Positions 1 to 64,000 of a DNA stretch of 64,000 nt are shown piece by piece. Numbering within the stretch: position 1 is the first letter of the stretch; the number at the start of each line of letters is the position of its first letter. The notes beneath the pieces were generated by a model, which was given only the letters and a program-made list of their open reading frames with translations, had not been told where the DNA came from and did no database searches. Both the position numbers and the translations under genes were made by a program. The stretch lies in NCBI GenBank assembly GCA_028711115.1, contig JAQTSV010000001.1, positions 902,032 through 966,031 of the forward strand, written 5' to 3'. The DNA is from Candidatus Omnitrophota bacterium. Lineage in GTDB: Bacteria; Omnitrophota; Gorgyraeia; Velamenicoccales; JABMQK01.

Positions 1-162
1 TTGGCATATCGGCAGGCATCGCATATACCGCCTTCATCAATATGTAAAGTCCTATGGCTCCTGTCTATCGTATGTTCGAATTCTGGCGATGAACACGGCC
101 GCTGATTTGATATAACGCAGTTATTGCAAAATACAACTTTTTGTGATAAACCGAACTTTGTT

Positions 163-879
163 TCAAGTTTTTCTGACAAAGCTGTTACTCCTTTCTTTTA
201 AATTTTGCATAACCTTCTTTTTGAAATTACAGAATATCATTAATCCTGCAGAACCACTCTTCTCTGGATGAAACTGACATGCAAAAATGTTGTTATATTG
301 CAACCCTGAACAAAACTCAATATTGCCATATCTAGTTTGCGAAACACATACTGAAAAATCATCTGGAATAATATAAAATGAGTGCACAAAATACATATAT
401 TCGTAATCTTTTATTCCTTCCAATATGGTTCCTTTCCAGGGGTCTTGGGAAGTTTGGTTTTTAAACCGGTAAATATTGTTCCATTGTACCTGAGGAACCT
501 TAAGATTCCTTCCTGATTTATCCCTGAGTTTATCGAAAATAACCACTGAACCAGGAATAATATTCAGCCCTTTATGTTCACCGAATTCAAAACTCATAGA
601 CATAAGTAACTGCATACCTAAACAAATTCCCAGCAGAGGTTTTCCCGAATTAATAAAATCTATCAATACTGGAATCAAATCCATTTTTTGCAACATATAC
701 ATGGCGTCACCAAATGCCCCAACACCAGGCAGAATTAATGCATCGGATTCCAGAATCTCGCTTTTGTGCGATGTTACACCTGAATCCATTCCTGCAGCAG
801 CACAAGCCCGCTTGACGTTTAATATGTTGCCCATTCCATAATCAACAATGGAAATCTTAGGGGTTGTTTGGTTAACCAT
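163..879 (-). CDS. hisH: Class I glutamine amidotransferase, HisH-like subunit (paralog sitting in a sugar-biosynthesis cluster)
   Basis: ORF 163..897. GICLGMQLL (Cys nucleophile) and FHPEKS (His-Glu) motifs. I prefer the second Met (MVNQTTPKISIVDYGMGN, ATG at 879) because GAGG lies about 6-7 nt upstream and the overlap with the upstream stop shrinks to 8 nt. Confidence 0.8.
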   Translation of the reverse strand: MVNQTTPKISIVDYGMGNILNVKRACAAAGMDSGVTSHKSEILESDALILPGVGAFGDAMYMLQKMDLIPVLIDFINSGKPLLGICLGMQLLMSMSFEFGEHKGLNIIPGSVVIFDKLRDKSGRNLKVPQVQWNNIYRFKNQTSQDPWKGTILEGIKDYEYMYFVHSFYIIPDDFSVCVSQTRYGNIEFCSGLQYNNIFACQFHPEKSGSAGLMIFCNFKKKVMQNLKERSNSFVRKT

Positions 880-1747
880 TAAAAACCTCGCATCCAACCG
901 GAAAACGACACGCTACTCCATTATTGGTTAAAAATTCTTTTATATCCTGCAGATAAACCGGAGTAACCCTAGAGAAAGTTTGTTCACTTTTTAAATATTC
1001 TGTATTGCCTTCTTCTGAGAAATCACCCTCGAGAGAATGGTTTGCAATAACATCGTAATGTATCATCGAAGAGATAGCTACGGCATCGGCTTTACCATCA
1101 ACAATAATCTGTCTTATGTGTTCTAATCTTCCTCCTCCTCCGCAAGCAATAACAGGTATTGTAACAGACTCCGCTACCCGCTGTGTCAATTCAATATCAT
1201 AACCCAATCCGGTTCCTTCTTTGTCCACAGAAGTTAAAAGAATTTCTCCTGCCCCGAGTTCAAATACACGTTTGGCCCATTCAAATACATCCAGACCAGT
1301 ATGCTCTCTGCCATTATCGGTAAACGCAAGATATCGTCCATCAGGCTGTTTTATGGCTTCTATAGATACAACTATTGTTGACGAACCAAACTTCCTCGCG
1401 GCTTTTCTAATGAACTCTGGATTTTTTACCGCCGCAGTATTAATAGATACCTTATCTGCGCCGGCGCGTAAAACTGCATTTATATCGTTAATGGTACGTA
1501 AGCCTCCACCTACGGTTAAAGGTATGAAAACCTCTTTTGCTGTCTTTTCGATAATTGGCAAAAGACTGTTGCGGCCATACAGGCTTGCCACAACATCCAT
1601 ATAAATCAATTCATCAGCACCTGCCTGATAATAATATTTAGCAAATGACTCCGGTTTTCCCAAAACCCGCAATCCCTCCAGATGAATGCCTTTAACTAAA
1701 TTTGGTCCTTTAATATCTAAACGTGGTATTATGCGGATATTTTTCAT
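872..1747 (-). CDS. hisF: HisF-like cyclase subunit (imidazole glycerol phosphate synthase family, TIM barrel)
   Basis: N-terminus IIPRLDIKGPNLVKG, then GADELIYMDV, and GGG..., SINTAAV and ACGGGG phosphate-binding stretches typical of HisF. Overlaps the hisH-like gene. Confidence 0.8.
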   Translation of the reverse strand: MKNIRIIPRLDIKGPNLVKGIHLEGLRVLGKPESFAKYYYQAGADELIYMDVVASLYGRNSLLPIIEKTAKEVFIPLTVGGGLRTINDINAVLRAGADKVSINTAAVKNPEFIRKAARKFGSSTIVVSIEAIKQPDGRYLAFTDNGREHTGLDVFEWAKRVFELGAGEILLTSVDKEGTGLGYDIELTQRVAESVTIPVIACGGGGRLEHIRQIIVDGKADAVAISSMIHYDVIANHSLEGDFSEEGNTEYLKSEQTFSRVTPVYLQDIKEFLTNNGVACRFPVGCEVFNG

Positions 1748-1769
1748 AGCAATTAACCGGTTTAATTTT

Positions 1770-2564
1770 TTATACTACCGTTAATCCTCCATCAACCATT
1801 ATAGTAGCGCCAGTAATATACGAAGAAGCATCTGAGGTTAGAAATAACACTACCGAAGCAACTTCTTCCGGTTTGCACATTCTCCCCAGAGGCACTCTTT
1901 TATTATAATTGCGAACAAATCTTCCATTCTGCTTGTTGAATATACCTCCCGGGCAGACTGTGTTTATTCGGATGCCATATTTACCGAAATAAGCTGCCAT
2001 ATACCTAGCAAGATTGACTATACCGCCTTTAATAGCAGCATAAGCCATCGGGCTAGTCATGGGCGTCCCCTCATATAAGTTAAAATCACTACCCTGAACC
2101 CCATATATAGAACCGAGGTTTACAATTGTACCCTTTGTTTTATTCTTCTTCATGATTAAAGCTGCATATCTGCTTGTCCAAGAATAAGAATTAAGATGCA
2201 TATCAACATTTTTACGCCAAGAGGAAAGCCTAACCTTTTCTATTGAATTACCCCAGTCGTTTGTCTTGGGGTAGGCGGCATTAATCCAGGCATCCATAGT
2301 TTTATATTTCTTGAGCAACTTATCCATATTTTTCTCTAAAGATTCTAATTTAGATATATCAAAATATTCATAAGATGCCTTGTGGCCAGATTTAAGTATT
2401 TGGTTCTGCAGAGATAATCCCTTCTTGCTATTAGTGTCTAATATAACTGTATCCGCACCAGCACAAGATAAGGCTATGGAAATTTCACTTCCAATAAGGC
2501 CTGCGCCTCCGGTTACAAATACGACTTTATTTTTTAAAATAAATTTCTGTAAATAATTAATCAT
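1770..2564 (-). CDS. Short-chain dehydrogenase/reductase (SDR) associated with the nonulosonic acid cluster
   Basis: TGGAGLIGS Rossmann motif, YAAIK (YxxxK) catalytic motif, 264 aa. 4-nt overlap with the upstream cytidylyltransferase gene. Confidence 0.75.
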
Positions 2565-3268
2565 AATTTAACCACTCCTTCTTTAACTAAAAATTCGATA
2601 AATTTAAAATCTAGCTCGCTATCTATATCTACCCCTGACAAGGATGGCATTTCGTAAATAAGAAATTTCTTAGAATATGGCATTCTGTTTTTTTCTTCAA
2701 GCAAGAATTCCCTTTTGTAAATATATATAGAACTATTCATATCATATACCAAAGGGGCATCCTGCCTTCTTAATATTATTTTAGGTCTTTGTTTGCATAG
2801 CTTGACGCCTTCCTTATCTTTCTCTATCATATTAAAATATGGATTTCTACGGCTCTTTACTACTGAAAAAACACAGTCTACGTTATTTTTAATAAATAAA
2901 TTTACAACACCTTCTATGTCATTGACAGTCCTAATGGGAGAAGTTGCGTCTATATCCAATAAGGCATCAAATCGTATTTTATAAAATTTTTCTGATTCTT
3001 TTAAGGCATGCCTTAAAGCCTCCAGTTTTCCGGTCTTATCGCCTGCCAATCTTTTAGGCCTGACAAAAGGCACTTCTGCACCATAAAACAGTGCTATATC
3101 TATAATTTTCTTGGAATCAGTTGAAACAATGAACTTTTCATATTTGCCCCATTTAATCATTTGTTCAATTGTATATGCAATCAACGGCTTTCCTAAAAGA
3201 TTACGGATATTTTTATTTTTTACTGACTTAGAACCGCCCCTGGCGGCAATGGTTCCTAGTATTTTCAT
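2561..3268 (-). CDS. Acylneuraminate cytidylyltransferase family (CMP-nonulosonic acid synthetase; NeuA/LegF-like)
   Basis: N-terminus [32 protein letters not shown] is the typical CTP_transf_3 start. 235 aa. Sits in a NeuB/NeuC context. Confidence 0.8.
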
Positions 3269-3286
3269 TTATTACCTTTCTTTTAA

Positions 3287-4342
3287 TCAAAAACCTAGAT
3301 TTTTAACTGCCCGATGATACTCTTCCCATTGACCAACATCTATCCATGAGTTTTCGTTAATAGGAAATACGCCAATCTTTTTATTTTTTTCTTTTAGTTT
3401 TTTAACCAAGTCTGTAATATGAAACTCTTGATTGTCTGGTATTAAATTAAGCGCTTTCTTTCTTAAAATATAAAAACCAGTATTAACCAAGAAATCATAT
3501 TCTGGTTTTTCGTGCATAGCTGTCAAAAAACCACCATTTTCTATCTTGCATATACCATACGGTATCGTATAGTGCTTCATTGAGGCAACGATTGTCATAT
3601 CATTTTTATTTTTTTCATGGAGTTCTAATACTTCTGTATAATCAGAATTAATAATGACATCACAATTGGTTACAAACAAAGAATCTTTTATTTCTTTACG
3701 TAAAAAACTAAGGCTGCCAATTGTACCCATAGGTTGTTTTTCTTCGATATAGCAAATAGTGTAACTGGTATTCATCTCTTCAAAATAAGATTTAATCATT
3801 CTTGATTTATGGTTGATGGTTATATAGAATTTCTTAATTCCATACTGAGAAAATTTATCCATAATAATATCTAATATTGTTTTCTCTCCAATAGGTATTA
3901 GTGGCTTCGGCAATATTTTTGTAAAAGGGTCAAGTCTTGTGCCTTTACCGCCAGCCATAATCACGACCGGGATGGATAGCTTTTCCCTGGAAGACAATAT
4001 TCTTTTACCAAAAGTAGCATCCCACAATAAAACATCTACCACTTCCTTGTTTTTATTTACCACGGGTATCCATTCAATTTTATTTCTTAGCATTAGCTTC
4101 TTTACTTCTTCAACAGAATAATTTTCTGATACTAAAATAGGATTTTTATTATAGATTTTACTGATTCCCCCGGATAAATTCCCTCCTGCTAAAATCCACC
4201 TGCGAATATCTCCGTCGGTAAGAGAGCCTATAAGTTTATTCTTACTATCTACTGCAAAGAGGACTTTTTCCCCGACATCCCCCATACGTTTCATTGCTTC
4301 TTTTACGGAAATATTTTTTGTAATCAATAGTGTTTTTTTCAT
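3287..4342 (-). CDS. CBS-domain plus sugar-phosphate nucleotidyltransferase (PtmE-like hexosamine-1-phosphate guanylyltransferase)
   Basis: N-terminal CBS pair (LTDGDIRRW, IEWIPVV) followed by [26 protein letters not shown], the nucleotidyltransferase G-loop. Same architecture as the Campylobacter legionaminic acid enzyme PtmE. Confidence 0.7.
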   Translation of the reverse strand: MKKTLLITKNISVKEAMKRMGDVGEKVLFAVDSKNKLIGSLTDGDIRRWILAGGNLSGGISKIYNKNPILVSENYSVEEVKKLMLRNKIEWIPVVNKNKEVVDVLLWDATFGKRILSSREKLSIPVVIMAGGKGTRLDPFTKILPKPLIPIGEKTILDIIMDKFSQYGIKKFYITINHKSRMIKSYFEEMNTSYTICYIEEKQPMGTIGSLSFLRKEIKDSLFVTNCDVIINSDYTEVLELHEKNKNDMTIVASMKHYTIPYGICKIENGGFLTAMHEKPEYDFLVNTGFYILRKKALNLIPDNQEFHITDLVKKLKEKNKKIGVFPINENSWIDVGQWEEYHRAVKNLGF

Positions 4343-4363
4343 TTCTATCTCCTAGGGAAATTA

Positions 4364-5398
4364 TTATTTAAAATCATCCCAAGTGAATACCTCATCTTTA
4401 TTTTTATCCCTTATTAATTCTAAGCCGATTATCTTATTGTAATCCTTTGGAGAAGTACCGTATCCCGGCCTTTTTATCTCAATCATTTCTCGACAAATCT
4501 TCTCGCCTGCCTTCAAGTCTCTTGCTACAATTAAACTTTTACGAACCACTTTTATATTTTCCATTTCGCAATGCTGCGGTTTCTTTATACCATCTCCTAA
4601 GCCAATCTCTATATTGCGTATTGCCTTTACAAGCCGACCTAATTCTTCTGGCTCTGAAGACGCTTTATGATCAGGGCCAGGCATATTTTTATCAAGCGTA
4701 AAATGTTTTTCTATTATTGTGGCCCCTAACGCAACTGCCGCGACTGAAGCCTCTACTCCTATAGTATGGTCAGAATAACCCACGGGAAGGCAAAATTCTT
4801 TTTTAAGTGTCTGAATCGCCAAAAGATTCGCCTCTTTATAAGGACAAGGATAACTTGTTGTACAATGCATTAACGTCAAAGGTTTAAACATGGTGGTTTT
4901 CTTCAAACACCCTTGATTATCAATAATAATTTTAACCGCTTCTTTTACTTCTTTTAAGGTAGCCATTCCTGTTGAAAGCAATACAGGTTTGTTTCTTTGA
5001 GCAATATATTTAAGAAAAGGCAAATTATTTAAATCTCCGGAGCCAATTTTATAGGCAGGGACAATTTTTTCCAAGAAATCAACGCTTTCATAGTCAAAAG
5101 GCGTTGATAAAAATAATATACCTTTACGGTCGCAATATTGTTTCAGGGATATGAAAGATTCATAAGATAACTGGAGCCTCCTTAACATTTCCAACTGTCC
5201 TTCTTTAACTCGGGAAGAAGATAATTGGTATCTTGCTTTCTTTGTTAATCTGGAGGCTAAGTTTCCCGCTTTAAAAGTCTGAAATTTAATAGCATCAGCA
5301 CCTGCTTTATAGGCAGCATCTATTAATTCTAAAGCACAGGATTTCTTTCCATTATGATTTACGCCTGCTTCTGCAATTATAAATATTTTTTTATCCAT
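4364..5398 (-). CDS. neuB: N-acetylneuraminate synthase family (NeuB/LegI-type nonulosonic acid synthase) with C-terminal SAF domain
   Basis: IIAEAGVNHNG...AGADAIKFQTF, GYSDHT and EKHFTLD motifs. The C-terminal VVRKSLIVARDLKAGE stretch looks like a SAF domain. Confidence 0.85.
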   Translation of the reverse strand: MDKKIFIIAEAGVNHNGKKSCALELIDAAYKAGADAIKFQTFKAGNLASRLTKKARYQLSSSRVKEGQLEMLRRLQLSYESFISLKQYCDRKGILFLSTPFDYESVDFLEKIVPAYKIGSGDLNNLPFLKYIAQRNKPVLLSTGMATLKEVKEAVKIIIDNQGCLKKTTMFKPLTLMHCTTSYPCPYKEANLLAIQTLKKEFCLPVGYSDHTIGVEASVAAVALGATIIEKHFTLDKNMPGPDHKASSEPEELGRLVKAIRNIEIGLGDGIKKPQHCEMENIKVVRKSLIVARDLKAGEKICREMIEIKRPGYGTSPKDYNKIIGLELIRDKNKDEVFTWDDFK

Positions 5399-6872
5399 TA
5401 TTCTTGACGGCTACAAACGGAACTCCATATCCAACTATATTATCTTGGATATCATGTGTTACTACGCTTCCAGAACCAATTAAACAATGTTTTCCTATTT
5501 TTAAATATTGGTTAATCACTGCCCCTGCCCCGATATGGCTATAATCACCGATCTTTACTCCCCCACACAACACTGCCCCGGGGGCGATATGTACAAAATC
5601 CCCTATTTCACAATCATGATCGACAGACGAAGATGTATTTATGATGGCGTTTTTACCAATTCTTACGCCCGGATTAATTTTAACTCCTGCTGCGATAAAA
5701 GTACCCTCGCCTATCTTACAATCAGAAGCAATTACAGAAGAAGGATGAATTACCGTTGCTAAATTAAATCCTATCTTCTTTATATATTCATAAATTCTTA
5801 TTCTCGTAGAACAATCTCCGATCGAACCCACAGATATAAACGCGATTCTTAAGTTGTTTTTATATAAAGATACTAACTTTTCATCGCTTCCAATCATATC
5901 AACATTATTTTTTTCTTCACCGTATTTAAATTTTGGGTCAAATATTGCCCCTATTTGAAATTCACCAGACTTATGAATGGCATCAATAATCACATTGCAA
6001 TGCCCACCACCACCTATTAAAACTATTTTCTCTATATGTTTAGCAGGGATGTATTTTTCACTTATTTTAAATGGTTTTAATAAATTATCCTCTCTTATTT
6101 GTTCCGATATCCTCTCATTTATGACAGTAAATTCTTTTCCTTTGATTTCAATAGAAGCGCCATCGTAAGGCGGAAACCAAAAGGCCCTAATTTTCCTTTC
6201 TATTGCTTCAATATCGTCAGAAGGATAGATTTTGCGTAAATTCTCGAAATCTTGTTTAGATATATAACGGCCATCACCTTGAGGACAGCTCGGTAGCGAC
6301 CTCTTGCTATACGCTAAATCAATTACCTCTTTGAACAAATCGAGCATTACCCCTAAGCTCTTTTGTTCTAAAGAATATGCTGTCTCAATATCAGAGTTAA
6401 TATCAAATCGCTTAATTTTAATAATTTCACCTGTGTCAAAAGTTTCATCCATAACAAAATGCGCTGCCACGCCCCACGAGGATAACTGTTCAAAAATAGC
6501 GAAATTATATCCTCCCACCCCCCTGAAATCAGGCAGTGGTGCCGGATGAAAGTTAATACATCCTATCTTTGGTAAATCAATTAATGGCTTTTTAAGCCTC
6601 TTCCAAAAAAGAAAAGAAATAACCAAATCAATATTTTTCAGTGAATAACTTGAATCTAGAGCTTTTGTTTTATTTTTAAGGCGATCATACAACTCATCAT
6701 CTGTAACTACGGGTATCCCAAGTTTGCATGCCACATCAATGAGGCGTGTTTCTTGGGGAGCGGCTTCTTGCGTAGGTGCAACTACAGCCACAACCTCTAT
6801 GCCTTTGCTAAGGAGATATTTCAAGCCCTCCACAACAGCAGGTTTATCTTTCCCCATATAAATTACTCTCAT
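5391..6872 (-). CDS. Fusion protein: N-terminal formyltransferase domain plus C-terminal left-handed beta-helix sugar N-acyltransferase (PglD/NeuD/LegH-like)
   Basis: Residues about 1-270 carry INFHPAPLPDFRG (Asn/His) and DETFDTGEII (Asp), the formyltransferase catalytic motifs. Residues about 283-493 begin IVLIGGGGHCNVIIDAI (NeuD/PglD Rossmann-like N-domain), followed by hexapeptide repeats (IGEGTFI, IGKNAII, IGDFVHI, IGDYSHI, IGKHCLI). Confidence 0.75.
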   Translation of the reverse strand: MRVIYMGKDKPAVVEGLKYLLSKGIEVVAVVAPTQEAAPQETRLIDVACKLGIPVVTDDELYDRLKNKTKALDSSYSLKNIDLVISFLFWKRLKKPLIDLPKIGCINFHPAPLPDFRGVGGYNFAIFEQLSSWGVAAHFVMDETFDTGEIIKIKRFDINSDIETAYSLEQKSLGVMLDLFKEVIDLAYSKRSLPSCPQGDGRYISKQDFENLRKIYPSDDIEAIERKIRAFWFPPYDGASIEIKGKEFTVINERISEQIREDNLLKPFKISEKYIPAKHIEKIVLIGGGGHCNVIIDAIHKSGEFQIGAIFDPKFKYGEEKNNVDMIGSDEKLVSLYKNNLRIAFISVGSIGDCSTRIRIYEYIKKIGFNLATVIHPSSVIASDCKIGEGTFIAAGVKINPGVRIGKNAIINTSSSVDHDCEIGDFVHIAPGAVLCGGVKIGDYSHIGAGAVINQYLKIGKHCLIGSGSVVTHDIQDNIVGYGVPFVAVKNNG

Positions 6873-6891
6873 TTTAGATACTTCCCCCTTT

Positions 6892-8064
6892 TTATTTACC
6901 GGTATAAAAAGTTTTTGCTAATAATCCTTTGCCTATCTTTATATTTTTCAATGTTTCTTTAATCCTTGAGGAAGTCCGGCCATCGCCAAAGGGATTTTTC
7001 AGATTAATCAGCCTCTTCTTAAATTCTTTGCTTAAAGCTATTCTGGCTGCTTTAACTATAGACTCAGTAATGCACACGCAATCAATTACATTTGCGGCCT
7101 TATATCTTGCCTCCTGTCTTCTTCCGATATTAACTACCGGCAATTTAAAAGAAGGCGCCTCGTGAATGCCGCTGGAAGAATTACCTATCATAATATCAGC
7201 GCATTTCAATAAAGATAAATATCTCCTCTGACCCAAAGAATTGAATATCCTTACTTTAGCTTGATTCTTTTTTGCATACTGCAATATTTGTTTATAAATA
7301 ATGCTCGAGCCTATATCGGCTCCGGGAAAAGTAAATACTGTTCTTAAGCCTAAAATATCAAGGGCTTCTAATAAATTTCTTATTTGGCCAAGAGGTTCGG
7401 CATTGCCTAATGTCTCGGGATGGTATGTTACTACTGCAATCGGATTATCTAGCAAAAAATTAAGTTCTTTTTCCAGTTGATGTTTAGATAATAATTCGCA
7501 TTTTTTAATGCCATCTACGGCCGGAGAGCCAAAAACAAAAACCCTGTCAGGGGATTCGCCCATACGTATTATTCTCTGGGCATATTTAGCCACGGAAGGA
7601 AAATGAATATAAGACATCTTTGTAATGGCGTGGCGGAATCCTTCATCGAGGCAACCAGCAGTAATTTCTCCACCGTGAATATGCGCTATAGGTATCCTGG
7701 CTACATACGCTGCTACTGCTGCTGCAAAAATTTCATACCTGTCACCAAGAAGCACTACCATATCCGGTTTTAATTTTCTGTAGGCCTTTACAAATCCTAA
7801 AACACCCTTGGATATAGCTTTAGCAATACCTAATTCAGTATCAGCATATTTTGAAGAAAGCACAGGAATTTTAGCATTGACATTAAAACCATCTTCTTTT
7901 ATTTGTTTATAAGTTAAACCATATTCGACAGATAAATGGGCGCCGGTTACCGCCAATTGTAGTTTTAATCCTCCATCTCCGCAGATTTCTTTCAATAGCC
8001 AGAATAAAATGCCATATTCAGCCCGGGAACCAGTAACTACGCAAATTTTCCGTTTCTTAGTCAT
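6892..8064 (-). CDS. neuC: Hydrolysing NDP-sugar 2-epimerase (NeuC/LegG family)
   Basis: KICVVTGSRAEYG start, HIHGGE and HPET motifs. 390 aa. Adjacent to the NeuB-like gene. Confidence 0.8.
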   Translation of the reverse strand: MTKKRKICVVTGSRAEYGILFWLLKEICGDGGLKLQLAVTGAHLSVEYGLTYKQIKEDGFNVNAKIPVLSSKYADTELGIAKAISKGVLGFVKAYRKLKPDMVVLLGDRYEIFAAAVAAYVARIPIAHIHGGEITAGCLDEGFRHAITKMSYIHFPSVAKYAQRIIRMGESPDRVFVFGSPAVDGIKKCELLSKHQLEKELNFLLDNPIAVVTYHPETLGNAEPLGQIRNLLEALDILGLRTVFTFPGADIGSSIIYKQILQYAKKNQAKVRIFNSLGQRRYLSLLKCADIMIGNSSSGIHEAPSFKLPVVNIGRRQEARYKAANVIDCVCITESIVKAARIALSKEFKKRLINLKNPFGDGRTSSRIKETLKNIKIGKGLLAKTFYTGK

Positions 8065-9235
8065 TTTTGAGTGCTTTTACTACTTTTTTAATTTCATTTT
8101 CCGTAATCCCTATGCTGCATGGAATATTCAAAATCCTCTCAGAAAAATAATAAGCCTTCTCAATCTTATAATTCTCGTAGTCTTTATACGGTTTCTGCAA
8201 ATGATTTAAATGCCACAAAAACCTGCTTTGTATTCCTTTTCTTTTTAACCGCTCATGTAACTGATCCCTATTCATACCATAAATCTTTTCTTCTACTATC
8301 AGAGAGTAGAACCAGAAATTTGAAAAACCGTAATCTGGCTCACCTATCAGTTTAAGCCCTTCAATTTCGTCGATATATTTTTTATAAGCGAGATAATTTC
8401 TCCTTTTGATTCCTATAAATTTATCCAGCTGTTCAAGTTGGGCACAACCTAAGGCAGCACTCAAATTAGTCATTCTATAATTATACCCGATTTCATTATG
8501 AATATATCTTAAGTTGTCGTCCTTTGCCTGGGTGGTAAGATATTTTGCTTGTTTAGCATAATAAGAATTATTGGTAAGCACCATACCGCCTGCGCCTGAG
8601 GTAATAATCTTATTCCCATTGAAGGAATAGCACCCTACATCTCCTATGGTGCCGGTCTTTTTGCCTTTTAATCTTCCCTTGGTATAAAATGACCCGATAG
8701 ATTCAGCTGCATCTTCAATTATTTTTAAATTATACTTTTTAGCAACATCGTCCAAGGATTCTAAATCTACAGGATTACCGAATACATGTACTGCGATAAC
8801 AGCTTTAATGTGTGAACCAGTTTTTTTGTTGATTAATTTTCCATTCATAAACTTGCATTCATATTTGCAGAATTCCCTGACTTTATTTACATCCATATTA
8901 AGAAAACCATCGCAATCCATAAATATGGGATCTGCCCCTACATACTTTGCGGCATTTACAGGGGCAATAAATGTAATTGTGGGGACTATTACGCTATCGC
9001 CTTTGGTTACTCCCGCTAAAATCAAAGCAATATGTAAAGCAGCTGTGCCGTTTACACAGCTAATTGCATATTTTGTTCCTGCATAATCAGCCACTTTATT
9101 CTCAAACATATCTACAAAACTACCAGCAGAAGAAATCCATTCCTTTTCTATGCATTCCTTAACATACTTCAGTTCTTTACCCCGCAAAAAAGGCACAGAC
9201 AGACTAATGTTATATTTAATAGCAGTATTAAACAT
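8057..9235 (-). CDS. DegT/DnrJ/EryC1/StrS family PLP aminotransferase (LegC/PglE-like)
   Basis: ORF runs to 9289, but I prefer the internal Met (MFNTAIKYNISLSVPFLRGKELKYV). It gives the usual family N-terminus and reduces the overlap with the upstream gene to 8 nt. YSFNGNKIITSGAGGMV carries the PLP lysine region. Confidence 0.8.
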   Translation of the reverse strand: MFNTAIKYNISLSVPFLRGKELKYVKECIEKEWISSAGSFVDMFENKVADYAGTKYAISCVNGTAALHIALILAGVTKGDSVIVPTITFIAPVNAAKYVGADPIFMDCDGFLNMDVNKVREFCKYECKFMNGKLINKKTGSHIKAVIAVHVFGNPVDLESLDDVAKKYNLKIIEDAAESIGSFYTKGRLKGKKTGTIGDVGCYSFNGNKIITSGAGGMVLTNNSYYAKQAKYLTTQAKDDNLRYIHNEIGYNYRMTNLSAALGCAQLEQLDKFIGIKRRNYLAYKKYIDEIEGLKLIGEPDYGFSNFWFYSLIVEEKIYGMNRDQLHERLKRKGIQSRFLWHLNHLQKPYKDYENYKIEKAYYFSERILNIPCSIGITENEIKKVVKALKND

Positions 9236-10232
9236 TATAAATATCCCATTTATATTTCGTGAAATTTTGTTTATTACTAAACCAATCAATAGTTTTTTTG
9301 ATACCTTCTTTCAAAGAAACCTTTGGCTTCCAGTTCGTCATCTCTTTTATAACGGTGTTATCACATAATAAACGTTCTACCTCGCTCTTCTCCGGCCTTT
9401 TTCTTATGCTGTCTGAAACGATTTTTGCCTTTGGATTTATCTGTTCTATTATCAGTTTTGCAAGGTTGCCGACGGTTATTTCCTGGCCAGAGCCTATATT
9501 AACTACTTTACCAATAGCGCCGCTGCATTTGGCAACCGCTACAAATCCTTCGCATGTATCGCTTACGTAAGTAAGATCTCTCGTGGGATGAAGCGAACCA
9601 AGTCTTATTTTGCTGCTATTGTTTAAAAGCTGGGTAATTATGGTGGGTATGAGTGCTCTTGCAGACTGACGTGGGCCATAAGTATTGAATGGCCTGGCAA
9701 TTACAACAGGAACATCAAAAGATCTATAAAAACTTTCCGCTATGGCATCTGCTCCGATTTTCGAAGCTGAATACGGCGATTGTGACTGTAAAGGATGTTT
9801 TTCGTCTATAGGAATATACCTGGCTGTACCATATACCTCAGACGTCGAAGTGACAACTACTCTTTCAATATTGCAATTCCGGCAGGCCTGCAAGATATTT
9901 AATGTGCCTTTGATATTTGTCTCAACATAAGAATCGGGGGAATTATAAGAAAAGGGTATGCCTATTAAGGCTGCCAGATGAAAAACTATATCTATGTTAT
10001 TATTCTTTATTACCGCACAAATACCGTTATGATCCCTGATATCTCCGGTAAAAACCTCAATGTTTTTTAACTTGTCCTTTGAAAGCGTATCTAACCATCC
10101 CCAAGAATTAAATGAATTATAATAGACGAAGGCCTTAACATTGCAATTTTCTTCCAGCAATCTTTCTACTAGATGGCTGCCGATAAATCCGCATGCGCCC
10201 GTAATAAGGACTGTTTTGTTTTTCAGTTTCAT
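9228..10232 (-). CDS. NAD-dependent NDP-sugar 4,6-dehydratase/epimerase (extended SDR; LegB/PglF-like)
   Basis: VLITGACGFIGSHL Rossmann motif, STSEVYG and YSASK (YxxxK). 334 aa. First gene of the nonulosonic acid block. Confidence 0.8.
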   Translation of the reverse strand: MKLKNKTVLITGACGFIGSHLVERLLEENCNVKAFVYYNSFNSWGWLDTLSKDKLKNIEVFTGDIRDHNGICAVIKNNNIDIVFHLAALIGIPFSYNSPDSYVETNIKGTLNILQACRNCNIERVVVTSTSEVYGTARYIPIDEKHPLQSQSPYSASKIGADAIAESFYRSFDVPVVIARPFNTYGPRQSARALIPTIITQLLNNSSKIRLGSLHPTRDLTYVSDTCEGFVAVAKCSGAIGKVVNIGSGQEITVGNLAKLIIEQINPKAKIVSDSIRKRPEKSEVERLLCDNTVIKEMTNWKPKVSLKEGIKKTIDWFSNKQNFTKYKWDIYNV

Positions 10233-10238
10233 AAAATT

Positions 10239-11780
10239 TTAGACTACACTCATAGTTTTCTTATTATTTTTATAAAAATCCTGGATAGCCTGGATTATGC
10301 TAATAGCATTTTCTTTTTGTGAAATGTTGGCCATTTTGTCATAATAATCGATCACGACATATCCTCTGTAACATGTTTTTTCCAAGGCATAAAGAAAAGC
10401 CTTTACTTTATCGCTATCTACTTTATATCCCTTTTGTATTTTTGATATGGCTTCTTTGCAGCTTTCTACCGTGGGTGTATAAAAAACGCCTTCGCAGGCC
10501 CTATACCAAGCATAACCGAAGATAAGCGCTGGCTTGCCTCTTACTACTGCCTCCCAACCCGCGGTTCCCGTTACGGTAGCAATTGCCATAGAATTATCAA
10601 TCAAATCAAATGTAGAAACTGAAAGAGGAATCAATTTTACATTCGGGAGTGAAGCTATATCATTATAAAAATCAAATGACCTGAAACGGTCTCCTGCGGT
10701 GTATTGGGCGAATTGGTTTAAATGTTCCTTGACATAAAGGCACCAGCCTTCCGGAATAGACTTGGAAAGTAAATCGACCATCAAGAATTGATTCACAAAA
10801 ACCCCGCCCCTTGGCGAAGTAGAATTTTCCGGTTGATAAGCAAGCGCCACATATATATATGGTTTGTCCAACGAGACTTTTTGGGTTAATTTATTATAAT
10901 GGTCCTTCAGCTTCTTTTTCTTTCTATTGGAATCGAATTTGCATAATTTAACAAACTTAAGATATGTCATCTGCGAATCCTCAAATCTTTTATTCTTCTG
11001 TTTTAAATAATTTGGCGGTGCAGGTTTATAGATAAAACCGATATACTTATACAAGGCCTTAATCTTATTGGTGATAAAAACTACAAAATTATAATTTCGT
11101 TTCTTTTCAATCAGCCCTTTCATATAAGTAGGCGAAGCTGTTGAGCGATCGCTGGAAACCTTATTCCAATAATTCTCCATAGACGGGGATAAGGTATATT
11201 GTAAAGTTTTTCCATTAGACAATAATTTATTATAAAAATTTATAGTGGCATCGAATTCATCTTCTACATTTTCTATGGGAAAGAAAAATCCACTGAACAT
11301 AAGAAACATAACTGTCTTTATTCTTTTCCTTTTGCATAACATATAGAGAATGTAATCAAATACTTCGTGGGGAGTAGTGGGAAATACTACCACATCAGGT
11401 TTATAATAATCCAATACAGCAAGCCAGTATTTAATCTGAAAATAATAAAGCCGCAATCGTTCCTGATAAGTGAAAGCATTGCCGGGGTCCATTCTTTCCA
11501 GCATATTGAATACTGTAGACTCATGGATTGATAAATCTTGAAGCAGGGTTTGATCTAATGCGGGAAGCGTAAATTGCGGACAATTGGAAGGCCTGATTCC
11601 CCTAATTGCATTCATATTGTTATGAAACACTGCATCGGGAAAAGCTTTCTTGATAACATCTGCTACTCTGGCCCCTCCGATCCAATAACAGATTTCCCAG
11701 CCGTCTTCTTTTTCAAGATGTTTGGCCACATCCACCCAAAAAGGCTCAGAACACTCCGCAAAAATCGCCCTTATAGACAC
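10239..11780 (-). CDS. Capsule_synth (KpsS/KpsC-like) family glycosyltransferase; candidate ulosonic/nonulosonic acid transferase
   Basis: The segment YIYVALAYQPENSTSPRGG...LYVKEH resembles the KpsS/KpsC core (Q..E/D...vKxHP). Lies between wzt and the nonulosonic acid genes with no gap to wzt. Assigned from memory of family motifs only. Confidence 0.45.
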   Translation of the reverse strand: MSIRAIFAECSEPFWVDVAKHLEKEDGWEICYWIGGARVADVIKKAFPDAVFHNNMNAIRGIRPSNCPQFTLPALDQTLLQDLSIHESTVFNMLERMDPGNAFTYQERLRLYYFQIKYWLAVLDYYKPDVVVFPTTPHEVFDYILYMLCKRKRIKTVMFLMFSGFFFPIENVEDEFDATINFYNKLLSNGKTLQYTLSPSMENYWNKVSSDRSTASPTYMKGLIEKKRNYNFVVFITNKIKALYKYIGFIYKPAPPNYLKQKNKRFEDSQMTYLKFVKLCKFDSNRKKKKLKDHYNKLTQKVSLDKPYIYVALAYQPENSTSPRGGVFVNQFLMVDLLSKSIPEGWCLYVKEHLNQFAQYTAGDRFRSFDFYNDIASLPNVKLIPLSVSTFDLIDNSMAIATVTGTAGWEAVVRGKPALIFGYAWYRACEGVFYTPTVESCKEAISKIQKGYKVDSDKVKAFLYALEKTCYRGYVVIDYYDKMANISQKENAISIIQAIQDFYKNNKKTMSVV

Positions 11781-13088
11781 TTATTTATTCTCCTTGTTCG
11801 GTGATGAGGAGTTTTCGCTGTATCTCCAAGAATGATCACACAGAAAAATCCCAAGATCACTCACTGATCTGCCTGTACCGTAAAAATCACCTGCCACAAC
11901 TTCAAATAAGGCGGCATCAGGTAATCTGTCTCCATGGACATTATTCACGTCAGCCTTTAAATCGATAATATATTTATTGGGCCTTAGCGGAAAACGTGGT
12001 ATACGGCAAATCAATTCCCCTTTTTTAGGTAATTTTTCAAAATCCTGCCCTGTTTTTCTGGACCACAAACAAAGCAAATCCCTTCCCAGGTCGTCACGAA
12101 TCCAAAACCAAACCGTAACATTACCAACTGTTTCATCTTTGCAAACATAACTGAAAACAAAATCTACAGTTTCTCCCGCGACTATACAATCAATGGGATT
12201 TCCGTCTTTATCCTGCAATCTAAATCCCGTAAAACGTATTGAGCCTGCGCCAACCCTGTCAGTGCGCTCCGCAATAGGAACCTGCCATACACCGCGCTCT
12301 ACATAAGAAGAAAGATATCTTTTTACAATTTGCTGCGAAGGTCCTTCATCTTCTTTTTCACCTTGATGTAACCAAATAGCCCTTGAGCATAAACCCATTA
12401 TGGCTTCCATATTATGGCTTACCAATAGCACTGTTCTTCCCTGATGAGTAACGCTGCTCATTTTATTTAGGCATTTTTTTTGAAAAGCAACGTCGCCGAC
12501 TGCCAAAACCTCGTCTACTAATAAAATTTCTGTCTCAAGGTGTGCTGCCACAGCAAATGCCAGACGCATATGCATTCCGCTGGAATAAAATTTTACAGGC
12601 GTATCTATAAATTCCTCCACGCCGGCAAAATCTACTATTTCATCAAATTTGCGAGTTATTTCTAGCCGTTTCATACCTAAGATTGCACCGTTTAAATATA
12701 TATTGTCCCTTCCGGTTAATTCCGGGTGGAATCCCGTACCTACTTCCAATAGAGAACCCACGCGGCCATAAATATCGCCAAAGCCGGTAGTCGGTTCGGT
12801 TATCCGGGAAAGTATCTTAAGAAGAGTTGTTTTTCCGGCGCCATTATGACCAATAATCCCCACAGCTTCTCCGTGTCTAACCTCTAAAGAAAGATTTTTA
12901 AGCGCCCACTTGGTTTTGGTAAGGCCGGATGCTGCGTAAGCCTGCCCGCGCAATAATTCCGCAGCTTTACGAAAAGGCGTCTTGAAGGCATCCGAAAGAG
13001 TATCCCTAAAAGTGCTGTATCTGGCCTTAAGCGTACCAATACGGTATTGTTTACTTATGTTTTCTACCTTTATAGCAATATTACTCAT
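11781..13088 (-). CDS. wzt: Polysaccharide ABC exporter ATP-binding protein with C-terminal glycan-binding domain (Wzt/TagH type)
   Basis: Walker A GHNGAGKTTLLK, signature YSSGMHMRLAFA and Walker B LLVDEVLAVGD. A roughly 170-aa C-terminal beta-rich extension is typical of Wzt_C. Confidence 0.85.
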   Translation of the reverse strand: MSNIAIKVENISKQYRIGTLKARYSTFRDTLSDAFKTPFRKAAELLRGQAYAASGLTKTKWALKNLSLEVRHGEAVGIIGHNGAGKTTLLKILSRITEPTTGFGDIYGRVGSLLEVGTGFHPELTGRDNIYLNGAILGMKRLEITRKFDEIVDFAGVEEFIDTPVKFYSSGMHMRLAFAVAAHLETEILLVDEVLAVGDVAFQKKCLNKMSSVTHQGRTVLLVSHNMEAIMGLCSRAIWLHQGEKEDEGPSQQIVKRYLSSYVERGVWQVPIAERTDRVGAGSIRFTGFRLQDKDGNPIDCIVAGETVDFVFSYVCKDETVGNVTVWFWIRDDLGRDLLCLWSRKTGQDFEKLPKKGELICRIPRFPLRPNKYIIDLKADVNNVHGDRLPDAALFEVVAGDFYGTGRSVSDLGIFLCDHSWRYSENSSSPNKENK

Positions 13089-13092
13089 GTTT

Positions 13093-13932
13093 TTAGATTA
13101 CATCTGCAAATGTTTTTTCCATACGACGAAAATATAAAGCCCCGCTAATTAATATAATAAATGCTGCCAAAGCCGAAATAAAAATAATAGGCCCCGGAGG
13201 AGTATTTATCCCCAATAATGCCCAGCGGAAACCTTCCACTACCCCTACCATAGGATTTATACCATACAGTGTTCGCCATGGCTCTTTTAATAAACTACTG
13301 GGATAGGCTATGGGCGTAGCAAACATCCAGACCTGGATAAAAAACGGTATGGCATACTGCACATCACGGAATTGAGCGTTCATTGCCGTAAACCATAACC
13401 CCACACCCAAGGATGTAATAACAACCAATAAACAAAGCAAGGGAAGCCATATAACTGCTGCAGTAGGAACGATACCATAACAAAACATCATCACCAGTAG
13501 CACTAAGAAAGCCAGCATAAAATCAATGCCTTTAGATAATATTGCCGAAAGAGGAATGAGTATGCGCGGGAAATAAATTTTCTTAATTAAATTCGCGTTA
13601 GATACTAAGCTGCTAGATGCATCAGATAAACCACTGGCAAAAAACGACCATGGCACTAATGCGGCATAACTGAAAATCGGATAAGGTATTCCGTCGGAAG
13701 GCATCTTGGCTAATTTTCCAAAAAAAAGCGTAAATACCACCATAGTAAACAGAGGTTGTATGATAGCCCAGGCTACGCCTATTACCGTCTGTTTATATCT
13801 TACTTTTATGTCTCTCCAGGAAAGGAAATAAAGCAACTCGCGGTATTTCCATACCTCCACAAAATCGATACCTCTCCATCCGCCAGTAGGTTTAATATGG
13901 ATATGTAATGTATCTGTTGTAGTTTCAGCCAT
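13093..13932 (-). CDS. wzm: ABC-2 type polysaccharide exporter permease (Wzm/TagG type)
   Basis: N-terminal WKYRELLYFLSWRDIKVRYKQTVIGVAWAIIQP is the ABC-2 permease signature region. About 6 TM segments. Immediately upstream of wzt. Confidence 0.85.
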   Translation of the reverse strand: MAETTTDTLHIHIKPTGGWRGIDFVEVWKYRELLYFLSWRDIKVRYKQTVIGVAWAIIQPLFTMVVFTLFFGKLAKMPSDGIPYPIFSYAALVPWSFFASGLSDASSSLVSNANLIKKIYFPRILIPLSAILSKGIDFMLAFLVLLVMMFCYGIVPTAAVIWLPLLCLLVVITSLGVGLWFTAMNAQFRDVQYAIPFFIQVWMFATPIAYPSSLLKEPWRTLYGINPMVGVVEGFRWALLGINTPPGPIIFISALAAFIILISGALYFRRMEKTFADVI

Positions 13933-14297
13933 CAGGATATCCTGTTTTCTAATAGATTATTCAATTTTTCCCACTCTTGTTTAATCTTCCCATACTCAGA
14001 TTCTTTCTTTTTTAAAAAACGATACATAAGGCTTATTTTTTCCTGCATCCCTTTCTTAGTTAGAAGGTATTTTATTCTTCTTAATTTATTAGGTTTGCGA
14101 GAAAAAGTCTTAACTTTAATCATGCCTTTTTTTAGCAATTCATTAATCAAATAATTGGTTTTACCAAGGGAGACATTAAGTTTTGAGGCAAGTTCTCTTT
14201 GGGTGAGATGCGGATATTTATCCAGCTCTGCAAGAAAAAAAAGAGTCTCTTCTTTTTCCAATTTATTTCTATTTGATGTGGGGGCTTGTTCAGACAT
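13932..14297 (-). CDS. EPS-associated MarR-family winged-helix transcriptional regulator
   Basis: LTQRELASKLNVSLGKTNYLINELLKKGMIKVK...KYLLTKKGMQEK...FLKKKESEYGKIKQE matches my recollection of the small EPS-associated MarR subfamily. 1-nt overlap with wzm. Confidence 0.65.
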   Translation of the reverse strand: MSEQAPTSNRNKLEKEETLFFLAELDKYPHLTQRELASKLNVSLGKTNYLINELLKKGMIKVKTFSRKPNKLRRIKYLLTKKGMQEKISLMYRFLKKKESEYGKIKQEWEKLNNLLENRIS

Positions 14298-14423
14298 TGA
14301 ACACTATTGTACTACAAGAACCTTAAATGTCAACATTTTTGTAGTTTAACCAGGGGTGAAAGTCTTTTGAAAACAAAAGGTTAGAAGATGCGGATATAAA
14401 ATACGGAGATGACAAAAAAACGG

Positions 14424-15377
<954 letters not shown>

Positions 15378-15392
15378 TTAATTCCTAAAAAA

Positions 15393-16457
<1,065 letters not shown>

Positions 16458-16471
16458 CTAATAGTGTGTTT

Positions 16472-17470
16472 TTATACTTTTGCTTCTCTTAGATATTTTA
16501 TTGCGACTTCCGGCGGGGTAACTACTGCATAGAATCCTGTTCCCCATTCAAAACCTGCGATACCTGTCAGTCGGGGCATTATCTCTATATGCCAATGATA
16601 ATATTCGTGGTCTTCTTTGTCGCAAGGAGCTGTGTGTACAATAAAATTATAAGAATGATCATCCAAAGCAATCTTTAACCTTAGCAATGTTTCTCTTAAG
16701 ATCTTGGCTAATTCCAATCTTTGCCTTTCATTCATTTCACAAAAATGGCTGGCATGTTCTTTAGGAATTATATGAACTTCGAAAGGAAATCTGGAGACAA
16801 ACGGACAAAAAGAAACAAAGTATTTATTCTCAATCAAAATTCTTTCTTTTTCCTGCAATTCCTGCCTGATAATATCACAGAATATACAGCGCTCTCGATA
16901 TTCGAAATAAGTACTTGCCCCGGATAATTCTTCCAAGACATTTTTGGGAATCATGGGAAGGGCAATCAGCTGCGTATGGGAATGTTCCAAGGAAGCCCCA
17001 GCTATTGCACCACGGTTTTTAAAAATTAAAATATATCTGAATCTGCTATCTTTTTGTAAATCTATGGATCGACGGCAATACATATTAATACTCATTGCTA
17101 CTTCTTCATCGGTCAAATCCGTAATGTCCTTATTATGATAAGGCGTTTCTATTACTACTTCGTGAGCTCCTATCCCATTGGACATATCATAAATACCTAT
17201 GCCTCTTCTTTCCAAATCTCCCTCGATTTGTAAGGCGGGAAATTTATTCGCCACTGTCCTTACCAACCAACCAGGAGTATTGGGATGGGTTTCTTCATGG
17301 CGAACGGCATCTATCTCCGGAGGGGTCATAAATTCATTACCGTAACAAAACGGACAAGGGCCACTGCGGGGTATGTGTTCTTCCTTTGCGAAATCGCTGG
17401 GAATCTTAGGTGTATCTACATTAATTATCACCCATCTACCGCCAACAGGATCTTTTCTCAGCTCTGCCAA
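16472..17470 (-). CDS. galT: Galactose-1-phosphate uridylyltransferase family (GalT, HIT branch III), catalytically complete copy
   Basis: ELRKDPVGGRWVII start, CPFC zinc motif, HSHTQ (His163/His165 equivalent to E. coli HPHGQ), second half-site HWHIEIMPR. Confidence 0.8.
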   Translation of the reverse strand: MAELRKDPVGGRWVIINVDTPKIPSDFAKEEHIPRSGPCPFCYGNEFMTPPEIDAVRHEETHPNTPGWLVRTVANKFPALQIEGDLERRGIGIYDMSNGIGAHEVVIETPYHNKDITDLTDEEVAMSINMYCRRSIDLQKDSRFRYILIFKNRGAIAGASLEHSHTQLIALPMIPKNVLEELSGASTYFEYRERCIFCDIIRQELQEKERILIENKYFVSFCPFVSRFPFEVHIIPKEHASHFCEMNERQRLELAKILRETLLRLKIALDDHSYNFIVHTAPCDKEDHEYYHWHIEIMPRLTGIAGFEWGTGFYAVVTPPEVAIKYLREAKV

Positions 17471-17472
17471 AA

Positions 17473-18495
17473 TTACACCTCTATTTCTTTTAAATACTTA
17501 GCAGCATTTTCCGGCGGAATAGGACAAATGTAAAAACCCGTCCCCCATTCAAATCCTGCTACTCTAGTCAAACGCGGCATTATCTCTATATGCCAATGAT
17601 AATCTTCCTGGATTGTCTTCCAATAACCTGTTTTCTTTCTTTTGAAAGGGGCTGTATGTAGAATTAAATTAAACGGCGGATCGTTTAAACCCTTTTTCAA
17701 TTTGAGAAGAGTCTTCTTGATTATGCGGGCTAGATCCAGATTATTCTCAAAACTCAAATTATAGAAATCACAGGAATGTTTTTTGGGTAAAATCCACATC
17801 TCAAAGGGAAAACGTGAAGCAAAAGGAACAATTGTAATAAAACCGTCTATATCGAGGACCATGCGACTCTGTTCTTCTATTTCTTGCTTGATGAGGTCGC
17901 AGAATATGCAACGTTCATGAATATCATAATAGTGGCGGGCACCTATCAGTTCTTCCTTTACCCTTTTGGGTGTAACCGGTGTGGCAATTAGTTGTGTTCT
18001 GGAATGTTTGAATCTTCCGCCTCCTGCAGACCAGCCATAATTTTTAAATACAAGGACATATTTGAAACGCGAATCTTTCTCTAAGTCCTTGGTTCTTTCT
18101 ACAAAACAAGTCAGCACCTTGGCAATCTGTTCTTCGTTTAAATCAGCCAAATTACTGATATGCTGCGGTGTTTCTATGACTATCTCATGGGCACCTATGC
18201 CATTCATTACGTCATAGACACCTTTGCCTCTTCTGCCTAAATCTCCTTCGATTCTTAGGAAGGGGGCCTTGCTGGGAACCACTCTGACATCCCAACCAGA
18301 TGAATTCTTTTTCGTCCCGAATTTCCTTATGGCATATATCTCCGGCGGAGTGTTGCCTTCCCTGCCTTCACAAAACGGACATTCACCTTCCGGCGGACCG
18401 CCGTTTTCTTTGGCAAAATCATCGGGACGCTTTGCCCTCTCTACAGAGATAATAACCCATCGTCCAATAATCGGATCTTTTCTTAGTTCTGGCAT
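17473..18495 (-). CDS. GalT-family paralog with the nucleophile His replaced by Arg (HSRTQ)
   Basis: Same architecture as the neighbouring galT (ELRKDPIIGRWVII, CPFC, HWHIEIMPR), but the active-site pentapeptide reads KHSRTQ. The Arg codon AGA is at 17998..18000 on the minus strand. Confidence 0.75.
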   Translation of the reverse strand: MPELRKDPIIGRWVIISVERAKRPDDFAKENGGPPEGECPFCEGREGNTPPEIYAIRKFGTKKNSSGWDVRVVPSKAPFLRIEGDLGRRGKGVYDVMNGIGAHEIVIETPQHISNLADLNEEQIAKVLTCFVERTKDLEKDSRFKYVLVFKNYGWSAGGGRFKHSRTQLIATPVTPKRVKEELIGARHYYDIHERCIFCDLIKQEIEEQSRMVLDIDGFITIVPFASRFPFEMWILPKKHSCDFYNLSFENNLDLARIIKKTLLKLKKGLNDPPFNLILHTAPFKRKKTGYWKTIQEDYHWHIEIMPRLTRVAGFEWGTGFYICPIPPENAAKYLKEIEV

Positions 18496-18563
18496 ATTAA
18501 GCGTAAATTATAGCATAAATATCTCGTATTTCAACCACTTTTTACATTTGTGGTTTATTAAAT

Positions 18564-19499
18564 TCAATCTAATTTGCTGCCTATTACAAATTTATGGCCT
18601 TGAATGAATTGCCAGGCACTAAGGCGCCTGCCAGAAGAAGACTGCAATTCTTTGATTAACAAAAAACCTTCCTTTGTGGCTACTAAAATACCTTTTTTAT
18701 CCAAAGAAATAATCGTTCCGCTAAGGCATTTATCCTTTTTCTGTATCTCGTTAATCACCTCGGCATCCCAAATTTTCAGCATTGTGCTTTTATAAAACGT
18801 AAACGCACCCGGCCAAGGCAAACACCCTCTGATTTGATTTCTTATTTGATGAGCCTGTTTATTCCAATTAATCCTCCCGTCTTCTTTCTTAAGTTTAGGT
18901 GCGTAACTCGCTTCTTTGTCTTCTTGTTTTATAAGACGAATTTCATTCTGATTAATTTTATATAATGCCTCCTGAAGAGACTTCGCTGCCAATTTGGATA
19001 TTTTTTCCTCTAAGGTTAAGACATTGTCAGAATAATCAATCCCGATTCCTTTCCTTAACAGAATGTTTCCTTCGTCCATTTTTTCATTCATCTTTATAAT
19101 TGTTATGCCTGTTTTTTCTTCGCCGTTTATTAAAGCCTGATTAATAGGGGCTGCCCCTCTGTATTTTGGTAATAAAGAGGCGTGGATATTCAAGGCAAAT
19201 AACTTTGGTATATCGAGTAAATCTCGAGAAAGGATCTTGCCAAATGAAAAAACAATAAAAACATCCGCATTTAATTTCTTGAGATATTCGATGGATTGTT
19301 TGGCTAAAATATCTTCCGGTTGGAAGATGTTCAGTTCTTTCTTTAAGGCAAATTCTTTAATTGGCGTAAAAGAAATGGGTAGGTGTCTGCCTTTTTTCTT
19401 ATCAGGTGCCGTTACCACGCAAGCAACGTCATTATTTTTAATTAAAGAATCCAAACTGGGAATAGCTATTTTACCGCTGCCGAAGAAAACTATTTTCAT
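18564..19499 (-). CDS. fmt: Methionyl-tRNA formyltransferase
   Basis: MKIVFFGSG start, NIHASLLPKYRGAAPI, MDEGNIL, plus a C-terminal Fmt beta-barrel domain. 311 aa. Confidence 0.9.
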   Translation of the reverse strand: MKIVFFGSGKIAIPSLDSLIKNNDVACVVTAPDKKKGRHLPISFTPIKEFALKKELNIFQPEDILAKQSIEYLKKLNADVFIVFSFGKILSRDLLDIPKLFALNIHASLLPKYRGAAPINQALINGEEKTGITIIKMNEKMDEGNILLRKGIGIDYSDNVLTLEEKISKLAAKSLQEALYKINQNEIRLIKQEDKEASYAPKLKKEDGRINWNKQAHQIRNQIRGCLPWPGAFTFYKSTMLKIWDAEVINEIQKKDKCLSGTIISLDKKGILVATKEGFLLIKELQSSSGRRLSAWQFIQGHKFVIGSKLD

Positions 19500-19520
19500 A
19501 AATAAAACTCTCTTTTTATT

Positions 19521-21371
19521 TCATGCCGGGTCGACATTTACTGTAATTATCACATTTCCGCTTCTGAATTTGCTCATCGATTTCTTAAAGACTCTGCTTA
19601 ACGATTCGATTTTGCTTGATTTTACTAATAAATATTTATAATATTTTTCTCTTAAGCGAGAACGCTGGGTTATATCAAAATTTGATACTTCTACTCCTTT
19701 TGTATTCATTCCCTTCAAAAACGAATACAACTTAGAATAAGACGCCTGAACACTTTTTTTATCAAAACTCCGAAGAGAAACAAGCCCGAGTTTATAATAC
19801 GGCGGCAGTTTTAAATCTTTTCTTGTGTTTAATTCTGTCTTGTAAAATATTTCCGGATCCAGATTCTTTAATGCTTTCAACAGATAGAAATCCTGATTCA
19901 GGCTGGAGCTGATCAGCATTTTTCTGAAAGTCATGATTAATAACTTGGACAATAATTGAAATGTCTCCTCGCCGGAATTGAAATCTCCCACGTTAAGCAG
20001 ATTATCCAGGCTCCAGATAATTGTTATGTCGGGTTTATACCCGGGGAAATTTAATATCTTTGTCGTAGCAATTACTATGTCGCAGTCCCTGATATCATTA
20101 TTTGTTTTTGGCAAAGCATCTAGTATGATAATTTTGGCCTGGGGAAAAAACCTTTTCAGATTGCTCTCTAGCTTTTCTATGCCGAAACCACCGTATTTTA
20201 CATAACCGGAATTACATTTCGGGCAGATTTCTACTAACTCTGTTTTAAAATTACAATATGGGCAGATCAGTTTTTTTTCTGAATAATCTAACCTTAAATT
20301 TCTGCTGCAGCGGCTGCACATAATTGTCTCTTTGCAATTCTTGCAATAAACAAATGTAGCAAATCCTTTCTTATTTAAAATTATCAAAATTTTTTCCTTG
20401 CTCTGTAGAGCTGAATCTATCTCCTTCTCCACCATTAAATCCATTTTATCCTTATAATTAATCCCCGTAAGCTGGATTTCTGGAAGAATTTTATTGCTAT
20501 CTGTCTCCTTCAATAAGACCTTCTTGCTTTGGATTAATTGATAAATCTGACTCGACGGCATTACTGACGAATAGATAACACCGCATCCTTCAATTTCGTA
20601 GCGCATCTGGGCAATTCTTGACGTATGATAATAAGGCACCTGGTCTTCTTTATAGGCATAGTTACTTTCATCGTCAATGATTATCAAATCCAAATTCTTC
20701 ACAGGCGCAAAAATACAGGAACGCGTTCCGATAATTAAATCTATCTCGTCTTTGGCCAAATCACTCCACAACTTAAGCATATCTTTTTTGGGAACCTTAC
20801 CGTGCCAAATGGCAATTCGTATACCTGGAATATCGGTAAAGCAGTTTTTGGCTTTATCAATCATTTTTATTTCCGGTACAACAAAAATAATTCTTTTTTT
20901 ATCTTTCATTACATTGATAATTTCATTCTTAAAATAAGCGTAGGTTTTATCATTTTCAATATTACGTATATAAATTAATTTACTTTTCTTATTCTTATCA
21001 TTCTGGCATTTTATCAAAGAAAAATCTGCGTTGATATTCCTGGATTTCTTTACGGCCTCTGGCAGCATCGATTCAATCGCCTCTCCCAGAGAACAAACAT
21101 AGTAATCTTTTATGCTGTGGGCCAATTGTAAATTATTGGCTGTTACGACGGGAAATTTATCTAGCGTATTGATGACGGGATTGAGTTTTTTTATTTTTGA
21201 TTTGGAGGAAAAACCTACGACAAAACCGATATTGTGTTTATTATTGAATAGCACATTCACCCGCATGCCCTGCTGTATCTTATTAATCAAATCCTTGGGT
21301 ATGGAATAATCGAATAACTTATCTATAGGTAAAGGAAGCGCCACTTTGGCGACTGCAAAATTTCTGTTCAT
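19521..21371 (-). CDS. priA: Primosomal protein N-prime (PriA) homolog with degenerate helicase motifs
   Basis: N-terminus AKVALPLPIDKLFDYSIP (3-prime-binding domain). Cys-rich zinc region CKNCKETIMCSRCS...CPYCN...CPKCN. The Walker A position reads RNIENDKT and the DEEH position reads DDES (see findings). Confidence 0.75.
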   Translation of the reverse strand: MNRNFAVAKVALPLPIDKLFDYSIPKDLINKIQQGMRVNVLFNNKHNIGFVVGFSSKSKIKKLNPVINTLDKFPVVTANNLQLAHSIKDYYVCSLGEAIESMLPEAVKKSRNINADFSLIKCQNDKNKKSKLIYIRNIENDKTYAYFKNEIINVMKDKKRIIFVVPEIKMIDKAKNCFTDIPGIRIAIWHGKVPKKDMLKLWSDLAKDEIDLIIGTRSCIFAPVKNLDLIIIDDESNYAYKEDQVPYYHTSRIAQMRYEIEGCGVIYSSVMPSSQIYQLIQSKKVLLKETDSNKILPEIQLTGINYKDKMDLMVEKEIDSALQSKEKILIILNKKGFATFVYCKNCKETIMCSRCSRNLRLDYSEKKLICPYCNFKTELVEICPKCNSGYVKYGGFGIEKLESNLKRFFPQAKIIILDALPKTNNDIRDCDIVIATTKILNFPGYKPDITIIWSLDNLLNVGDFNSGEETFQLLSKLLIMTFRKMLISSSLNQDFYLLKALKNLDPEIFYKTELNTRKDLKLPPYYKLGLVSLRSFDKKSVQASYSKLYSFLKGMNTKGVEVSNFDITQRSRLREKYYKYLLVKSSKIESLSRVFKKSMSKFRSGNVIITVNVDPA

Positions 21372-22465
21372 CGTCTCTCTATTAACTCTAAAACTCTGCG
21401 GCTGGAATCTGTTTGCCTGAAAACACTGATTTTATTCTTTATCGCCGTGATTTCGCCTGTATTATCTCTAAGAGATAAGATCTTTTCTTTTATCTTTTTG
21501 GGATTCTTGGGTATAAAGCCTAATCCGTGCTGGGTGATTATTCTGGCATTTTGTAATTCTTGTCCCGGGATAATGGAGAAAAATATCATCGGCAAATCCA
21601 TAACCAGACACTCAGAGATTGTCGAACCTCCCGGCTTGGTGACCACTACATCGCAAACAGCCATAACTTCCTGCACATAATCAATCCATCCCAAAACAAC
21701 CAAATTGCTATTATTCAGTTTTTTAAGACGGAAAAATAATTTTTCATTGTTACCGCAAATCACTATTACATTGATTTCTTTGGATAAAAGATTTACAATC
21801 TGATAAATAGGGCCTATGCCGATACCACCGCTCAATATTAAAGACGTAAAGCCACCTGTGTTTATCCCCAGCTTTTTTCTAACGGCATCTTTGTCTATCT
21901 GCCTTTGAAACTGTTTTCTGATGGGAATGCCTAAAACCTCAATTTTCTCTGAGTCAATTTGCTCAGAAATCAATATTTCTTTGGTTCTATCGCAAGCAGC
22001 AACATAGGTATCAATATTCTTGGCCAGCCAAAAACTATGCACGCCAAAATCTGTCACCACGGATATAATTCTTGTTTTTATTTGTTCTTTACCTTTTAGA
22101 TAAGAAACCAATTCATTTACTAGAAAGTGAGTAGAAATTATTACATCCGGTTGTTCGCTTTTTATAAAATCAAGAAATTTGTAACAAAACAGCTTACTGA
22201 TAAAACGCCTGAAATTACCGTTTATTAATCTTAGATATTTTGTATCTGCCAAGAAAAACAGAATCGACCAAAGCCACTTCATATTTGAAATGATAAAAAT
22301 ATAACCTTTCGAATACAGGAATCTGAAGAAATTGGGCGTGTAATCTAATACGTCGAGAAGAAAAACATTTTTCTTGTCATATATGTCAACCGCTGATTCG
22401 TAAATTGATTCAGCGATCTTCTTATGACCGAAACCGGCCGAGGCATGAATTATGAATATTTTCAC
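21368..22465 (-). CDS. MGDG-synthase-like GT28 glycosyltransferase (diacylglycerol glycosyltransferase family), copy 1
   Basis: MKIFIIHASAGFGHKKIAESI N-terminus is typical of the MGDG_synth domain. C-terminal TKPGGSTISE is the GT28 C-domain motif. Confidence 0.7.
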   Translation of the reverse strand: MKIFIIHASAGFGHKKIAESIYESAVDIYDKKNVFLLDVLDYTPNFFRFLYSKGYIFIISNMKWLWSILFFLADTKYLRLINGNFRRFISKLFCYKFLDFIKSEQPDVIISTHFLVNELVSYLKGKEQIKTRIISVVTDFGVHSFWLAKNIDTYVAACDRTKEILISEQIDSEKIEVLGIPIRKQFQRQIDKDAVRKKLGINTGGFTSLILSGGIGIGPIYQIVNLLSKEINVIVICGNNEKLFFRLKKLNNSNLVVLGWIDYVQEVMAVCDVVVTKPGGSTISECLVMDLPMIFFSIIPGQELQNARIITQHGLGFIPKNPKKIKEKILSLRDNTGEITAIKNKISVFRQTDSSRRVLELIERR

Positions 22466-23022
22466 TTTTTATTATTTAGATTTATTATAATATCACTGGC
22501 TTTATAGAGATTGACTGCAATAAAATCTGGCTGAACCTGCCATTCTTTTGCATTCTCCATCTTTTCCCTGCCTGATAAAACAAGTATCGTCTTACAACCA
22601 ACAGCTTTGCCTGTTTTTATATCCCTTATGCTGTCTCCGATAAAAAATGAATTCTTTATATCAACATCACCGGCGCTATTTAAAGCCTGCTCGATAAGCC
22701 CTGTCTTGGGTTTTCTGCAGCCGCAATCTTGTTCTTCGGTATGGATACAGTACAAAACTTTTTCTATTTTACCGCCTGCTTTGTCAATTTCTTCTGTCAT
22801 ATTCCGAGTAATATTGTCCAAAATCTCCTGGGAATACAGTCCTTTTGTCACACCGGCCTGATTTGAGATAACAAATAATTTATAGCCGGATTCAGAAAGC
22901 CGCTTAATCGCCTCTTTGGCCTTGGGCAAAAACTTAAATTCCTCCTGGCTGCAGACATATTTAAAGTGTCCTGGATATTTATTGATAACTCCGTCTCTGT
23001 CAAGGAAAACCAATCTGCTCAT
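22462..23022 (-). CDS. gmhB: D-glycero-D-manno-heptose 1,7-bisphosphate phosphatase (HAD family)
   Basis: FLDRDGVIN (DxDG), ISNQAG, C..H....CGCRKPKTGL zinc/loop motif, IGDSIRD. Confidence 0.8.
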   Translation of the reverse strand: MSRLVFLDRDGVINKYPGHFKYVCSQEEFKFLPKAKEAIKRLSESGYKLFVISNQAGVTKGLYSQEILDNITRNMTEEIDKAGGKIEKVLYCIHTEEQDCGCRKPKTGLIEQALNSAGDVDIKNSFFIGDSIRDIKTGKAVGCKTILVLSGREKMENAKEWQVQPDFIAVNLYKASDIIINLNNKK

Positions 23023-23024
23023 AA

Positions 23025-24266
23025 TTAATTCTCTGCGGTCAGTACGGGAAAGAATTTTATTTTTGAAAGCGCTATAAACAGAATAATAGCGCCTATGGTA
23101 ATAAATGAATACATCTCAAATAAACTTCCTGCCCATCTGCTAAAGAAAGAAGCGCTGAAAGAATGAATCAAAAAAGATAAAATCAATAAGCCAATCGTTA
23201 TCTTATCCAGGAATTTTACTTTAAACAAATAAAAGATTGCCGTCATATATCCGTAAGTAAGGAAAATAAATGCATGAGTCCAGGCATTGGGATTTAATAG
23301 CGCGGCGCAAACCGAAATCATGCCGATATTAACATTATCGAAAACTTCATCTTTTTTATCAGCCTTGTTTCTCGTCGGTAATAAACATAACAAATACAAT
23401 AAAACAACACAGGCGCCTGTTAAGAATCCCAAGAAATAATCCCCTAAATTGAGTATATTCTTACCATAACCTCCATAAGCAGAGAAAAATCGCATAATCA
23501 TAGACATTAAGGACTGATTGGAGGAATCAGACAAAGAATTAAAATCCAAACTGGTCTTACAAAGAAAAGGCAGGTATTGACTCTGTAAAGTCAGATTCTT
23601 CTGCCATCCCCAGAATAAAGCCGGCAATAACCAGAACAAAATCTGGGAAACAAAAATATAAAAGATTAACTTAAATTTCCTCTTGAATAGAAAATAGGGT
23701 ACAAAAATTGTCCCCATGTATTTGACCAAAATGGAAAAACCAATTAATAAACCGCCTAAAAAATCCTTATTTTTGCTTGAGGCGTAAATCCCCAAGAATA
23801 AAGTGGTCATCATCAAGAAATTAACCTGCCCTTCATCAAAATTATGCATATAAAATCTAGACGCCAAGAATAAAGACCAGAAATAAATCCAGTTTTTTTG
23901 TTTGGCTGATAACTTATCTTTAAAAATCATCTTCCCAGAATAATACATAAAGATGATTATGAGGATAAAATTAAATATAAACCAGATGGTGGCAGCCGTT
24001 CTTTCCGAAGTCAAAGCAAATAATGCCGTGATGGAAGCAAACAAAGGCGGGTATTTGAAATTTGGCATGCCGTCTTTTCTATTGGCGCTGACATCATAGA
24101 TATCCTGACCGCTTAACATCTTTTTGCCGGTATAGTAACTCGCATGGAAATCTGCAAAATTTCGTTTAGGCATTTTATATTCGTAACGTCCGATGAAAAT
24201 TGTGAATAAAAATGCGATGATCAAAACTTTTTTCCAGTGATCTTTCAGGTAGCTTATTATCTTCAT
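23025..24266 (-). CDS. Polytopic membrane glycosyltransferase, GT87/DUF2029-like (GT-C fold)
   Basis: 413 aa with about 10 or more TM segments. FKYPPLFA loop motif near the N-terminus. 4-nt overlap with the upstream polyprenyl-phosphate sugar synthase-like GT2. Confidence 0.5.
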   Translation of the reverse strand: MKIISYLKDHWKKVLIIAFLFTIFIGRYEYKMPKRNFADFHASYYTGKKMLSGQDIYDVSANRKDGMPNFKYPPLFASITALFALTSERTAATIWFIFNFILIIIFMYYSGKMIFKDKLSAKQKNWIYFWSLFLASRFYMHNFDEGQVNFLMMTTLFLGIYASSKNKDFLGGLLIGFSILVKYMGTIFVPYFLFKRKFKLIFYIFVSQILFWLLPALFWGWQKNLTLQSQYLPFLCKTSLDFNSLSDSSNQSLMSMIMRFFSAYGGYGKNILNLGDYFLGFLTGACVVLLYLLCLLPTRNKADKKDEVFDNVNIGMISVCAALLNPNAWTHAFIFLTYGYMTAIFYLFKVKFLDKITIGLLILSFLIHSFSASFFSRWAGSLFEMYSFITIGAIILFIALSKIKFFPVLTAEN

Positions 24267-24964
24267 TTTCTTACCCTCAATTTAGGATATAGATAAGCGA
24301 TATCCCTGAGTGTTGCCAATATATTGCTTAATTTTACAGTGCTCTTTCCAGCCCTCCGAGGAAAATGCGTCACCGGTAATTCTTTGATTTTAAGGTTCTC
24401 TAATTTTGCTTTCAGTAATAGTTCTGTATCCACAAAAAATTCATCTCTGTCTATAGATAGGCGCCTGAGGGAATTTCTTTTAAATAACTTGAAAGAACAA
24501 TCGATATCTCTTACATTTAAATTAAATAATAAAAAAATAAAACGATTATAGACAAAAGCACATAACTTTCTCAGCAACACATCATTTCTGTTCTTTCTAT
24601 ATCCAATCACCAAATCATAATCATCAATATAGGGCATAAAGTTAACTATTTCCTTAATGTCAAACTGATTATCGGCATCGGTATAAAAAACCAAATCTTT
24701 CTTGGCGCTAAACAATCCGGTCCTTAAGGCTGCTCCATAGCCTCTATTCTTCAGATGACGTATTACAATCAGCTTATCTTTATATGCTGACGTTAACTCC
24801 TCGCATACCTTAGGGGTATTATCTTTACTCCCGTCGTCAACCACAATAATCTCAAAATCGCTGAAGTTTCTGTTGAGAAAATTATAAGCGTCGCCAACAA
24901 TTTTTCTGATATTTTCTTGTTCGTTATAAGCAGGGGTTACAAAAGAAAAGCTATTTTTGTACAT
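24263..24964 (-). CDS. GT2 glycosyltransferase, polyprenyl-phosphate hexose synthase-like (Dpm1/GtrB type)
   Basis: FVTPAYNEQENI, VVDDGSKDNT, YTDADNQF (DxD region). 233 aa soluble GT-A. Confidence 0.7.
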   Translation of the reverse strand: MYKNSFSFVTPAYNEQENIRKIVGDAYNFLNRNFSDFEIIVVDDGSKDNTPKVCEELTSAYKDKLIVIRHLKNRGYGAALRTGLFSAKKDLVFYTDADNQFDIKEIVNFMPYIDDYDLVIGYRKNRNDVLLRKLCAFVYNRFIFLLFNLNVRDIDCSFKLFKRNSLRRLSIDRDEFFVDTELLLKAKLENLKIKELPVTHFPRRAGKSTVKLSNILATLRDIAYLYPKLRVRK

Positions 24965-25715
24965 TTCGTTTCATTTCCCAGTATTTAGCGTAACTTATAA
25001 TTTGATAGATGCTATCAAATACGGCTAACATAAAACCCATAAATCCGTCGAGATATCCTTTTTTGCCTATGAATTTTCTGAAGAACCTATCGACAGTACG
25101 CCAAAGCGCGCGCCCGAACGACATCTTTCTCCCCGTAGAAATCCATTTCTGGGCTTCCAGGGTCGTCTGCCTGTTTAATTTATTTAAAAAATCTGCGAAG
25201 TCTCGATAGGAATAATGAATAATATCTTTATCCAAGTGGCCGCATTTTCCTTCTAAAAACGCCCGCGGATGCACTTGGACTTCTTCGTACTTAAATTTAT
25301 CTTTTCTGAATAATTTCAATTGTGCCGCCGGATATTGTCCGCCGTGCTTTAACCAATAATTACCGATATGGTTTCTACGAGGAATAGTAAAAGCACTAAA
25401 TCCACAATTGTCGAATGTAATATTTCTAATTTCGTCCGACAATTCCGGAGTCGCCCTTTCATCGGCATCCAAACTTAAAACCCAATCATTTTCTGCTTGA
25501 GCATATGCCCAATTCCTGTGTTTTCCTTCGTTATCCATCCTTCTGATTAAAACTCTTGCGCCGTAAAGCTCAGCTGTCTTTACCGTATCATCCTGGCTAA
25601 AATCGTCTACAACGATAATTTCATTGGCTAAAGCCCTTACCGATCCAATACAATCCTTAATATTCTTAGACTCATTTTTAGTAAGTATGACTACCGATAA
25701 ATTAATTTTATCCAT
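24951..25715 (-). CDS. GT2 glycosyltransferase (LPS-core WaaE/KdtX-like)
   Basis: LSVVILTKNESKNI, VVDDFSQDDT, LSLDADERAT. Confidence 0.7.
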   Translation of the reverse strand: MDKINLSVVILTKNESKNIKDCIGSVRALANEIIVVDDFSQDDTVKTAELYGARVLIRRMDNEGKHRNWAYAQAENDWVLSLDADERATPELSDEIRNITFDNCGFSAFTIPRRNHIGNYWLKHGGQYPAAQLKLFRKDKFKYEEVQVHPRAFLEGKCGHLDKDIIHYSYRDFADFLNKLNRQTTLEAQKWISTGRKMSFGRALWRTVDRFFRKFIGKKGYLDGFMGFMLAVFDSIYQIISYAKYWEMKRNVQK

Positions 25716-26814
25716 TATGCACTTTCCTTATGATTGAAACTATTCTGACAATATCTTTCTTTTGCATATGCGGGTGCACAGGAAGAGCCAAAATATCTCT
25801 GCAAACTCTCTCTGCAACGGGAAAATCTCCTCGTTTATACCCTAAATAACTATTTGCCTTCTGAAGATGCAGTGGCAACGGATAGAATACAGTAAAAGGT
25901 ATTTTGTGTTTTTTGAATTCCTTCTCGAGTTTACCTCTTTTATTGGTCCTTATAGAATACACATGAAAAACATGCTTGAAATCTCTGGGAATTCTGGGAG
26001 TAATTATACCGCTGGTTTCCTTTAAAAGCCGGGAATAGGTCTTGGCATTATTGATTCTAGCCTCATTCCATTTACTAAGCCGCCTCAATTTAAGACGCAA
26101 AAAAGCAGCCTGAACATTATCCAGCCTGGAATTATAACCTATTATATTGTGTAAATATCTTTTCGTGGACCTTCCGCAATCTCTTAATTGCAATAACTTA
26201 TCGTAGAGTTTCTTCGAATTTGTAGTCACCATTCCTGCGTCACCGCAAGCACTCAAATTCTTGGTAGGATAAAAACTAAAACACCCTGTACCCCCCATTG
26301 ATCCGGCAATGCGATTTTTGATTCTGGCTCCGTGTGACTGCGCAGCATCCTCAATTACCCATAAATTATATCTCTTGGCAATTCTTAAAATTTCCGGCAT
26401 ATTAGCGCAGAGACCAAAAAGATGCACAGGAATTATCGCCTTGGTTTTTTTGGTAATTGCTTTTTCTATTTTCTTGGGATTTATTGTATACGTATCTCCT
26501 TCTATATCCACAAAAACAGGTTTAGCTCCGGTAAAACTTACCGCAAAGCTTGTAGCAATAAAAGTAAAGGCAGGAATAATAACTTCATCTCCTGGACCTA
26601 TGCCAAGTGTTTTTAGGCTGAGGAAAAGTGCATCCGTGCCGGAATTTAAACCTACGGCATATTTCGTCTGGCAAAATTTGGCAAATTCTCTTTCAAAAGA
26701 CCTTACTTCTTCACCGAGGATAAAATCACCTTTGGACATAATCGCTTTTAATTTCTGCGAAAATTCTTTGCTTATCTCTAAATATTGCTTGTCTAAATCA
26801 AGAAAATTCATCAT
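25708..26814 (-). CDS. DegT/DnrJ/EryC1/StrS family PLP aminotransferase
   Basis: GDFILGEEV..FE..FA, NSGTDAL, and FSFYPTKNLSACGDAGMV containing the PLP lysine. Confidence 0.85.
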   Translation of the reverse strand: MMNFLDLDKQYLEISKEFSQKLKAIMSKGDFILGEEVRSFEREFAKFCQTKYAVGLNSGTDALFLSLKTLGIGPGDEVIIPAFTFIATSFAVSFTGAKPVFVDIEGDTYTINPKKIEKAITKKTKAIIPVHLFGLCANMPEILRIAKRYNLWVIEDAAQSHGARIKNRIAGSMGGTGCFSFYPTKNLSACGDAGMVTTNSKKLYDKLLQLRDCGRSTKRYLHNIIGYNSRLDNVQAAFLRLKLRRLSKWNEARINNAKTYSRLLKETSGIITPRIPRDFKHVFHVYSIRTNKRGKLEKEFKKHKIPFTVFYPLPLHLQKANSYLGYKRGDFPVAERVCRDILALPVHPHMQKKDIVRIVSIIRKVHNG

Positions 26815-26820
26815 TCTAAC

Positions 26821-27615
26821 CTATTTAATGGCTTTGAGCCGTAAGTAAATTGGCCCACCGGCTGAAACTACTTTTATCATTAACGGTACTCTTACTTTTC
26901 CATTTCTTACCCATAATGTAAACTTAGCTCCGTGAGCAGAACTTTTATCGCTTCTATGCACTTCTCCGTTCAATTTATAAATATTATTCTTAAGTTCTAC
27001 GGGCGTTACGTTAAAAGCATAGACTTCTTCTTTCGTTAACAAATTCAAGGTAATTGTCTCTCCTAAAACATAATTTTTATCTAAAAGATTAAAGAAGGCC
27101 GATAGAGGATCATGGGTATATGGCGGGATTTTAAACTTGATTCCTTCTCTTGCAGCGATATGCGCTTGTGGGTCAAAAACGATTTCTTTGGATTTGTTAT
27201 TCTCTGGCGTATAAGATTCCTCGCGGTACCATAGAGGTATTTTTGTATCCTTTGCAACCGCGTCACTAATTACCATCTTGGCGTCATACATTTTTTTTAA
27301 AAAAGTACTGAGCTCCACTGTTGCTTCCATAATGTAAACCGGCGTATTATTTAAATTAGTCTCTCCTGCTACATGCATTTTTGCTGTCCCGGGAGAAAAA
27401 ATATTCATATAGATAACATCGAAAACAAAAGTCCTGTCTAATTGCCATAACCAATCCTGATAGGTCTTAAACTGATTAATTTGTGTAGCTTCAATTTCTT
27501 TTTTTAGGTTTTTTGCTATAAGTTCGGGATTACTTTTATATGTATTAGAAACAACATCTGCCAGCACTACGATCACAACAACTCCTGCCAATCCTAGGAA
27601 AAGTCTTTTAATCAT
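26821..27615 (-). CDS. Secreted/periplasmic protein, DUF3108-like
   Basis: N-terminal signal/anchor LFLGLAGVVVIVVLA and a beta-rich body. Weak resemblance to the second DUF3108-like ORF at 57987..58796. Confidence 0.35.
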   Translation of the reverse strand: MIKRLFLGLAGVVVIVVLADVVSNTYKSNPELIAKNLKKEIEATQINQFKTYQDWLWQLDRTFVFDVIYMNIFSPGTAKMHVAGETNLNNTPVYIMEATVELSTFLKKMYDAKMVISDAVAKDTKIPLWYREESYTPENNKSKEIVFDPQAHIAAREGIKFKIPPYTHDPLSAFFNLLDKNYVLGETITLNLLTKEEVYAFNVTPVELKNNIYKLNGEVHRSDKSSAHGAKFTLWVRNGKVRVPLMIKVVSAGGPIYLRLKAIK

Positions 27616-27661
27616 CCATATCTCCTTTTATCTATAAGATTGGTAAATAATGCTACTGAAA

Positions 27662-28354
27662 TCAAATCCACAGAATACCCGACACATATTTTGAGTTTTG
27701 GGAAATCCTGAAAGGAAAATGATTTATTACTTTATCAAGCTGAATATTTTTATTTAAGTCTGACTTTATCTCTAAGACCAGGGCCTCTGACACGGGATTT
27801 TGAAAATGCAGATTAGGATTAGGATAGACCCGCTGATCATAAACTCGCTGATTGTAGTCCAGTGTAATTCTGCAACTACTGTCAAGCGTCTCATAATAAT
27901 AACGATAATAACTGTTGATGATCATCGGTTCGCTTGCATAAAAGAATTCTACTTTTAATAAGTCAGTGAGATTTTCTTGTATAGTAAACCTAATTTCATC
28001 CCAATCAAGCCTGCTGAAATCGATTGGCTTATCTATCTCCTGAGATGCCTTGGTAATAAGCATGCCTTTTTTTTCCTTCAGCTCCAAACTCCCTTTTGCC
28101 TGAGAAACAGATTCCCCATACCATCGAAAACGCAGTTTTGAACGCCTGTTGCAGCCAGACAGAGCATCGTGATAATTAGAAAGATTGTAAGTATCGAAGT
28201 AGGCATTATTTACCTTGCGCATGGGATAGCGCTCGATGAAAGACTTGGGATGGAGTAAAATCTGCGTCTTCGCTTCGTCGAGTGTTAAATTCTTGATAAC
28301 CATTTTATATTCGTATCGCCAATTTTTTGTAGCAATCATTTCGTGTCTTTCCAT
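27662..28354 (-). CDS. VTC-domain protein (polyphosphate polymerase / triphosphate tunnel metalloenzyme-like)
   Basis: RYEYKMVI...VNNAYFDT...RSKLRFRWYG...LELKEKKG pattern is typical of bacterial VTC (Vtc4-like) domains. An alternative start (ATG at 28339) forms an ATGA overlap with the CotH-like stop. Confidence 0.65.
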   Translation of the reverse strand: MERHEMIATKNWRYEYKMVIKNLTLDEAKTQILLHPKSFIERYPMRKVNNAYFDTYNLSNYHDALSGCNRRSKLRFRWYGESVSQAKGSLELKEKKGMLITKASQEIDKPIDFSRLDWDEIRFTIQENLTDLLKVEFFYASEPMIINSYYRYYYETLDSSCRITLDYNQRVYDQRVYPNPNLHFQNPVSEALVLEIKSDLNKNIQLDKVINHFPFRISQNSKYVSGILWI

Positions 28355-31059
28355 TTCTCGTAAAGCTTATCAATGTCCACATCTTTTGCGGCACATTCTT
28401 TGCCGTTTGCCGTAATGAATGAACCAGTCTGGCACAGGACTTCTTCAGCCACTTGGTTAAAAGATACATTATTCGCCCTAATTTCTGCAGGACCGTATTC
28501 GGGTTTTTTCTGATAAGCAGCCAGACCAAACTTGGTGCCGGTAATTTGCATATTATCTATTTCTAGTTTTGACAAATCTTTTGACGCTGCACCGAAATCT
28601 GCGTATTCTACGACAATATTCTGCGCATAGACATCGCTTTTTTCGCCTACGCTTAATCCTTTATCGCCCAGGCGATAAGCCTTCATATTTTCTACTTTAA
28701 GATTGGTTCCGCTTACATCTAAGGCATCAGCCTTTATATCCATAAAAATCGTGTCTTTAACTATACCTTGGCAAAAATCATTATCAAGTGCGTCTGAGGA
28801 GATATTTTTAAACAGTGAATTATACATCGCATATCCAACGCGAACCAGATTAACCGCATCTTCGCAATGGTTATTTTGCGCTGTAAAATTATTAAAGACT
28901 GCAGTTGTGTTATAAAATGTTACTCCTCCAGTCAATATCCAACCGGCCCTCTCTATGCCAGTATAATTTTCCACTGTTACGTGATTTAAGATTGACTTGC
29001 CGTTAGCATTAAGCACAACCAACCCTCCCCATCCTGCTGCTTGCGAAGAAAGCCTGACGGGATTATCTTCGCTGCCTTCAAAAATAATAGGCGATGTAGT
29101 TAATAACACAGCCCCTTCTTCAAATTTCAAAGTTGTACCTGACATAGCCATCAGCTTTACATCCGGAGGTATTATCAAATCACCTTTTACTTGCCAGCTT
29201 CCCTGTTTTATAACTAACGCATTAGCCTCCTTATCAAAATCCAGAAAGGGATGTTTATTCAACAAGTCCTCTACAGTGTCCGTCTGCTGAGGAATACTCT
29301 CGATAAATTTCGGCATCGGGAATCTGATAATTTCTGTAAAATGATTCTTCGTGCTGCCTAAAAGCCGGCTTACAACTTCAACTTTTATCTTACTGTCAAG
29401 CTTGTTACCTACGATATATTTGGAAGGGACAAGAATGGAAGTATGATATATCTGTTTGTCTGCAGGCAATTGATATCCCGCCAAGCCATCCAAAATAACT
29501 CTTTGATTAACAGAAAAAGGTATCAGATTTTCGTCGCCAATTCTTATACCTATTAATTCTACCGGTAGATTAAGTAAATTGCTGATGCTTAAGTTAATGC
29601 GACTATCAGTACCTTCTTTATTAATTGAATTCTCGACATATGCCTCAACCTGAACAACGGGATTAATAACCTCGTATAAGAATTTCCTATTGAATTCTAT
29701 GGCCTCCCAATCAATTGTCTCTGGTTTTTCTCTCCATAATATTTTAAGCTGCTGGCTCAAAGGAACTTTCAACGTCTGTTTCAGATGCTCTAAATATTCC
29801 GGTGAAGTAATTCTCTCACATTCCTTTATGTATTTTTCCGCTATTTCCCTGTCTCTCAGCACCCGGAGAACCCAATCCTGCTGTCCGTAAGGATAACCGA
29901 AGAATCTCTTCCCGCTTGCAATTTCGCCATAATCCTCATTGCTTATCAGGCCTCCTGCTTTCGCGTTAAATCCTATGGGTTCTAATTTTGAGGTGATGGG
30001 ATTATAGTAAAAATTGATATTTTGCCAAAGCAAGGCATGGTCTCCTGCCCATAAGTAAGTTATGGCTAAAAATTTTGCCATTAAATCACTGTCAAAAACC
30101 TCGGAAGCCTTTTTCTCCCCGGAGATAAATGCCGCCAATAGGCCAAGCGCCGTGTCCCGCTGTTTTACCAAAGAAGGATCTTTTGCAACATACTCTTTAT
30201 TAAAAACATCCAAATCGACATTTAGCCATGCCCTGGGAGTAAGAATAAAATAGGATGGATTGACAATATCAAAAGATCTGTCTATACGGTCAGGCCAATC
30301 AGCCAACTGTTTCCAATAAGAATCCTCCTTAAATTTTACTATGACGCCTGTCCTTCTGTTCTGCGATTCGATAAGTTCTTTTGAAAAATTCTCCTCAAGG
30401 GCATATATTCCTTTATTCTTCCCATTAATTACCACATCAATAAATTCATATCGTGGCGCCAGAATCCCCTCTGATCTTAAATGAGTTAAATAAGCAAACT
30501 CATTGGCATAGGTTCTAAATTTAGGATCATGTATGGAAAACACCCTCATGCCTTTGAACCTTGCATCGCCTTCTGTCCTTATGCGGAATGCCCATTTATC
30601 TCCCGATATCTGTTCAATCACATCTCCTTTTAATCTAAGTTTTATAGGTATGGTCTGGTTTTCATATCTAATGGTAGCCGGTACAAATTCCTTTTCCTCC
30701 AGAAACAGAAAACCTCTCTTTACGGCATCATCTCTATTGTTGAGCAATTTCTTATAATTTTTAAATTTGATGTCTATATAAGTCTTAGGGATATCGGGTA
30801 TTATATAACTCTGGGCACGATAGATTAAACCCAGCGTTTGCCGTTTAAATTTATTCTTGGCGTTTTCAAAAGACCGCTGGAAATTGCCTTTTTTGATGGC
30901 TTTTTGTATTGTAATCCCGCCGCCAATAATGACCCCGCCAATGACAATTATATTTATAGCGAGGGAAAGTATTAAAAGGATACGCCACCAGCGTCTTCCC
31001 TTTATCTTCTTTCGTTCTACTCTATCTTTTTTAATTCTGCGTTCACTATGAATTATCAC
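28336..31059 (-). CDS. Membrane-anchored CotH kinase-family protein with C-terminal parallel beta-helix domain
   Basis: N-terminal TM WWRILLILSLAINIIVIGGVIIGG. Central region ...IDVVINGKNKGIYALEENFSKE... is CotH-like. The last 250 aa or so show repetitive N/G/V-rich turns typical of right-handed beta-helices. Sits between DUF4956 and VTC genes. Confidence 0.6.
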   Translation of the reverse strand: MIIHSERRIKKDRVERKKIKGRRWWRILLILSLAINIIVIGGVIIGGGITIQKAIKKGNFQRSFENAKNKFKRQTLGLIYRAQSYIIPDIPKTYIDIKFKNYKKLLNNRDDAVKRGFLFLEEKEFVPATIRYENQTIPIKLRLKGDVIEQISGDKWAFRIRTEGDARFKGMRVFSIHDPKFRTYANEFAYLTHLRSEGILAPRYEFIDVVINGKNKGIYALEENFSKELIESQNRRTGVIVKFKEDSYWKQLADWPDRIDRSFDIVNPSYFILTPRAWLNVDLDVFNKEYVAKDPSLVKQRDTALGLLAAFISGEKKASEVFDSDLMAKFLAITYLWAGDHALLWQNINFYYNPITSKLEPIGFNAKAGGLISNEDYGEIASGKRFFGYPYGQQDWVLRVLRDREIAEKYIKECERITSPEYLEHLKQTLKVPLSQQLKILWREKPETIDWEAIEFNRKFLYEVINPVVQVEAYVENSINKEGTDSRINLSISNLLNLPVELIGIRIGDENLIPFSVNQRVILDGLAGYQLPADKQIYHTSILVPSKYIVGNKLDSKIKVEVVSRLLGSTKNHFTEIIRFPMPKFIESIPQQTDTVEDLLNKHPFLDFDKEANALVIKQGSWQVKGDLIIPPDVKLMAMSGTTLKFEEGAVLLTTSPIIFEGSEDNPVRLSSQAAGWGGLVVLNANGKSILNHVTVENYTGIERAGWILTGGVTFYNTTAVFNNFTAQNNHCEDAVNLVRVGYAMYNSLFKNISSDALDNDFCQGIVKDTIFMDIKADALDVSGTNLKVENMKAYRLGDKGLSVGEKSDVYAQNIVVEYADFGAASKDLSKLEIDNMQITGTKFGLAAYQKKPEYGPAEIRANNVSFNQVAEEVLCQTGSFITANGKECAAKDVDIDKLYEKWKDTK

Positions 31060-31061
31060 AG

Positions 31062-31748
31062 CTATCCTCTTGTCTCCCTGTCCTGGTCGATAAAAGTTAT
31101 CGCCACATTGGGAATTGATTTCTTTAAATTTTCCAATACGCTCATCAACAGTTCATTATTATCGAAATCCACATAATAAGTTGCATGCAGAATATTATCC
31201 CTCATATCTACACGCCTGATATCAATGATATTAGAATGTTCTTTAAGGATAGAATCTATCTGTTTCAAGGCATCTTTTTCTGAAGCAATCTTGGGGATTT
31301 CTATATTTAAATAAAGATTGTGATTCTCTGCTGTCTTCTTCATTCCCTGCCAACGTACAATTACAAAGAGGATCAAAAGAACTACTATTATGGTGGGAAA
31401 CATCTGATCTGCCCCCATACCCAGACCTATGGCAATTGTTAAGAATAGATAAGCCAGTTCTTCTGGTTCTTTAATGGGTGCCCTGAATCTTACGATAGAT
31501 AACGCACCGACTAAACCCAAAGATAAAGCCAAAGAAGATTTGATTATTGTAATTACCAAAAAAGTTGTAGCAGCTATGATAGAAAAGTTATTGGCAAAAA
31601 TCCTTCTGTTAGAAAGTGCGTGCCCGTAGCGGATATAAAAGTATTTAAGCAAAAGTGACAAAATTACCACTACAGCAAAATTTATCATCAGCGGTATAAT
31701 GGAAATTTGCGAATTGGTGAAAAGGACTAATTTGTTAACTGCATTCAT
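31062..31748 (-). CDS. DUF4956-family membrane protein
   Basis: About 4 TM segments with LSIVRFRAPIKEPEELAYLFLTIAIGLGMGA, which matches my memory of the DUF4956 core. Has a soluble C-terminal domain. AGGAGG RBS 6 nt upstream, preceded by a 198-bp intergenic gap. Confidence 0.6.
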   Translation of the reverse strand: MNAVNKLVLFTNSQISIIPLMINFAVVVILSLLLKYFYIRYGHALSNRRIFANNFSIIAATTFLVITIIKSSLALSLGLVGALSIVRFRAPIKEPEELAYLFLTIAIGLGMGADQMFPTIIVVLLILFVIVRWQGMKKTAENHNLYLNIEIPKIASEKDALKQIDSILKEHSNIIDIRRVDMRDNILHATYYVDFDNNELLMSVLENLKKSIPNVAITFIDQDRETRG

Positions 31749-31946
31749 CTCTATCCTCCTTTAATTTGACCATTTTATGATATCTTTGCTATAAATGTAT
31801 AACGCCCCTAGCAGATGGGTGCGACTTCACATTAACACAAGATTTTATCATAAATTTCACTATTGTCTAAGAACTTTTTATAAATATAGTCTTCTTGATG
31901 GCTAACTTATTGCTAAATCATTTTATAGCCAATAATAACCTGTCTG

Positions 31947-32984
31947 TTAGTATTTGGGCCCGCGTAAATAACCCCATGCTTCTCTAAGATAAAACCATAA
32001 CGAATGTCTTATTATTAGTTTATCGAATATCTTATCATCAATTTTTCTTAACTTCTGCTGCACAAACGTCCTTTTTATTAAAATTTCTTTTATATGAAAC
32101 AAATTCCAAAGAATCCCTTTCAATATCAAGACCGAATCAGTAAGCTTACCACGAAAGAAAAATAAGGCTGATAGACAAATCCAGCTAAAGATATGAACAG
32201 GCAAAATCTTAAGTAAATTCCTGCAGCCTAAGTTCTTCAGGAGAGTCATAATATAATTCCTGCAACCTAAAAATCTAATCATATAAGTTGAATAATATCT
32301 CTTTGACTCTTTTAAGGGAGTATTAAATGCATGCCAGACTACAGCCCGGGGCACAAATACCACCCTGTAACCTGAAAGCCACGCCCGGAAACAAAAATCA
32401 GTCTCTTCCAGAAAAATAAAATAAGAATCGTCGTACATGCCTAATTCTCTATACACAGAACTTCTGATCATCGTGGCTGCTGATTTTGCGCTAAGAATAT
32501 CCTCGACCTTGTCAAATTGGCCTTTATCGATACAGTGTCGTGAGCGTTCATATAAAAATCCCAATGGGGTTAAATAGTCGCCGGCGTGGTCGAATTTCTT
32601 CCTCTCCACCATATTGAGCAACTTGCACTGCGCTACGGCAATATTAGGATCGTTTTCAAATACTTTAACCAGTTCATTAATCCATTCGTTGTCTACTTCT
32701 GTATCGTTATCCAAAAAAGCAATATACTCGCCTTTAGCTTTCTCGAATCCAATATTTCTGGCAGCAGAAGGTCCGTAATTCTTATTATTCCGGACCATAA
32801 CAATACGTTCGTCTTTAAAATGATTCCTGACATATTCAGCGCTTCCGTCTGTAGAAGCATTATCAACAAAAATCACCTCAAATTCCTTATAGTTAGTCTT
32901 TAATAATGAACGGAAAAACCTGTCTACAAAATCTTTACCGTTAAAATTTATAACTATAACAGAAATTAATTCTAGGGTAGGCAT
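31947..32984 (-). CDS. GT2 glycosyltransferase, type A copy 1
   Basis: VIVINFNGKDF, FVDNASTDGS, FLDNDTEV, EETDFCFRAWLSGYRV. Clear paralog of 36467..37510. Confidence 0.8.
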   Translation of the reverse strand: MPTLELISVIVINFNGKDFVDRFFRSLLKTNYKEFEVIFVDNASTDGSAEYVRNHFKDERIVMVRNNKNYGPSAARNIGFEKAKGEYIAFLDNDTEVDNEWINELVKVFENDPNIAVAQCKLLNMVERKKFDHAGDYLTPLGFLYERSRHCIDKGQFDKVEDILSAKSAATMIRSSVYRELGMYDDSYFIFLEETDFCFRAWLSGYRVVFVPRAVVWHAFNTPLKESKRYYSTYMIRFLGCRNYIMTLLKNLGCRNLLKILPVHIFSWICLSALFFFRGKLTDSVLILKGILWNLFHIKEILIKRTFVQQKLRKIDDKIFDKLIIRHSLWFYLREAWGYLRGPKY

Positions 32985-33973
32985 TTAGGAATCATATTTT
33001 TAATCAAACCGAAAATTGTTCCTGATATACCGGAAAGCCAATCCAGATTTCTCGTTTCCAACGTCTTATAAACCCAGTAACAATTTATAAAAAACAAATA
33101 TGAATAAAATCTTATAAATTTCTGAAATGTATCCGGTTTTATGTGCCTGAAATAAAAAGTTATAAAATTAGCGCTCCTGTCGAAAGCATGGGTCCTGGCT
33201 CCAAAAACCCCTCTTATGCTTACGCGGTGTTCCGTGACCGCTCTGGGATTAAATACAAGCCTGTATCCTAATTTTTTTATCCTGAAGGCCAAATCCGGTT
33301 CGCTCCAGTCGCCCACACCGCCGTAACAATAATCAAAACCGCCGACTTCCTCAATAAGTTTTCTGCGCATACACATATGGCATGCCTCAAGGTAATCCAC
33401 TTCCAATAATCCTTCTTTTTTCAAACAGTCAGGGAAATTAGAACCTAAGGTAAATATGCCGCCTCGCAGAATCCTACCGACTTCATTTACTCTGCCTTCT
33501 AATATAAAATTCAGATAAAAACTTCCTAAACTTCTCCAGAAAATATTACCTTTTTCAAACCTCTTTACCAATAAAATTAAGTCTCTCAGTTTCCTTCTTC
33601 TTTCGCTGATTAGAGTAGGTCCGCTTACGCCGCCTATTTTCTCATCAGATAAAAATGTTTCTACGATTTCTTTAAGCCAAAAAGGTGAAACAACCAAATC
33701 ATCGTCGATTATACAGACTATGTCACTGTGTGTCTGCCTCCAGCAGAGATTTCTTGCCTCAACCAGTCCTGTCTTGCCTTGTTGAATAATCCGAATAGGT
33801 AAATTAAAATTCTTGACCAATTCCCCGACGGGTTTTTTGTCTCCGCCATTTACAATCGCAACATCAAAATTCCTGTAAGATTGTTTACTCAGGGAATCCA
33901 GGCATTTTGACAAATCCCTAGGCCGGTTAAAAGTATTAATGGCCACAGTAACAGTCAAATTATTATTTATCAT
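32972..33973 (-). CDS. GT2 glycosyltransferase, type B copy 1
   Basis: TVAINTFNRPRDL, IIDDDLVVSP, KGNIFW. Paralog of 39796..40797. Confidence 0.75.
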   Translation of the reverse strand: MINNNLTVTVAINTFNRPRDLSKCLDSLSKQSYRNFDVAIVNGGDKKPVGELVKNFNLPIRIIQQGKTGLVEARNLCWRQTHSDIVCIIDDDLVVSPFWLKEIVETFLSDEKIGGVSGPTLISERRRKLRDLILLVKRFEKGNIFWRSLGSFYLNFILEGRVNEVGRILRGGIFTLGSNFPDCLKKEGLLEVDYLEACHMCMRRKLIEEVGGFDYCYGGVGDWSEPDLAFRIKKLGYRLVFNPRAVTEHRVSIRGVFGARTHAFDRSANFITFYFRHIKPDTFQKFIRFYSYLFFINCYWVYKTLETRNLDWLSGISGTIFGLIKNMIPKCLP

Positions 33974-33984
33974 AAGAGCCAGAT

Positions 33985-35757
33985 TTAATGATTAGCCACT
34001 ATTTCGTAAACTTCGTCGTTATCAAATTTATTTATAAATTTGAAATCCTTTGATTTTGATAAATCCGGGGTTTCTCCTACTACGTCTATGGCTTCTTTAT
34101 TATTACCGGCCAAATAGTCATTCAGATGCAATATTACGTATTTCACTCCTAGGGCACTTAATATTTTCGGGGTAGCTGGATCAGTTATCCGTAATATACT
34201 CTTCTTAATCTCAGAACCCAGAGTCCCCGGTTCCGATCCCTCAATAATAGCCTTCCGGTGAAATCGCTGGTATAGAATGTTGTCTAGATTAATATATCCT
34301 TCTGCCATATCTCCTAAGGTCAAAGGATATTCGGCAATTACAAAAAATTCTTTTTGTTTACCTAGCCAGCTATATACCGGAGGACATTTGTCAATTTCCG
34401 TTACTCTTGAAGGTGGGATATTGGCAAAGTCTAAGAGAATTAAAAAAGAAAACAAACCTATAAAGAACTTATGCTTATGTTTTGTATTCATTAGACTGTT
34501 AAATCCATAACCGGCCAGTATGCTTATTGATAAAACACTAAGTACGCCAAACCTTGCATATGCCCTGAAAACAGGAAAAACTTTATATAAAAAGAAAGAC
34601 GGAAAATATATCTTAAAAAACAAAAGATTCCAATACGGAGGCATGGAAATAAGTACTGCTGAAATAAAAATAAATAAAAATAGCTGTTTAACAAATTTTG
34701 TTTGCTCAAGACTGTAATTTTGTACATGGGAAATTACATTCTCGCGCCTACGTATAGCAATAAATGACAAAATAAGCCCAACCCAACCCAAATAGAGAGT
34801 CTGCTCAATCGAACCCCGGCCAAAAAATATGCTGCCCTCCAGCGAACGCGCCAATCCTCCCCATAAAGGATGGTATTTGGAAGGAATCAGATACGCAAGT
34901 ATACTGGCGGATTGAGTGAACAAATAGTGAAATGACCTTATTGCAACATTCTGCGCTGCAGATATAGAATCATTACTGTGAGAAACTGTGACCGCTGCTT
35001 TTATCGAAGGCATAAGCAAAGGCAATACCATAAGTAATGATAAAATCCCCATTGTGAAGAAATTGATAAACAGCCTCGAGAATTCTTTAACAGGATATCT
35101 GTTTCTTAAATAATAAAAAACACAAAACAAAATATACAAAACAGAAAAAATAAAAATAATGTAGGAATATGTTAAATCGCTTAAAATAACCAGAGTCAAA
35201 CTTAATGAACAGAATATTAAATTACTGATATTCGGCTTATCTTTTAATTTCAGAAGGAAAAGTATGTATAACGGGATAAATTCTATAAACATAAGCCCGA
35301 AATGCTCCCAGGATTTATTTATATGATACGGGCTAAAGGTATAGATTAACCCTGAAATAAATGCCGCCGAATGGCGCTTGGTCAAATAAAAAACCAAAGC
35401 GTACATGCATAAAAACGAAAGAATAAAACTGCCTAATATCAGCGCGTTATAGGCAAATATCTCATTAAAAATAACGGAAAATAAATAAGCCGGAATCATA
35501 CAGAGAGGGAAAATCTGCGGGGCCATATATTTTACTCCAAATGGGTAATTGGTGAGTACATTGGTATCTACGTTTAAATTATTCTCTGCAGAATAATTAA
35601 ACCACCAAAAATGCCAAATGGCAGCTCTGTTATCCGTCCCATACAAAGGGCCATAAACAGCTTTGTCCATTTTGAACACCAATGGGAACGTAAAAACAAA
35701 AAGTATCACTAAAAAAGTAATAAAATAAATAATATGCTGTTTGGTATTTTTTCTCAT
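33985..35757 (-). CDS. Large polytopic membrane protein, candidate GT-C glycosyltransferase or polymerase
   Basis: 590 aa with about 12 or more TM segments in the first 450 aa, then a soluble C-terminal domain. No motif I can assign confidently. Embedded among GT2 genes. Confidence 0.4.
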   Translation of the reverse strand: MRKNTKQHIIYFITFLVILFVFTFPLVFKMDKAVYGPLYGTDNRAAIWHFWWFNYSAENNLNVDTNVLTNYPFGVKYMAPQIFPLCMIPAYLFSVIFNEIFAYNALILGSFILSFLCMYALVFYLTKRHSAAFISGLIYTFSPYHINKSWEHFGLMFIEFIPLYILFLLKLKDKPNISNLIFCSLSLTLVILSDLTYSYIIFIFSVLYILFCVFYYLRNRYPVKEFSRLFINFFTMGILSLLMVLPLLMPSIKAAVTVSHSNDSISAAQNVAIRSFHYLFTQSASILAYLIPSKYHPLWGGLARSLEGSIFFGRGSIEQTLYLGWVGLILSFIAIRRRENVISHVQNYSLEQTKFVKQLFLFIFISAVLISMPPYWNLLFFKIYFPSFFLYKVFPVFRAYARFGVLSVLSISILAGYGFNSLMNTKHKHKFFIGLFSFLILLDFANIPPSRVTEIDKCPPVYSWLGKQKEFFVIAEYPLTLGDMAEGYINLDNILYQRFHRKAIIEGSEPGTLGSEIKKSILRITDPATPKILSALGVKYVILHLNDYLAGNNKEAIDVVGETPDLSKSKDFKFINKFDNDEVYEIVANH

Positions 35758-36467
35758 ATAGCCTTCCTGAAAATCATAAGGTTATCGCAATACCACCAGA
35801 GAATCTTTTTTTCTCTCATGGCAGCCTTAACTCTCTCGGTTATTTTATCGTCGTAATCATAATTTCTTTCTTTGAAAATATTAACCCAGAACTCGTGTGG
35901 CTGCTCGTTTATGTGGAAATGCCCGCCCTGGCCTGGCGTTGCCGCTGTAAAAATAATTGTATCGCTTAAATTCGTAAGGTTCTCCACAAGCCTTTGGGAA
36001 AATTTATTCTCAATATGTTCGGCTACTTCCAGACATAATGCCAAATCATATCTTTTATCAAGTTCGATTTTATTCCTTAAATCAAATAACTGGATGTATT
36101 TTTTGTCTACCAGTGCCTTTTCTATAGCAGAGCGGCTGCCTTCATAACCCTGTATAGGAATACCTCTCTTTTGAAATTCGCTAAGGAATTCTGCGTTACC
36201 GCAGCCTAAATCTACAACCGAACTAGGATTAAAATAATCAATCAAAACTCCGGTTAATTTAGCCGCAATAGGAACATTCCATTCTAAATTCTTATTAAAA
36301 AACTTATCGTCATAAATTATGTCTTTGTGATTACTTCTTGCTTTCAAGATATAGTATTTTGACTTCTGATACAAAACTTTTGCTTTTTTAAGCAGCTTAT
36401 ATAAAGTCGGCAGATTATTTGCTACAAACTCTTCAAGATTATGCAGTTGTTTTTCGAAAAATTTCAT
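35754..36467 (-). CDS. Class I SAM-dependent methyltransferase
   Basis: VVDLGCGNAEF (motif I), LCLEVAEHI. 237 aa. Confidence 0.75.
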   Translation of the reverse strand: MKFFEKQLHNLEEFVANNLPTLYKLLKKAKVLYQKSKYYILKARSNHKDIIYDDKFFNKNLEWNVPIAAKLTGVLIDYFNPSSVVDLGCGNAEFLSEFQKRGIPIQGYEGSRSAIEKALVDKKYIQLFDLRNKIELDKRYDLALCLEVAEHIENKFSQRLVENLTNLSDTIIFTAATPGQGGHFHINEQPHEFWVNIFKERNYDYDDKITERVKAAMREKKILWWYCDNLMIFRKAI

Positions 36468-37510
36468 TAGTAAGGTCGTCCTGTGACGTATCTGGTTGCT
36501 ATAAGAAAATAATAACTAAGCGGCTTTTTTTGCATTATCAAATTAAATATATCGCGGTCTTTTACCTTTCTTATATTTTTCTGTACAAGATTTCTCTTTG
36601 AGATAATCTTTGGAAAATCCCAGATCACACTAAAAATGGCCTTGAGGATAAAAAATGCGTCGCTGAATTTTCCTCTCAATAAAAATAATAGCGATAAAAT
36701 TAAGAAACCTGAAACCTGAAAAAATAACATCTTGAACACATTGAAGAAATTTGCGTTCTTTAAAACAGTAATCAAATAATTTCTACAGCCAAAGTATCGG
36801 ACGATATAATTTGAGTAGTATTTCTTTTCATCTTTGAGCTTAGTTATATAAGCGTGCCAGACTATCGACTTTGGCGAAAAAACGACCCTGCAACCTGAAA
36901 GCCACGCCCGCCAGCAAAAGTCAGTTTCTTCCAGATACATAAAATAAGAATCGTCATACATACCTAATTCTTTAAACGCCGAGCTCTTTATCATTGTGGC
37001 GGCGCCTTTGGCATTAAAAATATTTTCTACTCTATCGAATTGGCCTGTGTCTTTTGCACCATTAGAGCGTTCTACCAAAAATCCGAATGGTGTAATAAAA
37101 TCTCCGGCGTGGTCAAACCTGTCTTTTTGCGCCATATTAAGAAGTTTTGCCTGCGCTACAGCAATCTTTTCATCTTTAGAAAATACACTTAAAAATTCTT
37201 CAATCCAGCCTTTCTCCACCACAGTATCATTATCCAGAAAAATTATATATTCGCCTTTGGAATAGTTAAAACCGATATTCCTTCCTCCAGGCACGCCGTA
37301 GTTTTTTCTTTCGCTTACAATATTAATCTTGGCAGAATAATTATTCCTTAAAAATAGCACGCTATCGTCAGTGGAGGCGTTATCCACTACGATTATTTCA
37401 AAGTTTTGATATGTGGAGGCCAAAACCGAATCCAGGCAGGACTTGAGAAATTCTTTTCCGTTGTAATTTAGTATTATTATGGAAACCAAAGGTTGGGCGT
37501 GGCTTTGCAA
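36467..37510 (-). CDS. GT2 glycosyltransferase, type A copy 2
   Basis: SIIILNYNGKEF, VVDNASTDDS, FLDNDTVV, EETDFCWRAWLSGCRV. Roughly half of the positions are identical to 31947..32984 by eye. Confidence 0.8.
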   Translation of the reverse strand: MQSHAQPLVSIIILNYNGKEFLKSCLDSVLASTYQNFEIIVVDNASTDDSVLFLRNNYSAKINIVSERKNYGVPGGRNIGFNYSKGEYIIFLDNDTVVEKGWIEEFLSVFSKDEKIAVAQAKLLNMAQKDRFDHAGDFITPFGFLVERSNGAKDTGQFDRVENIFNAKGAATMIKSSAFKELGMYDDSYFMYLEETDFCWRAWLSGCRVVFSPKSIVWHAYITKLKDEKKYYSNYIVRYFGCRNYLITVLKNANFFNVFKMLFFQVSGFLILSLLFLLRGKFSDAFFILKAIFSVIWDFPKIISKRNLVQKNIRKVKDRDIFNLIMQKKPLSYYFLIATRYVTGRPY

Positions 37511-37512
37511 AA

Positions 37513-38286
37513 TTAACCCCGTTTTTTCGCTACTACGGTAATATCCCAGTCGCTGGGCTTAATTTTTCTTTTAAGATTCGAAAAAGGAAAAACTCCCAAT
37601 ACGCTAAAACCGTTTTTCTCTAGTATCGACTTCATCTCATTAACAAAAAAATACCTTACGAGGTGAGATTCTCTGGACTGGCTTCTTTCTTTGGTCGCTT
37701 TATCCAAAACGCTGACCTTATAATTTACGCGGCATAGGTTCTTCGTAGGAAAAATATCTGTTTTTGACTCGCGTTCGATCACTAAATTCTTATAAACGAA
37801 CTTTTTCTTTTTATAAGGCGTATAATTTTTAACAACTACCGCGCCGTTCCAAAAATCAAAAATAAAAAGAGAATCTTTTTTAAGGCATTGCCGCACATTA
37901 AATATAAATCTTTCAAGATCTTTATAGTCGGTAAGGTAATCTATTGTGGAAAACATGGAGATAATGGCGTCAAACTTTTTATCGCACTTTAAATTTTGCA
38001 TCTTCATGCAACAATATTTGACCTTCAAAGAATTTGTTTTTGCTTTCTCGCCAGCCCTTTTAAGCATATGCTTCGATGCGTCTATACCGGTGACGGAGTA
38101 ACCCATTTTGGCAAGAATGTTCGCGTGGCCGCCGGTTCCGCAAGCAACATCAAGGATGGATTTGGGTTTATTTATAGAGAATTTCTTAAAAATATCCTCT
38201 AAAAACCTGCATTCTTTCTTATAGTCTTTATTTCTATAAAAAATATCGTAAAAAAAGGCGTAATCTTTATCAAAAACTTTTTTCAT
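37513..38286 (-). CDS. Class I SAM-dependent methyltransferase
   Basis: ILDVACGTGGHANILAKMGYSVTGIDAS (motifs I/II). Confidence 0.8.
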   Translation of the reverse strand: MKKVFDKDYAFFYDIFYRNKDYKKECRFLEDIFKKFSINKPKSILDVACGTGGHANILAKMGYSVTGIDASKHMLKRAGEKAKTNSLKVKYCCMKMQNLKCDKKFDAIISMFSTIDYLTDYKDLERFIFNVRQCLKKDSLFIFDFWNGAVVVKNYTPYKKKKFVYKNLVIERESKTDIFPTKNLCRVNYKVSVLDKATKERSQSRESHLVRYFFVNEMKSILEKNGFSVLGVFPFSNLKRKIKPSDWDITVVAKKRG

Positions 38287-38288
38287 GC

Positions 38289-39386
38289 TTAAAATGATTT
38301 TATAATTTTTACAACTGACTTTATCTGTTCTTCTTTTAAGCCGCTCCCCGAGGGTAAATATAGGCCTGTGGCCGCCAATATGTCTGTCGTGGGATATTTT
38401 TCACCGCGGAATAATCCCATCTTCTTAAAAACCGGCTGCCTGTGCATTCCTATAAAGAAATCCCGGGTTTCGACTCCTTTGTCTTTCAGGTAACTCACAA
38501 AAGCCTTTTTCTTATTCTTCATTTTACCCTTCAAAGTAATGCCATACATCCAATAAACATTTTTAGCGTAGGATTTTTCTACGGGAGTATTTATCCAATC
38601 AATATCATTTAACAAGTTGTTGTAAAGAAAAGCGTGCTTTCTTCTTAAATTGACAAATTTATCTATGTTTTCCAATTGCGCCAGGCCTATTGCCGCCTGA
38701 ATGTTTGTCATGCGATAATTAAAACCTATCTCATGATGGATAAACCTTCTTTTTATGAAAGACAAATTTTTGAGCAATTTTAATTTCTCAGCTATCTTTT
38801 TATTGCTGGTTAAAACCATGCCGCCTTCGCCGCAAGTTATAATTTTATTGGCGTAAAAACTAAAACAAGCCACATCGCTCAACGAACCGATAATCTTTCC
38901 CTTGTAGAACGCTCCATGCGCTTCTGCCGCGTCTTCTACAACGTATAAATTATATTTTTTGGCGATTTGTCTTATGGGATCCATATCGCAGGGATGGCCG
39001 TAAATATGCACAGGGAGTATTGCTTTTGTTTTTTTGGTGATTTTCTTTTCAATCAGACTTACGTCGATATTTCCCGTATCTAATTCTGCGTCTACCAATA
39101 CGGGCTTTGCGCCTACATAACAAATTGCAAAGACAGTGGAAATCATGGTAAAAGACGGAACAATTACTTCGTCGCCTTTTTTAATACCCAATGCCGCTAG
39201 CGCTAAATGCAGAGCTGTTGTTCCGTTTGTCGTGGCTACGCCGAATTTTACATTGCAATAAACAGAAAATTTCTCCTCGAATTCCGAGATATATTTACCT
39301 TGAGAAGAAATCCAATTCGTCTTAAAACAATCTGTTACATATTGCAATTCTTTTCCTGTTAAAAACGGAGTGCAAACCGGTATCAT
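38289..39386 (-). CDS. DegT/DnrJ/EryC1/StrS family PLP aminotransferase (NDP-4-keto-sugar aminotransferase)
   Basis: CTPFLTGKELQYV, NGTTALHLAL, and FSFYANKIITCGEGGMV containing the PLP lysine. Confidence 0.85.
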   Translation of the reverse strand: MIPVCTPFLTGKELQYVTDCFKTNWISSQGKYISEFEEKFSVYCNVKFGVATTNGTTALHLALAALGIKKGDEVIVPSFTMISTVFAICYVGAKPVLVDAELDTGNIDVSLIEKKITKKTKAILPVHIYGHPCDMDPIRQIAKKYNLYVVEDAAEAHGAFYKGKIIGSLSDVACFSFYANKIITCGEGGMVLTSNKKIAEKLKLLKNLSFIKRRFIHHEIGFNYRMTNIQAAIGLAQLENIDKFVNLRRKHAFLYNNLLNDIDWINTPVEKSYAKNVYWMYGITLKGKMKNKKKAFVSYLKDKGVETRDFFIGMHRQPVFKKMGLFRGEKYPTTDILAATGLYLPSGSGLKEEQIKSVVKIIKSF

Positions 39387-39387
39387 G

Positions 39388-39792
39388 TTACTCCTTTACT
39401 TTAAGGTATACTTTATTTTTTTCGCTGTATGGGCCTTCTTTCACTTCTATCAGATGCGATTTCTCCAGAAATTTGAATCCGTGCGCACCGCTTAACAAAA
39501 TCAAAAGGTCTCCTGTTTTAATTACCTTTTTACAAAATAACTTTGTGCCTTTTACATAGAAATGGACTTCGACTTTACCTTTTTTAACATAAAGCACTTC
39601 CTGTGTCGGCTCTTCACGCACCACCTTCAACTCTCTGTGCTTATGAGGTTTTATATTATGTTCTTTTGGATAAATCAGCATACCAACCTGAAAGGCGCTG
39701 TTTGCGCTGGTAAAGAAATGAGCGCCGTCCTCTAAAAAACTATTTCTTACAATCATACCCAAAATCTTATTCTTGTATTTAATTGTTTCCAT
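39388..39792 (-). CDS. Small cupin-fold protein (FdtA/WbuC-like sugar-nucleotide isomerase candidate)
   Basis: 134 aa. IKPHKHRE His pair and beta-rich cupin pattern. 2 nt from the aminotransferase start. Confidence 0.45.
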   Translation of the reverse strand: METIKYKNKILGMIVRNSFLEDGAHFFTSANSAFQVGMLIYPKEHNIKPHKHRELKVVREEPTQEVLYVKKGKVEVHFYVKGTKLFCKKVIKTGDLLILLSGAHGFKFLEKSHLIEVKEGPYSEKNKVYLKVKE

Positions 39793-39795
39793 ATT

Positions 39796-40797
39796 TCACT
39801 CCTCTTTTTTAAAAATACTCCTTAAAGAATATTTAAATAAATTAATTATCGTAGAAGGGATTGAACCCAACGCCTCAATTTTTCCCGTAGTTAAAAATAT
39901 ATAAAAGAAATAACAGTTCTGGAACCCTAAATAAAGGATAAAGCGAGTAGCTTTATCCAGAGTATTTGGCTTAATGTATCTAAAGTAAAACCTGATAAAA
40001 TTTTCAATTCTATGATAGGAATTAAACCTTTTGGAGAAAAAACCTTGTTTGCTGGGAAAATGCGAGATAATCGCCATGGGGTTAAATACCGTAATAAAAC
40101 CCAGCCGCCTTAATTTATAGGCAACATCGGAATCGCTGAATTCTGAAGTCACAATGTAGCTGTCGTCGAAACCGCCGATTTTCAAAAGTAAATCCATCCT
40201 CACCGCCATATTGCAGGATTCGTGGTGGTCGACTTCGATAATCTTATCTATCTTCAGAGCGTCGGGAAAATTGGCGCCAAAAGAAAACGCACCGCTTCTG
40301 AAATCTTTACAAACCGAAAAAGCCTGTCCTTCCAGGAAATAATCAAAGTATATTTTCCCCAGCAACTTCCAAAATATATTTCCTTTCTTGAATTTCTCAT
40401 GGAATATAAAAACGTCCCTGTTTTTTAAATATTCTTCAGGTGTAATAACCGGGCCTGTAACGCCGCCTATCTTAGGAGAAGATTCAAATGTAGCATTAAC
40501 CGCATTAAGCCAGTCCGGCGTAACGGTAATATCATCGTCTGCTCTGAGAAAAATCTCTCCGCTACTAACTTGTATCCCGGTGTTTACTGCATCGGTAAAA
40601 CCTTTGCCTTTTTGCACAATATATTTTATGGCCAGAGAATCTTTGAATTCATCCGGCAACATATCCGTTCCGTCAGTAGAACATGCGTCTACAATAACCA
40701 CTTCAAAGTTTTTATATGTCTGTTTCTTAAGGGACTCCAAAAGCCTTGCCAGATTATCCCGACGATTATATGTAGGAATTACTATTGATATTTTCAT
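39796..40797 (-). CDS. GT2 glycosyltransferase, type B copy 2
   Basis: SIVIPTYNRRDNL, IVDACSTDGT, RADDDITVTP, KGNIFW. Paralog of 32972..33973. Confidence 0.8.
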   Translation of the reverse strand: MKISIVIPTYNRRDNLARLLESLKKQTYKNFEVVIVDACSTDGTDMLPDEFKDSLAIKYIVQKGKGFTDAVNTGIQVSSGEIFLRADDDITVTPDWLNAVNATFESSPKIGGVTGPVITPEEYLKNRDVFIFHEKFKKGNIFWKLLGKIYFDYFLEGQAFSVCKDFRSGAFSFGANFPDALKIDKIIEVDHHESCNMAVRMDLLLKIGGFDDSYIVTSEFSDSDVAYKLRRLGFITVFNPMAIISHFPSKQGFFSKRFNSYHRIENFIRFYFRYIKPNTLDKATRFILYLGFQNCYFFYIFLTTGKIEALGSIPSTIINLFKYSLRSIFKKEE

Positions 40798-41468
40798 TAA
40801 ATTCTAATTAGACTTAAACAAACGACGCCTTTAACTTCCTGGCGGCTATCCACATCCTCAACATCTTGTCTTTCAACCTTTGTCCACACCGGCCATCTCT
40901 TTTTAAAGTATGCTGCTTCTTCAATTTTAATCCCCGGTATATCTAATAAGTTTTTTAATAATTTCTCATTGTATATTTTATGCGGCGCCTCGATATATAA
41001 ATTATTTATCTCACCACTACCATATGGCATAGAAATAAATATCTGACCATCCTTCTTCGTTACCCTGACAATCTCTTCCAGCGCTTTTTTGTCCCCGGAG
41101 AGGATATGTTCCAGGGTAGAAATTGAAATGGATGCGTCAAATTTCTCATTCTCAAAAGGTAAACTGCAAATATCAGACCGGACAAAACTATAGTTTGGGT
41201 AATTATGGATAAATTTTGAATCATCTCCTTCTTTAAAATCAACACCAAACACATCAAAACCCAAAGAAGCCAAATAAGAAATCATCAAGCTATTGGCACA
41301 GCCAAAGTCTGCCACTTTTCCTTTTTTTAATTTAAGTCTGGTAAGCACAAAAGGATACTCGCAAGTCCTCTCTTGATACATAGGCGATAAACGGCAGTTT
41401 AATTTCCAGAACAACCGAATAAATCCCTGTCCTATAAAATTTATTACGCGCCCAACTATCATAAACAT
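40797..41468 (-). CDS. Class I SAM-dependent methyltransferase
   Basis: VADFGCANSLMISYLASLGFDVFGVD (motifs I/II), ISTLEHI, DGQIFISMP. Confidence 0.6.
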   Translation of the reverse strand: MFMIVGRVINFIGQGFIRLFWKLNCRLSPMYQERTCEYPFVLTRLKLKKGKVADFGCANSLMISYLASLGFDVFGVDFKEGDDSKFIHNYPNYSFVRSDICSLPFENEKFDASISISTLEHILSGDKKALEEIVRVTKKDGQIFISMPYGSGEINNLYIEAPHKIYNEKLLKNLLDIPGIKIEEAAYFKKRWPVWTKVERQDVEDVDSRQEVKGVVCLSLIRI

Positions 41469-41530
41469 CTCCTGTGTTTTCTATTTATTGAAGCCTTCTT
41501 AATCTTAAACAAAAATGGTAATACATACCT

Positions 41531-42931
41531 TCATGACGGTTTTCTTGCATTAAAATCATTGATTGCTCTATTCCTGAAAAATAAACTAAAGCCCTCCCTT
41601 AGGTCTCTTTTTATTTTTACCCAGGAAGTAAAATCTCTCCTGATTCTGTTAAGTATATAGCTTGGGCGGAGATAAAATTTGCGATATGTTAAATCTCTCA
41701 TCTCTATTAAATAATCCTGCGTTAACCCCCGAGGAACATAATAAGGCCAACACCCCTCATATCCTTCACCATAACTACCGTTGATAAACTTATCTATCAC
41801 ATCCTTATCTATTATGCCTTCCTGGATAGCCTGTTCGAACAAAGGCGCGCCCGGTAAAGGCATAACAAGAAAAACTCCTATTATATTAGGCTCAAATCTC
41901 AGAGAACAATCAACCGTGTCTAAAATCTCCTTCTTGGTCTCCGTAGGCTGGCCTATCATTAAATAGTGATCTGGTTCTATGCCCGCCTGCCAGCAAAGAG
42001 CAGTAGCTTCTATAATCTGTTTATCGGTAATGCCTTTGCCGATAATCTGATTTCTTATTCTTTCATTTCCCGATTCTATGCCGAATAATAATTTCTGACA
42101 ACCCGCCCTTTTCATAGTCTTAAGGAGTGGTTTGTCCACATAGTTGATACGAGACTGCGCCTCCCATATAATCCGAAACGGTAACCTCATAATATGCTCA
42201 CAAAGCGAATACACAAATTTCTTATCTATGGTCAAAGCATCGTCACAAAAAATAATCGCCTTTCTGCCGGTTAGCTTGACGCACTCTTTTATTTCCTCAA
42301 CTATAAGTTGCGGCGAGCGGAAACGCACTCTTTTGTCTATAGCCGGAATACTGCAAAAATTACAATGATAAGGGCAGCCTCGCGTAGCAAAAACAGCACT
42401 TGCCCAGGACCCCCTCTTAAAATATGTTTTATAATCTATAATATTCCTGGCGGGAAAAGGCAACCTGTCTAAATCCAAAGGCGTCTGGCCTTTAATAAAC
42501 CCGCGAATTCCCTTCCCGCTGATTAAGTCTTTTGCAACTTCAGGAAAAGTCAACTCCGCTTCCCCTCCGATACCCACATCAAAATAAGGAAAACGCTCTA
42601 TCAAAGTATTGTCGGCACTTATGTGTGGGCCGCCCAAGACAATATTCTTACAGCCACCCTCTTTTAAAAACCTGGCTAATTGCACAGCCCCCTTTATATT
42701 CTGGGTCATCGCCGTGATGCCGATAACATCAAAATTTTGTTCTTTGATAATATGTATTATTTTATCTAGGCTGAGATTATTATTAGAGGCGTCGAGGTAT
42801 TTGACAAAAAAACCTTCCTTGATAAGGGAAGATGCCAGATAAAGTAAACCCAAATTCGGACAATCAGGAATCTTTGCAGAAACCTTTTCCTTAAAAGAAA
42901 CCGGAGGTTGTATTAAAAGTACTTTTCCCAT
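41531..42931 (-). CDS. B12-binding-domain radical SAM enzyme (class B), copy 1
   Basis: N-terminal cobalamin-binding-like domain (GLLYLASSL..., DVIGITAMT, VLGGPH), then ATRGCPYHCNFCS (CX3CX2C). Confidence 0.8.
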   Translation of the reverse strand: MGKVLLIQPPVSFKEKVSAKIPDCPNLGLLYLASSLIKEGFFVKYLDASNNNLSLDKIIHIIKEQNFDVIGITAMTQNIKGAVQLARFLKEGGCKNIVLGGPHISADNTLIERFPYFDVGIGGEAELTFPEVAKDLISGKGIRGFIKGQTPLDLDRLPFPARNIIDYKTYFKRGSWASAVFATRGCPYHCNFCSIPAIDKRVRFRSPQLIVEEIKECVKLTGRKAIIFCDDALTIDKKFVYSLCEHIMRLPFRIIWEAQSRINYVDKPLLKTMKRAGCQKLLFGIESGNERIRNQIIGKGITDKQIIEATALCWQAGIEPDHYLMIGQPTETKKEILDTVDCSLRFEPNIIGVFLVMPLPGAPLFEQAIQEGIIDKDVIDKFINGSYGEGYEGCWPYYVPRGLTQDYLIEMRDLTYRKFYLRPSYILNRIRRDFTSWVKIKRDLREGFSLFFRNRAINDFNARKPS

Positions 42932-42934
42932 TGG

Positions 42935-43756
42935 TTAAGGATTATTCTTTCTGGCTACACACCATATGTCGGTTGAAAAAAAATGTCTGAGCACAGGCAA
43001 GGTCAAAACTTTAGAGATTAAATAATTATCGCAGATAATATCCAATAATTCTGCGGTTCTTTTTAAAATAAGATTATAGTCCGGCCCTAAATTTTGGCAC
43101 CAGAAAGCCTTTCTCTTTTCATACCAGATTTTTGCGCTGCTGCCGAAAACCGGAATCAATAATCTCTTCATGGAAATTGCAGTCTGAACATTAGGATGAA
43201 GATGTTTGGAAGAAGACTTTACGCCCAAAATCCCCATTATAAAATGGATAGTATTAATTAACCATTTAGTAGGATAAGTATGAATAATTAATACACCGTT
43301 GGGTTTTAACATTTTACGAATTTTGGGGATTATAATTTCTAATTCCCAGGTGTATAAATGCTCAAAAACATCGAGCATAAAAATTACATCAAACATATTG
43401 TCTTTAAAATCTATTTCTTTCAAATCTTTCTGTATAAGATAGATATTTTCTTTTTGTTCTTTTGGCAAAGCATTAATCGATTCTTTAGCTATGTCCACTG
43501 CGCTCTGGGCATAATCAACACCATAGCAAATATCGCCCCTTTTGGCATATTCTCTGAGCAATTCGCCCCTTCCGCAGCCTAAATCAAGAATAACTTTTTT
43601 CTCTATATTCTTAGTCATGCTTTCAGACAATCCCATAACTCTTATATAAATCTCGCCTAACTTATTATTAAGATATTCACTGGCCCCACCAGCATGCATA
43701 AAATAATCATGGGTATACTGAGCGGAATCAACGCTGGGCTGTTTATGATTTCCCAT
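42935..43756 (-). CDS. Class I SAM-dependent methyltransferase
   Basis: ILDLGCGRGELL, YGVDYA, FMLDVFEHL, NGVLIIHT. Confidence 0.8.
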   Translation of the reverse strand: MGNHKQPSVDSAQYTHDYFMHAGGASEYLNNKLGEIYIRVMGLSESMTKNIEKKVILDLGCGRGELLREYAKRGDICYGVDYAQSAVDIAKESINALPKEQKENIYLIQKDLKEIDFKDNMFDVIFMLDVFEHLYTWELEIIIPKIRKMLKPNGVLIIHTYPTKWLINTIHFIMGILGVKSSSKHLHPNVQTAISMKRLLIPVFGSSAKIWYEKRKAFWCQNLGPDYNLILKRTAELLDIICDNYLISKVLTLPVLRHFFSTDIWCVARKNNP

Positions 43757-43782
43757 TATAATAACATCCTCCGAGATTATGC

Positions 43783-45231
43783 TTATCTCAGTTGCCCTGA
43801 AAGAAACGCATAAATAATTTGTCCAATTTTATTGTTCAGCGCAAAATCACTGAACAACTTCCGCAAACCCGGAATTACAGTAACATAATAAACCACCGAA
43901 CCCAATGCGCCTCCCAAACGCCATATTAAGATTCTCTTATAGTAATAATTATGACCAAGTTTGGTAATTCTCTTTCTCTGTCTCTCCGTAAATTCCTTTG
44001 TTTCGAAAATAGGCATATCATCATAAGTAGACAAATTCCTTAGATATTTATTCTTATCTACCAGAAAACGGCCATTGCTTAATATCCACTCGTACGCCTC
44101 TGTGCCGGGATAAGGAATAAGATTGGAAAAATTTACATAATTAGAATCCAGGGATTTGGCAAATTTTAAAGTATCCAGCGCCTGTTTATACGTTTCGGTG
44201 GGATGGCCTATGATAAAATTAACGCAACTATCAATTCCTGCTTCTTTCGTCCATTTTACGGCATTGCGGACCTGATCTAATGTTATATTCTTTTTTATAT
44301 TCTTTAGGACTTCGGGGTTTCCGCTCTCACAGCCGAAAGCCAGAAAATAAAAACCCGCCTTTTTCATTTTCTTAAACAATTCTAAATTCACCCTATCAAC
44401 ACGCAGGCCGCTGTAGCATTGAAAACGGATTTTTAAACCGCTGTCTATTACTAAATCACAAATTTTATTTGCACGTTCGATATCCAAAGAAAAACAATCA
44501 TCATTTATATCAAATGCCCTGTAGCCTTCATTAAAGCGCTGTTTTATTTCCTGAAAAACATTTTCGGCTGAACGGCTTCGGAATGTCTTCCCCATAGATA
44601 ATAGCGTGGAACAATATGTACAGCTGTAAGGACAACCCCTGGAAGTAATCAGTGCGGTCGAATGATGTTGTGCGCAAAAATATTCGTTAACATCGAAAAG
44701 GCTGTAATCGGGAAAAGGCAGTTCATCTAAATTCAAATTATTCATAAATTCCCTGTCCTGATTTTCAATAATTTGGCCATCTTTTTTCCAAATAAGATTA
44801 TTTATATCGGAGAAATCTTTTTTATTCCGGGTAAGCGCCTCTGCCAATTCTAATAAACTATATTCTCCTTCCTTTTTAACCGCAAAATCTACTTTAGAAT
44901 CTCCTAAAACAGCACTCTTCGCTACAGAAACATGCGGACCGCCTAAAACCACAGGAATATCAAAATTAGTTTTTATTTTTTCTATACAATCTACGGCGTA
45001 ATCATAACAATAGCTGAAAGAAGTAACACCCACCAAATCAGGTCTAAATTCCTTAACCGAATCCACCAAAGAAAGGCTATTCTTTAAGCCGTCATCGTAA
45101 ACCTTCACTTCGTAGCCATGCTTTTTTAAAAAAGCTCCCAAATAGGCAATACCGATATGAGGATGCCCTGGCGGCGTATATTTATGTCCGAGTAAAGACT
45201 TGTTTTTGGGAATAATTAACTGAATTCTCAT
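43783..45231 (-). CDS. B12-binding-domain radical SAM enzyme (class B), copy 2
   Basis: GIAYLGAFL, LVGVTS, VLGGPH, then TSRGCPYSCTYCS (CX3CX2C). Confidence 0.8.
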   Translation of the reverse strand: MRIQLIIPKNKSLLGHKYTPPGHPHIGIAYLGAFLKKHGYEVKVYDDGLKNSLSLVDSVKEFRPDLVGVTSFSYCYDYAVDCIEKIKTNFDIPVVLGGPHVSVAKSAVLGDSKVDFAVKKEGEYSLLELAEALTRNKKDFSDINNLIWKKDGQIIENQDREFMNNLNLDELPFPDYSLFDVNEYFCAQHHSTALITSRGCPYSCTYCSTLLSMGKTFRSRSAENVFQEIKQRFNEGYRAFDINDDCFSLDIERANKICDLVIDSGLKIRFQCYSGLRVDRVNLELFKKMKKAGFYFLAFGCESGNPEVLKNIKKNITLDQVRNAVKWTKEAGIDSCVNFIIGHPTETYKQALDTLKFAKSLDSNYVNFSNLIPYPGTEAYEWILSNGRFLVDKNKYLRNLSTYDDMPIFETKEFTERQRKRITKLGHNYYYKRILIWRLGGALGSVVYYVTVIPGLRKLFSDFALNNKIGQIIYAFLSGQLR

Positions 45232-46061
45232 GGTTTTCTGATAATTTTATCCTTAAAATAGCTGAGAATACCCGCAAAAGTTGCAATACCTTTTACAAAA
45301 TAGAGATAAAACAAACCCATCAATAAAAGCGGATTTTTGAATGCCTTTGGCGAAAAATATGCCCGTCGAGGTAAACTATGGTGAAAAACCAAGTTTGCAT
45401 CTTTTTTTAAAGCTGGCACATAGTAATATCCGTATCTTTTAAATTTCTTAAATACGTCCCGAAATGTCGGTGTTTCATAATGATAGATATGCGAATCTAT
45501 AAATTTTACCTTTGCACCCATCTTGACTATTTCATTATGTATCATGGAATGCTCAAAGGTTATGGGTGGATTATTCAGAAAATCAATTCTTTTCATATAT
45601 TCTGCCTTAAAGAACCTGGGAATTGCAGTGCCATGGATGGGATCATCATCGTGCAGCGAATGGAACAGCCACTTATCATAGGCGATAATTCTTTCAGCGA
45701 GCGTATTCTTGGTTATCCTTGATTTTTCAAAAAGAGTAACTACGTCAAACCCTCTTTCTTCGCAAACCGCTACACATCTTTCTACGGTATCATTATCTAA
45801 AGTCTGATCCGAATCTACCAAGAAGATATATTTACCAGAACTATTTTCCACTCCGACTTTTCTGGCAAGCGCAAGTGAATCTGCAGTAAAAATATTTGCG
45901 CCATATTTTTTTGCTATCTCAATGGTTCTGTCCTTGCTGAAAGAATCTATAATAATCACCTCTATATTTTTGTAGGTCTGATTGGCAATTGAAACCAAAG
46001 TTTCCTCAAGTGTCTTGCCGGAATTATATGTAGGAATATTTATAGAAACGCGTTCGCTCAT
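45228..46061 (-). CDS. GT2 glycosyltransferase
   Basis: ORF extends to 46133, but the internal Met (MSERVSINIPTYNSGKTL) gives a typical GT2 N-terminus and removes a 70-nt overlap with the upstream gene. IIDSFSKDRT, LVDSDQ. Confidence 0.75.
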   Translation of the reverse strand: MSERVSINIPTYNSGKTLEETLVSIANQTYKNIEVIIIDSFSKDRTIEIAKKYGANIFTADSLALARKVGVENSSGKYIFLVDSDQTLDNDTVERCVAVCEERGFDVVTLFEKSRITKNTLAERIIAYDKWLFHSLHDDDPIHGTAIPRFFKAEYMKRIDFLNNPPITFEHSMIHNEIVKMGAKVKFIDSHIYHYETPTFRDVFKKFKRYGYYYVPALKKDANLVFHHSLPRRAYFSPKAFKNPLLLMGLFYLYFVKGIATFAGILSYFKDKIIRKP

Positions 46062-46063
46062 TA

Positions 46064-47017
46064 TTAAACCCTTTCTCTCCAGTAATCCAATAAATCCTGT
46101 AGTGTTCTTTCCAGGGGAATTTCTGGCTTCCATCCGGTTTGCTTTCTGAATTTAGAACAATCCCCTATTAAAATTTCAACATCAGAAGGCCTTAAGCGCC
46201 TGGGGTCTTTCTTTATGGAAATCTTTTCATTTGTAAGTTTTAATAATATCTTGAGGGCTTCTTTTATAATTATGCCTTTGCCGCTGCAAATATTATATTC
46301 CTCTCCGGGTTTTCCTTTTTCTAAAGCCAGCCAATACCCTTTTACCATATCCCTGACATCCGTAAAATCCCGTATGGCGTTTAAATTTCCCACTTCCATC
46401 ACCGGCTTTTGGCTGCCTTTTTCTATTAACGCTATTTGTTTTGCAAAATTAGAGGTAACAAAATTCTCTCCTCGCCTCGGTCCTGTATGATTAAAACCTC
46501 TGGTCCTTACAATAAACATGTTGTAACTTTGATAATATTGATAACCCAACAAATCCTGCGCAACCTTGCTTACCCCGTAAGGGCTTAAAGGCCTTAAAGG
46601 ATTTGTTTCTTTGATAGGAACCTCATTTTTATATACCATTCCGTACTCTTCGCTGGAACAGGCTATTTGAATTTTTGTTTTCAGTCTTAACTTTCTTACG
46701 GCCTCGAATATATTGAGTTCACCGATAATATTGGTAGTCAGAGTATCGTGTGGCGCTGACCACGATGTGGGAACGAATGACTGAGCGGCGAGATGAAAGA
46801 TTAAATCCGGTCGTATCTTTTCAATTACAGAATTTGTAGAAAAAGGATCTGTTAAATCGCATTCGATGAGTTTTATCTTGTCTTTTATGTGCTGAATATT
46901 ATCCAATCTGCTCAACCACCTATCAATTCCAAATACGTTTACATTATTCTTATCGAGTAAGAATTCTGCCAAATGGCTGCCTACGAACCCTGCTATTCCT
47001 GTGATTACTACTTTCAT
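46064..47017 (-). CDS. GDP-mannose 4,6-dehydratase family extended SDR (Gmd/Rmd-like)
   Basis: VVITGIAGFVGSHLAEFLL, CSSEEYG, YGVSK (YxxxK). 317 aa. Directly downstream of manC. Confidence 0.65.
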   Translation of the reverse strand: MKVVITGIAGFVGSHLAEFLLDKNNVNVFGIDRWLSRLDNIQHIKDKIKLIECDLTDPFSTNSVIEKIRPDLIFHLAAQSFVPTSWSAPHDTLTTNIIGELNIFEAVRKLRLKTKIQIACSSEEYGMVYKNEVPIKETNPLRPLSPYGVSKVAQDLLGYQYYQSYNMFIVRTRGFNHTGPRRGENFVTSNFAKQIALIEKGSQKPVMEVGNLNAIRDFTDVRDMVKGYWLALEKGKPGEEYNICSGKGIIIKEALKILLKLTNEKISIKKDPRRLRPSDVEILIGDCSKFRKQTGWKPEIPLERTLQDLLDYWRERV

Positions 47018-47061
47018 GTTTTGCCTTCCTTTCGCTATGGCTATAGACTTTTCTGCTAAGA

Positions 47062-48486
47062 TTAGTTTTTATTCTTATGTGATTTTAGCCGTTCGAAATC
47101 ATCCTCAAATCTTTCTATATCATCCTCACCCAAGTAACTGCCTGTCTGCACTTCGATAAAAGTGAGTTTGTGATTTTCGTTATTTTCTATTCTGTGTCTT
47201 TGGCCGCGCGGCACATAAATACTCTCGTTACTCTTTACAAAATAAGTTTTATTTCCTATGGTAACTTTTGCAATGCCTTCCACGACTATCCAGTGCTCTG
47301 CGCGTCTTTGATGCAACTGAAGGCTGAGGCGTCTATGCGGCTCAACTTCTACCATTTTGGTTTTGAATCTTCCGGTATCATTCAAAACAAAATACCTCCC
47401 CCATGGTCTATTGACTAATCGTGGAGTCATATACTCAAAACGCTTCCTGGCTTTAAGAATATCTACTACTTCGGAAACTCTTTGTGCCTGTTCTTTGGGA
47501 CAAACTAAAAGCGCATCCGGCGTATCGGCGATAATCATATCTTTCAAACCCATAGCCACTACTAAATGATGACCACCCCAGACTGTAGTATTTTTAGTAT
47601 TTAAGGTTAAGACATCTCCGTAAATGGCATTCTTATTCTTATCACGATTCAGCACAAAATCTATGGTGTTCCAGTTTCCTAAATCTGTCCAGCCGCAATC
47701 CAAAGGCGCAACATATAAGCTGTCTTTACATTTCTCCATAATTCCGTAATCAATGGAAACGCTGTCCAGGGCATTCCATTTTCTTGTAAGCGACTTTTTG
47801 TTTTTCTCACCAAGCACGGAATAAAGTCTAGGCATAAATTTTTTAATCTTTTCTAACAAAACAGAGGCCTTCCAGATAAAAATCCCTCCATTCCAATAGA
47901 CTGTGCCTTGTTTGATAAGATTTTCCGCTAAACCAAGTTTGGGTTTCTCAATAAATTTTTCTACTTTGAAAGCAATCCTTTTCAAAGGCGATACCTTCTT
48001 ATTTATCTTAATGTACCCATAAGCGCTTTCCGCCCGCAAAGGCTTAATACCAAAAATTAACATAGTATTGAGTTTAGCCAATGCAAAAGATTTCTTTAAA
48101 ATAGCTGAGAAGACATTTTCTTTCTTGATAAAATGATCCGCCGGAAAAACAGCCATTACACCGTCGGGGTCTTTTTCTTGGATGATTTTTGCTACCAGCC
48201 CTATAGACGCAGCTGTATTTTTTGGCGAGATTTCTACGATTATATTATCTAAACAAAAACCTAATTCCTTAAGCTGATATCTTATGGCCTCGTCATAATC
48301 CTTATTGGTCACCACGTAAACATTTCGCGCTGGTATAATTTTAGAGATGCGTAAATACGTATGCTGCAAAAGAGAATAATTACCGAATATCTTGAGCAAC
48401 TGCTTTGGTTCTTCCTGCCTGCTCAAAGGCCAGAATCTTATTCCCTTACCACCTGCTAAGATTACTGCGTAATTCATCTTTTTCAC
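47062..48486 (-). CDS. manC: Mannose-1-phosphate guanylyltransferase / mannose-6-phosphate isomerase (bifunctional, type II PMI cupin)
   Basis: AVILAGGKGIRFWPLSR nucleotidyltransferase loop. C-terminal RPWGRY...LQLHQRRAEHWIVVEG...PRGQRHRIEN cupin. Confidence 0.9.
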   Translation of the reverse strand: MKKMNYAVILAGGKGIRFWPLSRQEEPKQLLKIFGNYSLLQHTYLRISKIIPARNVYVVTNKDYDEAIRYQLKELGFCLDNIIVEISPKNTAASIGLVAKIIQEKDPDGVMAVFPADHFIKKENVFSAILKKSFALAKLNTMLIFGIKPLRAESAYGYIKINKKVSPLKRIAFKVEKFIEKPKLGLAENLIKQGTVYWNGGIFIWKASVLLEKIKKFMPRLYSVLGEKNKKSLTRKWNALDSVSIDYGIMEKCKDSLYVAPLDCGWTDLGNWNTIDFVLNRDKNKNAIYGDVLTLNTKNTTVWGGHHLVVAMGLKDMIIADTPDALLVCPKEQAQRVSEVVDILKARKRFEYMTPRLVNRPWGRYFVLNDTGRFKTKMVEVEPHRRLSLQLHQRRAEHWIVVEGIAKVTIGNKTYFVKSNESIYVPRGQRHRIENNENHKLTFIEVQTGSYLGEDDIERFEDDFERLKSHKNKN

Positions 48487-48520
48487 TCCCTTAAATTATA
48501 TTTACGTTGTTAGAACCAAA

Positions 48521-49441
48521 TCATTCTAAACTTGCGATAGCAACGATTTCTCTGTCCTTAGAGCCAAATCGTATATTGTCTAAAATAGACATTATTTCTC
48601 CGTAGATGTGTTTCAGCAGGAAATAAAACTTTTTCTTGTCTGAAGGCACTCTGTAATTTAAATTTTGCCAGGAATTGCCCAGAACCACCTTGGACCTGAA
48701 GTAACAATTTAAAAGATTCCCAATGCTGGCTTGTCCGTCTGTCTTCATAAAGCCTTTTAAACCCGCTTTATCAAATAATAAATTCAGGGTGTCTTTACTA
48801 AAGTAAAAAAGATGCTCAAAAGGTTTTAAGTCTCCAAGGAAACTTTGAATTTTAGAAGAAAGCATAACGCTTTCAACGTTCGGTACTCTGATGTAAATAA
48901 TCCCGTCTTTGGCTAAAAAATTTTTAACCAGTTTTAAATATTCGAGAGGATTTTCAAAATGTTCCAACACATTATCCATCACAATCACATCAAATTTATT
49001 ATTATGTCTGAAATTTGCGATATCAGCCATATAGCAATCTAATCCTTGTTTTCTTGCATATGTTATAGCATTTTCACAAATATCCATGCCTGTGGCATTC
49101 CAGCCCTTAGAAATAAAAAACTCCATCAAAAAACCATAAGAGCATCCGATATCAAACAAGTTGCCCGGCTTTTTCTTATAACGAGAAATCTCTTGGTAGC
49201 ACGCCTTCATTTTATTTTTCCAATAATATTTATTCTTGATAACATAAGGACTGCTCTCATAAATATTATTATATATCGCCTCCAAAGAGCCGACTTGCCT
49301 GATTGTCTGTTGATAGCATAGATTGCATTTCTTACAATGAATGATTACAAAATCTTTGTGATTAATATAAATCTCTGCGCTACTATTATCATCACAAATT
49401 ATACAATTTTTAATTACCATTGTATCTTTATTTGAAATCAA
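48521..49441 (-). CDS. Class I SAM-dependent methyltransferase with N-terminal CxxC...CxxC zinc ribbon
   Basis: CIICDD...CKKCNLCY, then LFDIGCSYGFLMEFF, GMDI, MDNVLEHF, DGIIYIRVPN. Confidence 0.8.
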   Translation of the reverse strand: MISNKDTMVIKNCIICDDNSSAEIYINHKDFVIIHCKKCNLCYQQTIRQVGSLEAIYNNIYESSPYVIKNKYYWKNKMKACYQEISRYKKKPGNLFDIGCSYGFLMEFFISKGWNATGMDICENAITYARKQGLDCYMADIANFRHNNKFDVIVMDNVLEHFENPLEYLKLVKNFLAKDGIIYIRVPNVESVMLSSKIQSFLGDLKPFEHLFYFSKDTLNLLFDKAGLKGFMKTDGQASIGNLLNCYFRSKVVLGNSWQNLNYRVPSDKKKFYFLLKHIYGEIMSILDNIRFGSKDREIVAIASLE

Positions 49442-50879
49442 ATATATGCCCTATGACCTTTTTAAAACCCCTGAAGAAATATTTGATATCATTTGCATCT
49501 CTTATGGACATCATTCTTCTTAGAATAAATTCGGGGTTATAAGCAACGCTATAAATACCGTAAACCAATTCTGACATTTTATTCTTATCAAAAGCAGTTT
49601 TCATGACAGGATTCTTCATATCGTAATCATCCCAGTCTTGGCTTGTCAATTCACCACAGGATTTACATTCTTCAAATAATTTGCTGCCCGGATAAGGTAT
49701 GACTATTGTAGCCTGTACTGTATAGGCAATGCCTTTCTTTAAAAGCCATCTACCCAATTCAAGAGTCTTTAATGCATCTTCGTATGTCTCCCAGGGATAA
49801 CCGAACATTATGGTAATGTGAGGATAAAGCCCTGCTGCCTTTGCCATTTTGCACGACTTAATTATATCTTGGACGTTCAAATTCTTATTTATTTTATCCA
49901 GAGTCTTCTGATTGGCAGATTCAAGGCCGAACAATACCAATCTAAAGCCAGCCTTTTTCATCATCGCGTATTCTTCTTGCCCCAAGACTCCAAATCTCAT
50001 ATTGCAATCAATATTGACTTTTCTGTTAAGCCTTCTATTCATCATGCCTTCACAAAATTCAACAAGCCACTTTCCGACGGGGAAAGTGCCGGTGTCGTCC
50101 ATTATCTCCCTTACCCTGTATTTTTCCACCAACATATCTATTTCGTCGAGAACGCTGACAGGAGTCCTGGCTCTGAATTGCGGATATAACGTCGGCCAAG
50201 AACAGAATTTGCACTTACCCCACCAGCAATCACGCCCGGACATTATATATGTTCCCGGGGTCCTTTTGAAATTGCCGTTCTTGAAGGCGTATAATTTCCA
50301 ATTTGTCAATTCCCTGTCAATAAAAGGTAAACCGTCCAAATTGTGATTTAAAATAAACTGACCGGAGTTTTTAATTTCTGCATTATTCCTATAATATATG
50401 CCTGGCTCAAAACTATCATATGAACCCCCGTCTTTTAAAACACGGCATAAATTAAGCAGAAGGAAGTCGTAGTCGCCGCCGGTTAAAATAAAGTCGACTT
50501 GGGAATTTCGCATTGATTCTTCCGGCAATGCCGTAACATGATCGCCGCACAATACAACTTTAATTTTTGGATTCTGTTTTTTAATCTCGTCTATTATCTT
50601 CCAGTGTTGTTTGACAACAGGCGTCTTTGTTTCCATGGCAATGATATCGGGACTTTCTTTCTGAATAAATTCATAAAACTCGGGTTTTTCTATATTTTTA
50701 GCGATACAGTCTTTCCATAAAATATCAAAACCATCTTCTTTCAATAAAGTAGCTGCACAAGCTGGCACCACAGGATAAATATATGTCGGTTCCTTAAAAT
50801 ATTGAAACTGCCTGTTCTGGGAAAGCAGAGGCGTCCCCTTGGTTTTATCAAGCGGCGGATAGGTAAAGATTATCTTCAT
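49428..50879 (-). CDS. B12-binding-domain radical SAM enzyme, copy 3, with atypical CX4CX2C cluster motif
   Basis: N-terminal B12-like domain (DIIAMETKT, VVLCGDH). The cluster motif reads GRDCWWGKCKFCSW, verified on the DNA at 50202..50228. Confidence 0.7.
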   Translation of the reverse strand: MKIIFTYPPLDKTKGTPLLSQNRQFQYFKEPTYIYPVVPACAATLLKEDGFDILWKDCIAKNIEKPEFYEFIQKESPDIIAMETKTPVVKQHWKIIDEIKKQNPKIKVVLCGDHVTALPEESMRNSQVDFILTGGDYDFLLLNLCRVLKDGGSYDSFEPGIYYRNNAEIKNSGQFILNHNLDGLPFIDRELTNWKLYAFKNGNFKRTPGTYIMSGRDCWWGKCKFCSWPTLYPQFRARTPVSVLDEIDMLVEKYRVREIMDDTGTFPVGKWLVEFCEGMMNRRLNRKVNIDCNMRFGVLGQEEYAMMKKAGFRLVLFGLESANQKTLDKINKNLNVQDIIKSCKMAKAAGLYPHITIMFGYPWETYEDALKTLELGRWLLKKGIAYTVQATIVIPYPGSKLFEECKSCGELTSQDWDDYDMKNPVMKTAFDKNKMSELVYGIYSVAYNPEFILRRMMSIRDANDIKYFFRGFKKVIGHIFDFK

Positions 50880-51832
50880 AGCTCTTCTCTTAATCTAAAC
50901 GATAAAAAACCTTTAATAAAATTTAGCCCGTATGTCAAATGAGTCAATATTGAACCGGCGAATACATAAAAAGATAACTTAAGGCTTTTCTGAATACTGA
51001 AAACAAAAACAAAAAGTAAATAAAAAAGGGGCACATAAAAGAATCTTAAATCTGAAACCAAACCAAGGATTAACGAACCTAAAATAATAGCCGTCATAAT
51101 AGAAGGAATAAAGTATCCGAATTTAAGCGAAGTTTGCGGATAGCGTTTCAAAAAATAACCTCTGTGTGTAGCATAACTGACTATCTGGGAGAGATGTTTC
51201 TTAAAAAGCTGCCTTCTGTGGTGATATACAATAACCGCAGGGTCGTATAATATTCTTTTCTTTAGTTTATGCACAACCTCAAGGCACAAAATCGTATCCT
51301 CGCCAGGCCAAAACTTTGTCTTGAAACCTCCTATCTCTTGGAAAATATTATTTCTTATAAAAAAGTTACACGACGGAAAATCGTCTGTAAAACGCTTTCT
51401 TAAGGGGACATAGCGGAATCTGGCCGGACCACTGATTATCAAAGACTCATACACCTTACCGCTGGCTTTATTCAAAAATGGCTCGTTTTCCGGAGTTACA
51501 GCCGGGCCGCCTACGCAGGCGATTGATTCCTCATTAAAATTTATCACTGCATTCTTTAGCCAATCGGCTGTGGGATAGGTATCATCATCTAAGAAAGCAA
51601 GTATTTCGCCGCTGGCGTTACTGGCACCGATATCTCTTTTTGCAGCTGGCAGGGCCTTACCAGTGGCGATAATTTTTATATGTCTTTCATTATAAACACC
51701 CATCATATCGTCTGGCAGAATAATAACTTCAAAAAAAGGATAATCTAACTTAATGCAATGATCCACGCATTCTTCCAGCAAAGGATTATTCTGTTTTACG
51801 GCAATTATTATGGACACCGAGGGAAATATCAT
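50876..51832 (-). CDS. GT2 glycosyltransferase with C-terminal TM segments
   Basis: VSIIIAVKQNN, FLDDDTYP. C-terminal hydrophobic helices (FIPSIMTAIILGSLILGLV, FYVPLFYLLFVFVF). Confidence 0.7.
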   Translation of the reverse strand: MIFPSVSIIIAVKQNNPLLEECVDHCIKLDYPFFEVIILPDDMMGVYNERHIKIIATGKALPAAKRDIGASNASGEILAFLDDDTYPTADWLKNAVINFNEESIACVGGPAVTPENEPFLNKASGKVYESLIISGPARFRYVPLRKRFTDDFPSCNFFIRNNIFQEIGGFKTKFWPGEDTILCLEVVHKLKKRILYDPAVIVYHHRRQLFKKHLSQIVSYATHRGYFLKRYPQTSLKFGYFIPSIMTAIILGSLILGLVSDLRFFYVPLFYLLFVFVFSIQKSLKLSFYVFAGSILTHLTYGLNFIKGFLSFRLREEL

Positions 51833-51842
51833 ACCTAGACGT

Positions 51843-53255
51843 CTACTGCTCCTGGTTTTTAAACATATTATGTAAAACTAATTTTATGGCATTGAATACT
51901 AACCGCAATTGCTTTATGGATTTTACCCTTCTAATCTGTGAAATTATCTTGCCCGGCCTTAGATAGAATTCCCTGTATGCCCTCTTTTGCCAATAAATTA
52001 TTCTCTGGGGCTCTAAACCTGCCAACCGGTGTACTGGTTTGGTGTATATGCCATAATCATCGTAATTATCGCTTAATAGTAAATTATCTTTTTTCAATTG
52101 CTTATAAACCTCACTACCCGGGTAAGGTTTTAAAATATAGAATTTTGCAAAATCGGGGTCTATCTCTTTAGAAAAATCTATTGTCTCTCTGATAGTATAC
52201 TCTGACTCTCCGGGTAATCCGAATATCAAAAAAGCCCACGTTTCGAAGCCTAATTCTTTAGAAAGCTTGAAGGCTTTTTTTGTTGTCTCAAGAGGTATAT
52301 GTTTTTTGATATTCTTTAAAATTTCGGGATTTGCCGATTCAACGCCGTAACCAACCGTTTTAAAACCTGTTTCCTTCAGTGCCGTCAATATATCCCTATC
52401 TACAAAATCGGCTCGCAAGCCATTCATGAACTGAAAATTTACTTTAATATTCTGGTTTTTTATCTCCCTGCAAAAATCCAGAACTCTTTGCTTTATCAGA
52501 GTAAAGGTATCGTCCGCTATGTGAATTTCTTTTATGCCATTTCTATTAATGAGCTCTTTAATCTCTGCAATTATATTTTTAACGCTTCTTGCGCGAAATC
52601 TCCTGGAAAAAATTTGTTTTACGCAACAAAAAGAACATTCACCCGGACAGCCTCTGGAAGTAATTATTGTAGCGACTGGTAAGTCTGTCGCATCCGGCGG
52701 CATAAAGGCATTGGCATTCTTAATCAGGGCTATGTCTGGAAAAGGAAGCATATCTAAATTATCTATCAAAGGCCGCGCAGCGCATATTGTCGGACGGCCT
52801 TTTTCCTTAAACCAAATGCCCTTGATATTTCTCAAGTTCGGTGAGGGCTGTTCTAATTCCCTGAATAATTCATCAGCCGTTGCCTCCCCTTCGCCTACCA
52901 CGACAATATCAACAGAATCATTTACTATAATTTCTTCCGCGGTTATCGTGGCGTGGATTCCACCTAAAACGACAGGTATATTCTTAATCCCTTTTGATAT
53001 CCTTGCCCACTTTAGGGCATCATTTATTGTGGGCGTAACGCTTGTTATGCCCACGGCAGCGGGGTCAAATTCCTTAAAGACATCTTTAAATTTGTCTTCG
53101 TTTATACCTTCTGTATCAATATCTAATAATCGCACCTCGTGGCCAGAATTCTTTAAAACTGTCCCCACATACAATAAACCTAATGGCGGATAGGCCGGCA
53201 TTAGCTTTATACCGTATACTTTCTCCTGAGAAGGATTAATCAAAAGTATCTTCAT
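51843..53255 (-). CDS. B12-binding-domain radical SAM enzyme (class B), copy 4
   Basis: PLGLLYVGTVL, AVGITS, VLGGIH, then TSRGCPGECSFCC (CX3CX2C). Confidence 0.8.
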   Translation of the reverse strand: MKILLINPSQEKVYGIKLMPAYPPLGLLYVGTVLKNSGHEVRLLDIDTEGINEDKFKDVFKEFDPAAVGITSVTPTINDALKWARISKGIKNIPVVLGGIHATITAEEIIVNDSVDIVVVGEGEATADELFRELEQPSPNLRNIKGIWFKEKGRPTICAARPLIDNLDMLPFPDIALIKNANAFMPPDATDLPVATIITSRGCPGECSFCCVKQIFSRRFRARSVKNIIAEIKELINRNGIKEIHIADDTFTLIKQRVLDFCREIKNQNIKVNFQFMNGLRADFVDRDILTALKETGFKTVGYGVESANPEILKNIKKHIPLETTKKAFKLSKELGFETWAFLIFGLPGESEYTIRETIDFSKEIDPDFAKFYILKPYPGSEVYKQLKKDNLLLSDNYDDYGIYTKPVHRLAGLEPQRIIYWQKRAYREFYLRPGKIISQIRRVKSIKQLRLVFNAIKLVLHNMFKNQEQ

Positions 53256-53998
53256 TATCCAATCTTGTCGTAGTACTTTAAAATATACATCCTGTAAAAT
53301 ATCGCCATTGTGTCAACCCACATTTCAATAATTTCATAAATTCCGATACGATTAAATTCCCTTTTGGAATCAATTATTACAGGCGCCTCGGCAATCTTAT
53401 AGCCCAGGCGATGTGCGTTAACTAAAACTTCCAAATCAAAAGCAAAGGCCTTGACTACAATCTTGGGAAAAACCCTCTTCAGTACCTCGTACTTAAATAA
53501 CTTTAATCCGGTCTGAGTATCTTTTATGGGCAAACCAAACATAATTTTTATTAAGAAGAAATAAACCGAACTTATAATCTTTCTCTGCAAGGGATAATTT
53601 AATACAGAATTAGGATGCCTTTTCGAGCCTATAACTATATCCGCATTATCCAATTTCATAATATCGAAGAAAGTTTCTATCTGGGCGGGGTGCAAATCAA
53701 TATCCGAATCCAGGAATACTACATACTGACCTGTGGCAAGGCGGAAACCCTTCTTCAGCGCTCTTCCCTTGCCGTAATTTTCCATGTTCCTGGTAACTTT
53801 AACATTCGTAAATTTTTCTGATATATTTTTAATTTTCTGCAAGGTATCATCTGTGCTGCCGTCATCAATAACGATGATCTCAAAGTCTAAATTAAATCTT
53901 TTAAATGTATCTATGGTCTCAAGAATATTTCTTTCGATAACCTCTGCTTCATTAAACGCAGGCATAATAACTGAGATTTTTTCTTTTATGTCCATCAT
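53255..53998 (-). CDS. GT2 glycosyltransferase, polyprenyl-phosphate hexose synthase-like (Dpm1/GtrB type)
   Basis: SVIMPAFNEAEVI, VIDDGSTDDT, FLDSDIDL, QTGLKLF. Confidence 0.75.
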   Translation of the reverse strand: MMDIKEKISVIMPAFNEAEVIERNILETIDTFKRFNLDFEIIVIDDGSTDDTLQKIKNISEKFTNVKVTRNMENYGKGRALKKGFRLATGQYVVFLDSDIDLHPAQIETFFDIMKLDNADIVIGSKRHPNSVLNYPLQRKIISSVYFFLIKIMFGLPIKDTQTGLKLFKYEVLKRVFPKIVVKAFAFDLEVLVNAHRLGYKIAEAPVIIDSKREFNRIGIYEIIEMWVDTMAIFYRMYILKYYDKIG

Positions 53999-55935
53999 GC
54001 CTTCTTTTCCTTAAAGCTATACATGCTTCGTAAACCCAAATAAAACACCAACAGCGAAGAAATAAATAATATCGCTATTATTTCAAACAAAGTTTGGTGG
54101 AATAAAATTATGGCGATAATCTGCAAAAGCGAAATTATTAAGACAGAAACAATAAACCGTACATTGCTAAAAGACAGATTGTAAAATATAAAAATGTAAT
54201 CTAAAGCGAACAAGGCCATGGGGAAAATAATCAATCTCACCAAGGGGACACATTCTGCCAGGGCATTCCCGGAAATAACCCTTAAAACAAAACGAGGAAA
54301 GATAAATGTAAACACAATGGCCATAATGCATATTGCCGATACAAAAAATAGACTTTTCTTCAATAAGGGGACTATGTTTTTATTCTGCGTCTTATGCTGG
54401 ATGGTTACGGGAAAAAATACAAGCGCCAATGCGCTAGGAAGAAACAAAAGAATCTTACCGACTGTCTGGACGACAGAATAGATACCGGTATCATAGTCGC
54501 TGAAAAAATGTTTCACAAATATAACATCAGTACTTGTAAAAATAGTATAGGCTATCAAGGATATGCTCACAGGCAGAAAATAACCATAAATATCTTTTAA
54601 TCCAAGGCCGGTTTTATGCCGAACGTAATCCTTTCTATTCATCTTAAATACCCAAGAAGGAATCTGGAACAATGAGAATATGAAAGCAAGCGCTGCTGAG
54701 AGGATAAACCCTAAAAACGCGCCCAACGCCTTAAAGCCCAAAAATACAAGCAATATGCCTATAAAAAACTTACTCAACGACTGAATAATTGAATTGACGG
54801 CGATACCGTTAAAAAGGTGTATTCCCTGCATCGTGCCTATGGTCAATATCGACAAATTGCTAAAAAACATAAATAACGTAGAAAGGTATATAAATGTTTT
54901 GCTGTCTAAATTCAGGAAATTAGCGATATTCGGAGTAAACAATATAAAAATAAAAACAACCGCCAAGTTTATGATTACAATCCTCTTCAAAAAGGCACGA
55001 AATAGCGCCTGGATTTCTTCTTTCTTATCCAATGCCTTAAATTCTGAGAAATATTTTGCCAATACAGTCTGGATAATCACCGTGGGAAGCCCTGACACAA
55101 TAAGAAAAGAAGACATTGAATTCAATATCCCGTAATCCGTATAGCTGAGTTTTCTTATCATGAACAACCAAAATGCCAGGCTGAAAATATTCCCTAAAAG
55201 CGAAGATAAAAATATAATGCTGCCGTGTTTTATGACAGTATCATCCAAAAATAATTTAAGAATATGAAATCCTTCTTTAATCAGGTCTTTAAGGATAAAC
55301 CTGAAAAATCTTATCGTGTCCACGACAGGATTTATCTGGCTCTCCTGGCCTTCATAGATACTTTTTATTTCGGTGGAAGTTATGCGGTAATTCTTCTTGG
55401 CCGCCTGGATGAGGAGCTCCGATTCAATTTCATAATTCGAAGTGGAAAAAATCATATCTTTTAATACAGATTTCTTTATAAAACGAAAACCACACTGACT
55501 ATCTGGAATGTAAGTTTTACAGATGGAAGAAATTATCATAGACATAACTTTATTGGTAATCCAGCGGTGCAGCGGCATATTTTTGGGGTCGTCCATCCTG
55601 TTACCGACAATTATATCGCTGTTACTTTGAGAAAATTCGCGGATAAAATTATCTATGTCCTCCGGGCGGTGCTGGCCATCACCGTCCATTGTAATAATAA
55701 AATCATAGTCTTGGTTTATAACTTTATTGAAACCTGTGCGAAGCGACGCTCCTTTGCCCATATTACGGGTATGACGAATCACCTCGGCGCCTGCCTTCCT
55801 GGCAAACCCTGCAGTATCGTCTCTTGAACCGTCATCCACAACCAAAACGTCCAAACCAAATATCTTAACCTTAGAGATAAGGTTGTGGATAATTTTCGCT
55901 TCATTAAAAGTCGGTATTATTACACAACCTTTCAT
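53995..55935 (-). CDS. Fusion protein: N-terminal Dpm1/GtrB-like GT2 domain plus C-terminal MOP-superfamily polysaccharide flippase (Wzx-like)
   Basis: ORF extends to 55965, but the Met at 55935 (MKGCVIIPTFNEAK) forms an ATGA overlap with the upstream stop. GT2 motifs VVDDGSRDDT, TMDGDGQH, SQCGFRF. From about residue 235 there are about 12 TM helices with polysaccharide-biosynthesis/flippase-like composition. Confidence 0.7.
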   Translation of the reverse strand: MKGCVIIPTFNEAKIIHNLISKVKIFGLDVLVVDDGSRDDTAGFARKAGAEVIRHTRNMGKGASLRTGFNKVINQDYDFIITMDGDGQHRPEDIDNFIREFSQSNSDIIVGNRMDDPKNMPLHRWITNKVMSMIISSICKTYIPDSQCGFRFIKKSVLKDMIFSTSNYEIESELLIQAAKKNYRITSTEIKSIYEGQESQINPVVDTIRFFRFILKDLIKEGFHILKLFLDDTVIKHGSIIFLSSLLGNIFSLAFWLFMIRKLSYTDYGILNSMSSFLIVSGLPTVIIQTVLAKYFSEFKALDKKEEIQALFRAFLKRIVIINLAVVFIFILFTPNIANFLNLDSKTFIYLSTLFMFFSNLSILTIGTMQGIHLFNGIAVNSIIQSLSKFFIGILLVFLGFKALGAFLGFILSAALAFIFSLFQIPSWVFKMNRKDYVRHKTGLGLKDIYGYFLPVSISLIAYTIFTSTDVIFVKHFFSDYDTGIYSVVQTVGKILLFLPSALALVFFPVTIQHKTQNKNIVPLLKKSLFFVSAICIMAIVFTFIFPRFVLRVISGNALAECVPLVRLIIFPMALFALDYIFIFYNLSFSNVRFIVSVLIISLLQIIAIILFHQTLFEIIAILFISSLLVFYLGLRSMYSFKEKKA

Positions 55936-56774
55936 TCTTTCCAAAACTCCCGAAACATTAGCCATTGAGAAGGATCTTCGGCAATTTCTTGCTCTATTAT
56001 TTTGGTATACTTTTTCATCACTTCCAGCTCATTCATTTCACTTGAAATTTCTATAGGAGGCAGGCATTCCATTACGCAACGATCAAGCGATTGCCGCGTA
56101 ACAATTGTAGGCAAAATAGGCGCCCCTGTACGCAATGACAAAACAGCAGGACCTCGCGGAATGCTCTTCTTCCTCCCGAAGAAATCCAAAGGATAACCTG
56201 AATTACTAAAATCCCTGTCCCCCAGAATAGCGAGTACTTTGTTATCCTTCAAACCCTTGTAACACTGTTTTATAGAGCTACCCAGAGAAATAACTTCTAT
56301 GCCTTTGCTTTGTCTTCTTCTCTTGAAAAAATTATTTATCTCTGAATCCTTGTGGTCTAAAGCCACAACCATTAATTTATATCCTAAAATCGACAATGCC
56401 ATCCCAGCCAATTCCCAATTTCCAAGATGAGCAGCTAACAATATCACTCCCTTTCCTTTTTTCAGGGCATTATCTAAATTATCTCTTCCCTTTATAGAAA
56501 AATGCTTCTCAATATAGGCTTTATCTATCTGTGAAAAACGAAAGAACTCTATTAAATATAAACCGAAATTTACAAATACCTCTATTGCCTTCTTTCTTAT
56601 GACGTCTTCCTTTTCGTTTGGTAAAATAACCCGCAGGTTATTCATTACAGCATCTCTGTCTTTTTTAGAAATTGAAAATTGTAATTTTGCCAAGAAAACA
56701 GCCATCTTATAGGCGATATTCCACGGCAAAATAACGGCCAATATTTCACCAACTTTATATAAAATATTTAACAT
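55932..56774 (-). CDS. Lysophospholipid/lipid A-type late acyltransferase family (LpxL/HtrB/PatA-like)
   Basis: N-terminal membrane anchor. LAAHLGNWELAG (HX4E acyltransferase motif). 280 aa. Confidence 0.7.
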   Translation of the reverse strand: MLNILYKVGEILAVILPWNIAYKMAVFLAKLQFSISKKDRDAVMNNLRVILPNEKEDVIRKKAIEVFVNFGLYLIEFFRFSQIDKAYIEKHFSIKGRDNLDNALKKGKGVILLAAHLGNWELAGMALSILGYKLMVVALDHKDSEINNFFKRRRQSKGIEVISLGSSIKQCYKGLKDNKVLAILGDRDFSNSGYPLDFFGRKKSIPRGPAVLSLRTGAPILPTIVTRQSLDRCVMECLPPIEISSEMNELEVMKKYTKIIEQEIAEDPSQWLMFREFWKE

Positions 56775-57895
56775 AATCTCAAAGCTAGTTCTGCGATTTT
56801 TTGCGAAGATAAAGGTTTGGCTATTCTTGATATTTTTTCTTTAATAGAATCTAATTCGCGGGGGTTATTTAAAAGAAAAACCAATCTCTCAACCGCATCC
56901 TTAATATTGTCAGCTTTCTGTACAACGCCTTGTTTTACTAAAAAATTTGTATTATTCTGCTCTTGGCCTGGTAAGGGCTGGACTATTAACATAGGAAGGT
57001 ACTTTGCCAGGGCTTCAGCCGTAGTGACGCCGCCTGGTTTTGTGATTAAAATATCCGCTATTGTCATCAATTTGTCCACATAACCTATATATCCATAAAT
57101 ATGCATCTTATTCCTAAAATTACTATTCTTTAAATAATCATAAAGTCTTTTATTTATCCCCGTAACAATTAGAAAATGCGCATTGATTTTGGATTTATCC
57201 AGCGTATTTATAAGCTGCTTGATAGGACCTATTCCTCGGCCACCTCCCATAATTAAGATTACCGGCTTATCTAAGTTTATATTCAACTCTGCTGCGGTTC
57301 TATATTTATCCAATGGTTCTGAAAATCTAGGATCAATCGGTATACCCCAGAGCTTAATCTTATTGTCGGCCACTCCTTTCTTAAGTAGCGCCTTCCTGGC
57401 TTCTTCTGAGCCCACTGTATAGAAATCAATTTCATCATAAACCCAATAAGCATGAGGCATAAAATCCGTGACTACGGCGATTAATTTTATATCGGGATTG
57501 CAGTGCTTCTTGTAATCAGCAACCATGCCACAGGGAAAGGCCTGCGAGCATATAACGACTTTACAGTTCTCGGTTTCAATCAACCTTTTAATTTTATCGC
57601 GATTCTTTCTATAGACAGATTGTCTGAGATTACTTATCCTTCTGGCTACGGCAGGGTTATCATATAAAAAATCCCAAATTGCAGGGGCTTTATTTATAAC
57701 ACCCATATATATGGCATGGGTGACTTTTTCCATTATTGGATTGGTATAGCCAAAACCATCTATATTCAGCACCTGCGGATGGGGATTGAAGGCGTTAATC
57801 GCCTTTTCAATAGCCATAGTAGCACTGTGATGGCCGGATACATTGGTTATATACATAAGAAGTATCTTTTTATCCATAAACTGATAATTTAGCAT
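56768..57895 (-). CDS. MGDG-synthase-like GT28 glycosyltransferase, copy 2
   Basis: ILLMYITNVSGHHSATMAIEKAI N-terminus and TKPGGVTTAEA C-domain motif. Paralog of 21368..22465. Confidence 0.7.
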   Translation of the reverse strand: MLNYQFMDKKILLMYITNVSGHHSATMAIEKAINAFNPHPQVLNIDGFGYTNPIMEKVTHAIYMGVINKAPAIWDFLYDNPAVARRISNLRQSVYRKNRDKIKRLIETENCKVVICSQAFPCGMVADYKKHCNPDIKLIAVVTDFMPHAYWVYDEIDFYTVGSEEARKALLKKGVADNKIKLWGIPIDPRFSEPLDKYRTAAELNINLDKPVILIMGGGRGIGPIKQLINTLDKSKINAHFLIVTGINKRLYDYLKNSNFRNKMHIYGYIGYVDKLMTIADILITKPGGVTTAEALAKYLPMLIVQPLPGQEQNNTNFLVKQGVVQKADNIKDAVERLVFLLNNPRELDSIKEKISRIAKPLSSQKIAELALRLC

Positions 57896-57986
57896 AAAAC
57901 TTCTTATTTTACAACTAGTTTTGAATTCTGAACCCCTTTTGCCCTGAGTGGGCGAGGTAGGCTAAAATAGCGGTTTTTTGACTGGT

Positions 57987-58796
57987 TTAATCTAGTAAAG
58001 CGAGGTAGGTATTGCCCACACCTATGGCTCCCTGGATACGTAAAGGTATGCTATCTTTATCCTTTAGGAACCAAACTTTAAAACGCGGAGGAATACTCTT
58101 TATAAAAATGGCTTTGAATTGGCCTTTGGGTACTTTAATCTCGGTTTCCTTCTCTACCAGCATCTTTAACTGTTCAGTGGGAAGGCTGAATTCTATCTCG
58201 TCACCGATCTTATAGCTGTTATTCTTATATCGAAAATAATATAAAAGCAAAATTATGTTACTGATTTTACCTTTGCATTTAATCTTTTCGATGGTTGTTT
58301 TTCTGGCTTTGCGGGTAATTGTTACTTCATTTTTCTTTACGTCGTATTCTTCCAGAATATTTATGTTCTCACCTAGCAAATAAATTTTTCTCTCTACTCT
58401 TAAGGGAGTAAAACTACTGATATCGCCATAAATTATCTCTACATCACTAAAACCAGGGGCTCGTGATTCAAGAATAACAACGTCAGCCGAAACTCCACTT
58501 ATTTCTTTCTGGCCTAAGTAAGTTATGCCCACATTCCCGACTTTAAAACCTGCAGAATAAATACCGTATCTTAATTTTTCTCCTATCGGGAAAGGATACT
58601 TGGAAATGTTAACTTTAACTTCTTTTCCGACGAGATCAGCCTTTACGCCTTTGGCAAAACCTATAATTTCTTCGTAGGCGCTCTTTTTATATTCATTTAT
58701 ACGAGTCTCATAACAACTGAATATAAAAAAAAGTGCTGAAAAGAAAATTACCAAAATTAAAATAACAACCGTATTGTATTTTTTATGGATATTCAC
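57987..58796 (-). CDS. DUF3108-like exported protein
   Basis: N-terminal anchor VVILILVIFFSALFFIF. GEKLRYGIYSAGFKVGNVGITYLG... and a beta-rich body, as in DUF3108 family members. Confidence 0.45.
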   Translation of the reverse strand: MNIHKKYNTVVILILVIFFSALFFIFSCYETRINEYKKSAYEEIIGFAKGVKADLVGKEVKVNISKYPFPIGEKLRYGIYSAGFKVGNVGITYLGQKEISGVSADVVILESRAPGFSDVEIIYGDISSFTPLRVERKIYLLGENINILEEYDVKKNEVTITRKARKTTIEKIKCKGKISNIILLLYYFRYKNNSYKIGDEIEFSLPTEQLKMLVEKETEIKVPKGQFKAIFIKSIPPRFKVWFLKDKDSIPLRIQGAIGVGNTYLALLD

Positions 58797-59102
58797 TTAG
58801 GATAGGAAATCTCTCGCCTTTTCTCTGCTCTGGTGATGTTTTAAATCATTAAACTCAATACAAATAAGATCCGGTCTCTTTCTGCAGAGGATAGAGAGAT
58901 TCTTCAGACCAAAGTCGCTGGTTTTACGGCTGGTAATATAGCGAAATTCTGTATTGCATTTGGGGCAGGATTTTACGTTAGCATAATTCAAACCTAATTC
59001 TCTACACTTGAAACAATCGCCAGTCAAATCTCCTACTACCAACAGGTGCTGGCAAATTTCATCTAAATCAAATTCCTTTATTGTGCGTATCAAAACCTTC
59101 AT
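58797..59102 (-). CDS. Small hypothetical protein with CxxC...CxxC zinc-ribbon
   Basis: 101 aa. CFKCRE and CPKCN pairs. Abuts the downstream gene with no gap. No family recognised. Confidence 0.4.
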   Translation of the reverse strand: MKVLIRTIKEFDLDEICQHLLVVGDLTGDCFKCRELGLNYANVKSCPKCNTEFRYITSRKTSDFGLKNLSILCRKRPDLICIEFNDLKHHQSREKARDFLS

Positions 59103-59107
59103 TTTAA

Positions 59108-59512
59108 CTAAATCTTATAAACCTTGTCCTTGTGCCTTACTTTGCCTTTCACTAAAATGCCCATCTCCTGGCCTTTTTTTACCGATTGGACAGGCTGATG
59201 ATCAATTTGCATACTCGTAACCGGCTGTGTAAAATCAGTGGTATAACCTTTTATGCGAATCTTATCGCCTATTTGTAACGGGCCTTTCATTTTTAATACA
59301 ACTACTTTGATTTTAGAGAAATAATGAACTGCCTGCCCGACTAATTCTTCTTTTCTAACTGCGGGCTTCCTTAAGGATTTAGCGGCTGGCTTCTTCCTGG
59401 TTTTTCTGGTAACTGTTATCTTCTTTTTTATCTTCTTGCGGGGAGTTCTTTTAACGATATTTTTCTTAACCTTTTTCTTCTTTAAGAATTTCATTAATTT
59501 TCCGAAAACCAT
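59108..59512 (-). CDS. Small protein: polybasic Lys/Arg-rich N-terminal tail plus EF-Tu-domain-2-like beta-barrel
   Basis: The first 55 residues or so are about half Lys/Arg (KFLKKKKVKKNIVKRTPRKKIKKKITVTRKTRKK...). The C-terminus HYFSKIKVVVLKMKGPLQIGDKIRIKGYTTDFTQPVTSMQ resembles the small translation-elongation-factor-like proteins. GGGAGG RBS 6 nt upstream. Confidence 0.55.
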   Translation of the reverse strand: MVFGKLMKFLKKKKVKKNIVKRTPRKKIKKKITVTRKTRKKPAAKSLRKPAVRKEELVGQAVHYFSKIKVVVLKMKGPLQIGDKIRIKGYTTDFTQPVTSMQIDHQPVQSVKKGQEMGILVKGKVRHKDKVYKI

Positions 59513-59538
59513 TTGTTACCTCCCTGAGGCAATAATTT

Positions 59539-60630
59539 TTATTTAATATCAACTACTGAATTAAGCTCGCCGTAAGGATTAGGGGCCGTATGTGGATTCC
59601 TGGGATCGTTTAACCACTGGCCATCAACAACAAAACGATACTGATGACTGCCTTTGCTTAAGGGTATTTTTCTTATCCAAATGCCATCTCTTTTTTCCAG
59701 CATACTCTTTTCATCCATAGACCAATTATTAAAATCTCCGACGACAAATACAGAATGTGCTGCAGGCGCGCTAACAGAAAAAGTAACCATACCAAATTCT
59801 TTTAGTTTTGAGTGCGTGACTTTCTTAAACTCCTCAGAAATTTTCTCCATAGTTACCTGTTTTCCCGGAATATTCCTCTGCCCGGAAATAATTTCACGGG
59901 AAAGAGTAAAGTAATCCTTCGCTCCTCTGCAATACTTGTCATAATCTAAGACAGACTTTCCTGCGGCTTGGGATTCTTTAAGCTTAACATTTATATGTAT
60001 AATCGTTGAAAAAACTTTTTCTTTAAAATTGTTTTGTATGCGCCTTAATATATCGAAAGAATGGCGCAGGCGGGAATCAAAGATTGACACCAATACTCTG
60101 TAATCTACCTTGTGGCTGAGGCGTTCGCAGATTAAATCAATAATTTCGATAAGTCTAGCAACACCATCCACAGAAAAACGAGATGCCTCTACAGGTATAA
60201 TCGCTGAATTCGCTGCACGTAATGCGTTTATGGTTAATAAACCTAAATTGGGAGGGCAATCTATTAGGATATAATCATATTCGCTGCTCACTTCCGCAAG
60301 CACATCGCTCAACCTGCATTCCCTGCCTATCTCGTCGGAAAGTTCCTGCTCGATTGTACTCAAAATAATGGAAGACGGAACCAGATAAAAATTTTTGTCT
60401 AATTCAACTATGATATCTTTTAGCCTGCACTTATTTTTGGATATTTTCGATAACACGTCGTAAATACTGCGTTTGTTATCGATATTTAAGCCCATCGTTG
60501 CATGGGCCTGAGGGTCAAAATCAATAAGTAAAACTTTCTTACCGTTCATCGCCAGAGCAGCTGATAAATTTATTGCCGTTGTGGTCTTGCCAGTACCGCC
60601 CTTCTGATTACAAACAGCCGCTATCTCCAT
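59539..60630 (-). CDS. ParA/Soj-family deviant Walker A ATPase fused to a C-terminal CBM48 (AMPK-beta-type glycogen-binding) domain
   Basis: NQKGGTGKTTTAINLSAALA (deviant Walker A with signature Lys), LLIDFDPQ, ILIDCPP. Residues about 280-363, VTFSVSAPAAHSVFVVGDFNNWS...GSHQYRFVVDGQWLNDP, match the CBM48/AMPK1_CBM consensus. Confidence 0.8.
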   Translation of the reverse strand: MEIAAVCNQKGGTGKTTTAINLSAALAMNGKKVLLIDFDPQAHATMGLNIDNKRSIYDVLSKISKNKCRLKDIIVELDKNFYLVPSSIILSTIEQELSDEIGRECRLSDVLAEVSSEYDYILIDCPPNLGLLTINALRAANSAIIPVEASRFSVDGVARLIEIIDLICERLSHKVDYRVLVSIFDSRLRHSFDILRRIQNNFKEKVFSTIIHINVKLKESQAAGKSVLDYDKYCRGAKDYFTLSREIISGQRNIPGKQVTMEKISEEFKKVTHSKLKEFGMVTFSVSAPAAHSVFVVGDFNNWSMDEKSMLEKRDGIWIRKIPLSKGSHQYRFVVDGQWLNDPRNPHTAPNPYGELNSVVDIK

Positions 60631-60683
60631 TAATATCCTCCGTTCTTTAATTTTTATAAATAAATTTTAATAATGTTCTAATT

Positions 60684-61283
60684 TTACTCTGTAAAACGGA
60701 CTTCATCAATAAGAATTTTATCATTTTTGTCAGTGACATTCCAGTCTTCTACCATAAAAGTCAAAGTCTTTATTTGCGACCAATCTTTAACCAGCTTAAA
60801 ATCCGCCAAAGGCAGAACAAATCTCCTCCATTTGGAATTTATACCGGAGATATATTCCGCATCTTTCTCTAAAAGCGAATTCTCAATCTGTACTTTTATC
60901 GTAGAGTCGATTTTTGTTTTTTCTTCTGTCCTAATAGATAAAGTTAGAAAATGGTAACCGCTTAAATCTAAATTATCCAGATTAAATGACAAGGCCTTTA
61001 CCTTGCTGTTGCCTAATGAAGTGAAATCATACTTAATTACAATAGGTGTTTTATCGTGGAGAAGATATAAGCTTTTAGAGAATATTCTTTTCTCAACCAA
61101 AAAATAGTTTGATGCCAAAAACATTACCACGCAAATAATAGAAAATGCTGCTAAAATCCATAGAATTTTTCTCTTGGGTTTTTGTTTTACTTTTTTGTCA
61201 ATGAACGTCTTGGCAAGATGCTCGTAAACATCTTGTTTCATTCTAACATATTTCTTACTACTGTCAATAGCAGTATAGCTCAT
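60684..61283 (-). CDS. Single-pass membrane protein with extracytoplasmic beta-sandwich (CBM11/CIA30-like) domain
   Basis: TM ILWILAAFSIICVVMFLASNYFLV. The C-terminal 130 aa or so end ...TLTFMVEDWNVTDKNDKILIDEVRF, reminiscent of carbohydrate-binding beta-sandwich modules. Tentative. Confidence 0.35.
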   Translation of the reverse strand: MSYTAIDSSKKYVRMKQDVYEHLAKTFIDKKVKQKPKRKILWILAAFSIICVVMFLASNYFLVEKRIFSKSLYLLHDKTPIVIKYDFTSLGNSKVKALSFNLDNLDLSGYHFLTLSIRTEEKTKIDSTIKVQIENSLLEKDAEYISGINSKWRRFVLPLADFKLVKDWSQIKTLTFMVEDWNVTDKNDKILIDEVRFTE

Positions 61284-61327
61284 TTTAAATTAAATTTGAA
61301 ATCGGCTTTCCCGTCGGAAAAAACTAT

Positions 61328-62866
61328 TCATTCTAAAGGCTTATCCAAATCAACAGACGGCGACTGATTAATTATTTTATAAAAATTCCTCAGATGCATC
61401 CTGAACAATTCGTCAAACTGGCGCTGCTTGTCTCCATACCACCAAAACCAATCACTGCCTTCCAGTATATGAATCTGTTTCCAGGCTAATTCTGAAGGAT
61501 TCTCCGTTTGTTCTAATAATTTTCTGGCGCCAAGCAATAAATCCCATGCCTTATTTTTTGCAGGATTTCCAATCCATTTTGTAAAATCACCATTTATCCA
61601 CGAACCGGCTGCAATATTAGAAAGCTTGCCGATGTTTGGCTTTAAAGCTAAATATTCGCTCACCGTAACTGCCTTTATAAATTCTGAATTAGAAATTTTG
61701 GAATAAAGTAAATTCAAAAAATCCCTGCCATCATTTTTATAGTACTCCCAGGCATTCTCTCCATCCAAAGCCACAACCACCAGGCAATCTTTATTCTTAA
61801 AATGTTTATTTATGGAAGTAAGGTGGAACATAAAATCATCCACCGCTTTTTCTGTCTCCCAATATTGATAAACAAAACCAATCAAATCTGAAATATTCCT
61901 GTCACGGAATAAAACATTCAAATCTCCGTCGGGACACTCTAAGGCATATGATTTATAAATAAGCTCCGGTGTCCTGACTTTTCTCTTCAGCCTCTTTAAT
62001 AAAATTGATTCATCGGTAACTACCCAATTTATACCGTTTTCGATAAATAACGGCATAACCTGTTTTGCCACGGCTTCCTCGGAAGGCCACATACCCTGCG
62101 GTGGCTTGCCGAAATTTTCTTTATAACATTTTACTGCCTCCCGGATATGCCAGCGGCAATCATCAGGATAGCTAAAGTCTTTTTCCAGAAGCACCGTTTC
62201 CTTATTGGCATCCTTGGCTATCTTGGTATTATATAATAAAGGTAAGATAGGATGGTAAAAAGGGCTTATGCTTATTTCTATCTGCCCCTTGTCCTGGTAT
62301 TTCTTATATGTGGGGATTATCTCTTTTAAGATTTCTATCTGTTTATTTAAAATAATATTCTTATCTTCTTCATTGAAAAATCTTGCCTTTTTAACTAAAA
62401 TCTTCAGTTCCGGGATATTTTCTCTGAAATAAGGGTCGAACCAGGCAAGATTAAACCAAACCTGCAAATCCAGTAAATCCTGAGCGCTGAATTTCTTTTT
62501 ACTTTTGGCATTGAAATAAAGTTCATAATACCTGGGATGCAAAGCAAGAATCTTCTGCTTGTCAGCCATAAAGAAATTCCCTGTGATGAACTGACTCTCT
62601 TCTGCCGACAGTGAATCTGCCCTCTTTTTAGACAGCTCAAAGAATTTGTCGTTAGCACTGCCGTCCGTATAAGAATTGATCTGCTCAATTAAAGACGGCA
62701 CTAAATTAAATGTCTGGTGGATATTTGGGTATCCCTCCAGAATAGTCACCATATCCAGATAATCTTTTATGCCGTGCAGTCTTACCCAGGGTAAATTCGC
62801 TTTACCGCTTAAGAGATCGCGGTAATAAGGCTGGTGCATATGCCAGATGAAACTAAGATAAAGCAT
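61328..62866 (-). CDS. Glycoside hydrolase family 57 alpha-glucan-active enzyme (amylase / glucanotransferase / branching-type)
   Basis: N-terminal FIWHMHQPYYRD (GH57 region I), GMWPSEEAV (nucleophile Glu region), ALDGENAWEY (acid/base Asp region). Confidence 0.8.
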   Translation of the reverse strand: MLYLSFIWHMHQPYYRDLLSGKANLPWVRLHGIKDYLDMVTILEGYPNIHQTFNLVPSLIEQINSYTDGSANDKFFELSKKRADSLSAEESQFITGNFFMADKQKILALHPRYYELYFNAKSKKKFSAQDLLDLQVWFNLAWFDPYFRENIPELKILVKKARFFNEEDKNIILNKQIEILKEIIPTYKKYQDKGQIEISISPFYHPILPLLYNTKIAKDANKETVLLEKDFSYPDDCRWHIREAVKCYKENFGKPPQGMWPSEEAVAKQVMPLFIENGINWVVTDESILLKRLKRKVRTPELIYKSYALECPDGDLNVLFRDRNISDLIGFVYQYWETEKAVDDFMFHLTSINKHFKNKDCLVVVALDGENAWEYYKNDGRDFLNLLYSKISNSEFIKAVTVSEYLALKPNIGKLSNIAAGSWINGDFTKWIGNPAKNKAWDLLLGARKLLEQTENPSELAWKQIHILEGSDWFWWYGDKQRQFDELFRMHLRNFYKIINQSPSVDLDKPLE

Positions 62867-62982
62867 AACGGTTATGATCTGCGGTGATTACTTATTTTAG
62901 TAGAATTTTTTTAAACTCAACAATAATTATATAAAATTTACAGACAAAAAGAAACATTTTTATTTTATTTGCCGATTAGGAA

Positions 62983-63147
62983 TTACTTAGCGGATTTATC
63001 GTCGGAGTCCTTTCCTTTTACTTCCTTTTTGAATTCTTTGATTGCCTTGCCTAAGGCGCGGCCAATCTCAGGCAGACGCGAAGCGCCGAATACAAGCAAA
63101 ACAATCAACAAAATTACTATAAGCTCTCCTATACCAATCCTAAACAT
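62983..63147 (-). CDS. tatA: Twin-arginine translocase subunit TatA/E
   Basis: [42 protein letters not shown] is canonical TatA. I prefer the internal Met at 63147 over the ORF start at 63198 because AAAGGAGG lies about 7 nt upstream of it. Confidence 0.85.
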
Positions 63148-63456
63148 CGCTAAGCCTCCTTTTGCTAAACAATCAGCCGTCCCGTATTTTGTGGACAAGA
63201 AGCAAGATTATTAAGTTCGTACGCCAAAAATAGCTTTGGCTTCATTTGATTATAACAAAAATAATAAAAATATCCATTAAATAAATGGATAATTGTGTAC
63301 GTATTATGTTACGCTTTATCCCGTCTCGTATAAATGTATCAAAATTTTCTTCCTGTGAAAAATGCTACGATTCCACAAATTCAATCCTTTAGAACCGATA
63401 ATTTTGATACACTCGGCGGGATTGTCTTATATAAAAAGAAATACTAAGGTGGACAT

Positions 63457-63491
63457 AAAAAAACCCTTGACGCCCAATCGGACGTCAAGGG
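63457..63491 (-). terminator. Rho-independent terminator downstream of the porin-like gene
   Basis: Perfect 9-bp stem, cccttgacg (63464..63472) with cgtcaaggg (63483..63491), and a 10-nt loop. On the minus strand the hairpin is followed by a T7 run (A-run 63457..63463 on plus). Lies 30 nt after the stop at 63521. Confidence 0.8.
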
Positions 63492-63520
63492 TTTAAAAAA
63501 CCTTGACTAAGGAATTATGC

Positions 63521-64000
63521 TTAGAAGGAAACCTTTATTGATGCGATTGCTTCCTTAACATCGCCAAAACGATGATCAGATACTGCAAAAGCCTGGCCAG
63601 GCCTAAAGTAACCGGCCATTAAGCCAAGTTGTACGTCTGCTGTGTAATCATAAGTTAAAGTTAAGTCAATCTCGTCTCCAAGATGCCTATTGCCTGAATA
63701 TGCATTAGTATGTGCCACGTGGCTCGGATTACGAGTATTAATAAGTACGCTATTTGCATCCAGATCATTAGAAAGATTAAGCCATACATAGTCTAATGTC
63801 AACTTCAGGTCTTCAGCGGGAACTATACTACCGCGTAAATTCAACACTTGTGACTGGGTTGCATTAAACAAAACATTGATAATATGGCCGCTTGTCTGAT
63901 TCTCAAACATCGGATCCCAAGAGTGTGCCGCGCTTCCACTGTCACTGCAAGAATAAACGCTGTAGATTGCCATTAATACAGGGCTGTATTTCATATTCAA
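63521..64000 (-). CDS. Outer-membrane beta-barrel protein, C-terminal fragment (gene continues beyond the window)
   Basis: Alternating amphipathic beta-strand pattern (LTLTYDYTADVQLGLMAGYF) and a C-terminal ...IKVSF aromatic terminus typical of OMPs. Family not assigned. Confidence 0.45.
   Translation of the reverse strand: MNMKYSPVLMAIYSVYSCSDSGSAAHSWDPMFENQTSGHIINVLFNATQSQVLNLRGSIVPAEDLKLTLDYVWLNLSNDLDANSVLINTRNPSHVAHTNAYSGNRHLGDEIDLTLTYDYTADVQLGLMAGYFRPGQAFAVSDHRFGDVKEAIASIKVSF

Follow-up and report, generated by a model that had tools for sequence, protein, structure and literature searches.

We identified a gene for a candidate bifunctional sugar N-acyltransferase in a legionaminic acid (Leg) gene cluster of a Candidatus Omnitrophica metagenome-assembled genome (MAG). 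The gene lies in a window of 64,000 nucleotides, which is the whole stretch of DNA that was analysed, and occupies positions 5391–6872 of the minus strand (493 amino acids plus a stop codon) between legG and legI. Its product consists of a formyltransferase domain (residues 1–262), a linker (residues 263–280) and a PglD/NeuD-type acetyltransferase domain (residues 281–493). A sequence-only reading had proposed such a single two-domain frame, without giving its strand, and profile matches to Formyl_trans_N and to PglD_N and Hexapep bear it out. The fusion architecture is new; both of its component enzyme types are already familiar.

The cluster around the fusion is complete, with the order legB-legC-legG-fusion-legI-ptmE-legF, and all of its genes are on the minus strand. 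The NAD-dependent 4,6-dehydratase LegB (9228–10232; TIGR04180, 492 bits versus a cutoff of 475), the aminotransferase LegC (8057–9235; TIGR04181, 476 bits versus a cutoff of 420) and the hydrolysing 2-epimerase LegG/NeuC (6892–8064; TIGR03568, 448 bits) are encoded upstream. The legC start at 9235 is that of the public gene call, and the longest open reading frame begins at 9289. Downstream of the fusion are genes for the nonulosonate synthase LegI/NeuB (4364–5398; TIGR03569, 453.5 bits), a PtmE-like protein with CBS and sugar-1-phosphate nucleotidyltransferase domains (3287–4342; profiles), a LegF-type CMP-nonulosonate synthase (2561–3268; CTP_transf_3) and a PtmA-like short-chain dehydrogenase (1770–2564; profile). 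These are followed on the same strand by HisF-like (872–1747) and HisH-like (163–897) amidotransferase subunits, which together span 163–1747 and whose WbuX partner sits just outside the start of the window. The PtmE-like gene points to a GDP-linked route; the locus, earlier assigned to a nonulosonic acid pathway, can be specified as a legionaminic acid cluster of the GDP type with a full gene set, in which no acyltransferase candidate other than the fusion is encoded. No deacetylase homologue (PIG-L or polysaccharide deacetylase) was found in the window or in its extension, and no PIG-L gene in the locus labelled L088. A deacetylase-dependent N5 route was rejected, there being no homologue of either type.

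The fusion starts 19 nucleotides past the legG stop codon and at its other end shares 8 nucleotides with the start of legI. An AlphaFold model contains two folded domains bridged by a low-confidence linker of about 18 residues (6033–6086 on the minus strand, delimited from the model and sequence comparison). Residues 264–279 have pLDDT values below 50, and the linker sequence varies between the fusion proteins that were inspected. The junction had been placed near coordinate 6032, which corresponds to about residue 281. An assembly or frameshift artefact, or an inactive remnant domain kept as a scaffold, might be suspected of a MAG-derived gene whose NCBI protein name mentions only an acetyltransferase. 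However, an NCBI MAG contig and a Logan assembly made independently from SRR22315508 agree over the whole gene at 100% identity with no gaps, and six contigs in public data carry the identical protein. Inspection revealed no homopolymer and no stop at the junction. The two other frames of the strand have 48 and 62 stops, and the GC contents of the gene halves are 0.373 and 0.360, versus 0.37 for the window. At least eight other proteins, from other samples, have the same domain pair fused, in both domain orders. The window protein and all of these fusions retain the catalytic sets of both domains (Asn-His-Asp and a histidine). A frameshift or assembly artefact was rejected on the agreement of independent assemblies and the clean junction, and the conserved catalytic residues speak against the loss of activity in either domain. 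Judged from the sequence data the junction is genuine, and we regard an artefact or a dead domain as very improbable.

The N-terminal domain (6087–6872, minus strand) resembles WbkC-like sugar N-formyltransferases in its profiles, alignments and fold. Residues 22–172 match Pfam Formyl_trans_N (PF00551; E 4.6e-15, 56.3 bits versus a gathering cutoff of 26.1), in keeping with the earlier description of this half as a formyltransferase. The catalytic motif INFHPAPLPDFRG (residues 106–118; 6519–6557, minus strand) includes N107 and H109, and the motif DETFDTGEI (residues 142–150; 6423–6449, minus strand) includes the catalytic D146. These three residues, which had been pointed out correctly from the sequence, are the same in all 15 sequences of a family alignment and line up with the catalytic motifs of Brucella WbkC and with Fmt. 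The domain has the Asn-His-Asp triad of the HxxxLPxxRG and DTG motifs of N10-formyl-THF-dependent formyltransferases. An OB-like C-terminal subdomain had also been proposed, but the fusion protein has no match to Pfam Formyl_trans_C (PF02911), and residues 165–262 are modelled as helices and a beta-hairpin. The fold best covers compact 4-N sugar formyltransferases, with target-normalised TM-scores of 0.74–0.78 for WbkC, 0.76 for WbtJ and 0.74 for the P. congelans enzyme, and ArnA is among the top fold matches. Methionyl-tRNA formyltransferase identity was rejected: the TIGR00460 score is far under its cutoff (66 versus 201.5 bits), and a housekeeping fmt gene is present at 18564–19499. Scores of 57.7 versus a cutoff of 238 for NF005755 (dTDP-4-amino-4,6-dideoxyglucose formyltransferase) and of 52.5 versus a cutoff of 777 for the ArnA family NF005998 suggest that the domain is related to both families and a member of neither. 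Its nearest solved relatives all act on 4-amino or 3-amino groups. From these comparisons and the model, the domain is predicted to be of a compact WbkC-like sugar 4-N-formyltransferase type.

The C-terminal half begins with a PglD_N nucleotide-sugar-binding subdomain (residues 282–363; 5784–6029, minus strand; PF17836, E 3.5e-13), which starts with IVLIGGGGHCNVIIDAI. The left-handed beta-helix acetyltransferase core that follows (residues 364–493; 5394–5783, minus strand; profiles and AlphaFold model) is built of hexapeptide repeats and matches Hexapep (PF00132) five times (E 3.9e-29). Residues 282–485 score 208.9 bits versus a cutoff of 160.8 with TIGR03570 (NeuD/PglB/VioB), which agrees with the NeuD/PglD-type second domain of the sequence-only reading. 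The catalytic His419 in VDHDC (coordinates 5616–5618), conserved across the other fusions, aligns with the VDHDC histidine of PerB, the position at which the variant entries 4eaa and 4eab have N and A instead. The best solved match is PerB (E 1.8e-35), a 4-N-acetyltransferase that acts on a GDP-sugar. The domain shares 57% identity with a PglD domain that is fused to NeuB in L096, a nearly syntenic cluster, where this PglD~NeuB protein is the sole acyltransferase inside the Leg gene block; another gene with hexapeptide repeats is found some 6 kb upstream. Since L096 has no other PglD-type domain in the block and no formyltransferase, this relative must supply the LegH step there, and the C-terminal domain is its orthologue. 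Its place in a complete leg cluster with no other acyltransferase similarly qualifies it as a candidate LegH.

These relationships bear on the possibility that the acetyltransferase has been repurposed. The formyl group would then go to the 4-amine, giving an N7-formyl product, and the C-terminal domain would either acetylate the 2-amine of GDP-GlcN, a step performed by GlmU in Campylobacter, or O-acetylate the nonulosonate as a NeuD-like enzyme. With a PtmE-like gene present, GDP-GlcN has to be acetylated by some enzyme, gene context places the N-domain family on the 4-amine, and the C-terminal domain matches TIGR03570, with E. coli NeuD having been described as an O-acetyltransferase (PMC6137143). 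However, both the 57% identity to a domain required for the LegH step and the match to PerB argue for action on a 4-amine, and we consider repurposing improbable.

The N-terminal domain represents a family of about 273 amino acids with its own invariant motifs, whose members are usually annotated as Met-tRNA formyltransferase. We found 403 relatives in species-representative genomes; the best 80 of these 403 family loci, from a profile scan of genome contigs, come mostly from Thermoleophilaceae MAGs. A match in Fusobacterium carries no annotation. The nearest standalone homologue from an Omnitrophota MAG (L004) gives no functional clue because it sits among housekeeping genes. In a rough domain tree (neighbour joining on BLOSUM distances without support values) the fusions sit on different branches; we use the tree solely as evidence of the scattering of PglD-associated domains. 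In L045 the formyltransferase and the acetyltransferase are unfused neighbours. Family members are also found as Fmt-like~NeuB fusions, the mirror of PglD~NeuB, and are fused or adjacent to a FemAB-like GNAT in Leg clusters L009–L011 and L090 and to a small GNAT in L015. Other loci have a single candidate: in the Leg-type clusters L091, L097 and L108 a relative is the only acyltransferase seen, as judged within a flank of about 10 kb, and L013 has no other among the genes checked. In Desulfobulbus oralis and Bacillus freudenreichii a relative is located between Bac_transf and DegT, with no acetyltransferase present. This gene context suggests that, within such a flank, the family fills the LegH/PglD slot elsewhere as the sole acyltransferase. 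A PIG-L deacetylase was found near close relatives of the domain in none of 96 loci.

We propose that the fusion is a bifunctional sugar N-acyltransferase of the GDP-linked legionaminic acid pathway. LegB and LegC would produce GDP-4-amino-4,6-dideoxy-alpha-D-GlcNAc, and the C-terminal half, as an acetyl-CoA-dependent LegH with the PglD/PerB fold, would acetylate its 4-amino group. The N-terminal half, as a WbkC-like N10-formyl-tetrahydrofolate-dependent sugar N-formyltransferase, would use the same LegC product, such that either formyl or acetyl is placed on the 4-amino group. LegG, LegI and LegF would then deliver both Leg5Ac7Fo (5-acetamido-7-formamido) and Leg5Ac7Ac (5,7-diacetamido) legionaminic acid, which the WbuX/HisH/HisF amidotransferases encoded downstream may modify further. 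The substrates and acyl donors, and most of all the regiochemistry, are our inference. On the canonical route only the 4-amine is free, the 2-amine having been acetylated beforehand. A common 4-amino target is suggested by this, by the orthology of the C-terminal domain to a sole LegH, by the N-domain family's occupation of the LegH/PglD slot, by the lack of a deacetylase at all 96 loci and by the distinctness of the domain from the legG-adjacent formyltransferases described below. That both domains acylate this one amine, yielding 7-N-formyl and 7-N-acetyl legionaminic acids, is the likeliest reading, which we hold tentatively and with somewhat less than even confidence. Given the formyltransferase domain, the sugar at the cell surface is likely to bear formyl.

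Several observations count against a shared amine. It is unusual to fuse two enzymes that compete for one substrate, and where a fusion has arisen repeatedly and independently, the enzymes joined usually both serve the making of a single product. Campylobacter PtmE, reportedly in work by Schoenhofen in 2009, makes GDP-GlcN with a free 2-amine, and since the cluster has a PtmE-like enzyme a second acceptor amine may exist. Moreover, Halorubrum sp. PV6, in which a predicted formyltransferase gene adjoins neuD in the cluster, makes 5-N-formyl-legionaminic acid (PMC6137143). The PtmE-like enzyme might thus supply an intermediate derived from GDP-GlcN, on which the formyltransferase domain would formylate the free 2-amine and the LegH domain would acetylate the 4-amine, to give Leg5Fo7Ac, the product found in Halorubrum. 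The repeated fusion of the domain pair in both orders, the conservation of both catalytic sets in every fusion and the pairing of the family with FemAB-like or small GNATs are all consistent with two amines.

However, the legG-adjacent formyltransferase is of a different subtype (314 amino acids in haloarchaea, about 293 in L110 and L112, where it comes after NeuC) that matches Pfam Fmt_N and Fmt_C where annotated and is only 23% identical to the window's N-terminal domain (E 4e-7, 36–47 bits). The Halorubrum enzyme HrrPV6_1050, whose gene directly follows legG and gave a 953-bp RT-PCR product (PMC6137143), is probably of this subtype, to judge by gene position and size. The Halohasta and Halorussus clusters serve as proxies for Halorubrum, with orthology drawn from gene position and the 953-bp size only. 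A tblastn of plasmids recovered a Halorussus megaplasmid only, and no Halorubrum entry was among the 120 matches listed in a homologue search with the protein from that megaplasmid. A PIG-L deacetylase gene accompanies the legG-adjacent subtype alone, in L092, L094/L095 and L110/L111. The window has neither feature of the N5-formylating route, that is, neither this subtype nor PIG-L in the cluster. L110 encodes both PtmE and PIG-L, which suggests that in clusters of the PtmE type the 2-amine has still to be freed by a deacetylase. Formylation of a 2-amine would also depart from the 4-amino and 3-amino specificity of the closest solved relatives and, on the rough tree, would require several switches in regiospecificity to account for relatives that are sole acyltransferases. 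We regard action on two amines as less likely, but as a serious contender. The earlier proposal that two acyl groups are placed on two amines is sustained in its architecture and intact catalytic sets, whereas its mechanism is not favoured by the comparative data. A nonulosonate with one formyl and one acetyl N-substituent, as that reading also predicted, is a likely product, and has precedents in the Halorubrum sugar (PMC6137143), in Pse5Ac7Fo made via PseJ (PMC11040635) and in the formylated CMP-NulO of Ca. Kuenenia (bioRxiv 10.64898/2026.04.20.719630).

A more speculative extension is obligatory two-step di-N-acylation. A GDP-GlcN route would bypass GlcNAc, and one protein would write both N5-formyl and N7-acetyl on a GDP-2,4-diamino sugar. 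The N-terminal domain would then be the first known 2-N sugar formyltransferase, and the FemAB-GNAT~Fmt and PglD~PglD fusions would act in parallel as further "two-acyl writers", a source of diversity among nonulosonates. We consider this doubtful. If instead both domains compete for one amine, the protein would be a rare fused "either/or" tailoring enzyme.

The N-acyl groups of nonulosonic acids govern the recognition of surface glycans by antibodies, phages and lectins, and the enzymes that add non-acetyl groups are largely unknown. The locus brings to light a widespread and uncharacterised sugar formyltransferase family, which stands in for LegH/PglD or accompanies it in legionaminic acid pathways and in those of the bacillosamine type, and it shows the repeated fusion of formyl- and acetyltransferases. 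The system is compact, comprising a single protein, two donors of acyl groups and either one or two amines as acceptors. It could show by what means bacteria vary their sialic-acid-like sugars, and its enzymes could be of use in the chemo-enzymatic synthesis of N-formyl legionaminic acids.

A literature search for a fused formyl/acetyl sugar transferase, or for Leg5Ac7Fo or Leg5Fo7Ac by name, returned nothing beyond the Halorubrum paper. The gene order legG - formyltransferase - NeuD-type acetyltransferase - ... - legI is the same in Halorubrum sp. PV6, where formylated legionaminic acid is a known product. However, HrrPV6_1050 and HrrPV6_1051 (NeuD) are two genes rather than one fusion, and the formyl group is on N5. 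The C-terminal domain shares its PglD_N subdomain, left-handed beta-helix and catalytic histidine with LegH, PglD and PerB (TIGR03570), but bears a 262-residue formyltransferase at its N-terminus, while its closest relatives are NeuB-fused or standalone. The best sequence and fold match of the N-terminal domain is WbkC, the GDP-perosamine N-formyltransferase of Brucella melitensis (PDB 5VYR–5VYU; E 1.7e-14). The two have in common the HxxxLPxxRG, DTG and IRAFWFPP/IRAMFFPP motifs, and the substrate of WbkC is GDP-linked; however, identity is only about 25% and the domain falls in a separate family. The formyltransferase PseJ (PDB 6CI2) also works within a nonulosonic acid pathway, with an N7-formyl sugar as the outcome, the same logic as proposed here. 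It is a distant relative of the N-terminal domain (E 6.6e-5) and belongs to the Pse rather than the Leg pathway. We know of no PseJ fused to an acetyltransferase. In ArnA, too, a sugar N-formyltransferase domain is joined to another enzyme from its own nucleotide-sugar pathway. The partner in ArnA is an SDR decarboxylase that catalyses a different step, whereas the partner in the fusion described here is a second N-acyltransferase, which may share its acceptor.

The 493-aa protein is encoded by a single ORF on the minus strand (5391-6872), a two-domain arrangement that had been described from the sequence without its strand. A Formyl_trans_N match spans residues 22-172 (Pfam, E 4.6e-15), followed by a PglD_N match at residues 282-363 (E 3.5e-13) and then by hexapeptide repeats in five stretches (E 3.9e-29), and NCBIfam assigns residues 282-485 to the NeuD/PglB/VioB sugar acetyltransferases (TIGR03570, 208.9 bits; cutoff 160.8). 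The sequence-only reading quoted the correct catalytic residues, N107 and H109 within INFHPAPLPDFRG and D146 within DETFDTGEI, and correctly placed the domain junction near coordinate 6032, which corresponds to residue 281. Its OB-like C-terminal subdomain of the formyltransferase was not recovered: Pfam gives no Formyl_trans_C match, and an AlphaFold model (mean pLDDT 78.5, greater than 90 across residues 1-230) has helices and a beta-hairpin there.

The N-terminal domain (residues 1-262) is a member of a large, uncharacterised family whose proteins are approximately 273 aa long; a motif scan found 403 relatives among 185,579 species-representative genomes. Invariant in the family are N107, F108, H109, P110, L113, P114, D146, and G148, plus an RAFxxPP motif. 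Where public sources name its members, the name is mostly 'methionyl-tRNA formyltransferase'. The domain scores far below every NCBIfam cutoff for the fmt, ArnA, and dTDP-4-amino-4,6-dideoxyglucose formyltransferase equivalogs. Its best solved relative is the GDP-perosamine N-formyltransferase WbkC of Brucella (E 1.7e-14). Structurally, the compact enzymes WbkC, WbtJ, and that of P. congelans cover the fold best, with target-normalised TM-scores of 0.74-0.78, whereas Fmt and the formyltransferase domain of ArnA reach 0.58-0.67. A close standalone homologue (55% identity) in another Omnitrophota MAG (WGBD01000007.1; loci L004/L014) is flanked by tsaE and by a PTS EIIA gene, outside any sugar cluster.

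It is highly improbable that the fusion is an artefact or that one of its domains is dead. The identical protein occurs on six contigs, including those of the Candidatus Omnitrophica MAG GCA_028716625.1 and the independent Logan assembly of SRR22315508, in both of which the DNA is 100% identical and gapless across the junction. No homopolymer was found in the junction DNA, GC content is the same in both halves of the gene, and the two alternative frames of the same strand contain 48 and 62 stops. In the model, a low-confidence linker (residues 264-279) separates two folded domains. At least eight further proteins from unrelated samples fuse the same domain pair, with the formyltransferase first (P0046, P0274) or second (P0008, P0016, P0077, P0241, P0280, P0317); they fall on separate branches of a rough domain tree, and all retain the catalytic Asn-x-His and Asp and the acetyltransferase His. 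A Gammaproteobacterial locus (L045) has the unfused state, with overlapping ORFs in the order Fmt-like, PglD-type, DegT.

Other multi-domain acyltransferases were also encountered. Tandem PglD-PglD double acetyltransferases are common among the best matches (P0290, P0291, P0295, P0304, P0314, P0329, P0358, P0360, P0371), one 865-aa protein carries four PglD-type repeats (P0253), and another combines a FemAB-GNAT domain with two PglD domains (P0370). Polypeptides with several acyltransferase domains seem to form a recurring theme that is so far undescribed. In Thermoleophilaceae/Solirubrobacterales MAGs (L019-L086; P0053), a GT1 glycosyltransferase is directly upstream of, or fused to, the Fmt-like domain, a lineage-wide formyltransferase-glycosyltransferase fusion; this arrangement is found in ~60 of 87 loci (80 of the 87 being the best-ranked from the genome scan), often with DegT and Bac_transf within 10 kb. 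FemAB-like GNAT domains (PF13480/PF02388) are fused to Fmt-like domains in proteins of ~630 aa (L009-L011, L090; P0007, P0009; ~15 further clusters), which occur in Acidobacterial legionaminic acid (Leg) clusters beside LegB, PtmE, NeuC, NeuB, and LegF; the contigs showed no DegT. Should the FemAB-like domain act as an aminoacyl transferase, the residue that it adds might be the one formylated by the formyltransferase. In L021 (L021:10001-11356) and P0269, the Fmt-like domain is fused to a C-terminal extension of ~190 aa; Pfam finds no domain in that of L021. In L015 (L015:9537-10004), the Fmt-like gene has a NUDIX gene directly upstream, which suggests a possible connection with the hydrolysis of nucleotide sugars.

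The fusion lies in a cluster encoded entirely on the minus strand in the order legB (TIGR04180, 492 bits), legC (TIGR04181, 476 bits), legG/neuC, fusion, legI/neuB, a PtmE-like CBS-nucleotidyltransferase, a legF-type cytidylyltransferase, a PtmA-like SDR, HisF, and HisH (Pfam and NCBIfam). It is the sole acyltransferase candidate in the cluster, which contains no PIG-L or polysaccharide deacetylase homologue. The longest legC ORF (8057-9289) uses a TTG start at 9289 and would overlap legB by 62 nt; the true start is probably 9235, as in the public gene call (392 aa). Upstream, the cluster is preceded by genes for an ABC transporter (Wzm/Wzt) and a KpsS/C-like protein; the region directly upstream of legB (10239-14297) encodes a 513-aa protein (weak Capsule_synth, KpsS/KpsC-like), Wzt with Wzt_C, Wzm, and a small HTH protein. 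In all probability this ABC transporter exports a polysaccharide that incorporates the nonulosonate or is capped by it. Elsewhere in the window, two tandem paralogous ORFs of 332 and 340 aa (16472-17470 and 17473-18495) adjoin GAPDH and precede the housekeeping fmt; the public call for the 332-aa ORF gives galactose-1-phosphate uridylyltransferase-type families (GalP_UDP_transf, DUF4921/DUF4931).

Beyond the window start, the contig encodes WbuX, a B12/radical-SAM enzyme, a second WbuX, and a second HisH and HisF. There are two complete amidotransferase sets (L088:16694-21482, on the extended contig, and window 163-1747), each WbuX (TIGR03573, 356 and 350 bits) having its own HisH and HisF, with the B12-binding radical-SAM enzyme between the sets. 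Two amidine-forming systems are unusual for a sugar bearing two N-acyl groups; both N-substituents may be converted, or two product variants handled separately.

By sequence comparison, the C-terminal domain (residues 281-493) is a predicted LegH orthologue. This assignment is made because its best solved match is the GDP-perosamine N-acetyltransferase PerB (E 1.8e-35), its closest relatives are PglD-NeuB fusions, and one of these (P0055, 57% identity) sits in a cluster with nearly the synteny of the window's, ordered rSAM, LegB, LegC, PglD-NeuB, NeuC, PtmE, LegF, PtmA, HisF, HisH, WbuX-like, with no formyltransferase and no second acyltransferase inside the Leg gene block. A separate hexapeptide-repeat gene lies ~6 kb upstream. 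H419 aligns with the PerB histidine replaced in variant entries 4eaa/4eab.

Relatives of the N-terminal domain often occupy acyltransferase positions themselves. The relatives in Desulfobulbus oralis and in Bacillus freudenreichii are flanked by genes for Bac_transf (EpsL/PglC-like) and for a DegT aminotransferase and have no acetyltransferase gene close by, which is the EpsM/PglD slot of a bacillosamine-type cluster. In several Leg-type clusters the relative is the sole acyltransferase seen within ~10 kb: in the Micrarchaeota locus L091, in L108, and, among the genes checked there, in L013. Weaker relatives in L114 and L172 have the same role, their 31-32% identity being no better than to other formyltransferase subtypes. 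In L097 the relative is fused to NeuB, as LegH is elsewhere, with no PglD-type gene in view; in Acidobacterial Leg clusters it is fused to a FemAB-like GNAT; and in L015 a small GNAT gene follows it. A PglD-type domain is fused or adjacent in the window, L005, L006, and L045. Nine loci combine a close relative with a NeuB gene; four of them have such a partner acetyltransferase and five lack one.

In the best-supported reading, which we favour tentatively, the 4-amino group produced by LegC is the target of both domains. Acetyl would be added to it from acetyl-CoA by the LegH domain, and formyl from N10-formyl-THF by the WbkC-like domain, giving Leg5Ac7Ac and Leg5Ac7Fo, possibly amidated afterwards. 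Its main weakness is that recurrent fusion of two competing enzymes is hard to rationalise. The sequence-only reading instead had the fusion place two different acyl groups on the 2,4-diamino sugar. Applied to this pathway, that model would have the 2-amine of an intermediate derived from GDP-GlcN formylated and the 4-amine acetylated, yielding Leg5Fo7Ac as in Halorubrum. This agrees with the logic of a fusion and with PtmE being encoded. It needs a regiospecificity unknown for the formyltransferase superfamily, and the pattern of subtypes and deacetylases described below lends it no support; we consider it a serious but less likely rival. Repurposing of the acetyltransferase domain for 2-N-acetylation or O-acetylation is less probable still. 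The mixed N-formyl/N-acetyl product proposed earlier survives as a fairly robust prediction, because a legionaminic acid with one formyl and one acetyl N-substituent is common to all main scenarios, although the two-amine mechanism attached to it is less supported than action on a single amine.

N5 formylation elsewhere appears to be associated with other genes. Leg-like clusters of a Halorussus plasmid and Halohasta encode legG, a 314-aa Fmt_N+Fmt_C protein, a 236-aa formyltransferase, and a PIG-L deacetylase, with no NeuD. The Halorussus caseinilyticus cluster (L092; NZ_CP119810.1, 342496-363002) has a polysaccharide deacetylase besides PIG-L, and L094/L095 likewise have two formyltransferase genes and PIG-L; this content, lacking a NeuD-type acetyltransferase, suggests a di-N-formyl or otherwise non-acetylated nonulosonate. 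Bacterial L110 and L112 are ordered LegH, a third formyltransferase subtype, NeuB, NeuC, and a legG-adjacent formyltransferase, followed in L110 by a PIG-L homologue. These loci (L110:7061-16273, L112:7151-14734) thus encode three acyl-transfer enzymes, LegH and two formyltransferases of differing subtype, for two amines; L110 additionally encodes a 594-aa thiamine-diphosphate-type enzyme. Bacterial and haloarchaeal legG-adjacent formyltransferases cluster together at 149-184 bits, whereas the N-terminal domain matches the haloarchaeal members at only 36-47 bits and the Halohasta protein at 23% identity. HrrPV6_1050 of Halorubrum sp. PV6 comes after legG and gave a 953-bp product (PMC6137143); by this gene position and product size, rather than by sequence, it probably belongs to the legG-adjacent subtype. 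Because PIG-L was seen only with that subtype, and none of the 96 loci that hold close relatives of the N-terminal domain has it, the N5 route looks different: in the loci seen, known or likely N5 formylation goes with a deacetylase and a different formyltransferase, and the window has neither.

Each domain type was already known, as were N-formylated nonulosonic acids and the presence of formyltransferase genes in nonulosonic acid clusters (PMC6137143; PMC11040635; bioRxiv 10.64898/2026.04.20.719630). In the literature that could be searched, we found neither a formyl/acetyltransferase fusion nor this family of formyltransferases described, and NCBI names the protein as an acetyltransferase only. 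The fusion is a new architecture built from known enzymes, and would be of greater interest if it were shown to work by a two-amine mechanism or to be a true either/or tailoring enzyme.

Follow-up and report, generated by a model that had tools for sequence, protein, structure and literature searches.

Organization of the locus and motifs of the two proteins

The stretch of DNA analysed here, which is 64,000 nucleotides in length and is referred to as the window, carries on its minus strand two adjacent genes of the galactose-1-phosphate uridylyltransferase (GalT)/ADP-glucose phosphorylase family. The first gene, designated U (17473..18495, minus strand), starts with ATG and encodes a protein of 340 aa without the nucleophile His, and the second gene, designated D (16472..17470, minus strand), starts with TTG and encodes a protein of 332 aa in which the HxHxQ motif is intact. 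They are separated by 2 nt (17471..17472, minus strand), and each feature of this arrangement given in a preliminary description of the locus (adjacency, protein lengths, spacer and common motifs) was present. The proteins are 54% identical to each other (E 6e-134), both pass the Pfam cut-offs for GalP_UDP_transf (PF01087) and GalP_UDP_tr_C (PF02744) over the full length, and the two score 107.1 and 115.8 bits against TIGR00209, slightly above its cut-off of 102.1.

The HIT-type motif of D, H163-S-H165-T-Q167 (16970..16984, minus strand), contains by alignment the nucleophile, His165. The HSHTQ sequence at residues 163-167 of D is replaced by HSRTQ at residues 164-168 of U, in which the codon AGA (17998..18000, minus strand) places Arg166 at the aligned position of the nucleophile His; both motifs and the AGA codon had been read correctly in the preliminary description. 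The catalytic signature of class-I GalT, HxHxQ with the second His as the nucleophile, is found in D and is lacking in U, so that, judged by sequence, D is a member of the class-I GalT group and U is a homologue of this group without its catalytic signature. The residues of the putative zinc site (the CxxC pair C39 and C42, H103, and H164, the first His of the motif) are invariant in U and present in D. In an alignment of 34 sequences, all eight metal-site residues of U (C39, C42, H103, H164, C196, C199, H240, and H302) were invariant. An AlphaFold2 monomer model of U built from the same 34-sequence alignment was of low confidence (pLDDT 63, pTM 0.68, active-site segments below 50).

A Shine-Dalgarno-like GAGGTG (17476..17481, minus strand; sequence match) lies within the last codons of U, 5 nt upstream of the TTG of D, and GAGGT also precedes the D start in most related loci. 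Upstream of U, the 68-nt gap between fmt and U contains a promoter-like site, TTGAAA and TG-TATAAT with a 16-nt spacer (18507..18534, minus strand), that matches the consensus at 11 of 12 positions and has the TG of an extended -10; the evidence for it is the consensus match, and such sites were in total no more numerous in the region than expected from shuffled sequence. The pair is preceded by priA and fmt and is followed, 26 nt downstream of D, by the conserved neighbour gap, encoding glyceraldehyde-3-phosphate dehydrogenase (15393..16445, minus strand). Membership in a Leloir galactose operon is unsupported by these neighbours, and a Pfam scan of 30 window proteins gave neither galK nor galE.

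The nucleophile position of U

In the HMMER alignment with the Arabidopsis ADP-glucose phosphorylase At5g18200 (1Z84, E 5e-70), Arg166 of U lies opposite the nucleophile His186, with no other His nearby, and it aligns likewise to the nucleophile His of E. coli GalT. The corresponding His of D aligns with the nucleophile His of At5g18200 and with His166 of E. coli GalT. The pattern FKN...H-x-[R/H]-x-Q is unambiguous against 1Z84, which rules out a realignment that would make another His the nucleophile. All 120 of the best database homologues of U (71-87% identity) lacked His at position 166, nearly all having Arg and a few Lys, Cys, or Thr. The non-His state is thus clade-wide and is neither a sequencing error nor a strain-specific mutation, and both checks that had been proposed for the Arg variant, its alignment and its conservation, came out in its favor.

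Across the related loci, position 166 was Arg in 65 and Lys in 2 of 67 non-His U copies, four further U copies kept His, and all 67 D copies had His at the nucleophile column. The Arg166 codon of the U copies is mostly CGY, which is one base from the His codon CAY. N152, H164, and Q168 are retained in U, and in 28 of the 67 non-His copies a one-residue insertion before the motif (GGGR) supplies a second arginine, Arg161. More divergent U-like proteins have Tyr, Ser, Val, Ile, Cys, or Leu at position 166, often without Q168.

Complementary loss of active-site residues in U and D

In the homodimers of the class-I GalT family, both chains contribute to each active site. One chain provides, in cis, a nucleotide-binding Asn, a phosphate-binding Ser, and the HxHxQ motif that carries the nucleophile His, and its partner provides, in trans, an N-terminal Arg-x-x-Arg pair together with a C-terminal sugar-phosphate loop. 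Arg48 and Arg51 of human GalT, equivalent to R28 and R31 of the E. coli enzyme, reach across to the partner subunit ("Arg48 from the opposite chain"), with the intersubunit contacts R48A-F99B and R51B-D98A, and the same arginines touch the substrate in the E. coli UDP-glucose structure and glucose-1-phosphate in simulations (PMC5081055, PMC8513031). In the following, residue roles are based on the human and E. coli GalT papers, and the trans role of the arginines is transferred from these enzymes by alignment and not from a structure of the U/D subfamily.

The cis set (N75, S/T160, H166, and Q168) was complete in 0 of 68 U proteins, in 66 of 66 D proteins and in 10 of 10 single-copy relatives (Fisher p 7e-40). 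Conversely, the trans pair R20xxR23 was found in 65 of 68 U proteins, in none of the 66 D proteins and again in all 10 single-copy relatives (Fisher p 4e-35). In U of the window, the R20-A-K-R23 codons (18427..18438, minus strand) align with R28/R31 of E. coli and R48/R51 of human GalT, and a Ser75 codon (18271..18273, minus strand) takes the place of the nucleotide-binding Asn (N77 in E. coli). Position 75 was Ser in 62 of the 67 non-His U copies, and Asn in 66 of 67 D copies (the remaining one being a gap) and in 10 of 10 single-copy relatives. In addition, Ala79 is replaced in U by a bulky Phe, Leu, or Met, and the phosphate-binding Ser160 is lost. The four U copies that keep His have already lost N75 and A79, and their D partners have already lost RxxR.

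Column entropies divided the two proteins in the same way. D was the more conserved at positions 41-50, 61-100, and 161-170, corresponding to the nucleotide half, and U at positions 1-20, 171-200, and 231-340, including the sugar-phosphate loop at 301-330. The C-terminal FEWGTG loop of D itself is still conserved, less strongly than in U.

Selection, pairing, and a natural fusion

Both genes are under strong purifying selection, with dN/dS of 0.058 for U and 0.071 for D over 42 locus pairs, and synonymous sites are near saturation across the compared lineages. U was more conserved than D in 90% of the locus pairs, a comparison that slightly favors U, since loci were chosen by similarity to it. 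The dN/dS values and the conservation rule out that U is a decaying duplicate. In a neighbor-joining tree without support values, the U proteins and the D proteins each formed a monophyletic clade, and the branching of one clade mirrored that of the other. One His-bearing U copy, L062, is nested among Arg copies and may be a reversion.

A non-His U gene is directly followed by a His-bearing D gene in about 65 Omnitrophota loci, and the order is U then D in every related locus that holds both genes. U lies immediately upstream of D wherever the locus sequence extends far enough. The genes usually overlap or abut, the distance from the U stop to the D start being -14 to +4 nt in 55 of 65 loci. 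Of 81 sources (80 loci and the window), 61 have a GAPDH homologue after the pair, and 30, 27, and 21 have pgk, tpi, and secG there, respectively; the order of pair then gap cluster also occurs in locus L081. In one genome, a single protein of 599 aa (P0121) joins a U-like module, a linker and a D-like module. Its U-like module is degenerate, keeping VERAKRP and lacking the HIT motif, and its D-like module begins at the CPFC motif and carries HPHTQ. The gene for this fusion stands upstream of gap-pgk-tpi-secG, the same position as that of the U-D pair. The expectation that an Arg copy always lies beside a His copy held within the Arg clade and failed outside it, where three cases of divergent nucleophile-less relatives occur as orphans without an adjacent His copy (L083, L084/L085, L086).

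Family placement and candidate substrate

The best solved relative of both proteins was At5g18200 (1Z84; E 5e-70 for U and 1e-67 for D), with E. coli GalT at about 1e-21. Against PRK11720, U scored 121.3 and D 136.7 bits, far below the equivalog cut-off of 448. Members of the family are fused to the glycogen synthase GlgA (P0156) and to GH57 (P0182, P0199), the window also holds a GH57 gene and a gene for a CBM48-carrying ATPase, and up to seven related loci have glgA within 6 kb. Because of the closest characterized relative, the fusions, and the gene context, the reaction is probably that of an ADP-glucose phosphorylase (ADP-glucose and phosphate to glucose-1-phosphate and ADP) or a similar nucleotide-sugar reaction, and it probably links alpha-glucan (glycogen) metabolism to glycolysis.

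Discussion

We consider it probable that U and D are the subunits of an obligate heterodimeric nucleotidyltransferase of the class-I GalT/ADP-glucose phosphorylase type with one composite active site. This reading is drawn from the reciprocal loss of residues, the adjacency and tight spacing of the genes, the purifying selection on both, and the natural fusion. An old tandem duplication would have given rise to U and D, after which D would have retained the cis set but not the trans arginines, and U the trans set but not the cis set, the change of His to Arg being a late step. The U:D dimer would contain a single complete site, made of the cis residues of D and the trans residues of U and working through a covalent nucleotidyl-His165 intermediate on D, and the second pocket, made of the cis side of U and the trans side of D, would be dead. 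Because each protein has lost a different half of the shared site, each is most likely functional only in combination with the other; physical heterodimerization, with neither protein active alone, is the most likely arrangement on the residue patterns. As would be expected of a pseudoenzyme partner, U is under purifying selection, is co-encoded with D, and has a counterpart fused to a D-like module. A split of the cis and trans halves over two genes is a situation for which we found no report in the GalT family, and the literature search returned no prior account of a GalT-family pseudo-subunit, of galT in Omnitrophota or of DUF4921/DUF4931 relevant to the pair.

Comparison with known systems sets this arrangement apart. 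At5g18200 (1Z84, 2H39), a HIT-superfamily protein of the class-I GalT branch, aligns over the full length with U and D. It shares with them the CxxC/His zinc ligands and the FKN motif, shares HxHxQ with D, and has the RAKRP and ENxxPAL motifs that belong to the single-copy type. It is a homodimer with its sites between the subunits, each chain contributing cis and trans residues, whereas these contributions are split over two gene products at the present locus, one of them with Arg at the nucleophile position. The YW insertion is absent from At5g18200, as it is from D, and At5g18200 also lacks R178/K180. GalT of E. coli and human has the same fold and motif; the background given in the preliminary description for the E. 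coli enzyme, with His166 as nucleophile, His164 as zinc ligand and a dimer with shared sites, agrees with published work. R28/R31 (human R48/R51), like the K311-Q323 loop, act from one chain of the dimer on the other, but these enzymes are homodimers with two working sites, and their similarity to U and D is much weaker. The GlgC/GlgD proteins of Firmicutes and the small and large subunits of plant AGPase combine a catalytic subunit with an inactive modulating paralogue in nucleotide-glucose and glycogen metabolism, as proposed here. Their fold is unrelated, and GlgC is active alone, whereas D has come to lack residues for which U is the only source, and for this reason the U:D pair looks obligate and not merely modulatory. 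In birds, Asw/Wpkci of the HIT superfamily is, like U, a paralogue without the catalytic motif that is proposed to form a heterodimer with its active paralogue, Hint. In contrast to U, the W-linked Asw is a proposed suppressor of Hint and not a required half-site, it belongs to the eukaryotic Hint branch without an operon, and its active partner, unlike D, shows no reciprocal loss.

Some observations sit less easily with an obligate heterodimer. Arg166 is 97% conserved, more than a dead position needs, which suggests a structural or ligand-binding role that the model leaves unexplained. The conserved FEWGTG of D may reflect a role at the dimer interface, or the pocket of U may still bind something. 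Outside the Arg clade, as the orphan copies show, pairing is not universal.

An extension that is compatible with the heterodimer, and that we hold to be possible at a rather low probability, is that U pairs with D and its dead pocket is a regulatory or ligand-sensing site, binding a phosphorylated metabolite (a glycolytic intermediate, phosphate, or a sugar phosphate) and tuning D. Arg166, often together with Arg161, would stand in cis for the trans arginines lost by D. In keeping with this, position 166 is Arg or Lys in 67 of 71 U copies (His in the other four) across lineages in which synonymous sites are near saturation, N152, H164, and Q168 are retained in U, and the sugar-phosphate loop that D retains would line the pocket of U. 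The inactive GlgD that modulates GlgC offers a precedent, and the conserved location of the pair before gap-pgk-tpi gives rise to the similarly doubtful suggestion that the pocket was rebuilt as an allosteric site coupling lower glycolysis to the formation or release of glucose-1-phosphate from nucleotide-glucose and glycogen. If so, the orphan nucleophile-less copies would be stand-alone sensors or binding proteins derived from the GalT fold. However, Arg161 is present in only 28 of 67 copies, the divergent U-like proteins vary at position 166 and often lack Q168, and the motif is missing altogether from the U-like module of P0121, so that a conserved ligand pocket is not general.

The preliminary description had left the choice between a non-catalytic partner in a heterodimer and a protein with switched chemistry or with nucleotide-sugar binding in its own site; the first part is well supported by the residue patterns, and the second is disfavored by the loss of N75 and S160 in U and the lack of RxxR in D. 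A changed-chemistry enzyme, in which Arg166 would serve direct, non-covalent nucleotidyl or phosphoryl transfer in the site of U itself, either in a U homodimer or together with D, might seem consistent with the strong purifying selection on U, the Arg conserved at the former nucleophile position, and the retention of the zinc ligands, N152, and Q168. We regard it as very improbable, given that Asn75 is replaced by Ser and Ala79 by a bulky residue, that Ser160 is gone, that the RxxR needed to complete the site of U occurs in 0 of 66 D proteins, that the strongest conservation of U falls on the trans elements and not around position 166, and that the literature search gave no HIT-family enzyme working without the nucleophile His. 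Hardly any weight falls on U being a dominant-negative inhibitor that titrates D, for which Asw/Wpkci and Hint are a precedent within the HIT superfamily, or on U and D forming separate homodimers with unrelated roles, to which the orphan copies of other lineages could point as well, since a D homodimer, without the trans arginines in any of the pairs, should itself be impaired and U looks like an activator, an inhibitor would have no need of trans residues conserved at 96-100%, and the start/stop overlap and the natural fusion point to a fixed 1:1 co-production.

The covalent ping-pong mechanism of GalT is a textbook case, and the sharing of active sites between its chains accounts for the dominant-negative alleles of human galactosemia. 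The obligate U:D heterodimer proposed here would be a natural pair with the cis half of the site on one chain and the trans half on the other, which separates the contribution of each chain and makes half-site questions directly testable with natural mutants that are already made. Both genes carry the database name "galactose-1-phosphate uridylyltransferase", yet from their residue patterns the U-type protein is probably not an enzyme and the D-type protein is probably inactive alone. As the pair heads a gap-pgk-tpi glycolytic cluster, this annotation affects the metabolic reconstruction of Omnitrophota and of other uncultured phyla. Because about one third of 150 diverse representatives of the family, compared with U and D of the window, were cis-only, trans-only, or doubly degraded, subunit specialization may be common in the GalT family.

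The Tandem GalT-Family Genes

The upstream gene U (17473..18495, minus strand; 340 aa, ATG start) and its neighbor D (16472..17470, minus strand; 332 aa, TTG start) are separated by a 2-nt spacer (17471..17472). The encoded proteins are 54% identical (E 6e-134), and each scores above the Pfam thresholds for the two GalT domains, N- and C-terminal. Every detail of the tandem paralogs in the preliminary description (332 and 340 aa, 2-nt spacer) was present. Both proteins were slightly over the TIGR00209 cut-off and far under that of PRK11720, the E. coli-type equivalog, and the source annotations name both galactose-1-phosphate uridylyltransferase. The closest solved relative of both was the Arabidopsis ADP-glucose phosphorylase At5g18200 (PDB 1Z84; U, E 5e-70; D, E 1e-67), E. 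coli GalT being a much weaker match (E about 1e-21). In a full-length HMMER alignment to At5g18200, the nucleophile His186 was found opposite Arg166 of U (K-H164-S-R166-T-Q168; Arg codon AGA at 17998..18000, minus strand), confirming the replacement of the nucleophile in the upstream copy, and in D (E-H163-S-H165-T-Q167) His aligned to His.

Distribution of the Arg Copy and of the Pair

Position 166 is never His among the 120 database homologues closest to U (71-87% identity; most are from Omnitrophota MAGs); nearly all carry H-[S/A/T/V]-R-[S/T]-Q, with Lys, Cys or Thr in a few. A scan of species-representative genomes gave 80 loci, chosen by similarity to U, and an HxHxQ copy directly followed the non-His copy on the same strand in all those with enough downstream sequence; at four apparent singletons (L011, L046, L053 and L061) the contig edge was reached. 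Arg is present in 65 and Lys in 2 of the 67 non-His U copies (loci and window together), His is retained in four U copies (L052, L057, L062 and L068), and all ten single-copy loci, which come from other phyla or lineages, have His. In a midpoint-rooted neighbor-joining tree the U copies formed one clade and the D copies another, and the branching of the two was closely mirrored. Of the U copies with His, L057, L068 and L052 lay near the base of the U clade and L062 was nested among Arg copies. The Arg166 codon is CGY in 45/60, one base from CAY, the His codon of D. The Arg variant is clade-wide and not a sequencing error. The idea that a His copy always co-occurs held at those of the 80 loci with enough downstream sequence, but three divergent GalT-like genes without the nucleophile had no adjacent His copy: L083 (1704..2708, motif HCSSR), L084/L085 (369..1409 in L084, HSISE) and L086 (2658..3680, HPYSE). 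The partners of these proteins, if any, lie elsewhere, or the proteins act alone. One of the three genes adjoins acetate kinase and another a PNP_UDP_1 phosphorylase, and a rearrangement immediately follows the gene in L083.

Complementary Residue Losses in U and D

In class-I GalTs and At5g18200, all homodimers, the active sites lie at the junction of the two subunits; each chain supplies cis residues to its own site and trans residues to that of its partner. When U, D and the single-copy relatives were compared column by column, the cis set (N75, S/T160, H166 and Q168) was complete in 0/68 U copies, 66/66 D copies and 10/10 single-copy relatives (Fisher p 7e-40), and the trans set (R20-x-x-R23) in 65/68, 0/66 and 10/10, respectively (Fisher p 4e-35). 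In U, Asn75 is changed to Ser, Ala79 to Phe, Leu or Met, His166 to Arg, and Ala159-Ser160 to Gly-Gly plus one inserted residue; all of the replaced residues are retained, without exception, in D and the single-copy relatives. Conversely, D lacks Arg20 and Arg23 (the VERAKRP segment), Arg178, Lys180, Asp298 and a short Tyr291-Trp292 insertion, all present in U and the single-copy relatives. Positions 75, 160 and 166 align with N77, S161 and H166 of E. coli GalT, and 20/23 with R28/R31 (human R48/R51). In the E. coli UDP-glucose complex, R28, R31, G159 and S161 contact the ligand, and the hexose-1-phosphate site combines the K334-Q346 loop of one chain with Q188 and N173 of the other. In simulations, the intersubunit pairs R48A-F99B and R51B-D98A persist and R48/R51 bind glucose-1-phosphate; in human and E. 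coli GalT these arginines thus act on the site of the other chain (PMC5081055, PMC8513031). Given these roles, the pattern of loss indicates that U has lost the share of its own site and D the share given to the partner's site. In the four His166-retaining U copies N75 and A79 are already gone, and RxxR and the YW insertion are likewise already absent from the D copies paired with them; thus, the division of labor came first and the His-to-Arg change late.

An exhaustive search returned 7676 family members (E <= 0.001). In an alignment of the two window genes with the top 150 representatives (50% identity), 98 proteins had both sets, 20 were D-like (D included), 15 were U-like (U included) and 19 had both sets degraded, these classes being alignment-dependent.

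Selection on the two copies was at least as strong on U as on D. Among the 42 locus pairs with dS < 1.5, the median dN/dS of U was 0.058 and that of D 0.071, and mean identity over 1653 locus pairs was 66% versus 61%, with U more conserved in 90%, a comparison slightly biased toward U because the loci were picked by similarity to it. All eight residues that match the two metal sites of the family (C39, C42, H103, H164; C196, C199, H240, H302) are invariant in a 34-sequence U alignment. Column entropy showed the reciprocal pattern again across whole segments: D is more conserved at 41-50, 61-100 and 161-170, and U at 1-20, at 171-200 and over 231-340, a range that takes in the sugar-phosphate loop 301-330 (0.19-0.67 in U versus 0.77-1.38 in D).

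Co-Production and a Natural Fusion

D starts between -14 and +4 nt from the U stop in 55/65 loci, with TAATG at 21 junctions, and GAGGT usually lies within the last codons of U, a few bases 5' of the D start (GAGGTG at 17476..17481 in the window). The spacers of L006 (3353..3464), L012 (7027..7291), L016 (7027..7429) and L044 (7024..7147) are enlarged to 120-410 bp by GC-rich palindromic repeat units (e.g., ...ACCCCACACC...GGTGTGGGGT..., with repeated ...CCCGCACCTCGTAAGCG... motifs) that look like small REP/MITE-type insertions.

P0121 (599 aa, assembly GCA_003558915.1) is a natural fusion. Its U-like N-terminal module retains MSELRKDP...VERAKRP but neither the CPFC nor the HIT motif; after a Ser/Lys-rich linker, the D-like module (HPHTQ) starts at CPFC and therefore lacks the entire N-terminal trans strand. 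The gene lies directly 5' of gap-pgk-tpi-secG, the place of the U-D pair in other loci. The priA-fmt-U-D order is shared by the locus of P0133 (HSRSH), a U-like protein that is more divergent. Elsewhere, P0161 (871 aa) holds two complete GalT-like modules in a single chain, with His in both.

Gene Neighborhood and Likely Substrate

The conserved gene order is priA, fmt, U, D, gap, pgk, tpi, secG, the last three following gap in 21-30 related loci; in the window a surface-polysaccharide and nonulosonic-acid cluster takes the place of pgk. This stretch (3287..15365, minus strand) begins with a fucose-synthase-like epimerase and an ABC-2/Wzt exporter pair and includes a nonulosonic-acid-type NeuB/DegT/UDP-GlcNAc 2-epimerase/CBS-nucleotidyltransferase cluster. 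A consensus scan gave a strong promoter-like site between fmt and U and no terminator-like site between U, D and gap.

Elsewhere in the family, fusions to glycogen synthase (P0156, 814 aa) or GH57 enzymes (P0182, 858 aa; P0199, 875 aa) occur, a glgA gene is found no more than 6 kb away in up to 7 related loci, and a phosphoglucomutase gene is near the P0121 fusion gene. The window itself has a GH57 glycoside hydrolase gene adjoining one for a ParA/MinD-type ATPase (AAA_31, CbiA) with a C-terminal glycogen-binding module (AMPK1_CBM/CBM48), the two genes lying at 59539..60630 and 61328..62866 on the minus strand; the ATPase may be a glycogen-granule positioning ATPase. Together with the closest relative being an ADP-glucose phosphorylase, these associations point to a probable role in nucleotide-glucose and alpha-glucan metabolism feeding glycolysis. 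Neither galK nor galE of the Leloir pathway was found among 30 window proteins scanned.

Other window features include four paralogous B12-binding radical SAM genes (466-483 aa; 41531..53255, minus strand), scattered across a glycosyltransferase- and sugar-nucleotide-rich stretch with a ManC-type mannose-1-phosphate guanylyltransferase/isomerase (47062..48486), and a row of genes for a VTC-domain protein, a 907-aa protein without Pfam match and a DUF4956 protein (27662..31748, minus strand) that may be a polyphosphate-related module.

A Proposed Composite Active Site

The best-supported reading of these sequence comparisons is an obligate U:D heterodimer with a single composite active site, in which the cis residues of D and the trans residues of U would form the working pocket, catalysis would proceed via a covalent nucleotidyl-His on D, and the second pocket would be dead; neither protein would then be active alone. 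This model in its simple form leaves the conservation of Arg166 (97% in the main clade) unexplained. Arg166 may stabilize the empty pocket of U or else bind an anionic effector; for the latter, GlgD, an inactive but modulatory subunit, would be the closest analogy. However, the position is occupied by Tyr, Ser, Val, Ile, Cys or Leu in relatives of greater divergence, and the motif is wholly gone from the fused U-like module of P0121, which argues against a universally conserved ligand pocket. The preliminary description had offered two alternatives for U, and the non-catalytic heterodimer partner is the one favored by the reciprocal loss and the fusion. Switched chemistry is disfavored: in U's own site not only the nucleophile but also the residues that bind nucleotide and phosphate are missing, the trans arginines for that site are gone from D, and the strongest constraint on U falls elsewhere. 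That U is an inhibitor of the Asw-Hint type is unlikely, since D appears to depend on U.

The literature searched gave no description of a pseudo-subunit in the GalT or ADP-glucose phosphorylase families, or of the U-D pair. Enzymes with a dead paralogue as subunit are well known; the U-D pair belongs to a mechanistically classic family, and its reciprocal-loss signature is unusually clean.

Follow-up and report, generated by a model that had tools for sequence, protein, structure and literature searches.

Why PriA retains a motor is an open question in replication restart, and it is raised directly by an open reading frame in a 64,000-nucleotide stretch of DNA (hereafter the window) from a Candidatus Omnitrophota bacterium, which was originally predicted to encode a PriA with recognizable DNA-binding and zinc-binding regions and degenerate helicase motifs. 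Is the product a true PriA, has the motor in fact been lost, and what might a PriA of this kind still do?

The first of these questions has a clear answer, in that the open reading frame encodes a true PriA. It lies at 19521..21371 on the minus strand (as do all features described here), starts with ATG, and encodes 616 aa, coordinates and length being exactly as first given; an identical protein was found in the MAG GCA_028716625.1 (contigs of 983,760 and 1,566,446 bp). The protein scored 280.7 bits against the NCBIfam priA model TIGR00595 (cutoff 230.35) and, because it is divergent, fell far short of the cutoffs set for the NF0040xx equivalog models, which are narrower (for example, 342 against 813). 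Using HMMER, PriA chains of E. coli and Klebsiella in the PDB matched it with an E value of 1e-44. Pfam identified PriA_3primeBD (PF17764) at residues 9-104 (E = 3e-25) and PriA_C (PF18074) at residues 524-615 (E = 5e-7; 30.8 bits, cutoff 26.9), and the same scan of the protein gave no DEAD, ResIII, or Helicase_C match at cutoff. The AF2 model (pLDDT 89.8, pTM 0.88), in which the C-terminal domain is modelled confidently, contains the overall PriA fold, consisting of two RecA-like lobes together with the 3' DNA-end-binding domain (3'BD), the cysteine-rich region (CRR), and the C-terminal domain (CTD). When this model was used in a Foldseek search, the top nine matches were all PriA (TM 0.67-0.87), led by E. 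coli PriA (8fak_H, TM 0.87) and an E. coli PriA construct lacking the winged helix (6dcr, TM 0.77), whereas the best non-PriA fold, Mfd, reached a TM of only 0.34. Both RecA-like lobes are thus predicted by the model still to fold exactly as PriA.

In the original prediction, motifs I, II, III, V, and VI of the helicase ATPase had been placed and judged degenerate. A HMMER alignment to the E. coli and Klebsiella PriA structures and two MAFFT alignments, by which we set the motif positions, put them at the same sites and bore out the loss of all five, each being non-consensus when formally aligned with PriA. Motif I (Walker A; residues 136-146, 20934..20966) reads RNIENDKTYAY against GVTGSGKTEVY in E. 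coli, and the residues G224, T226, S228, G229, K230, and T231, which are 93-100% conserved in canonical Omnitrophota PriAs, are found in 0-9% of the degenerate clade. The "DKT" at this site is, on the alignment, a coincidence rather than a remnant, because relatives carry NETV, EDMT, DNST, or NAET there. Motif Ia survives as a remnant, VVPEIKMID (20856..20882), in which "PE" is kept and the equivalents of T258 and Q260 are lost. In motif II (residues 231-237), IIDDESN stands against VIDEEHD, with DEEH changed to DDES such that the equivalent of the catalytic E321 is Asp (clade-wide, only 36% have Glu) and the His is Ser; the stretch at 20601..20687 continues from this motif into a retained aromatic-rich loop, YKEDQVPYYH…R. 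Motif III (20547..20576) reads IYSSVMPSSQ against ILGSATPALE, its core being SSVMP rather than the GSATP of E. coli. Motif V (20031..20081), DIVIATTKILNFPGYKP against ILIGTQMLAKGHHFP, is aligned as IGTQMLAKGHHFP in E. coli and IATTKILNFPGY in the window protein, which has ATTKILNF where the active form has GTQ…G; here the canonical forms have G538, Q540, M541, A543, and G545 at about 100%, the degenerate clade at 0-26%. Motif VI (19920..19958), QLLSKLLIMTFRK, has lost its arginine fingers together with a five-residue loop, KLLIMTFR and the deletion replacing the QVAGRAGRAG of E. coli, and Q580, G583, R584, G586, and R587 go from 100% in canonical forms to 0-11% in the degenerate clade, with GRxGR absent from all 114 degenerate relatives in a pattern scan. 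Beyond what had been predicted, the Q motif is deleted in the window protein, the canonical "L..EEQ" segment being missing. Of the positions at which 45 canonical Omnitrophota PriAs agree to 90% or more, 59 are lost in the degenerate clade, and these fall in Q, I, Ia, II, III, V, and VI. Nor are intact Walker motifs offset from these sites, since a regular-expression scan of the full protein found no [AG]xxxxGK[ST], GK[ST], hhhhDE, or GRxGR at any position. Judged by these alignments, every residue class for ATP binding or hydrolysis is gone from the window protein, and we infer that ATPase activity has been lost.

The 3'-end-binding domain, the "PEI" of motif Ia, the four CxxC pairs, and the C-terminal domain, all of which had been called recognizable, are present by Pfam and alignment. 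In the 3'BD (residues 9-104, 21060..21347), F20-D21-Y22, conserved to 94-97% in the degenerate clade, aligns with F16-D17-Y18 of E. coli, where D17 has been reported as an important residue in binding of the nascent leading-strand 3' end (PMC5175346). Several DNA-contact elements of the lobes are also kept, namely motif Ib (GTRSxxFAP), the aromatic-rich loop (YK..Q.P.YH), motif IV (LNKKGF), and motif Va (LN..DF). Within motif Ib (IIGTRSCIFAP, 20703..20735), G215, T216, R217, S218, F221, and P223 are identical to E. coli 302-310 and 89-99% conserved in the degenerate clade. Conservation is 90-100% for Y240, K241, P246, Y248, and R257 of the aromatic-rich loop, an element with a role in DNA coupling in PriA (PMC5175346). 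The window's own sub-clade departs from its relatives at some of these otherwise retained sites (HARD to HTSR, NRRGF to NKKGF, and DFRS to DFNS), and its lobes may therefore grip DNA more weakly than those of relatives. The CRR (20205..20348), inserted in lobe 2, retains four CxxC pairs forming two predicted Zn sites; its eight cysteines (C343, C346, C352, C355, C370, C373, C383, and C386) show 100% conservation across 114 relatives and align with C436, C439, C445, C448, C463, C466, C476, and C479 of E. coli. In the C-terminal domain (residues 524-615, 19527..19802), P524, R534, R574, D614, and P615 are each conserved to at least 92%. The residues that form the SSB-tail pocket of Klebsiella PriA (S696, R697, V698, and R699) are, by alignment, not conserved even in canonical Omnitrophota PriAs.

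The protein had also been described as short, and this holds, for two reasons: PriAs of the whole phylum lack the winged-helix domain, and those of the degenerate clade are further shortened by loss of the Q-motif segment. A short linker (residues 105-131, 20979..21059) takes the place of the winged-helix domain and the Q-motif helix. The 3'BD is followed by a linker of 27-29 aa in the window protein and 29 aa in the degenerate clade, compared with 119 aa in E. coli and some 55 aa in canonical Omnitrophota PriAs, the canonical values here and for retained-site conservation being slightly blurred because the group used, P0115-P0120, includes the degenerate P0116. Between the 3'BD and lobe 1, a winged-helix domain is absent from the window protein and canonical Omnitrophota PriAs alike; it is therefore not a universal, defining feature of PriA.

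Relatives of the window protein share its degeneration, which we found in at least 115 distinct homologues and at least 35 species-representative Omnitrophota genomes, with a GITASGKT Walker A counted as canonical in the classification. In a neighbor-joining tree the degenerate proteins group in one clade, which branches from within the canonical Omnitrophota PriAs; long-branch attraction may exaggerate this monophyly. Their genes are automatically annotated as "primosomal protein N'" or "replication restart helicase", labels that overstate the activity of degenerate-clade PriA. Because dS was saturated between the window gene and that of P0004 (57% identity, the nearest relative with DNA available), we used closer pairs within the window's sub-clade for dN/dS. 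Pairs in the degenerate clade gave ratios of 0.11-0.20 for the whole gene and 0.05-0.22 for the helicase lobes; for P0004/P0005, in the window's own sub-clade, dS was 0.24 and ω 0.20, with the CRR the lowest domain at 0.05 (0.03–0.21 across other pairs). The degenerate priA is under purifying selection, helicase lobes included. The length of the open reading frame is uniform across 114 relatives (median 616 aa), at divergences down to about 30% identity. We thus conclude that the degenerate priA is functional rather than decaying.

What, then, is the function? The original prediction of a helicase-dead PriA that may still recognize forks and recruit the loader of the replicative helicase is supported by the lost ATP sites, the conserved binding modules, purifying selection, and the intact predicted fold, and we think it probable that the gene is a vertically inherited priA orthologue without an SF2 motor, whose product acts as an ATP-independent scaffold for fork recognition and primosome assembly, or "pseudohelicase". 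From its conserved surfaces, the window protein would be expected to bind both forks and DnaB. Motifs Ia, Ib, IV, and Va and the aromatic-rich loop would let the dead helicase shell keep hold of the lagging-strand template or duplex, while the two-zinc CRR and the CTD would offer docking surfaces for DnaB, with or without a loader, and possibly for SSB; DnaB would then be reloaded without PriA-driven unwinding. The protein would thus still recognize abandoned forks and nucleate helicase reloading, behavior that has been shown for E. coli PriA K230R and for Deinococcus PriA.

One could also envision that motor loss in this clade was adaptive, a switch to restart by a different mechanism and not mere tolerance of a dispensable activity, although we regard this as unlikely. 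The AF2 model is closer to the fork- and PriB-bound structure 8FAK (TM 0.87) than to apo 4NL4 (TM 0.76), and under such a switch the dead lobes might be locked in a fork-engaged conformation, making PriA a constitutive, ATP-independent platform for loading DnaB. The sister sub-clade has, where a P-loop would carry Lys-Thr, a conserved Arg-Trp, which would perhaps mimic bound nucleotide. A switch of this kind could possibly be tied to the biology of the lineage, with its small cells and genomes and an extreme co-orientation of genes with replication, which would reduce head-on conflicts.

Alternatively, the PriA fold may have been repurposed for a structural DNA-binding or regulatory role, or as a partner in a glycan-biosynthesis operon, and no longer serve replication restart. 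Consistent with such a role, priA lies within, and is translationally coupled to, a long run of glycosyltransferase and polysaccharide genes that share its orientation: the stop codon of the upstream MGDG-synthase-like glycosyltransferase gene (21368..22465), itself preceded by a HAD phosphatase gene (22462..23022), overlaps the priA start (ATGA), which indicates operon coupling. The conserved Arg-Trp of the sister sub-clade could be taken in the same sense. However, canonical PriAs have the same neighborhood, which is therefore uninformative about the degenerate form: the order HAD–MGDG_synth–priA–fmt(–GalT-like) is common to canonical and degenerate loci, and fmt (methionyl-tRNA formyltransferase; 18564..19499 in the window, with Pfam Formyl_trans_N and Formyl_trans_C) is the downstream neighbor of priA in almost every one of the at least 80 related loci, of both forms, with a long enough contig. 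Rfam and tRNA scans of the window found nothing. The degenerate clade has only about 6 positions with a conservation of its own, all of them conservative changes, and the restart-relevant parts (the 3'BD pocket, the CRR, and the CTD) are the most conserved of the protein. PADLOC and PHROG searches returned no defence-system or phage match, and an affiliation with either was rejected on that ground. With so few clade-specific positions, no such matches, and unchanged synteny, the repurposing that had originally been offered as the alternative finds no support, and we consider it quite improbable.

A further possibility is that the gene is an accessory or decaying paralogue, redundant and drifting while a canonical priA elsewhere in the genome does the real work. 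Degenerate PriAs have longer branches than canonical ones (root-to-tip distance 0.79 against 0.62), their ω is about twofold above that of canonical PriAs, and the search for a second PriA was confined to the window and the flanks of related loci. Within that scope, neither the 64 kb window nor the flanks (±8 kb) of the at least 80 related loci contained another PriA-like sequence; these loci, listed in a GTDB scan, come from as many different assemblies, to which the window's genome and the relatives closest to it (42-58% identity) do not belong. Among the matches listed, each of 35 degenerate-bearing species-representative assemblies has one PriA locus, by a pattern that matches both forms. 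A protein search with the canonical P0120 gave no match on the contigs of 1,566,446, 983,760, or 1,873,723 bp among the 120 matches listed, a weak test in that all of these were at least 69% identical to P0120 and represent a tight clade only. The degenerate gene holds the slot that canonical PriAs hold, between the HAD and glycosyltransferase genes and fmt, so that the window gene is the positional orthologue in the ancestral priA slot; its ω of 0.1-0.2 is far below 1, and at identities as low as about 30% its reading frame is still intact and of uniform length. A decaying paralogue beside a canonical priA, the circumstance under which the original reading would fail, is thus not what these loci contain, and such an explanation is very unlikely.

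Finally, that the lobes remain under purifying selection could suggest a motor still active on ATP or another nucleotide through non-canonical residues or a second site, but this is exceedingly improbable, given that the positions for phosphate binding, Mg binding, the catalytic base, adenine recognition, and the arginine finger are lost together and vary freely among relatives, that the motif VI loop is deleted, that no P-loop pattern occurs anywhere in the window protein, and that a single K230R suffices to abolish the activity of E. coli PriA.

The favored reading, a PriA orthologue that probably acts as a motor-less scaffold, bears on the question of motor retention since the loss spans a large and diverse clade while sister lineages of the phylum have, in that same slot, a PriA with a textbook motor. 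Omnitrophota PriAs thus offer a comparative system in which to ask which genes, genome features, and lifestyles co-vary with motor loss, candidate genes being Rep/UvrD-type helicases, RecG, and DciA or other loaders, and they could show which PriA surfaces suffice for helicase reloading.

Compared with canonical PriA (TIGR00595; 4NL4, 6DGD, and 8FAK), the window protein has the same domain order (3'BD, lobe 1, lobe 2 with the two-zinc CRR, and CTD), the same predicted fold (TM 0.87 to 8fak_H), and the same genomic slot beside fmt, but it lacks the winged helix, the Q motif, and functional motifs I, II, III, V, and VI. The E. coli construct of PDB 6DCR is likewise without a winged helix but is engineered and retains an active motor. 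Some actinobacterial PriAs may be flagged in UniProt as having no detectable helicase domain; a literature search on other motif-less PriAs (Actinobacteria, Rv1402) found nothing relevant. The E. coli variants K230R (priA300) and K230A/D have no ATPase, helicase, or translocase activity, yet primosomes assemble in vitro, the K230R protein supports restart in vitro, and priA300 cells are nearly wild type by way of PriA-PriB (PMC5778457). Those variants were engineered, each by a single substitution that leaves the rest of a PriB/DnaT-dependent motor protein, winged helix included, intact, whereas the window protein represents a natural loss of multiple motifs in a PriA that has no winged helix.

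PriB and DnaT are not expected in the Omnitrophota lineage, and with both lacking PriA probably contacts DnaB directly. In this it would resemble the PriA of Deinococcus, where PriB and DnaT are also lacking and direct PriA-DnaB contact has been shown; the D. radiodurans protein has no ATPase or helicase activity, yet binds forks and DnaB (Lopper et al. 2015, PMC4504706). The Deinococcus-Thermus "pseudohelicase" is likewise a PriA orthologue with non-consensus Walker A and B motifs and retained DNA-binding regions; it is presumably the only PriA of its genome, as the window protein may be of its own. By its descent from canonical PriA and its lost catalytic motifs, the window protein fits a PriA pseudohelicase in the sense of Lopper (2015), as far as sequence can tell. 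The Omnitrophota loss differs in being of independent origin, nested among canonical Omnitrophota PriAs, and, set against Deinococcus-Thermus PriA, in which motifs I and II are described as poor and GKT as carrying R for K (PMC4504706), it goes much further: GKT is absent, Q, III, V, and VI are lost, and deletions have removed the motif VI loop and the Q segment. The Omnitrophota clade is a second natural case of a motor-less PriA after Deinococcus, independent and more extreme.

The gene occupies 19521..21371 on the minus strand, where the original prediction had put a PriA homolog, and encodes 616 aa from an ATG that shares an ATGA with the stop of the gene before it. At residues 9-104 Pfam detects the PriA 3'-DNA-binding domain (3'BD; E 3e-25), and at residues 524-615 the PriA C-terminal domain (CTD; E 5e-7), with no DEAD, ResIII or Helicase_C match above cutoff. 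The protein passes the NCBIfam priA model TIGR00595 (280.7 bits, cutoff 230.35) and, as a phmmer query against PDB sequences, matches E. coli and Klebsiella PriA at ~1e-44, with a ~90-residue gap between the 3'BD and lobe 1. Since every defining feature tested is present except the winged-helix (WH) domain, it belongs to the PriA family. Identical proteins occur on contig JAQUPK010000001.1 (983,760 bp) of the Candidatus Omnitrophica/Omnitrophota MAG GCA_028716625.1 and on a 1,566,446-bp contig of a further assembly.

In an alignment of E. coli K-12 PriA with 120 database homologues (P0001-P0120), the E. coli and window proteins read GVTGSGKTEVY and NIENDKTYAYF at motif I, VMVPEIGLT and FVVPEIKMI at Ia, VIDEEHDSSYK and IIDDESNYAYK at II, ILGSATPALE and IYSSVMPSSQ at III, ILIGTQMLAKGHHFP and IVIATTKILNFPGY at V, and QVAGRAGRAG and KLLIMTFR at VI. 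As in the placement of Walker A first proposed, phmmer aligns the DKT of this protein with E. coli G-K230-T231. Searching its full length for [AG]xxxxGK[ST], GK[ST], hhhhDE and GRxGR gave zero matches; no intact motif is therefore offset from these sites, and the claim of degeneracy stands. The idea that DKT is a constrained relic of Walker A was rejected because close relatives carry NETV, EDMT, DNST or NAET there.

A survey of relatives found the same degeneration in 115 of the 120 best database homologues (P0001-P0114 and P0116; 30-58% identity, with a median of 616 aa); the remaining five (P0115, P0117-P0120; ~666 aa), also from Omnitrophota, are canonical, with textbook GxTxSGKT, DEEH, GSATP, GTQMIAKG and QVAGRAGR. 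Scanning GTDB species-representative genomes gave at least 80 PriA loci, each in an assembly of its own and almost all in Omnitrophota MAGs; among the matches listed, which do not include the window's own genome, at least 35 loci are degenerate in motifs Q, I, V and VI jointly and at least 45 are fully canonical, the sole "mixed" locus being a gene cut off at a contig end. Several contigs with degenerate PriA (P0019; loci L007, L016, L024, L027 and others) carry the names "Thermoproteota archaeon" or "uncultured Planctomycetales/Planctomycetia", probably through binning or naming artefacts, because PriA sequence and synteny group them with Omnitrophota. In a neighbour-joining tree, the degenerate PriAs form one clade nested within the canonical Omnitrophota PriAs, on longer branches (mean root-to-tip 0.79 vs 0.62). 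In its earliest-branching members (P0104, P0106) the linker is still the longer one and AGTQ survives from motif V, suggesting that decay was stepwise once the ATP site had been lost. Degeneration has gone furthest in the window's sub-clade (P0001-P0024), where the motif II DEE and motif III G-S are gone too; its sister sub-clade keeps both.

When 45 canonical and 53 degenerate Omnitrophota PriAs were compared, 59 positions at least 90% conserved in the former were found to be lost in the latter, among them Q203; G224, T226, S228, G229, K230, T231 and E232; T258 and Q260; E321; R334; G355, A357 and T358; G538, Q540, M541, A543 and G545; and Q580, G583, R584, G586 and R587. The Q-motif segment is deleted, as are five residues of the motif VI loop. 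The lost positions are the SF2-motor residues for nucleotide binding, catalysis and coupling. Retained at 85-100% are the 3'BD F-D-Y pocket (E. coli F16, D17, Y18), motif Ib (GTRSxxFxP), the aromatic-rich loop (Y-K…P-x-Y…R), motifs IV (LNR/KxGF) and Va (LN..DFR), all eight cysteines of the cysteine-rich region (CRR), and CTD residues. The sister sub-clade (P0025-P0114, L005-L036) reads D-L-D-G-x-x-R-W-D-I-Y at the former P-loop, a conserved Arg-Trp replacing the canonical Lys-Thr (aligned to window residues 142-144); this pair, absent from the window's own sub-clade (Arg 66% and Trp 53% over all degenerate sequences), may be a pocket-filling substitution.

Selection maintains the dead helicase lobes. 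Among the closest degenerate pairs, dN/dS was 0.11-0.19 for the whole gene, 0.05-0.19 for the helicase lobes and 0.03–0.21 for the CRR, and among the closest canonical pairs 0.03-0.17, 0.02-0.10 and 0.02–0.10, perhaps a roughly twofold relaxation of selection on the lobes. Within the window's sub-clade, the corresponding values were 0.20, 0.17-0.22 and 0.05 for P0004/P0005 (dS 0.24) and 0.13, about 0.10 and 0.10 for P0012/P0013.

A confident AlphaFold2 model (68-sequence alignment; pLDDT 89.8, pTM 0.88) preserves a β1–loop–α1 topology where the P-loop used to be, and its top nine Foldseek matches are all PriA structures, led by 8fak_H (E. coli PriA bound to fork DNA and PriB; TM 0.87, rmsd 3.9), the ΔWH construct 6dcr (TM 0.77) and the ADP-bound crystal form 4nl4 (TM 0.76, rmsd 10.7); the next family is Mfd (TM 0.34). 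The better superposition on the fork-bound than on the ADP-bound form may simply reflect the absent WH domain. Present in E. coli and Klebsiella PriA, this domain is missing even from catalytically intact Omnitrophota PriAs (P0115, P0117-P0120, L033-L083; ~666 aa). Between the 3'BD and β1, E. coli PriA has a linker of 119 aa, canonical Omnitrophota PriAs one of ~55 aa and the degenerate clade one of 29 aa; because it is already ~55 aa in the canonical proteins, absence of the WH domain is a phylum trait independent of motor loss, and the extra 26-aa shortening is that of the Q-motif helix.

The loss of motor residues, with the 3'BD pocket, DNA-contact motifs, CRR and CTD kept, supports the main interpretation of the original prediction, a helicase-dead PriA that may still recognize forks and recruit the helicase loader. 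We consider it quite probable that the protein acts in restart without unwinding DNA itself: the 3'BD, together with the face of the inert lobes that contacts DNA, would recognize abandoned forks or D-loops, and the CRR and CTD surfaces would bring in the replicative helicase, alone or together with a loader. In E. coli, binding of the leading-strand 3' end depends in part on D17 of the 3'BD, and DNA is contacted by the aromatic-rich loop (PMC5175346). E. coli PriA K230R (priA300) lacks ATPase, helicase and translocase activity, yet supports primosome assembly in vitro and near wild-type growth via the PriA-PriB route (PMC5778457), and D. radiodurans PriA, devoid of both ATPase and helicase activity, binds to ssDNA, to forks and to DnaB (PMC4504706). 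That the Omnitrophota protein has been repurposed seems unlikely; positions conserved specifically in the degenerate clade number only ~6, every one a conservative change.

One could also envision an accessory paralogue, with a canonical priA unseen elsewhere in the genome, a reading we regard as rather improbable. The canonical P0120 locus is ordered HAD phosphatase, MGDG-synthase-like glycosyltransferase, (UDG), priA, fmt; the window, P0086, P0005 and P0012 loci run HAD, MGDG_synth, degenerate priA, fmt and two GalT-like genes. At P0013 the upstream genes differ and priA–fmt–two GalT-like genes is kept; on the short P0004 contig priA–fmt is followed by a GAPDH fragment. Across at least 80 loci, both PriA forms have the same neighbours wherever the contig is long enough, and no second PriA-like match was found within ±8 kb of any of the 80 loci listed or in the 64-kb window. 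The degenerate gene is thus best read as the priA orthologue, not a paralogue. A cryptically active motor is very improbable, as the protein fails as an active SF2 helicase on every sequence feature considered.

At the P0120 locus (L003), the uracil-DNA glycosylase gene (5269-5940) lies between the MGDG-synthase-like gene and priA, and a B12/radical-SAM gene lies upstream of priA; many canonical loci have a similar gap of ~0.7-1 kb between the MGDG-synthase-like gene and priA, which abut or overlap in degenerate loci. The tandem GalT-like/HIT-superfamily paralogues downstream of fmt (window 16472-18495, two ORFs; GalP_UDP_transf and DUF4931/DUF4921) are kept, one or both, in many Omnitrophota loci (L004-L084) with either PriA type. 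Over window positions 1-64000, gene co-orientation is unusually complete: among 59 ORFs that reach 150 aa, 57 run on the minus strand, both plus-strand ORFs are nested inside minus-strand genes, and GC skew is negative in all 2-kb bins. The same span has no tRNA or Rfam family. Two large minus-strand ORFs (28336-31059, 907 aa; 33985-35757, 590 aa) without a Pfam match at E<=1e-5 are embedded in an extended cluster of genes for glycosyltransferases and polysaccharide biosynthesis, and three paralogous B12-binding radical-SAM genes within ~10 kb (43783-45231, 49428-50879 and 51843-53255, minus strand), similar to the one at L003, neighbour sugar-nucleotide and glycosyltransferase genes.

Certain actinobacterial PriAs may lack detectable helicase domains, according to a UniProt caution. 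Across 100 genera from 18 phyla, Lopper and colleagues saw departures from the motifs only in Deinococcus-Thermus (PMC4504706), a 2017 review says likewise ("except in Deinococcus"), and in the literature searched both "Omnitrophota" and "PriA" occurred only in a list of Candidatus names, with each word once. The Deinococcus-Thermus PriA pseudohelicase is the nearest known counterpart; it is described as having poor motifs I and II and a K→R change in GKT. Compared with that description, the motif loss in Omnitrophota arose separately and has gone much further. These proteins would thus add to the known class of PriA pseudohelicases a new member that evolved on its own and is more extreme, of value mainly for comparison with its canonical sister lineages.
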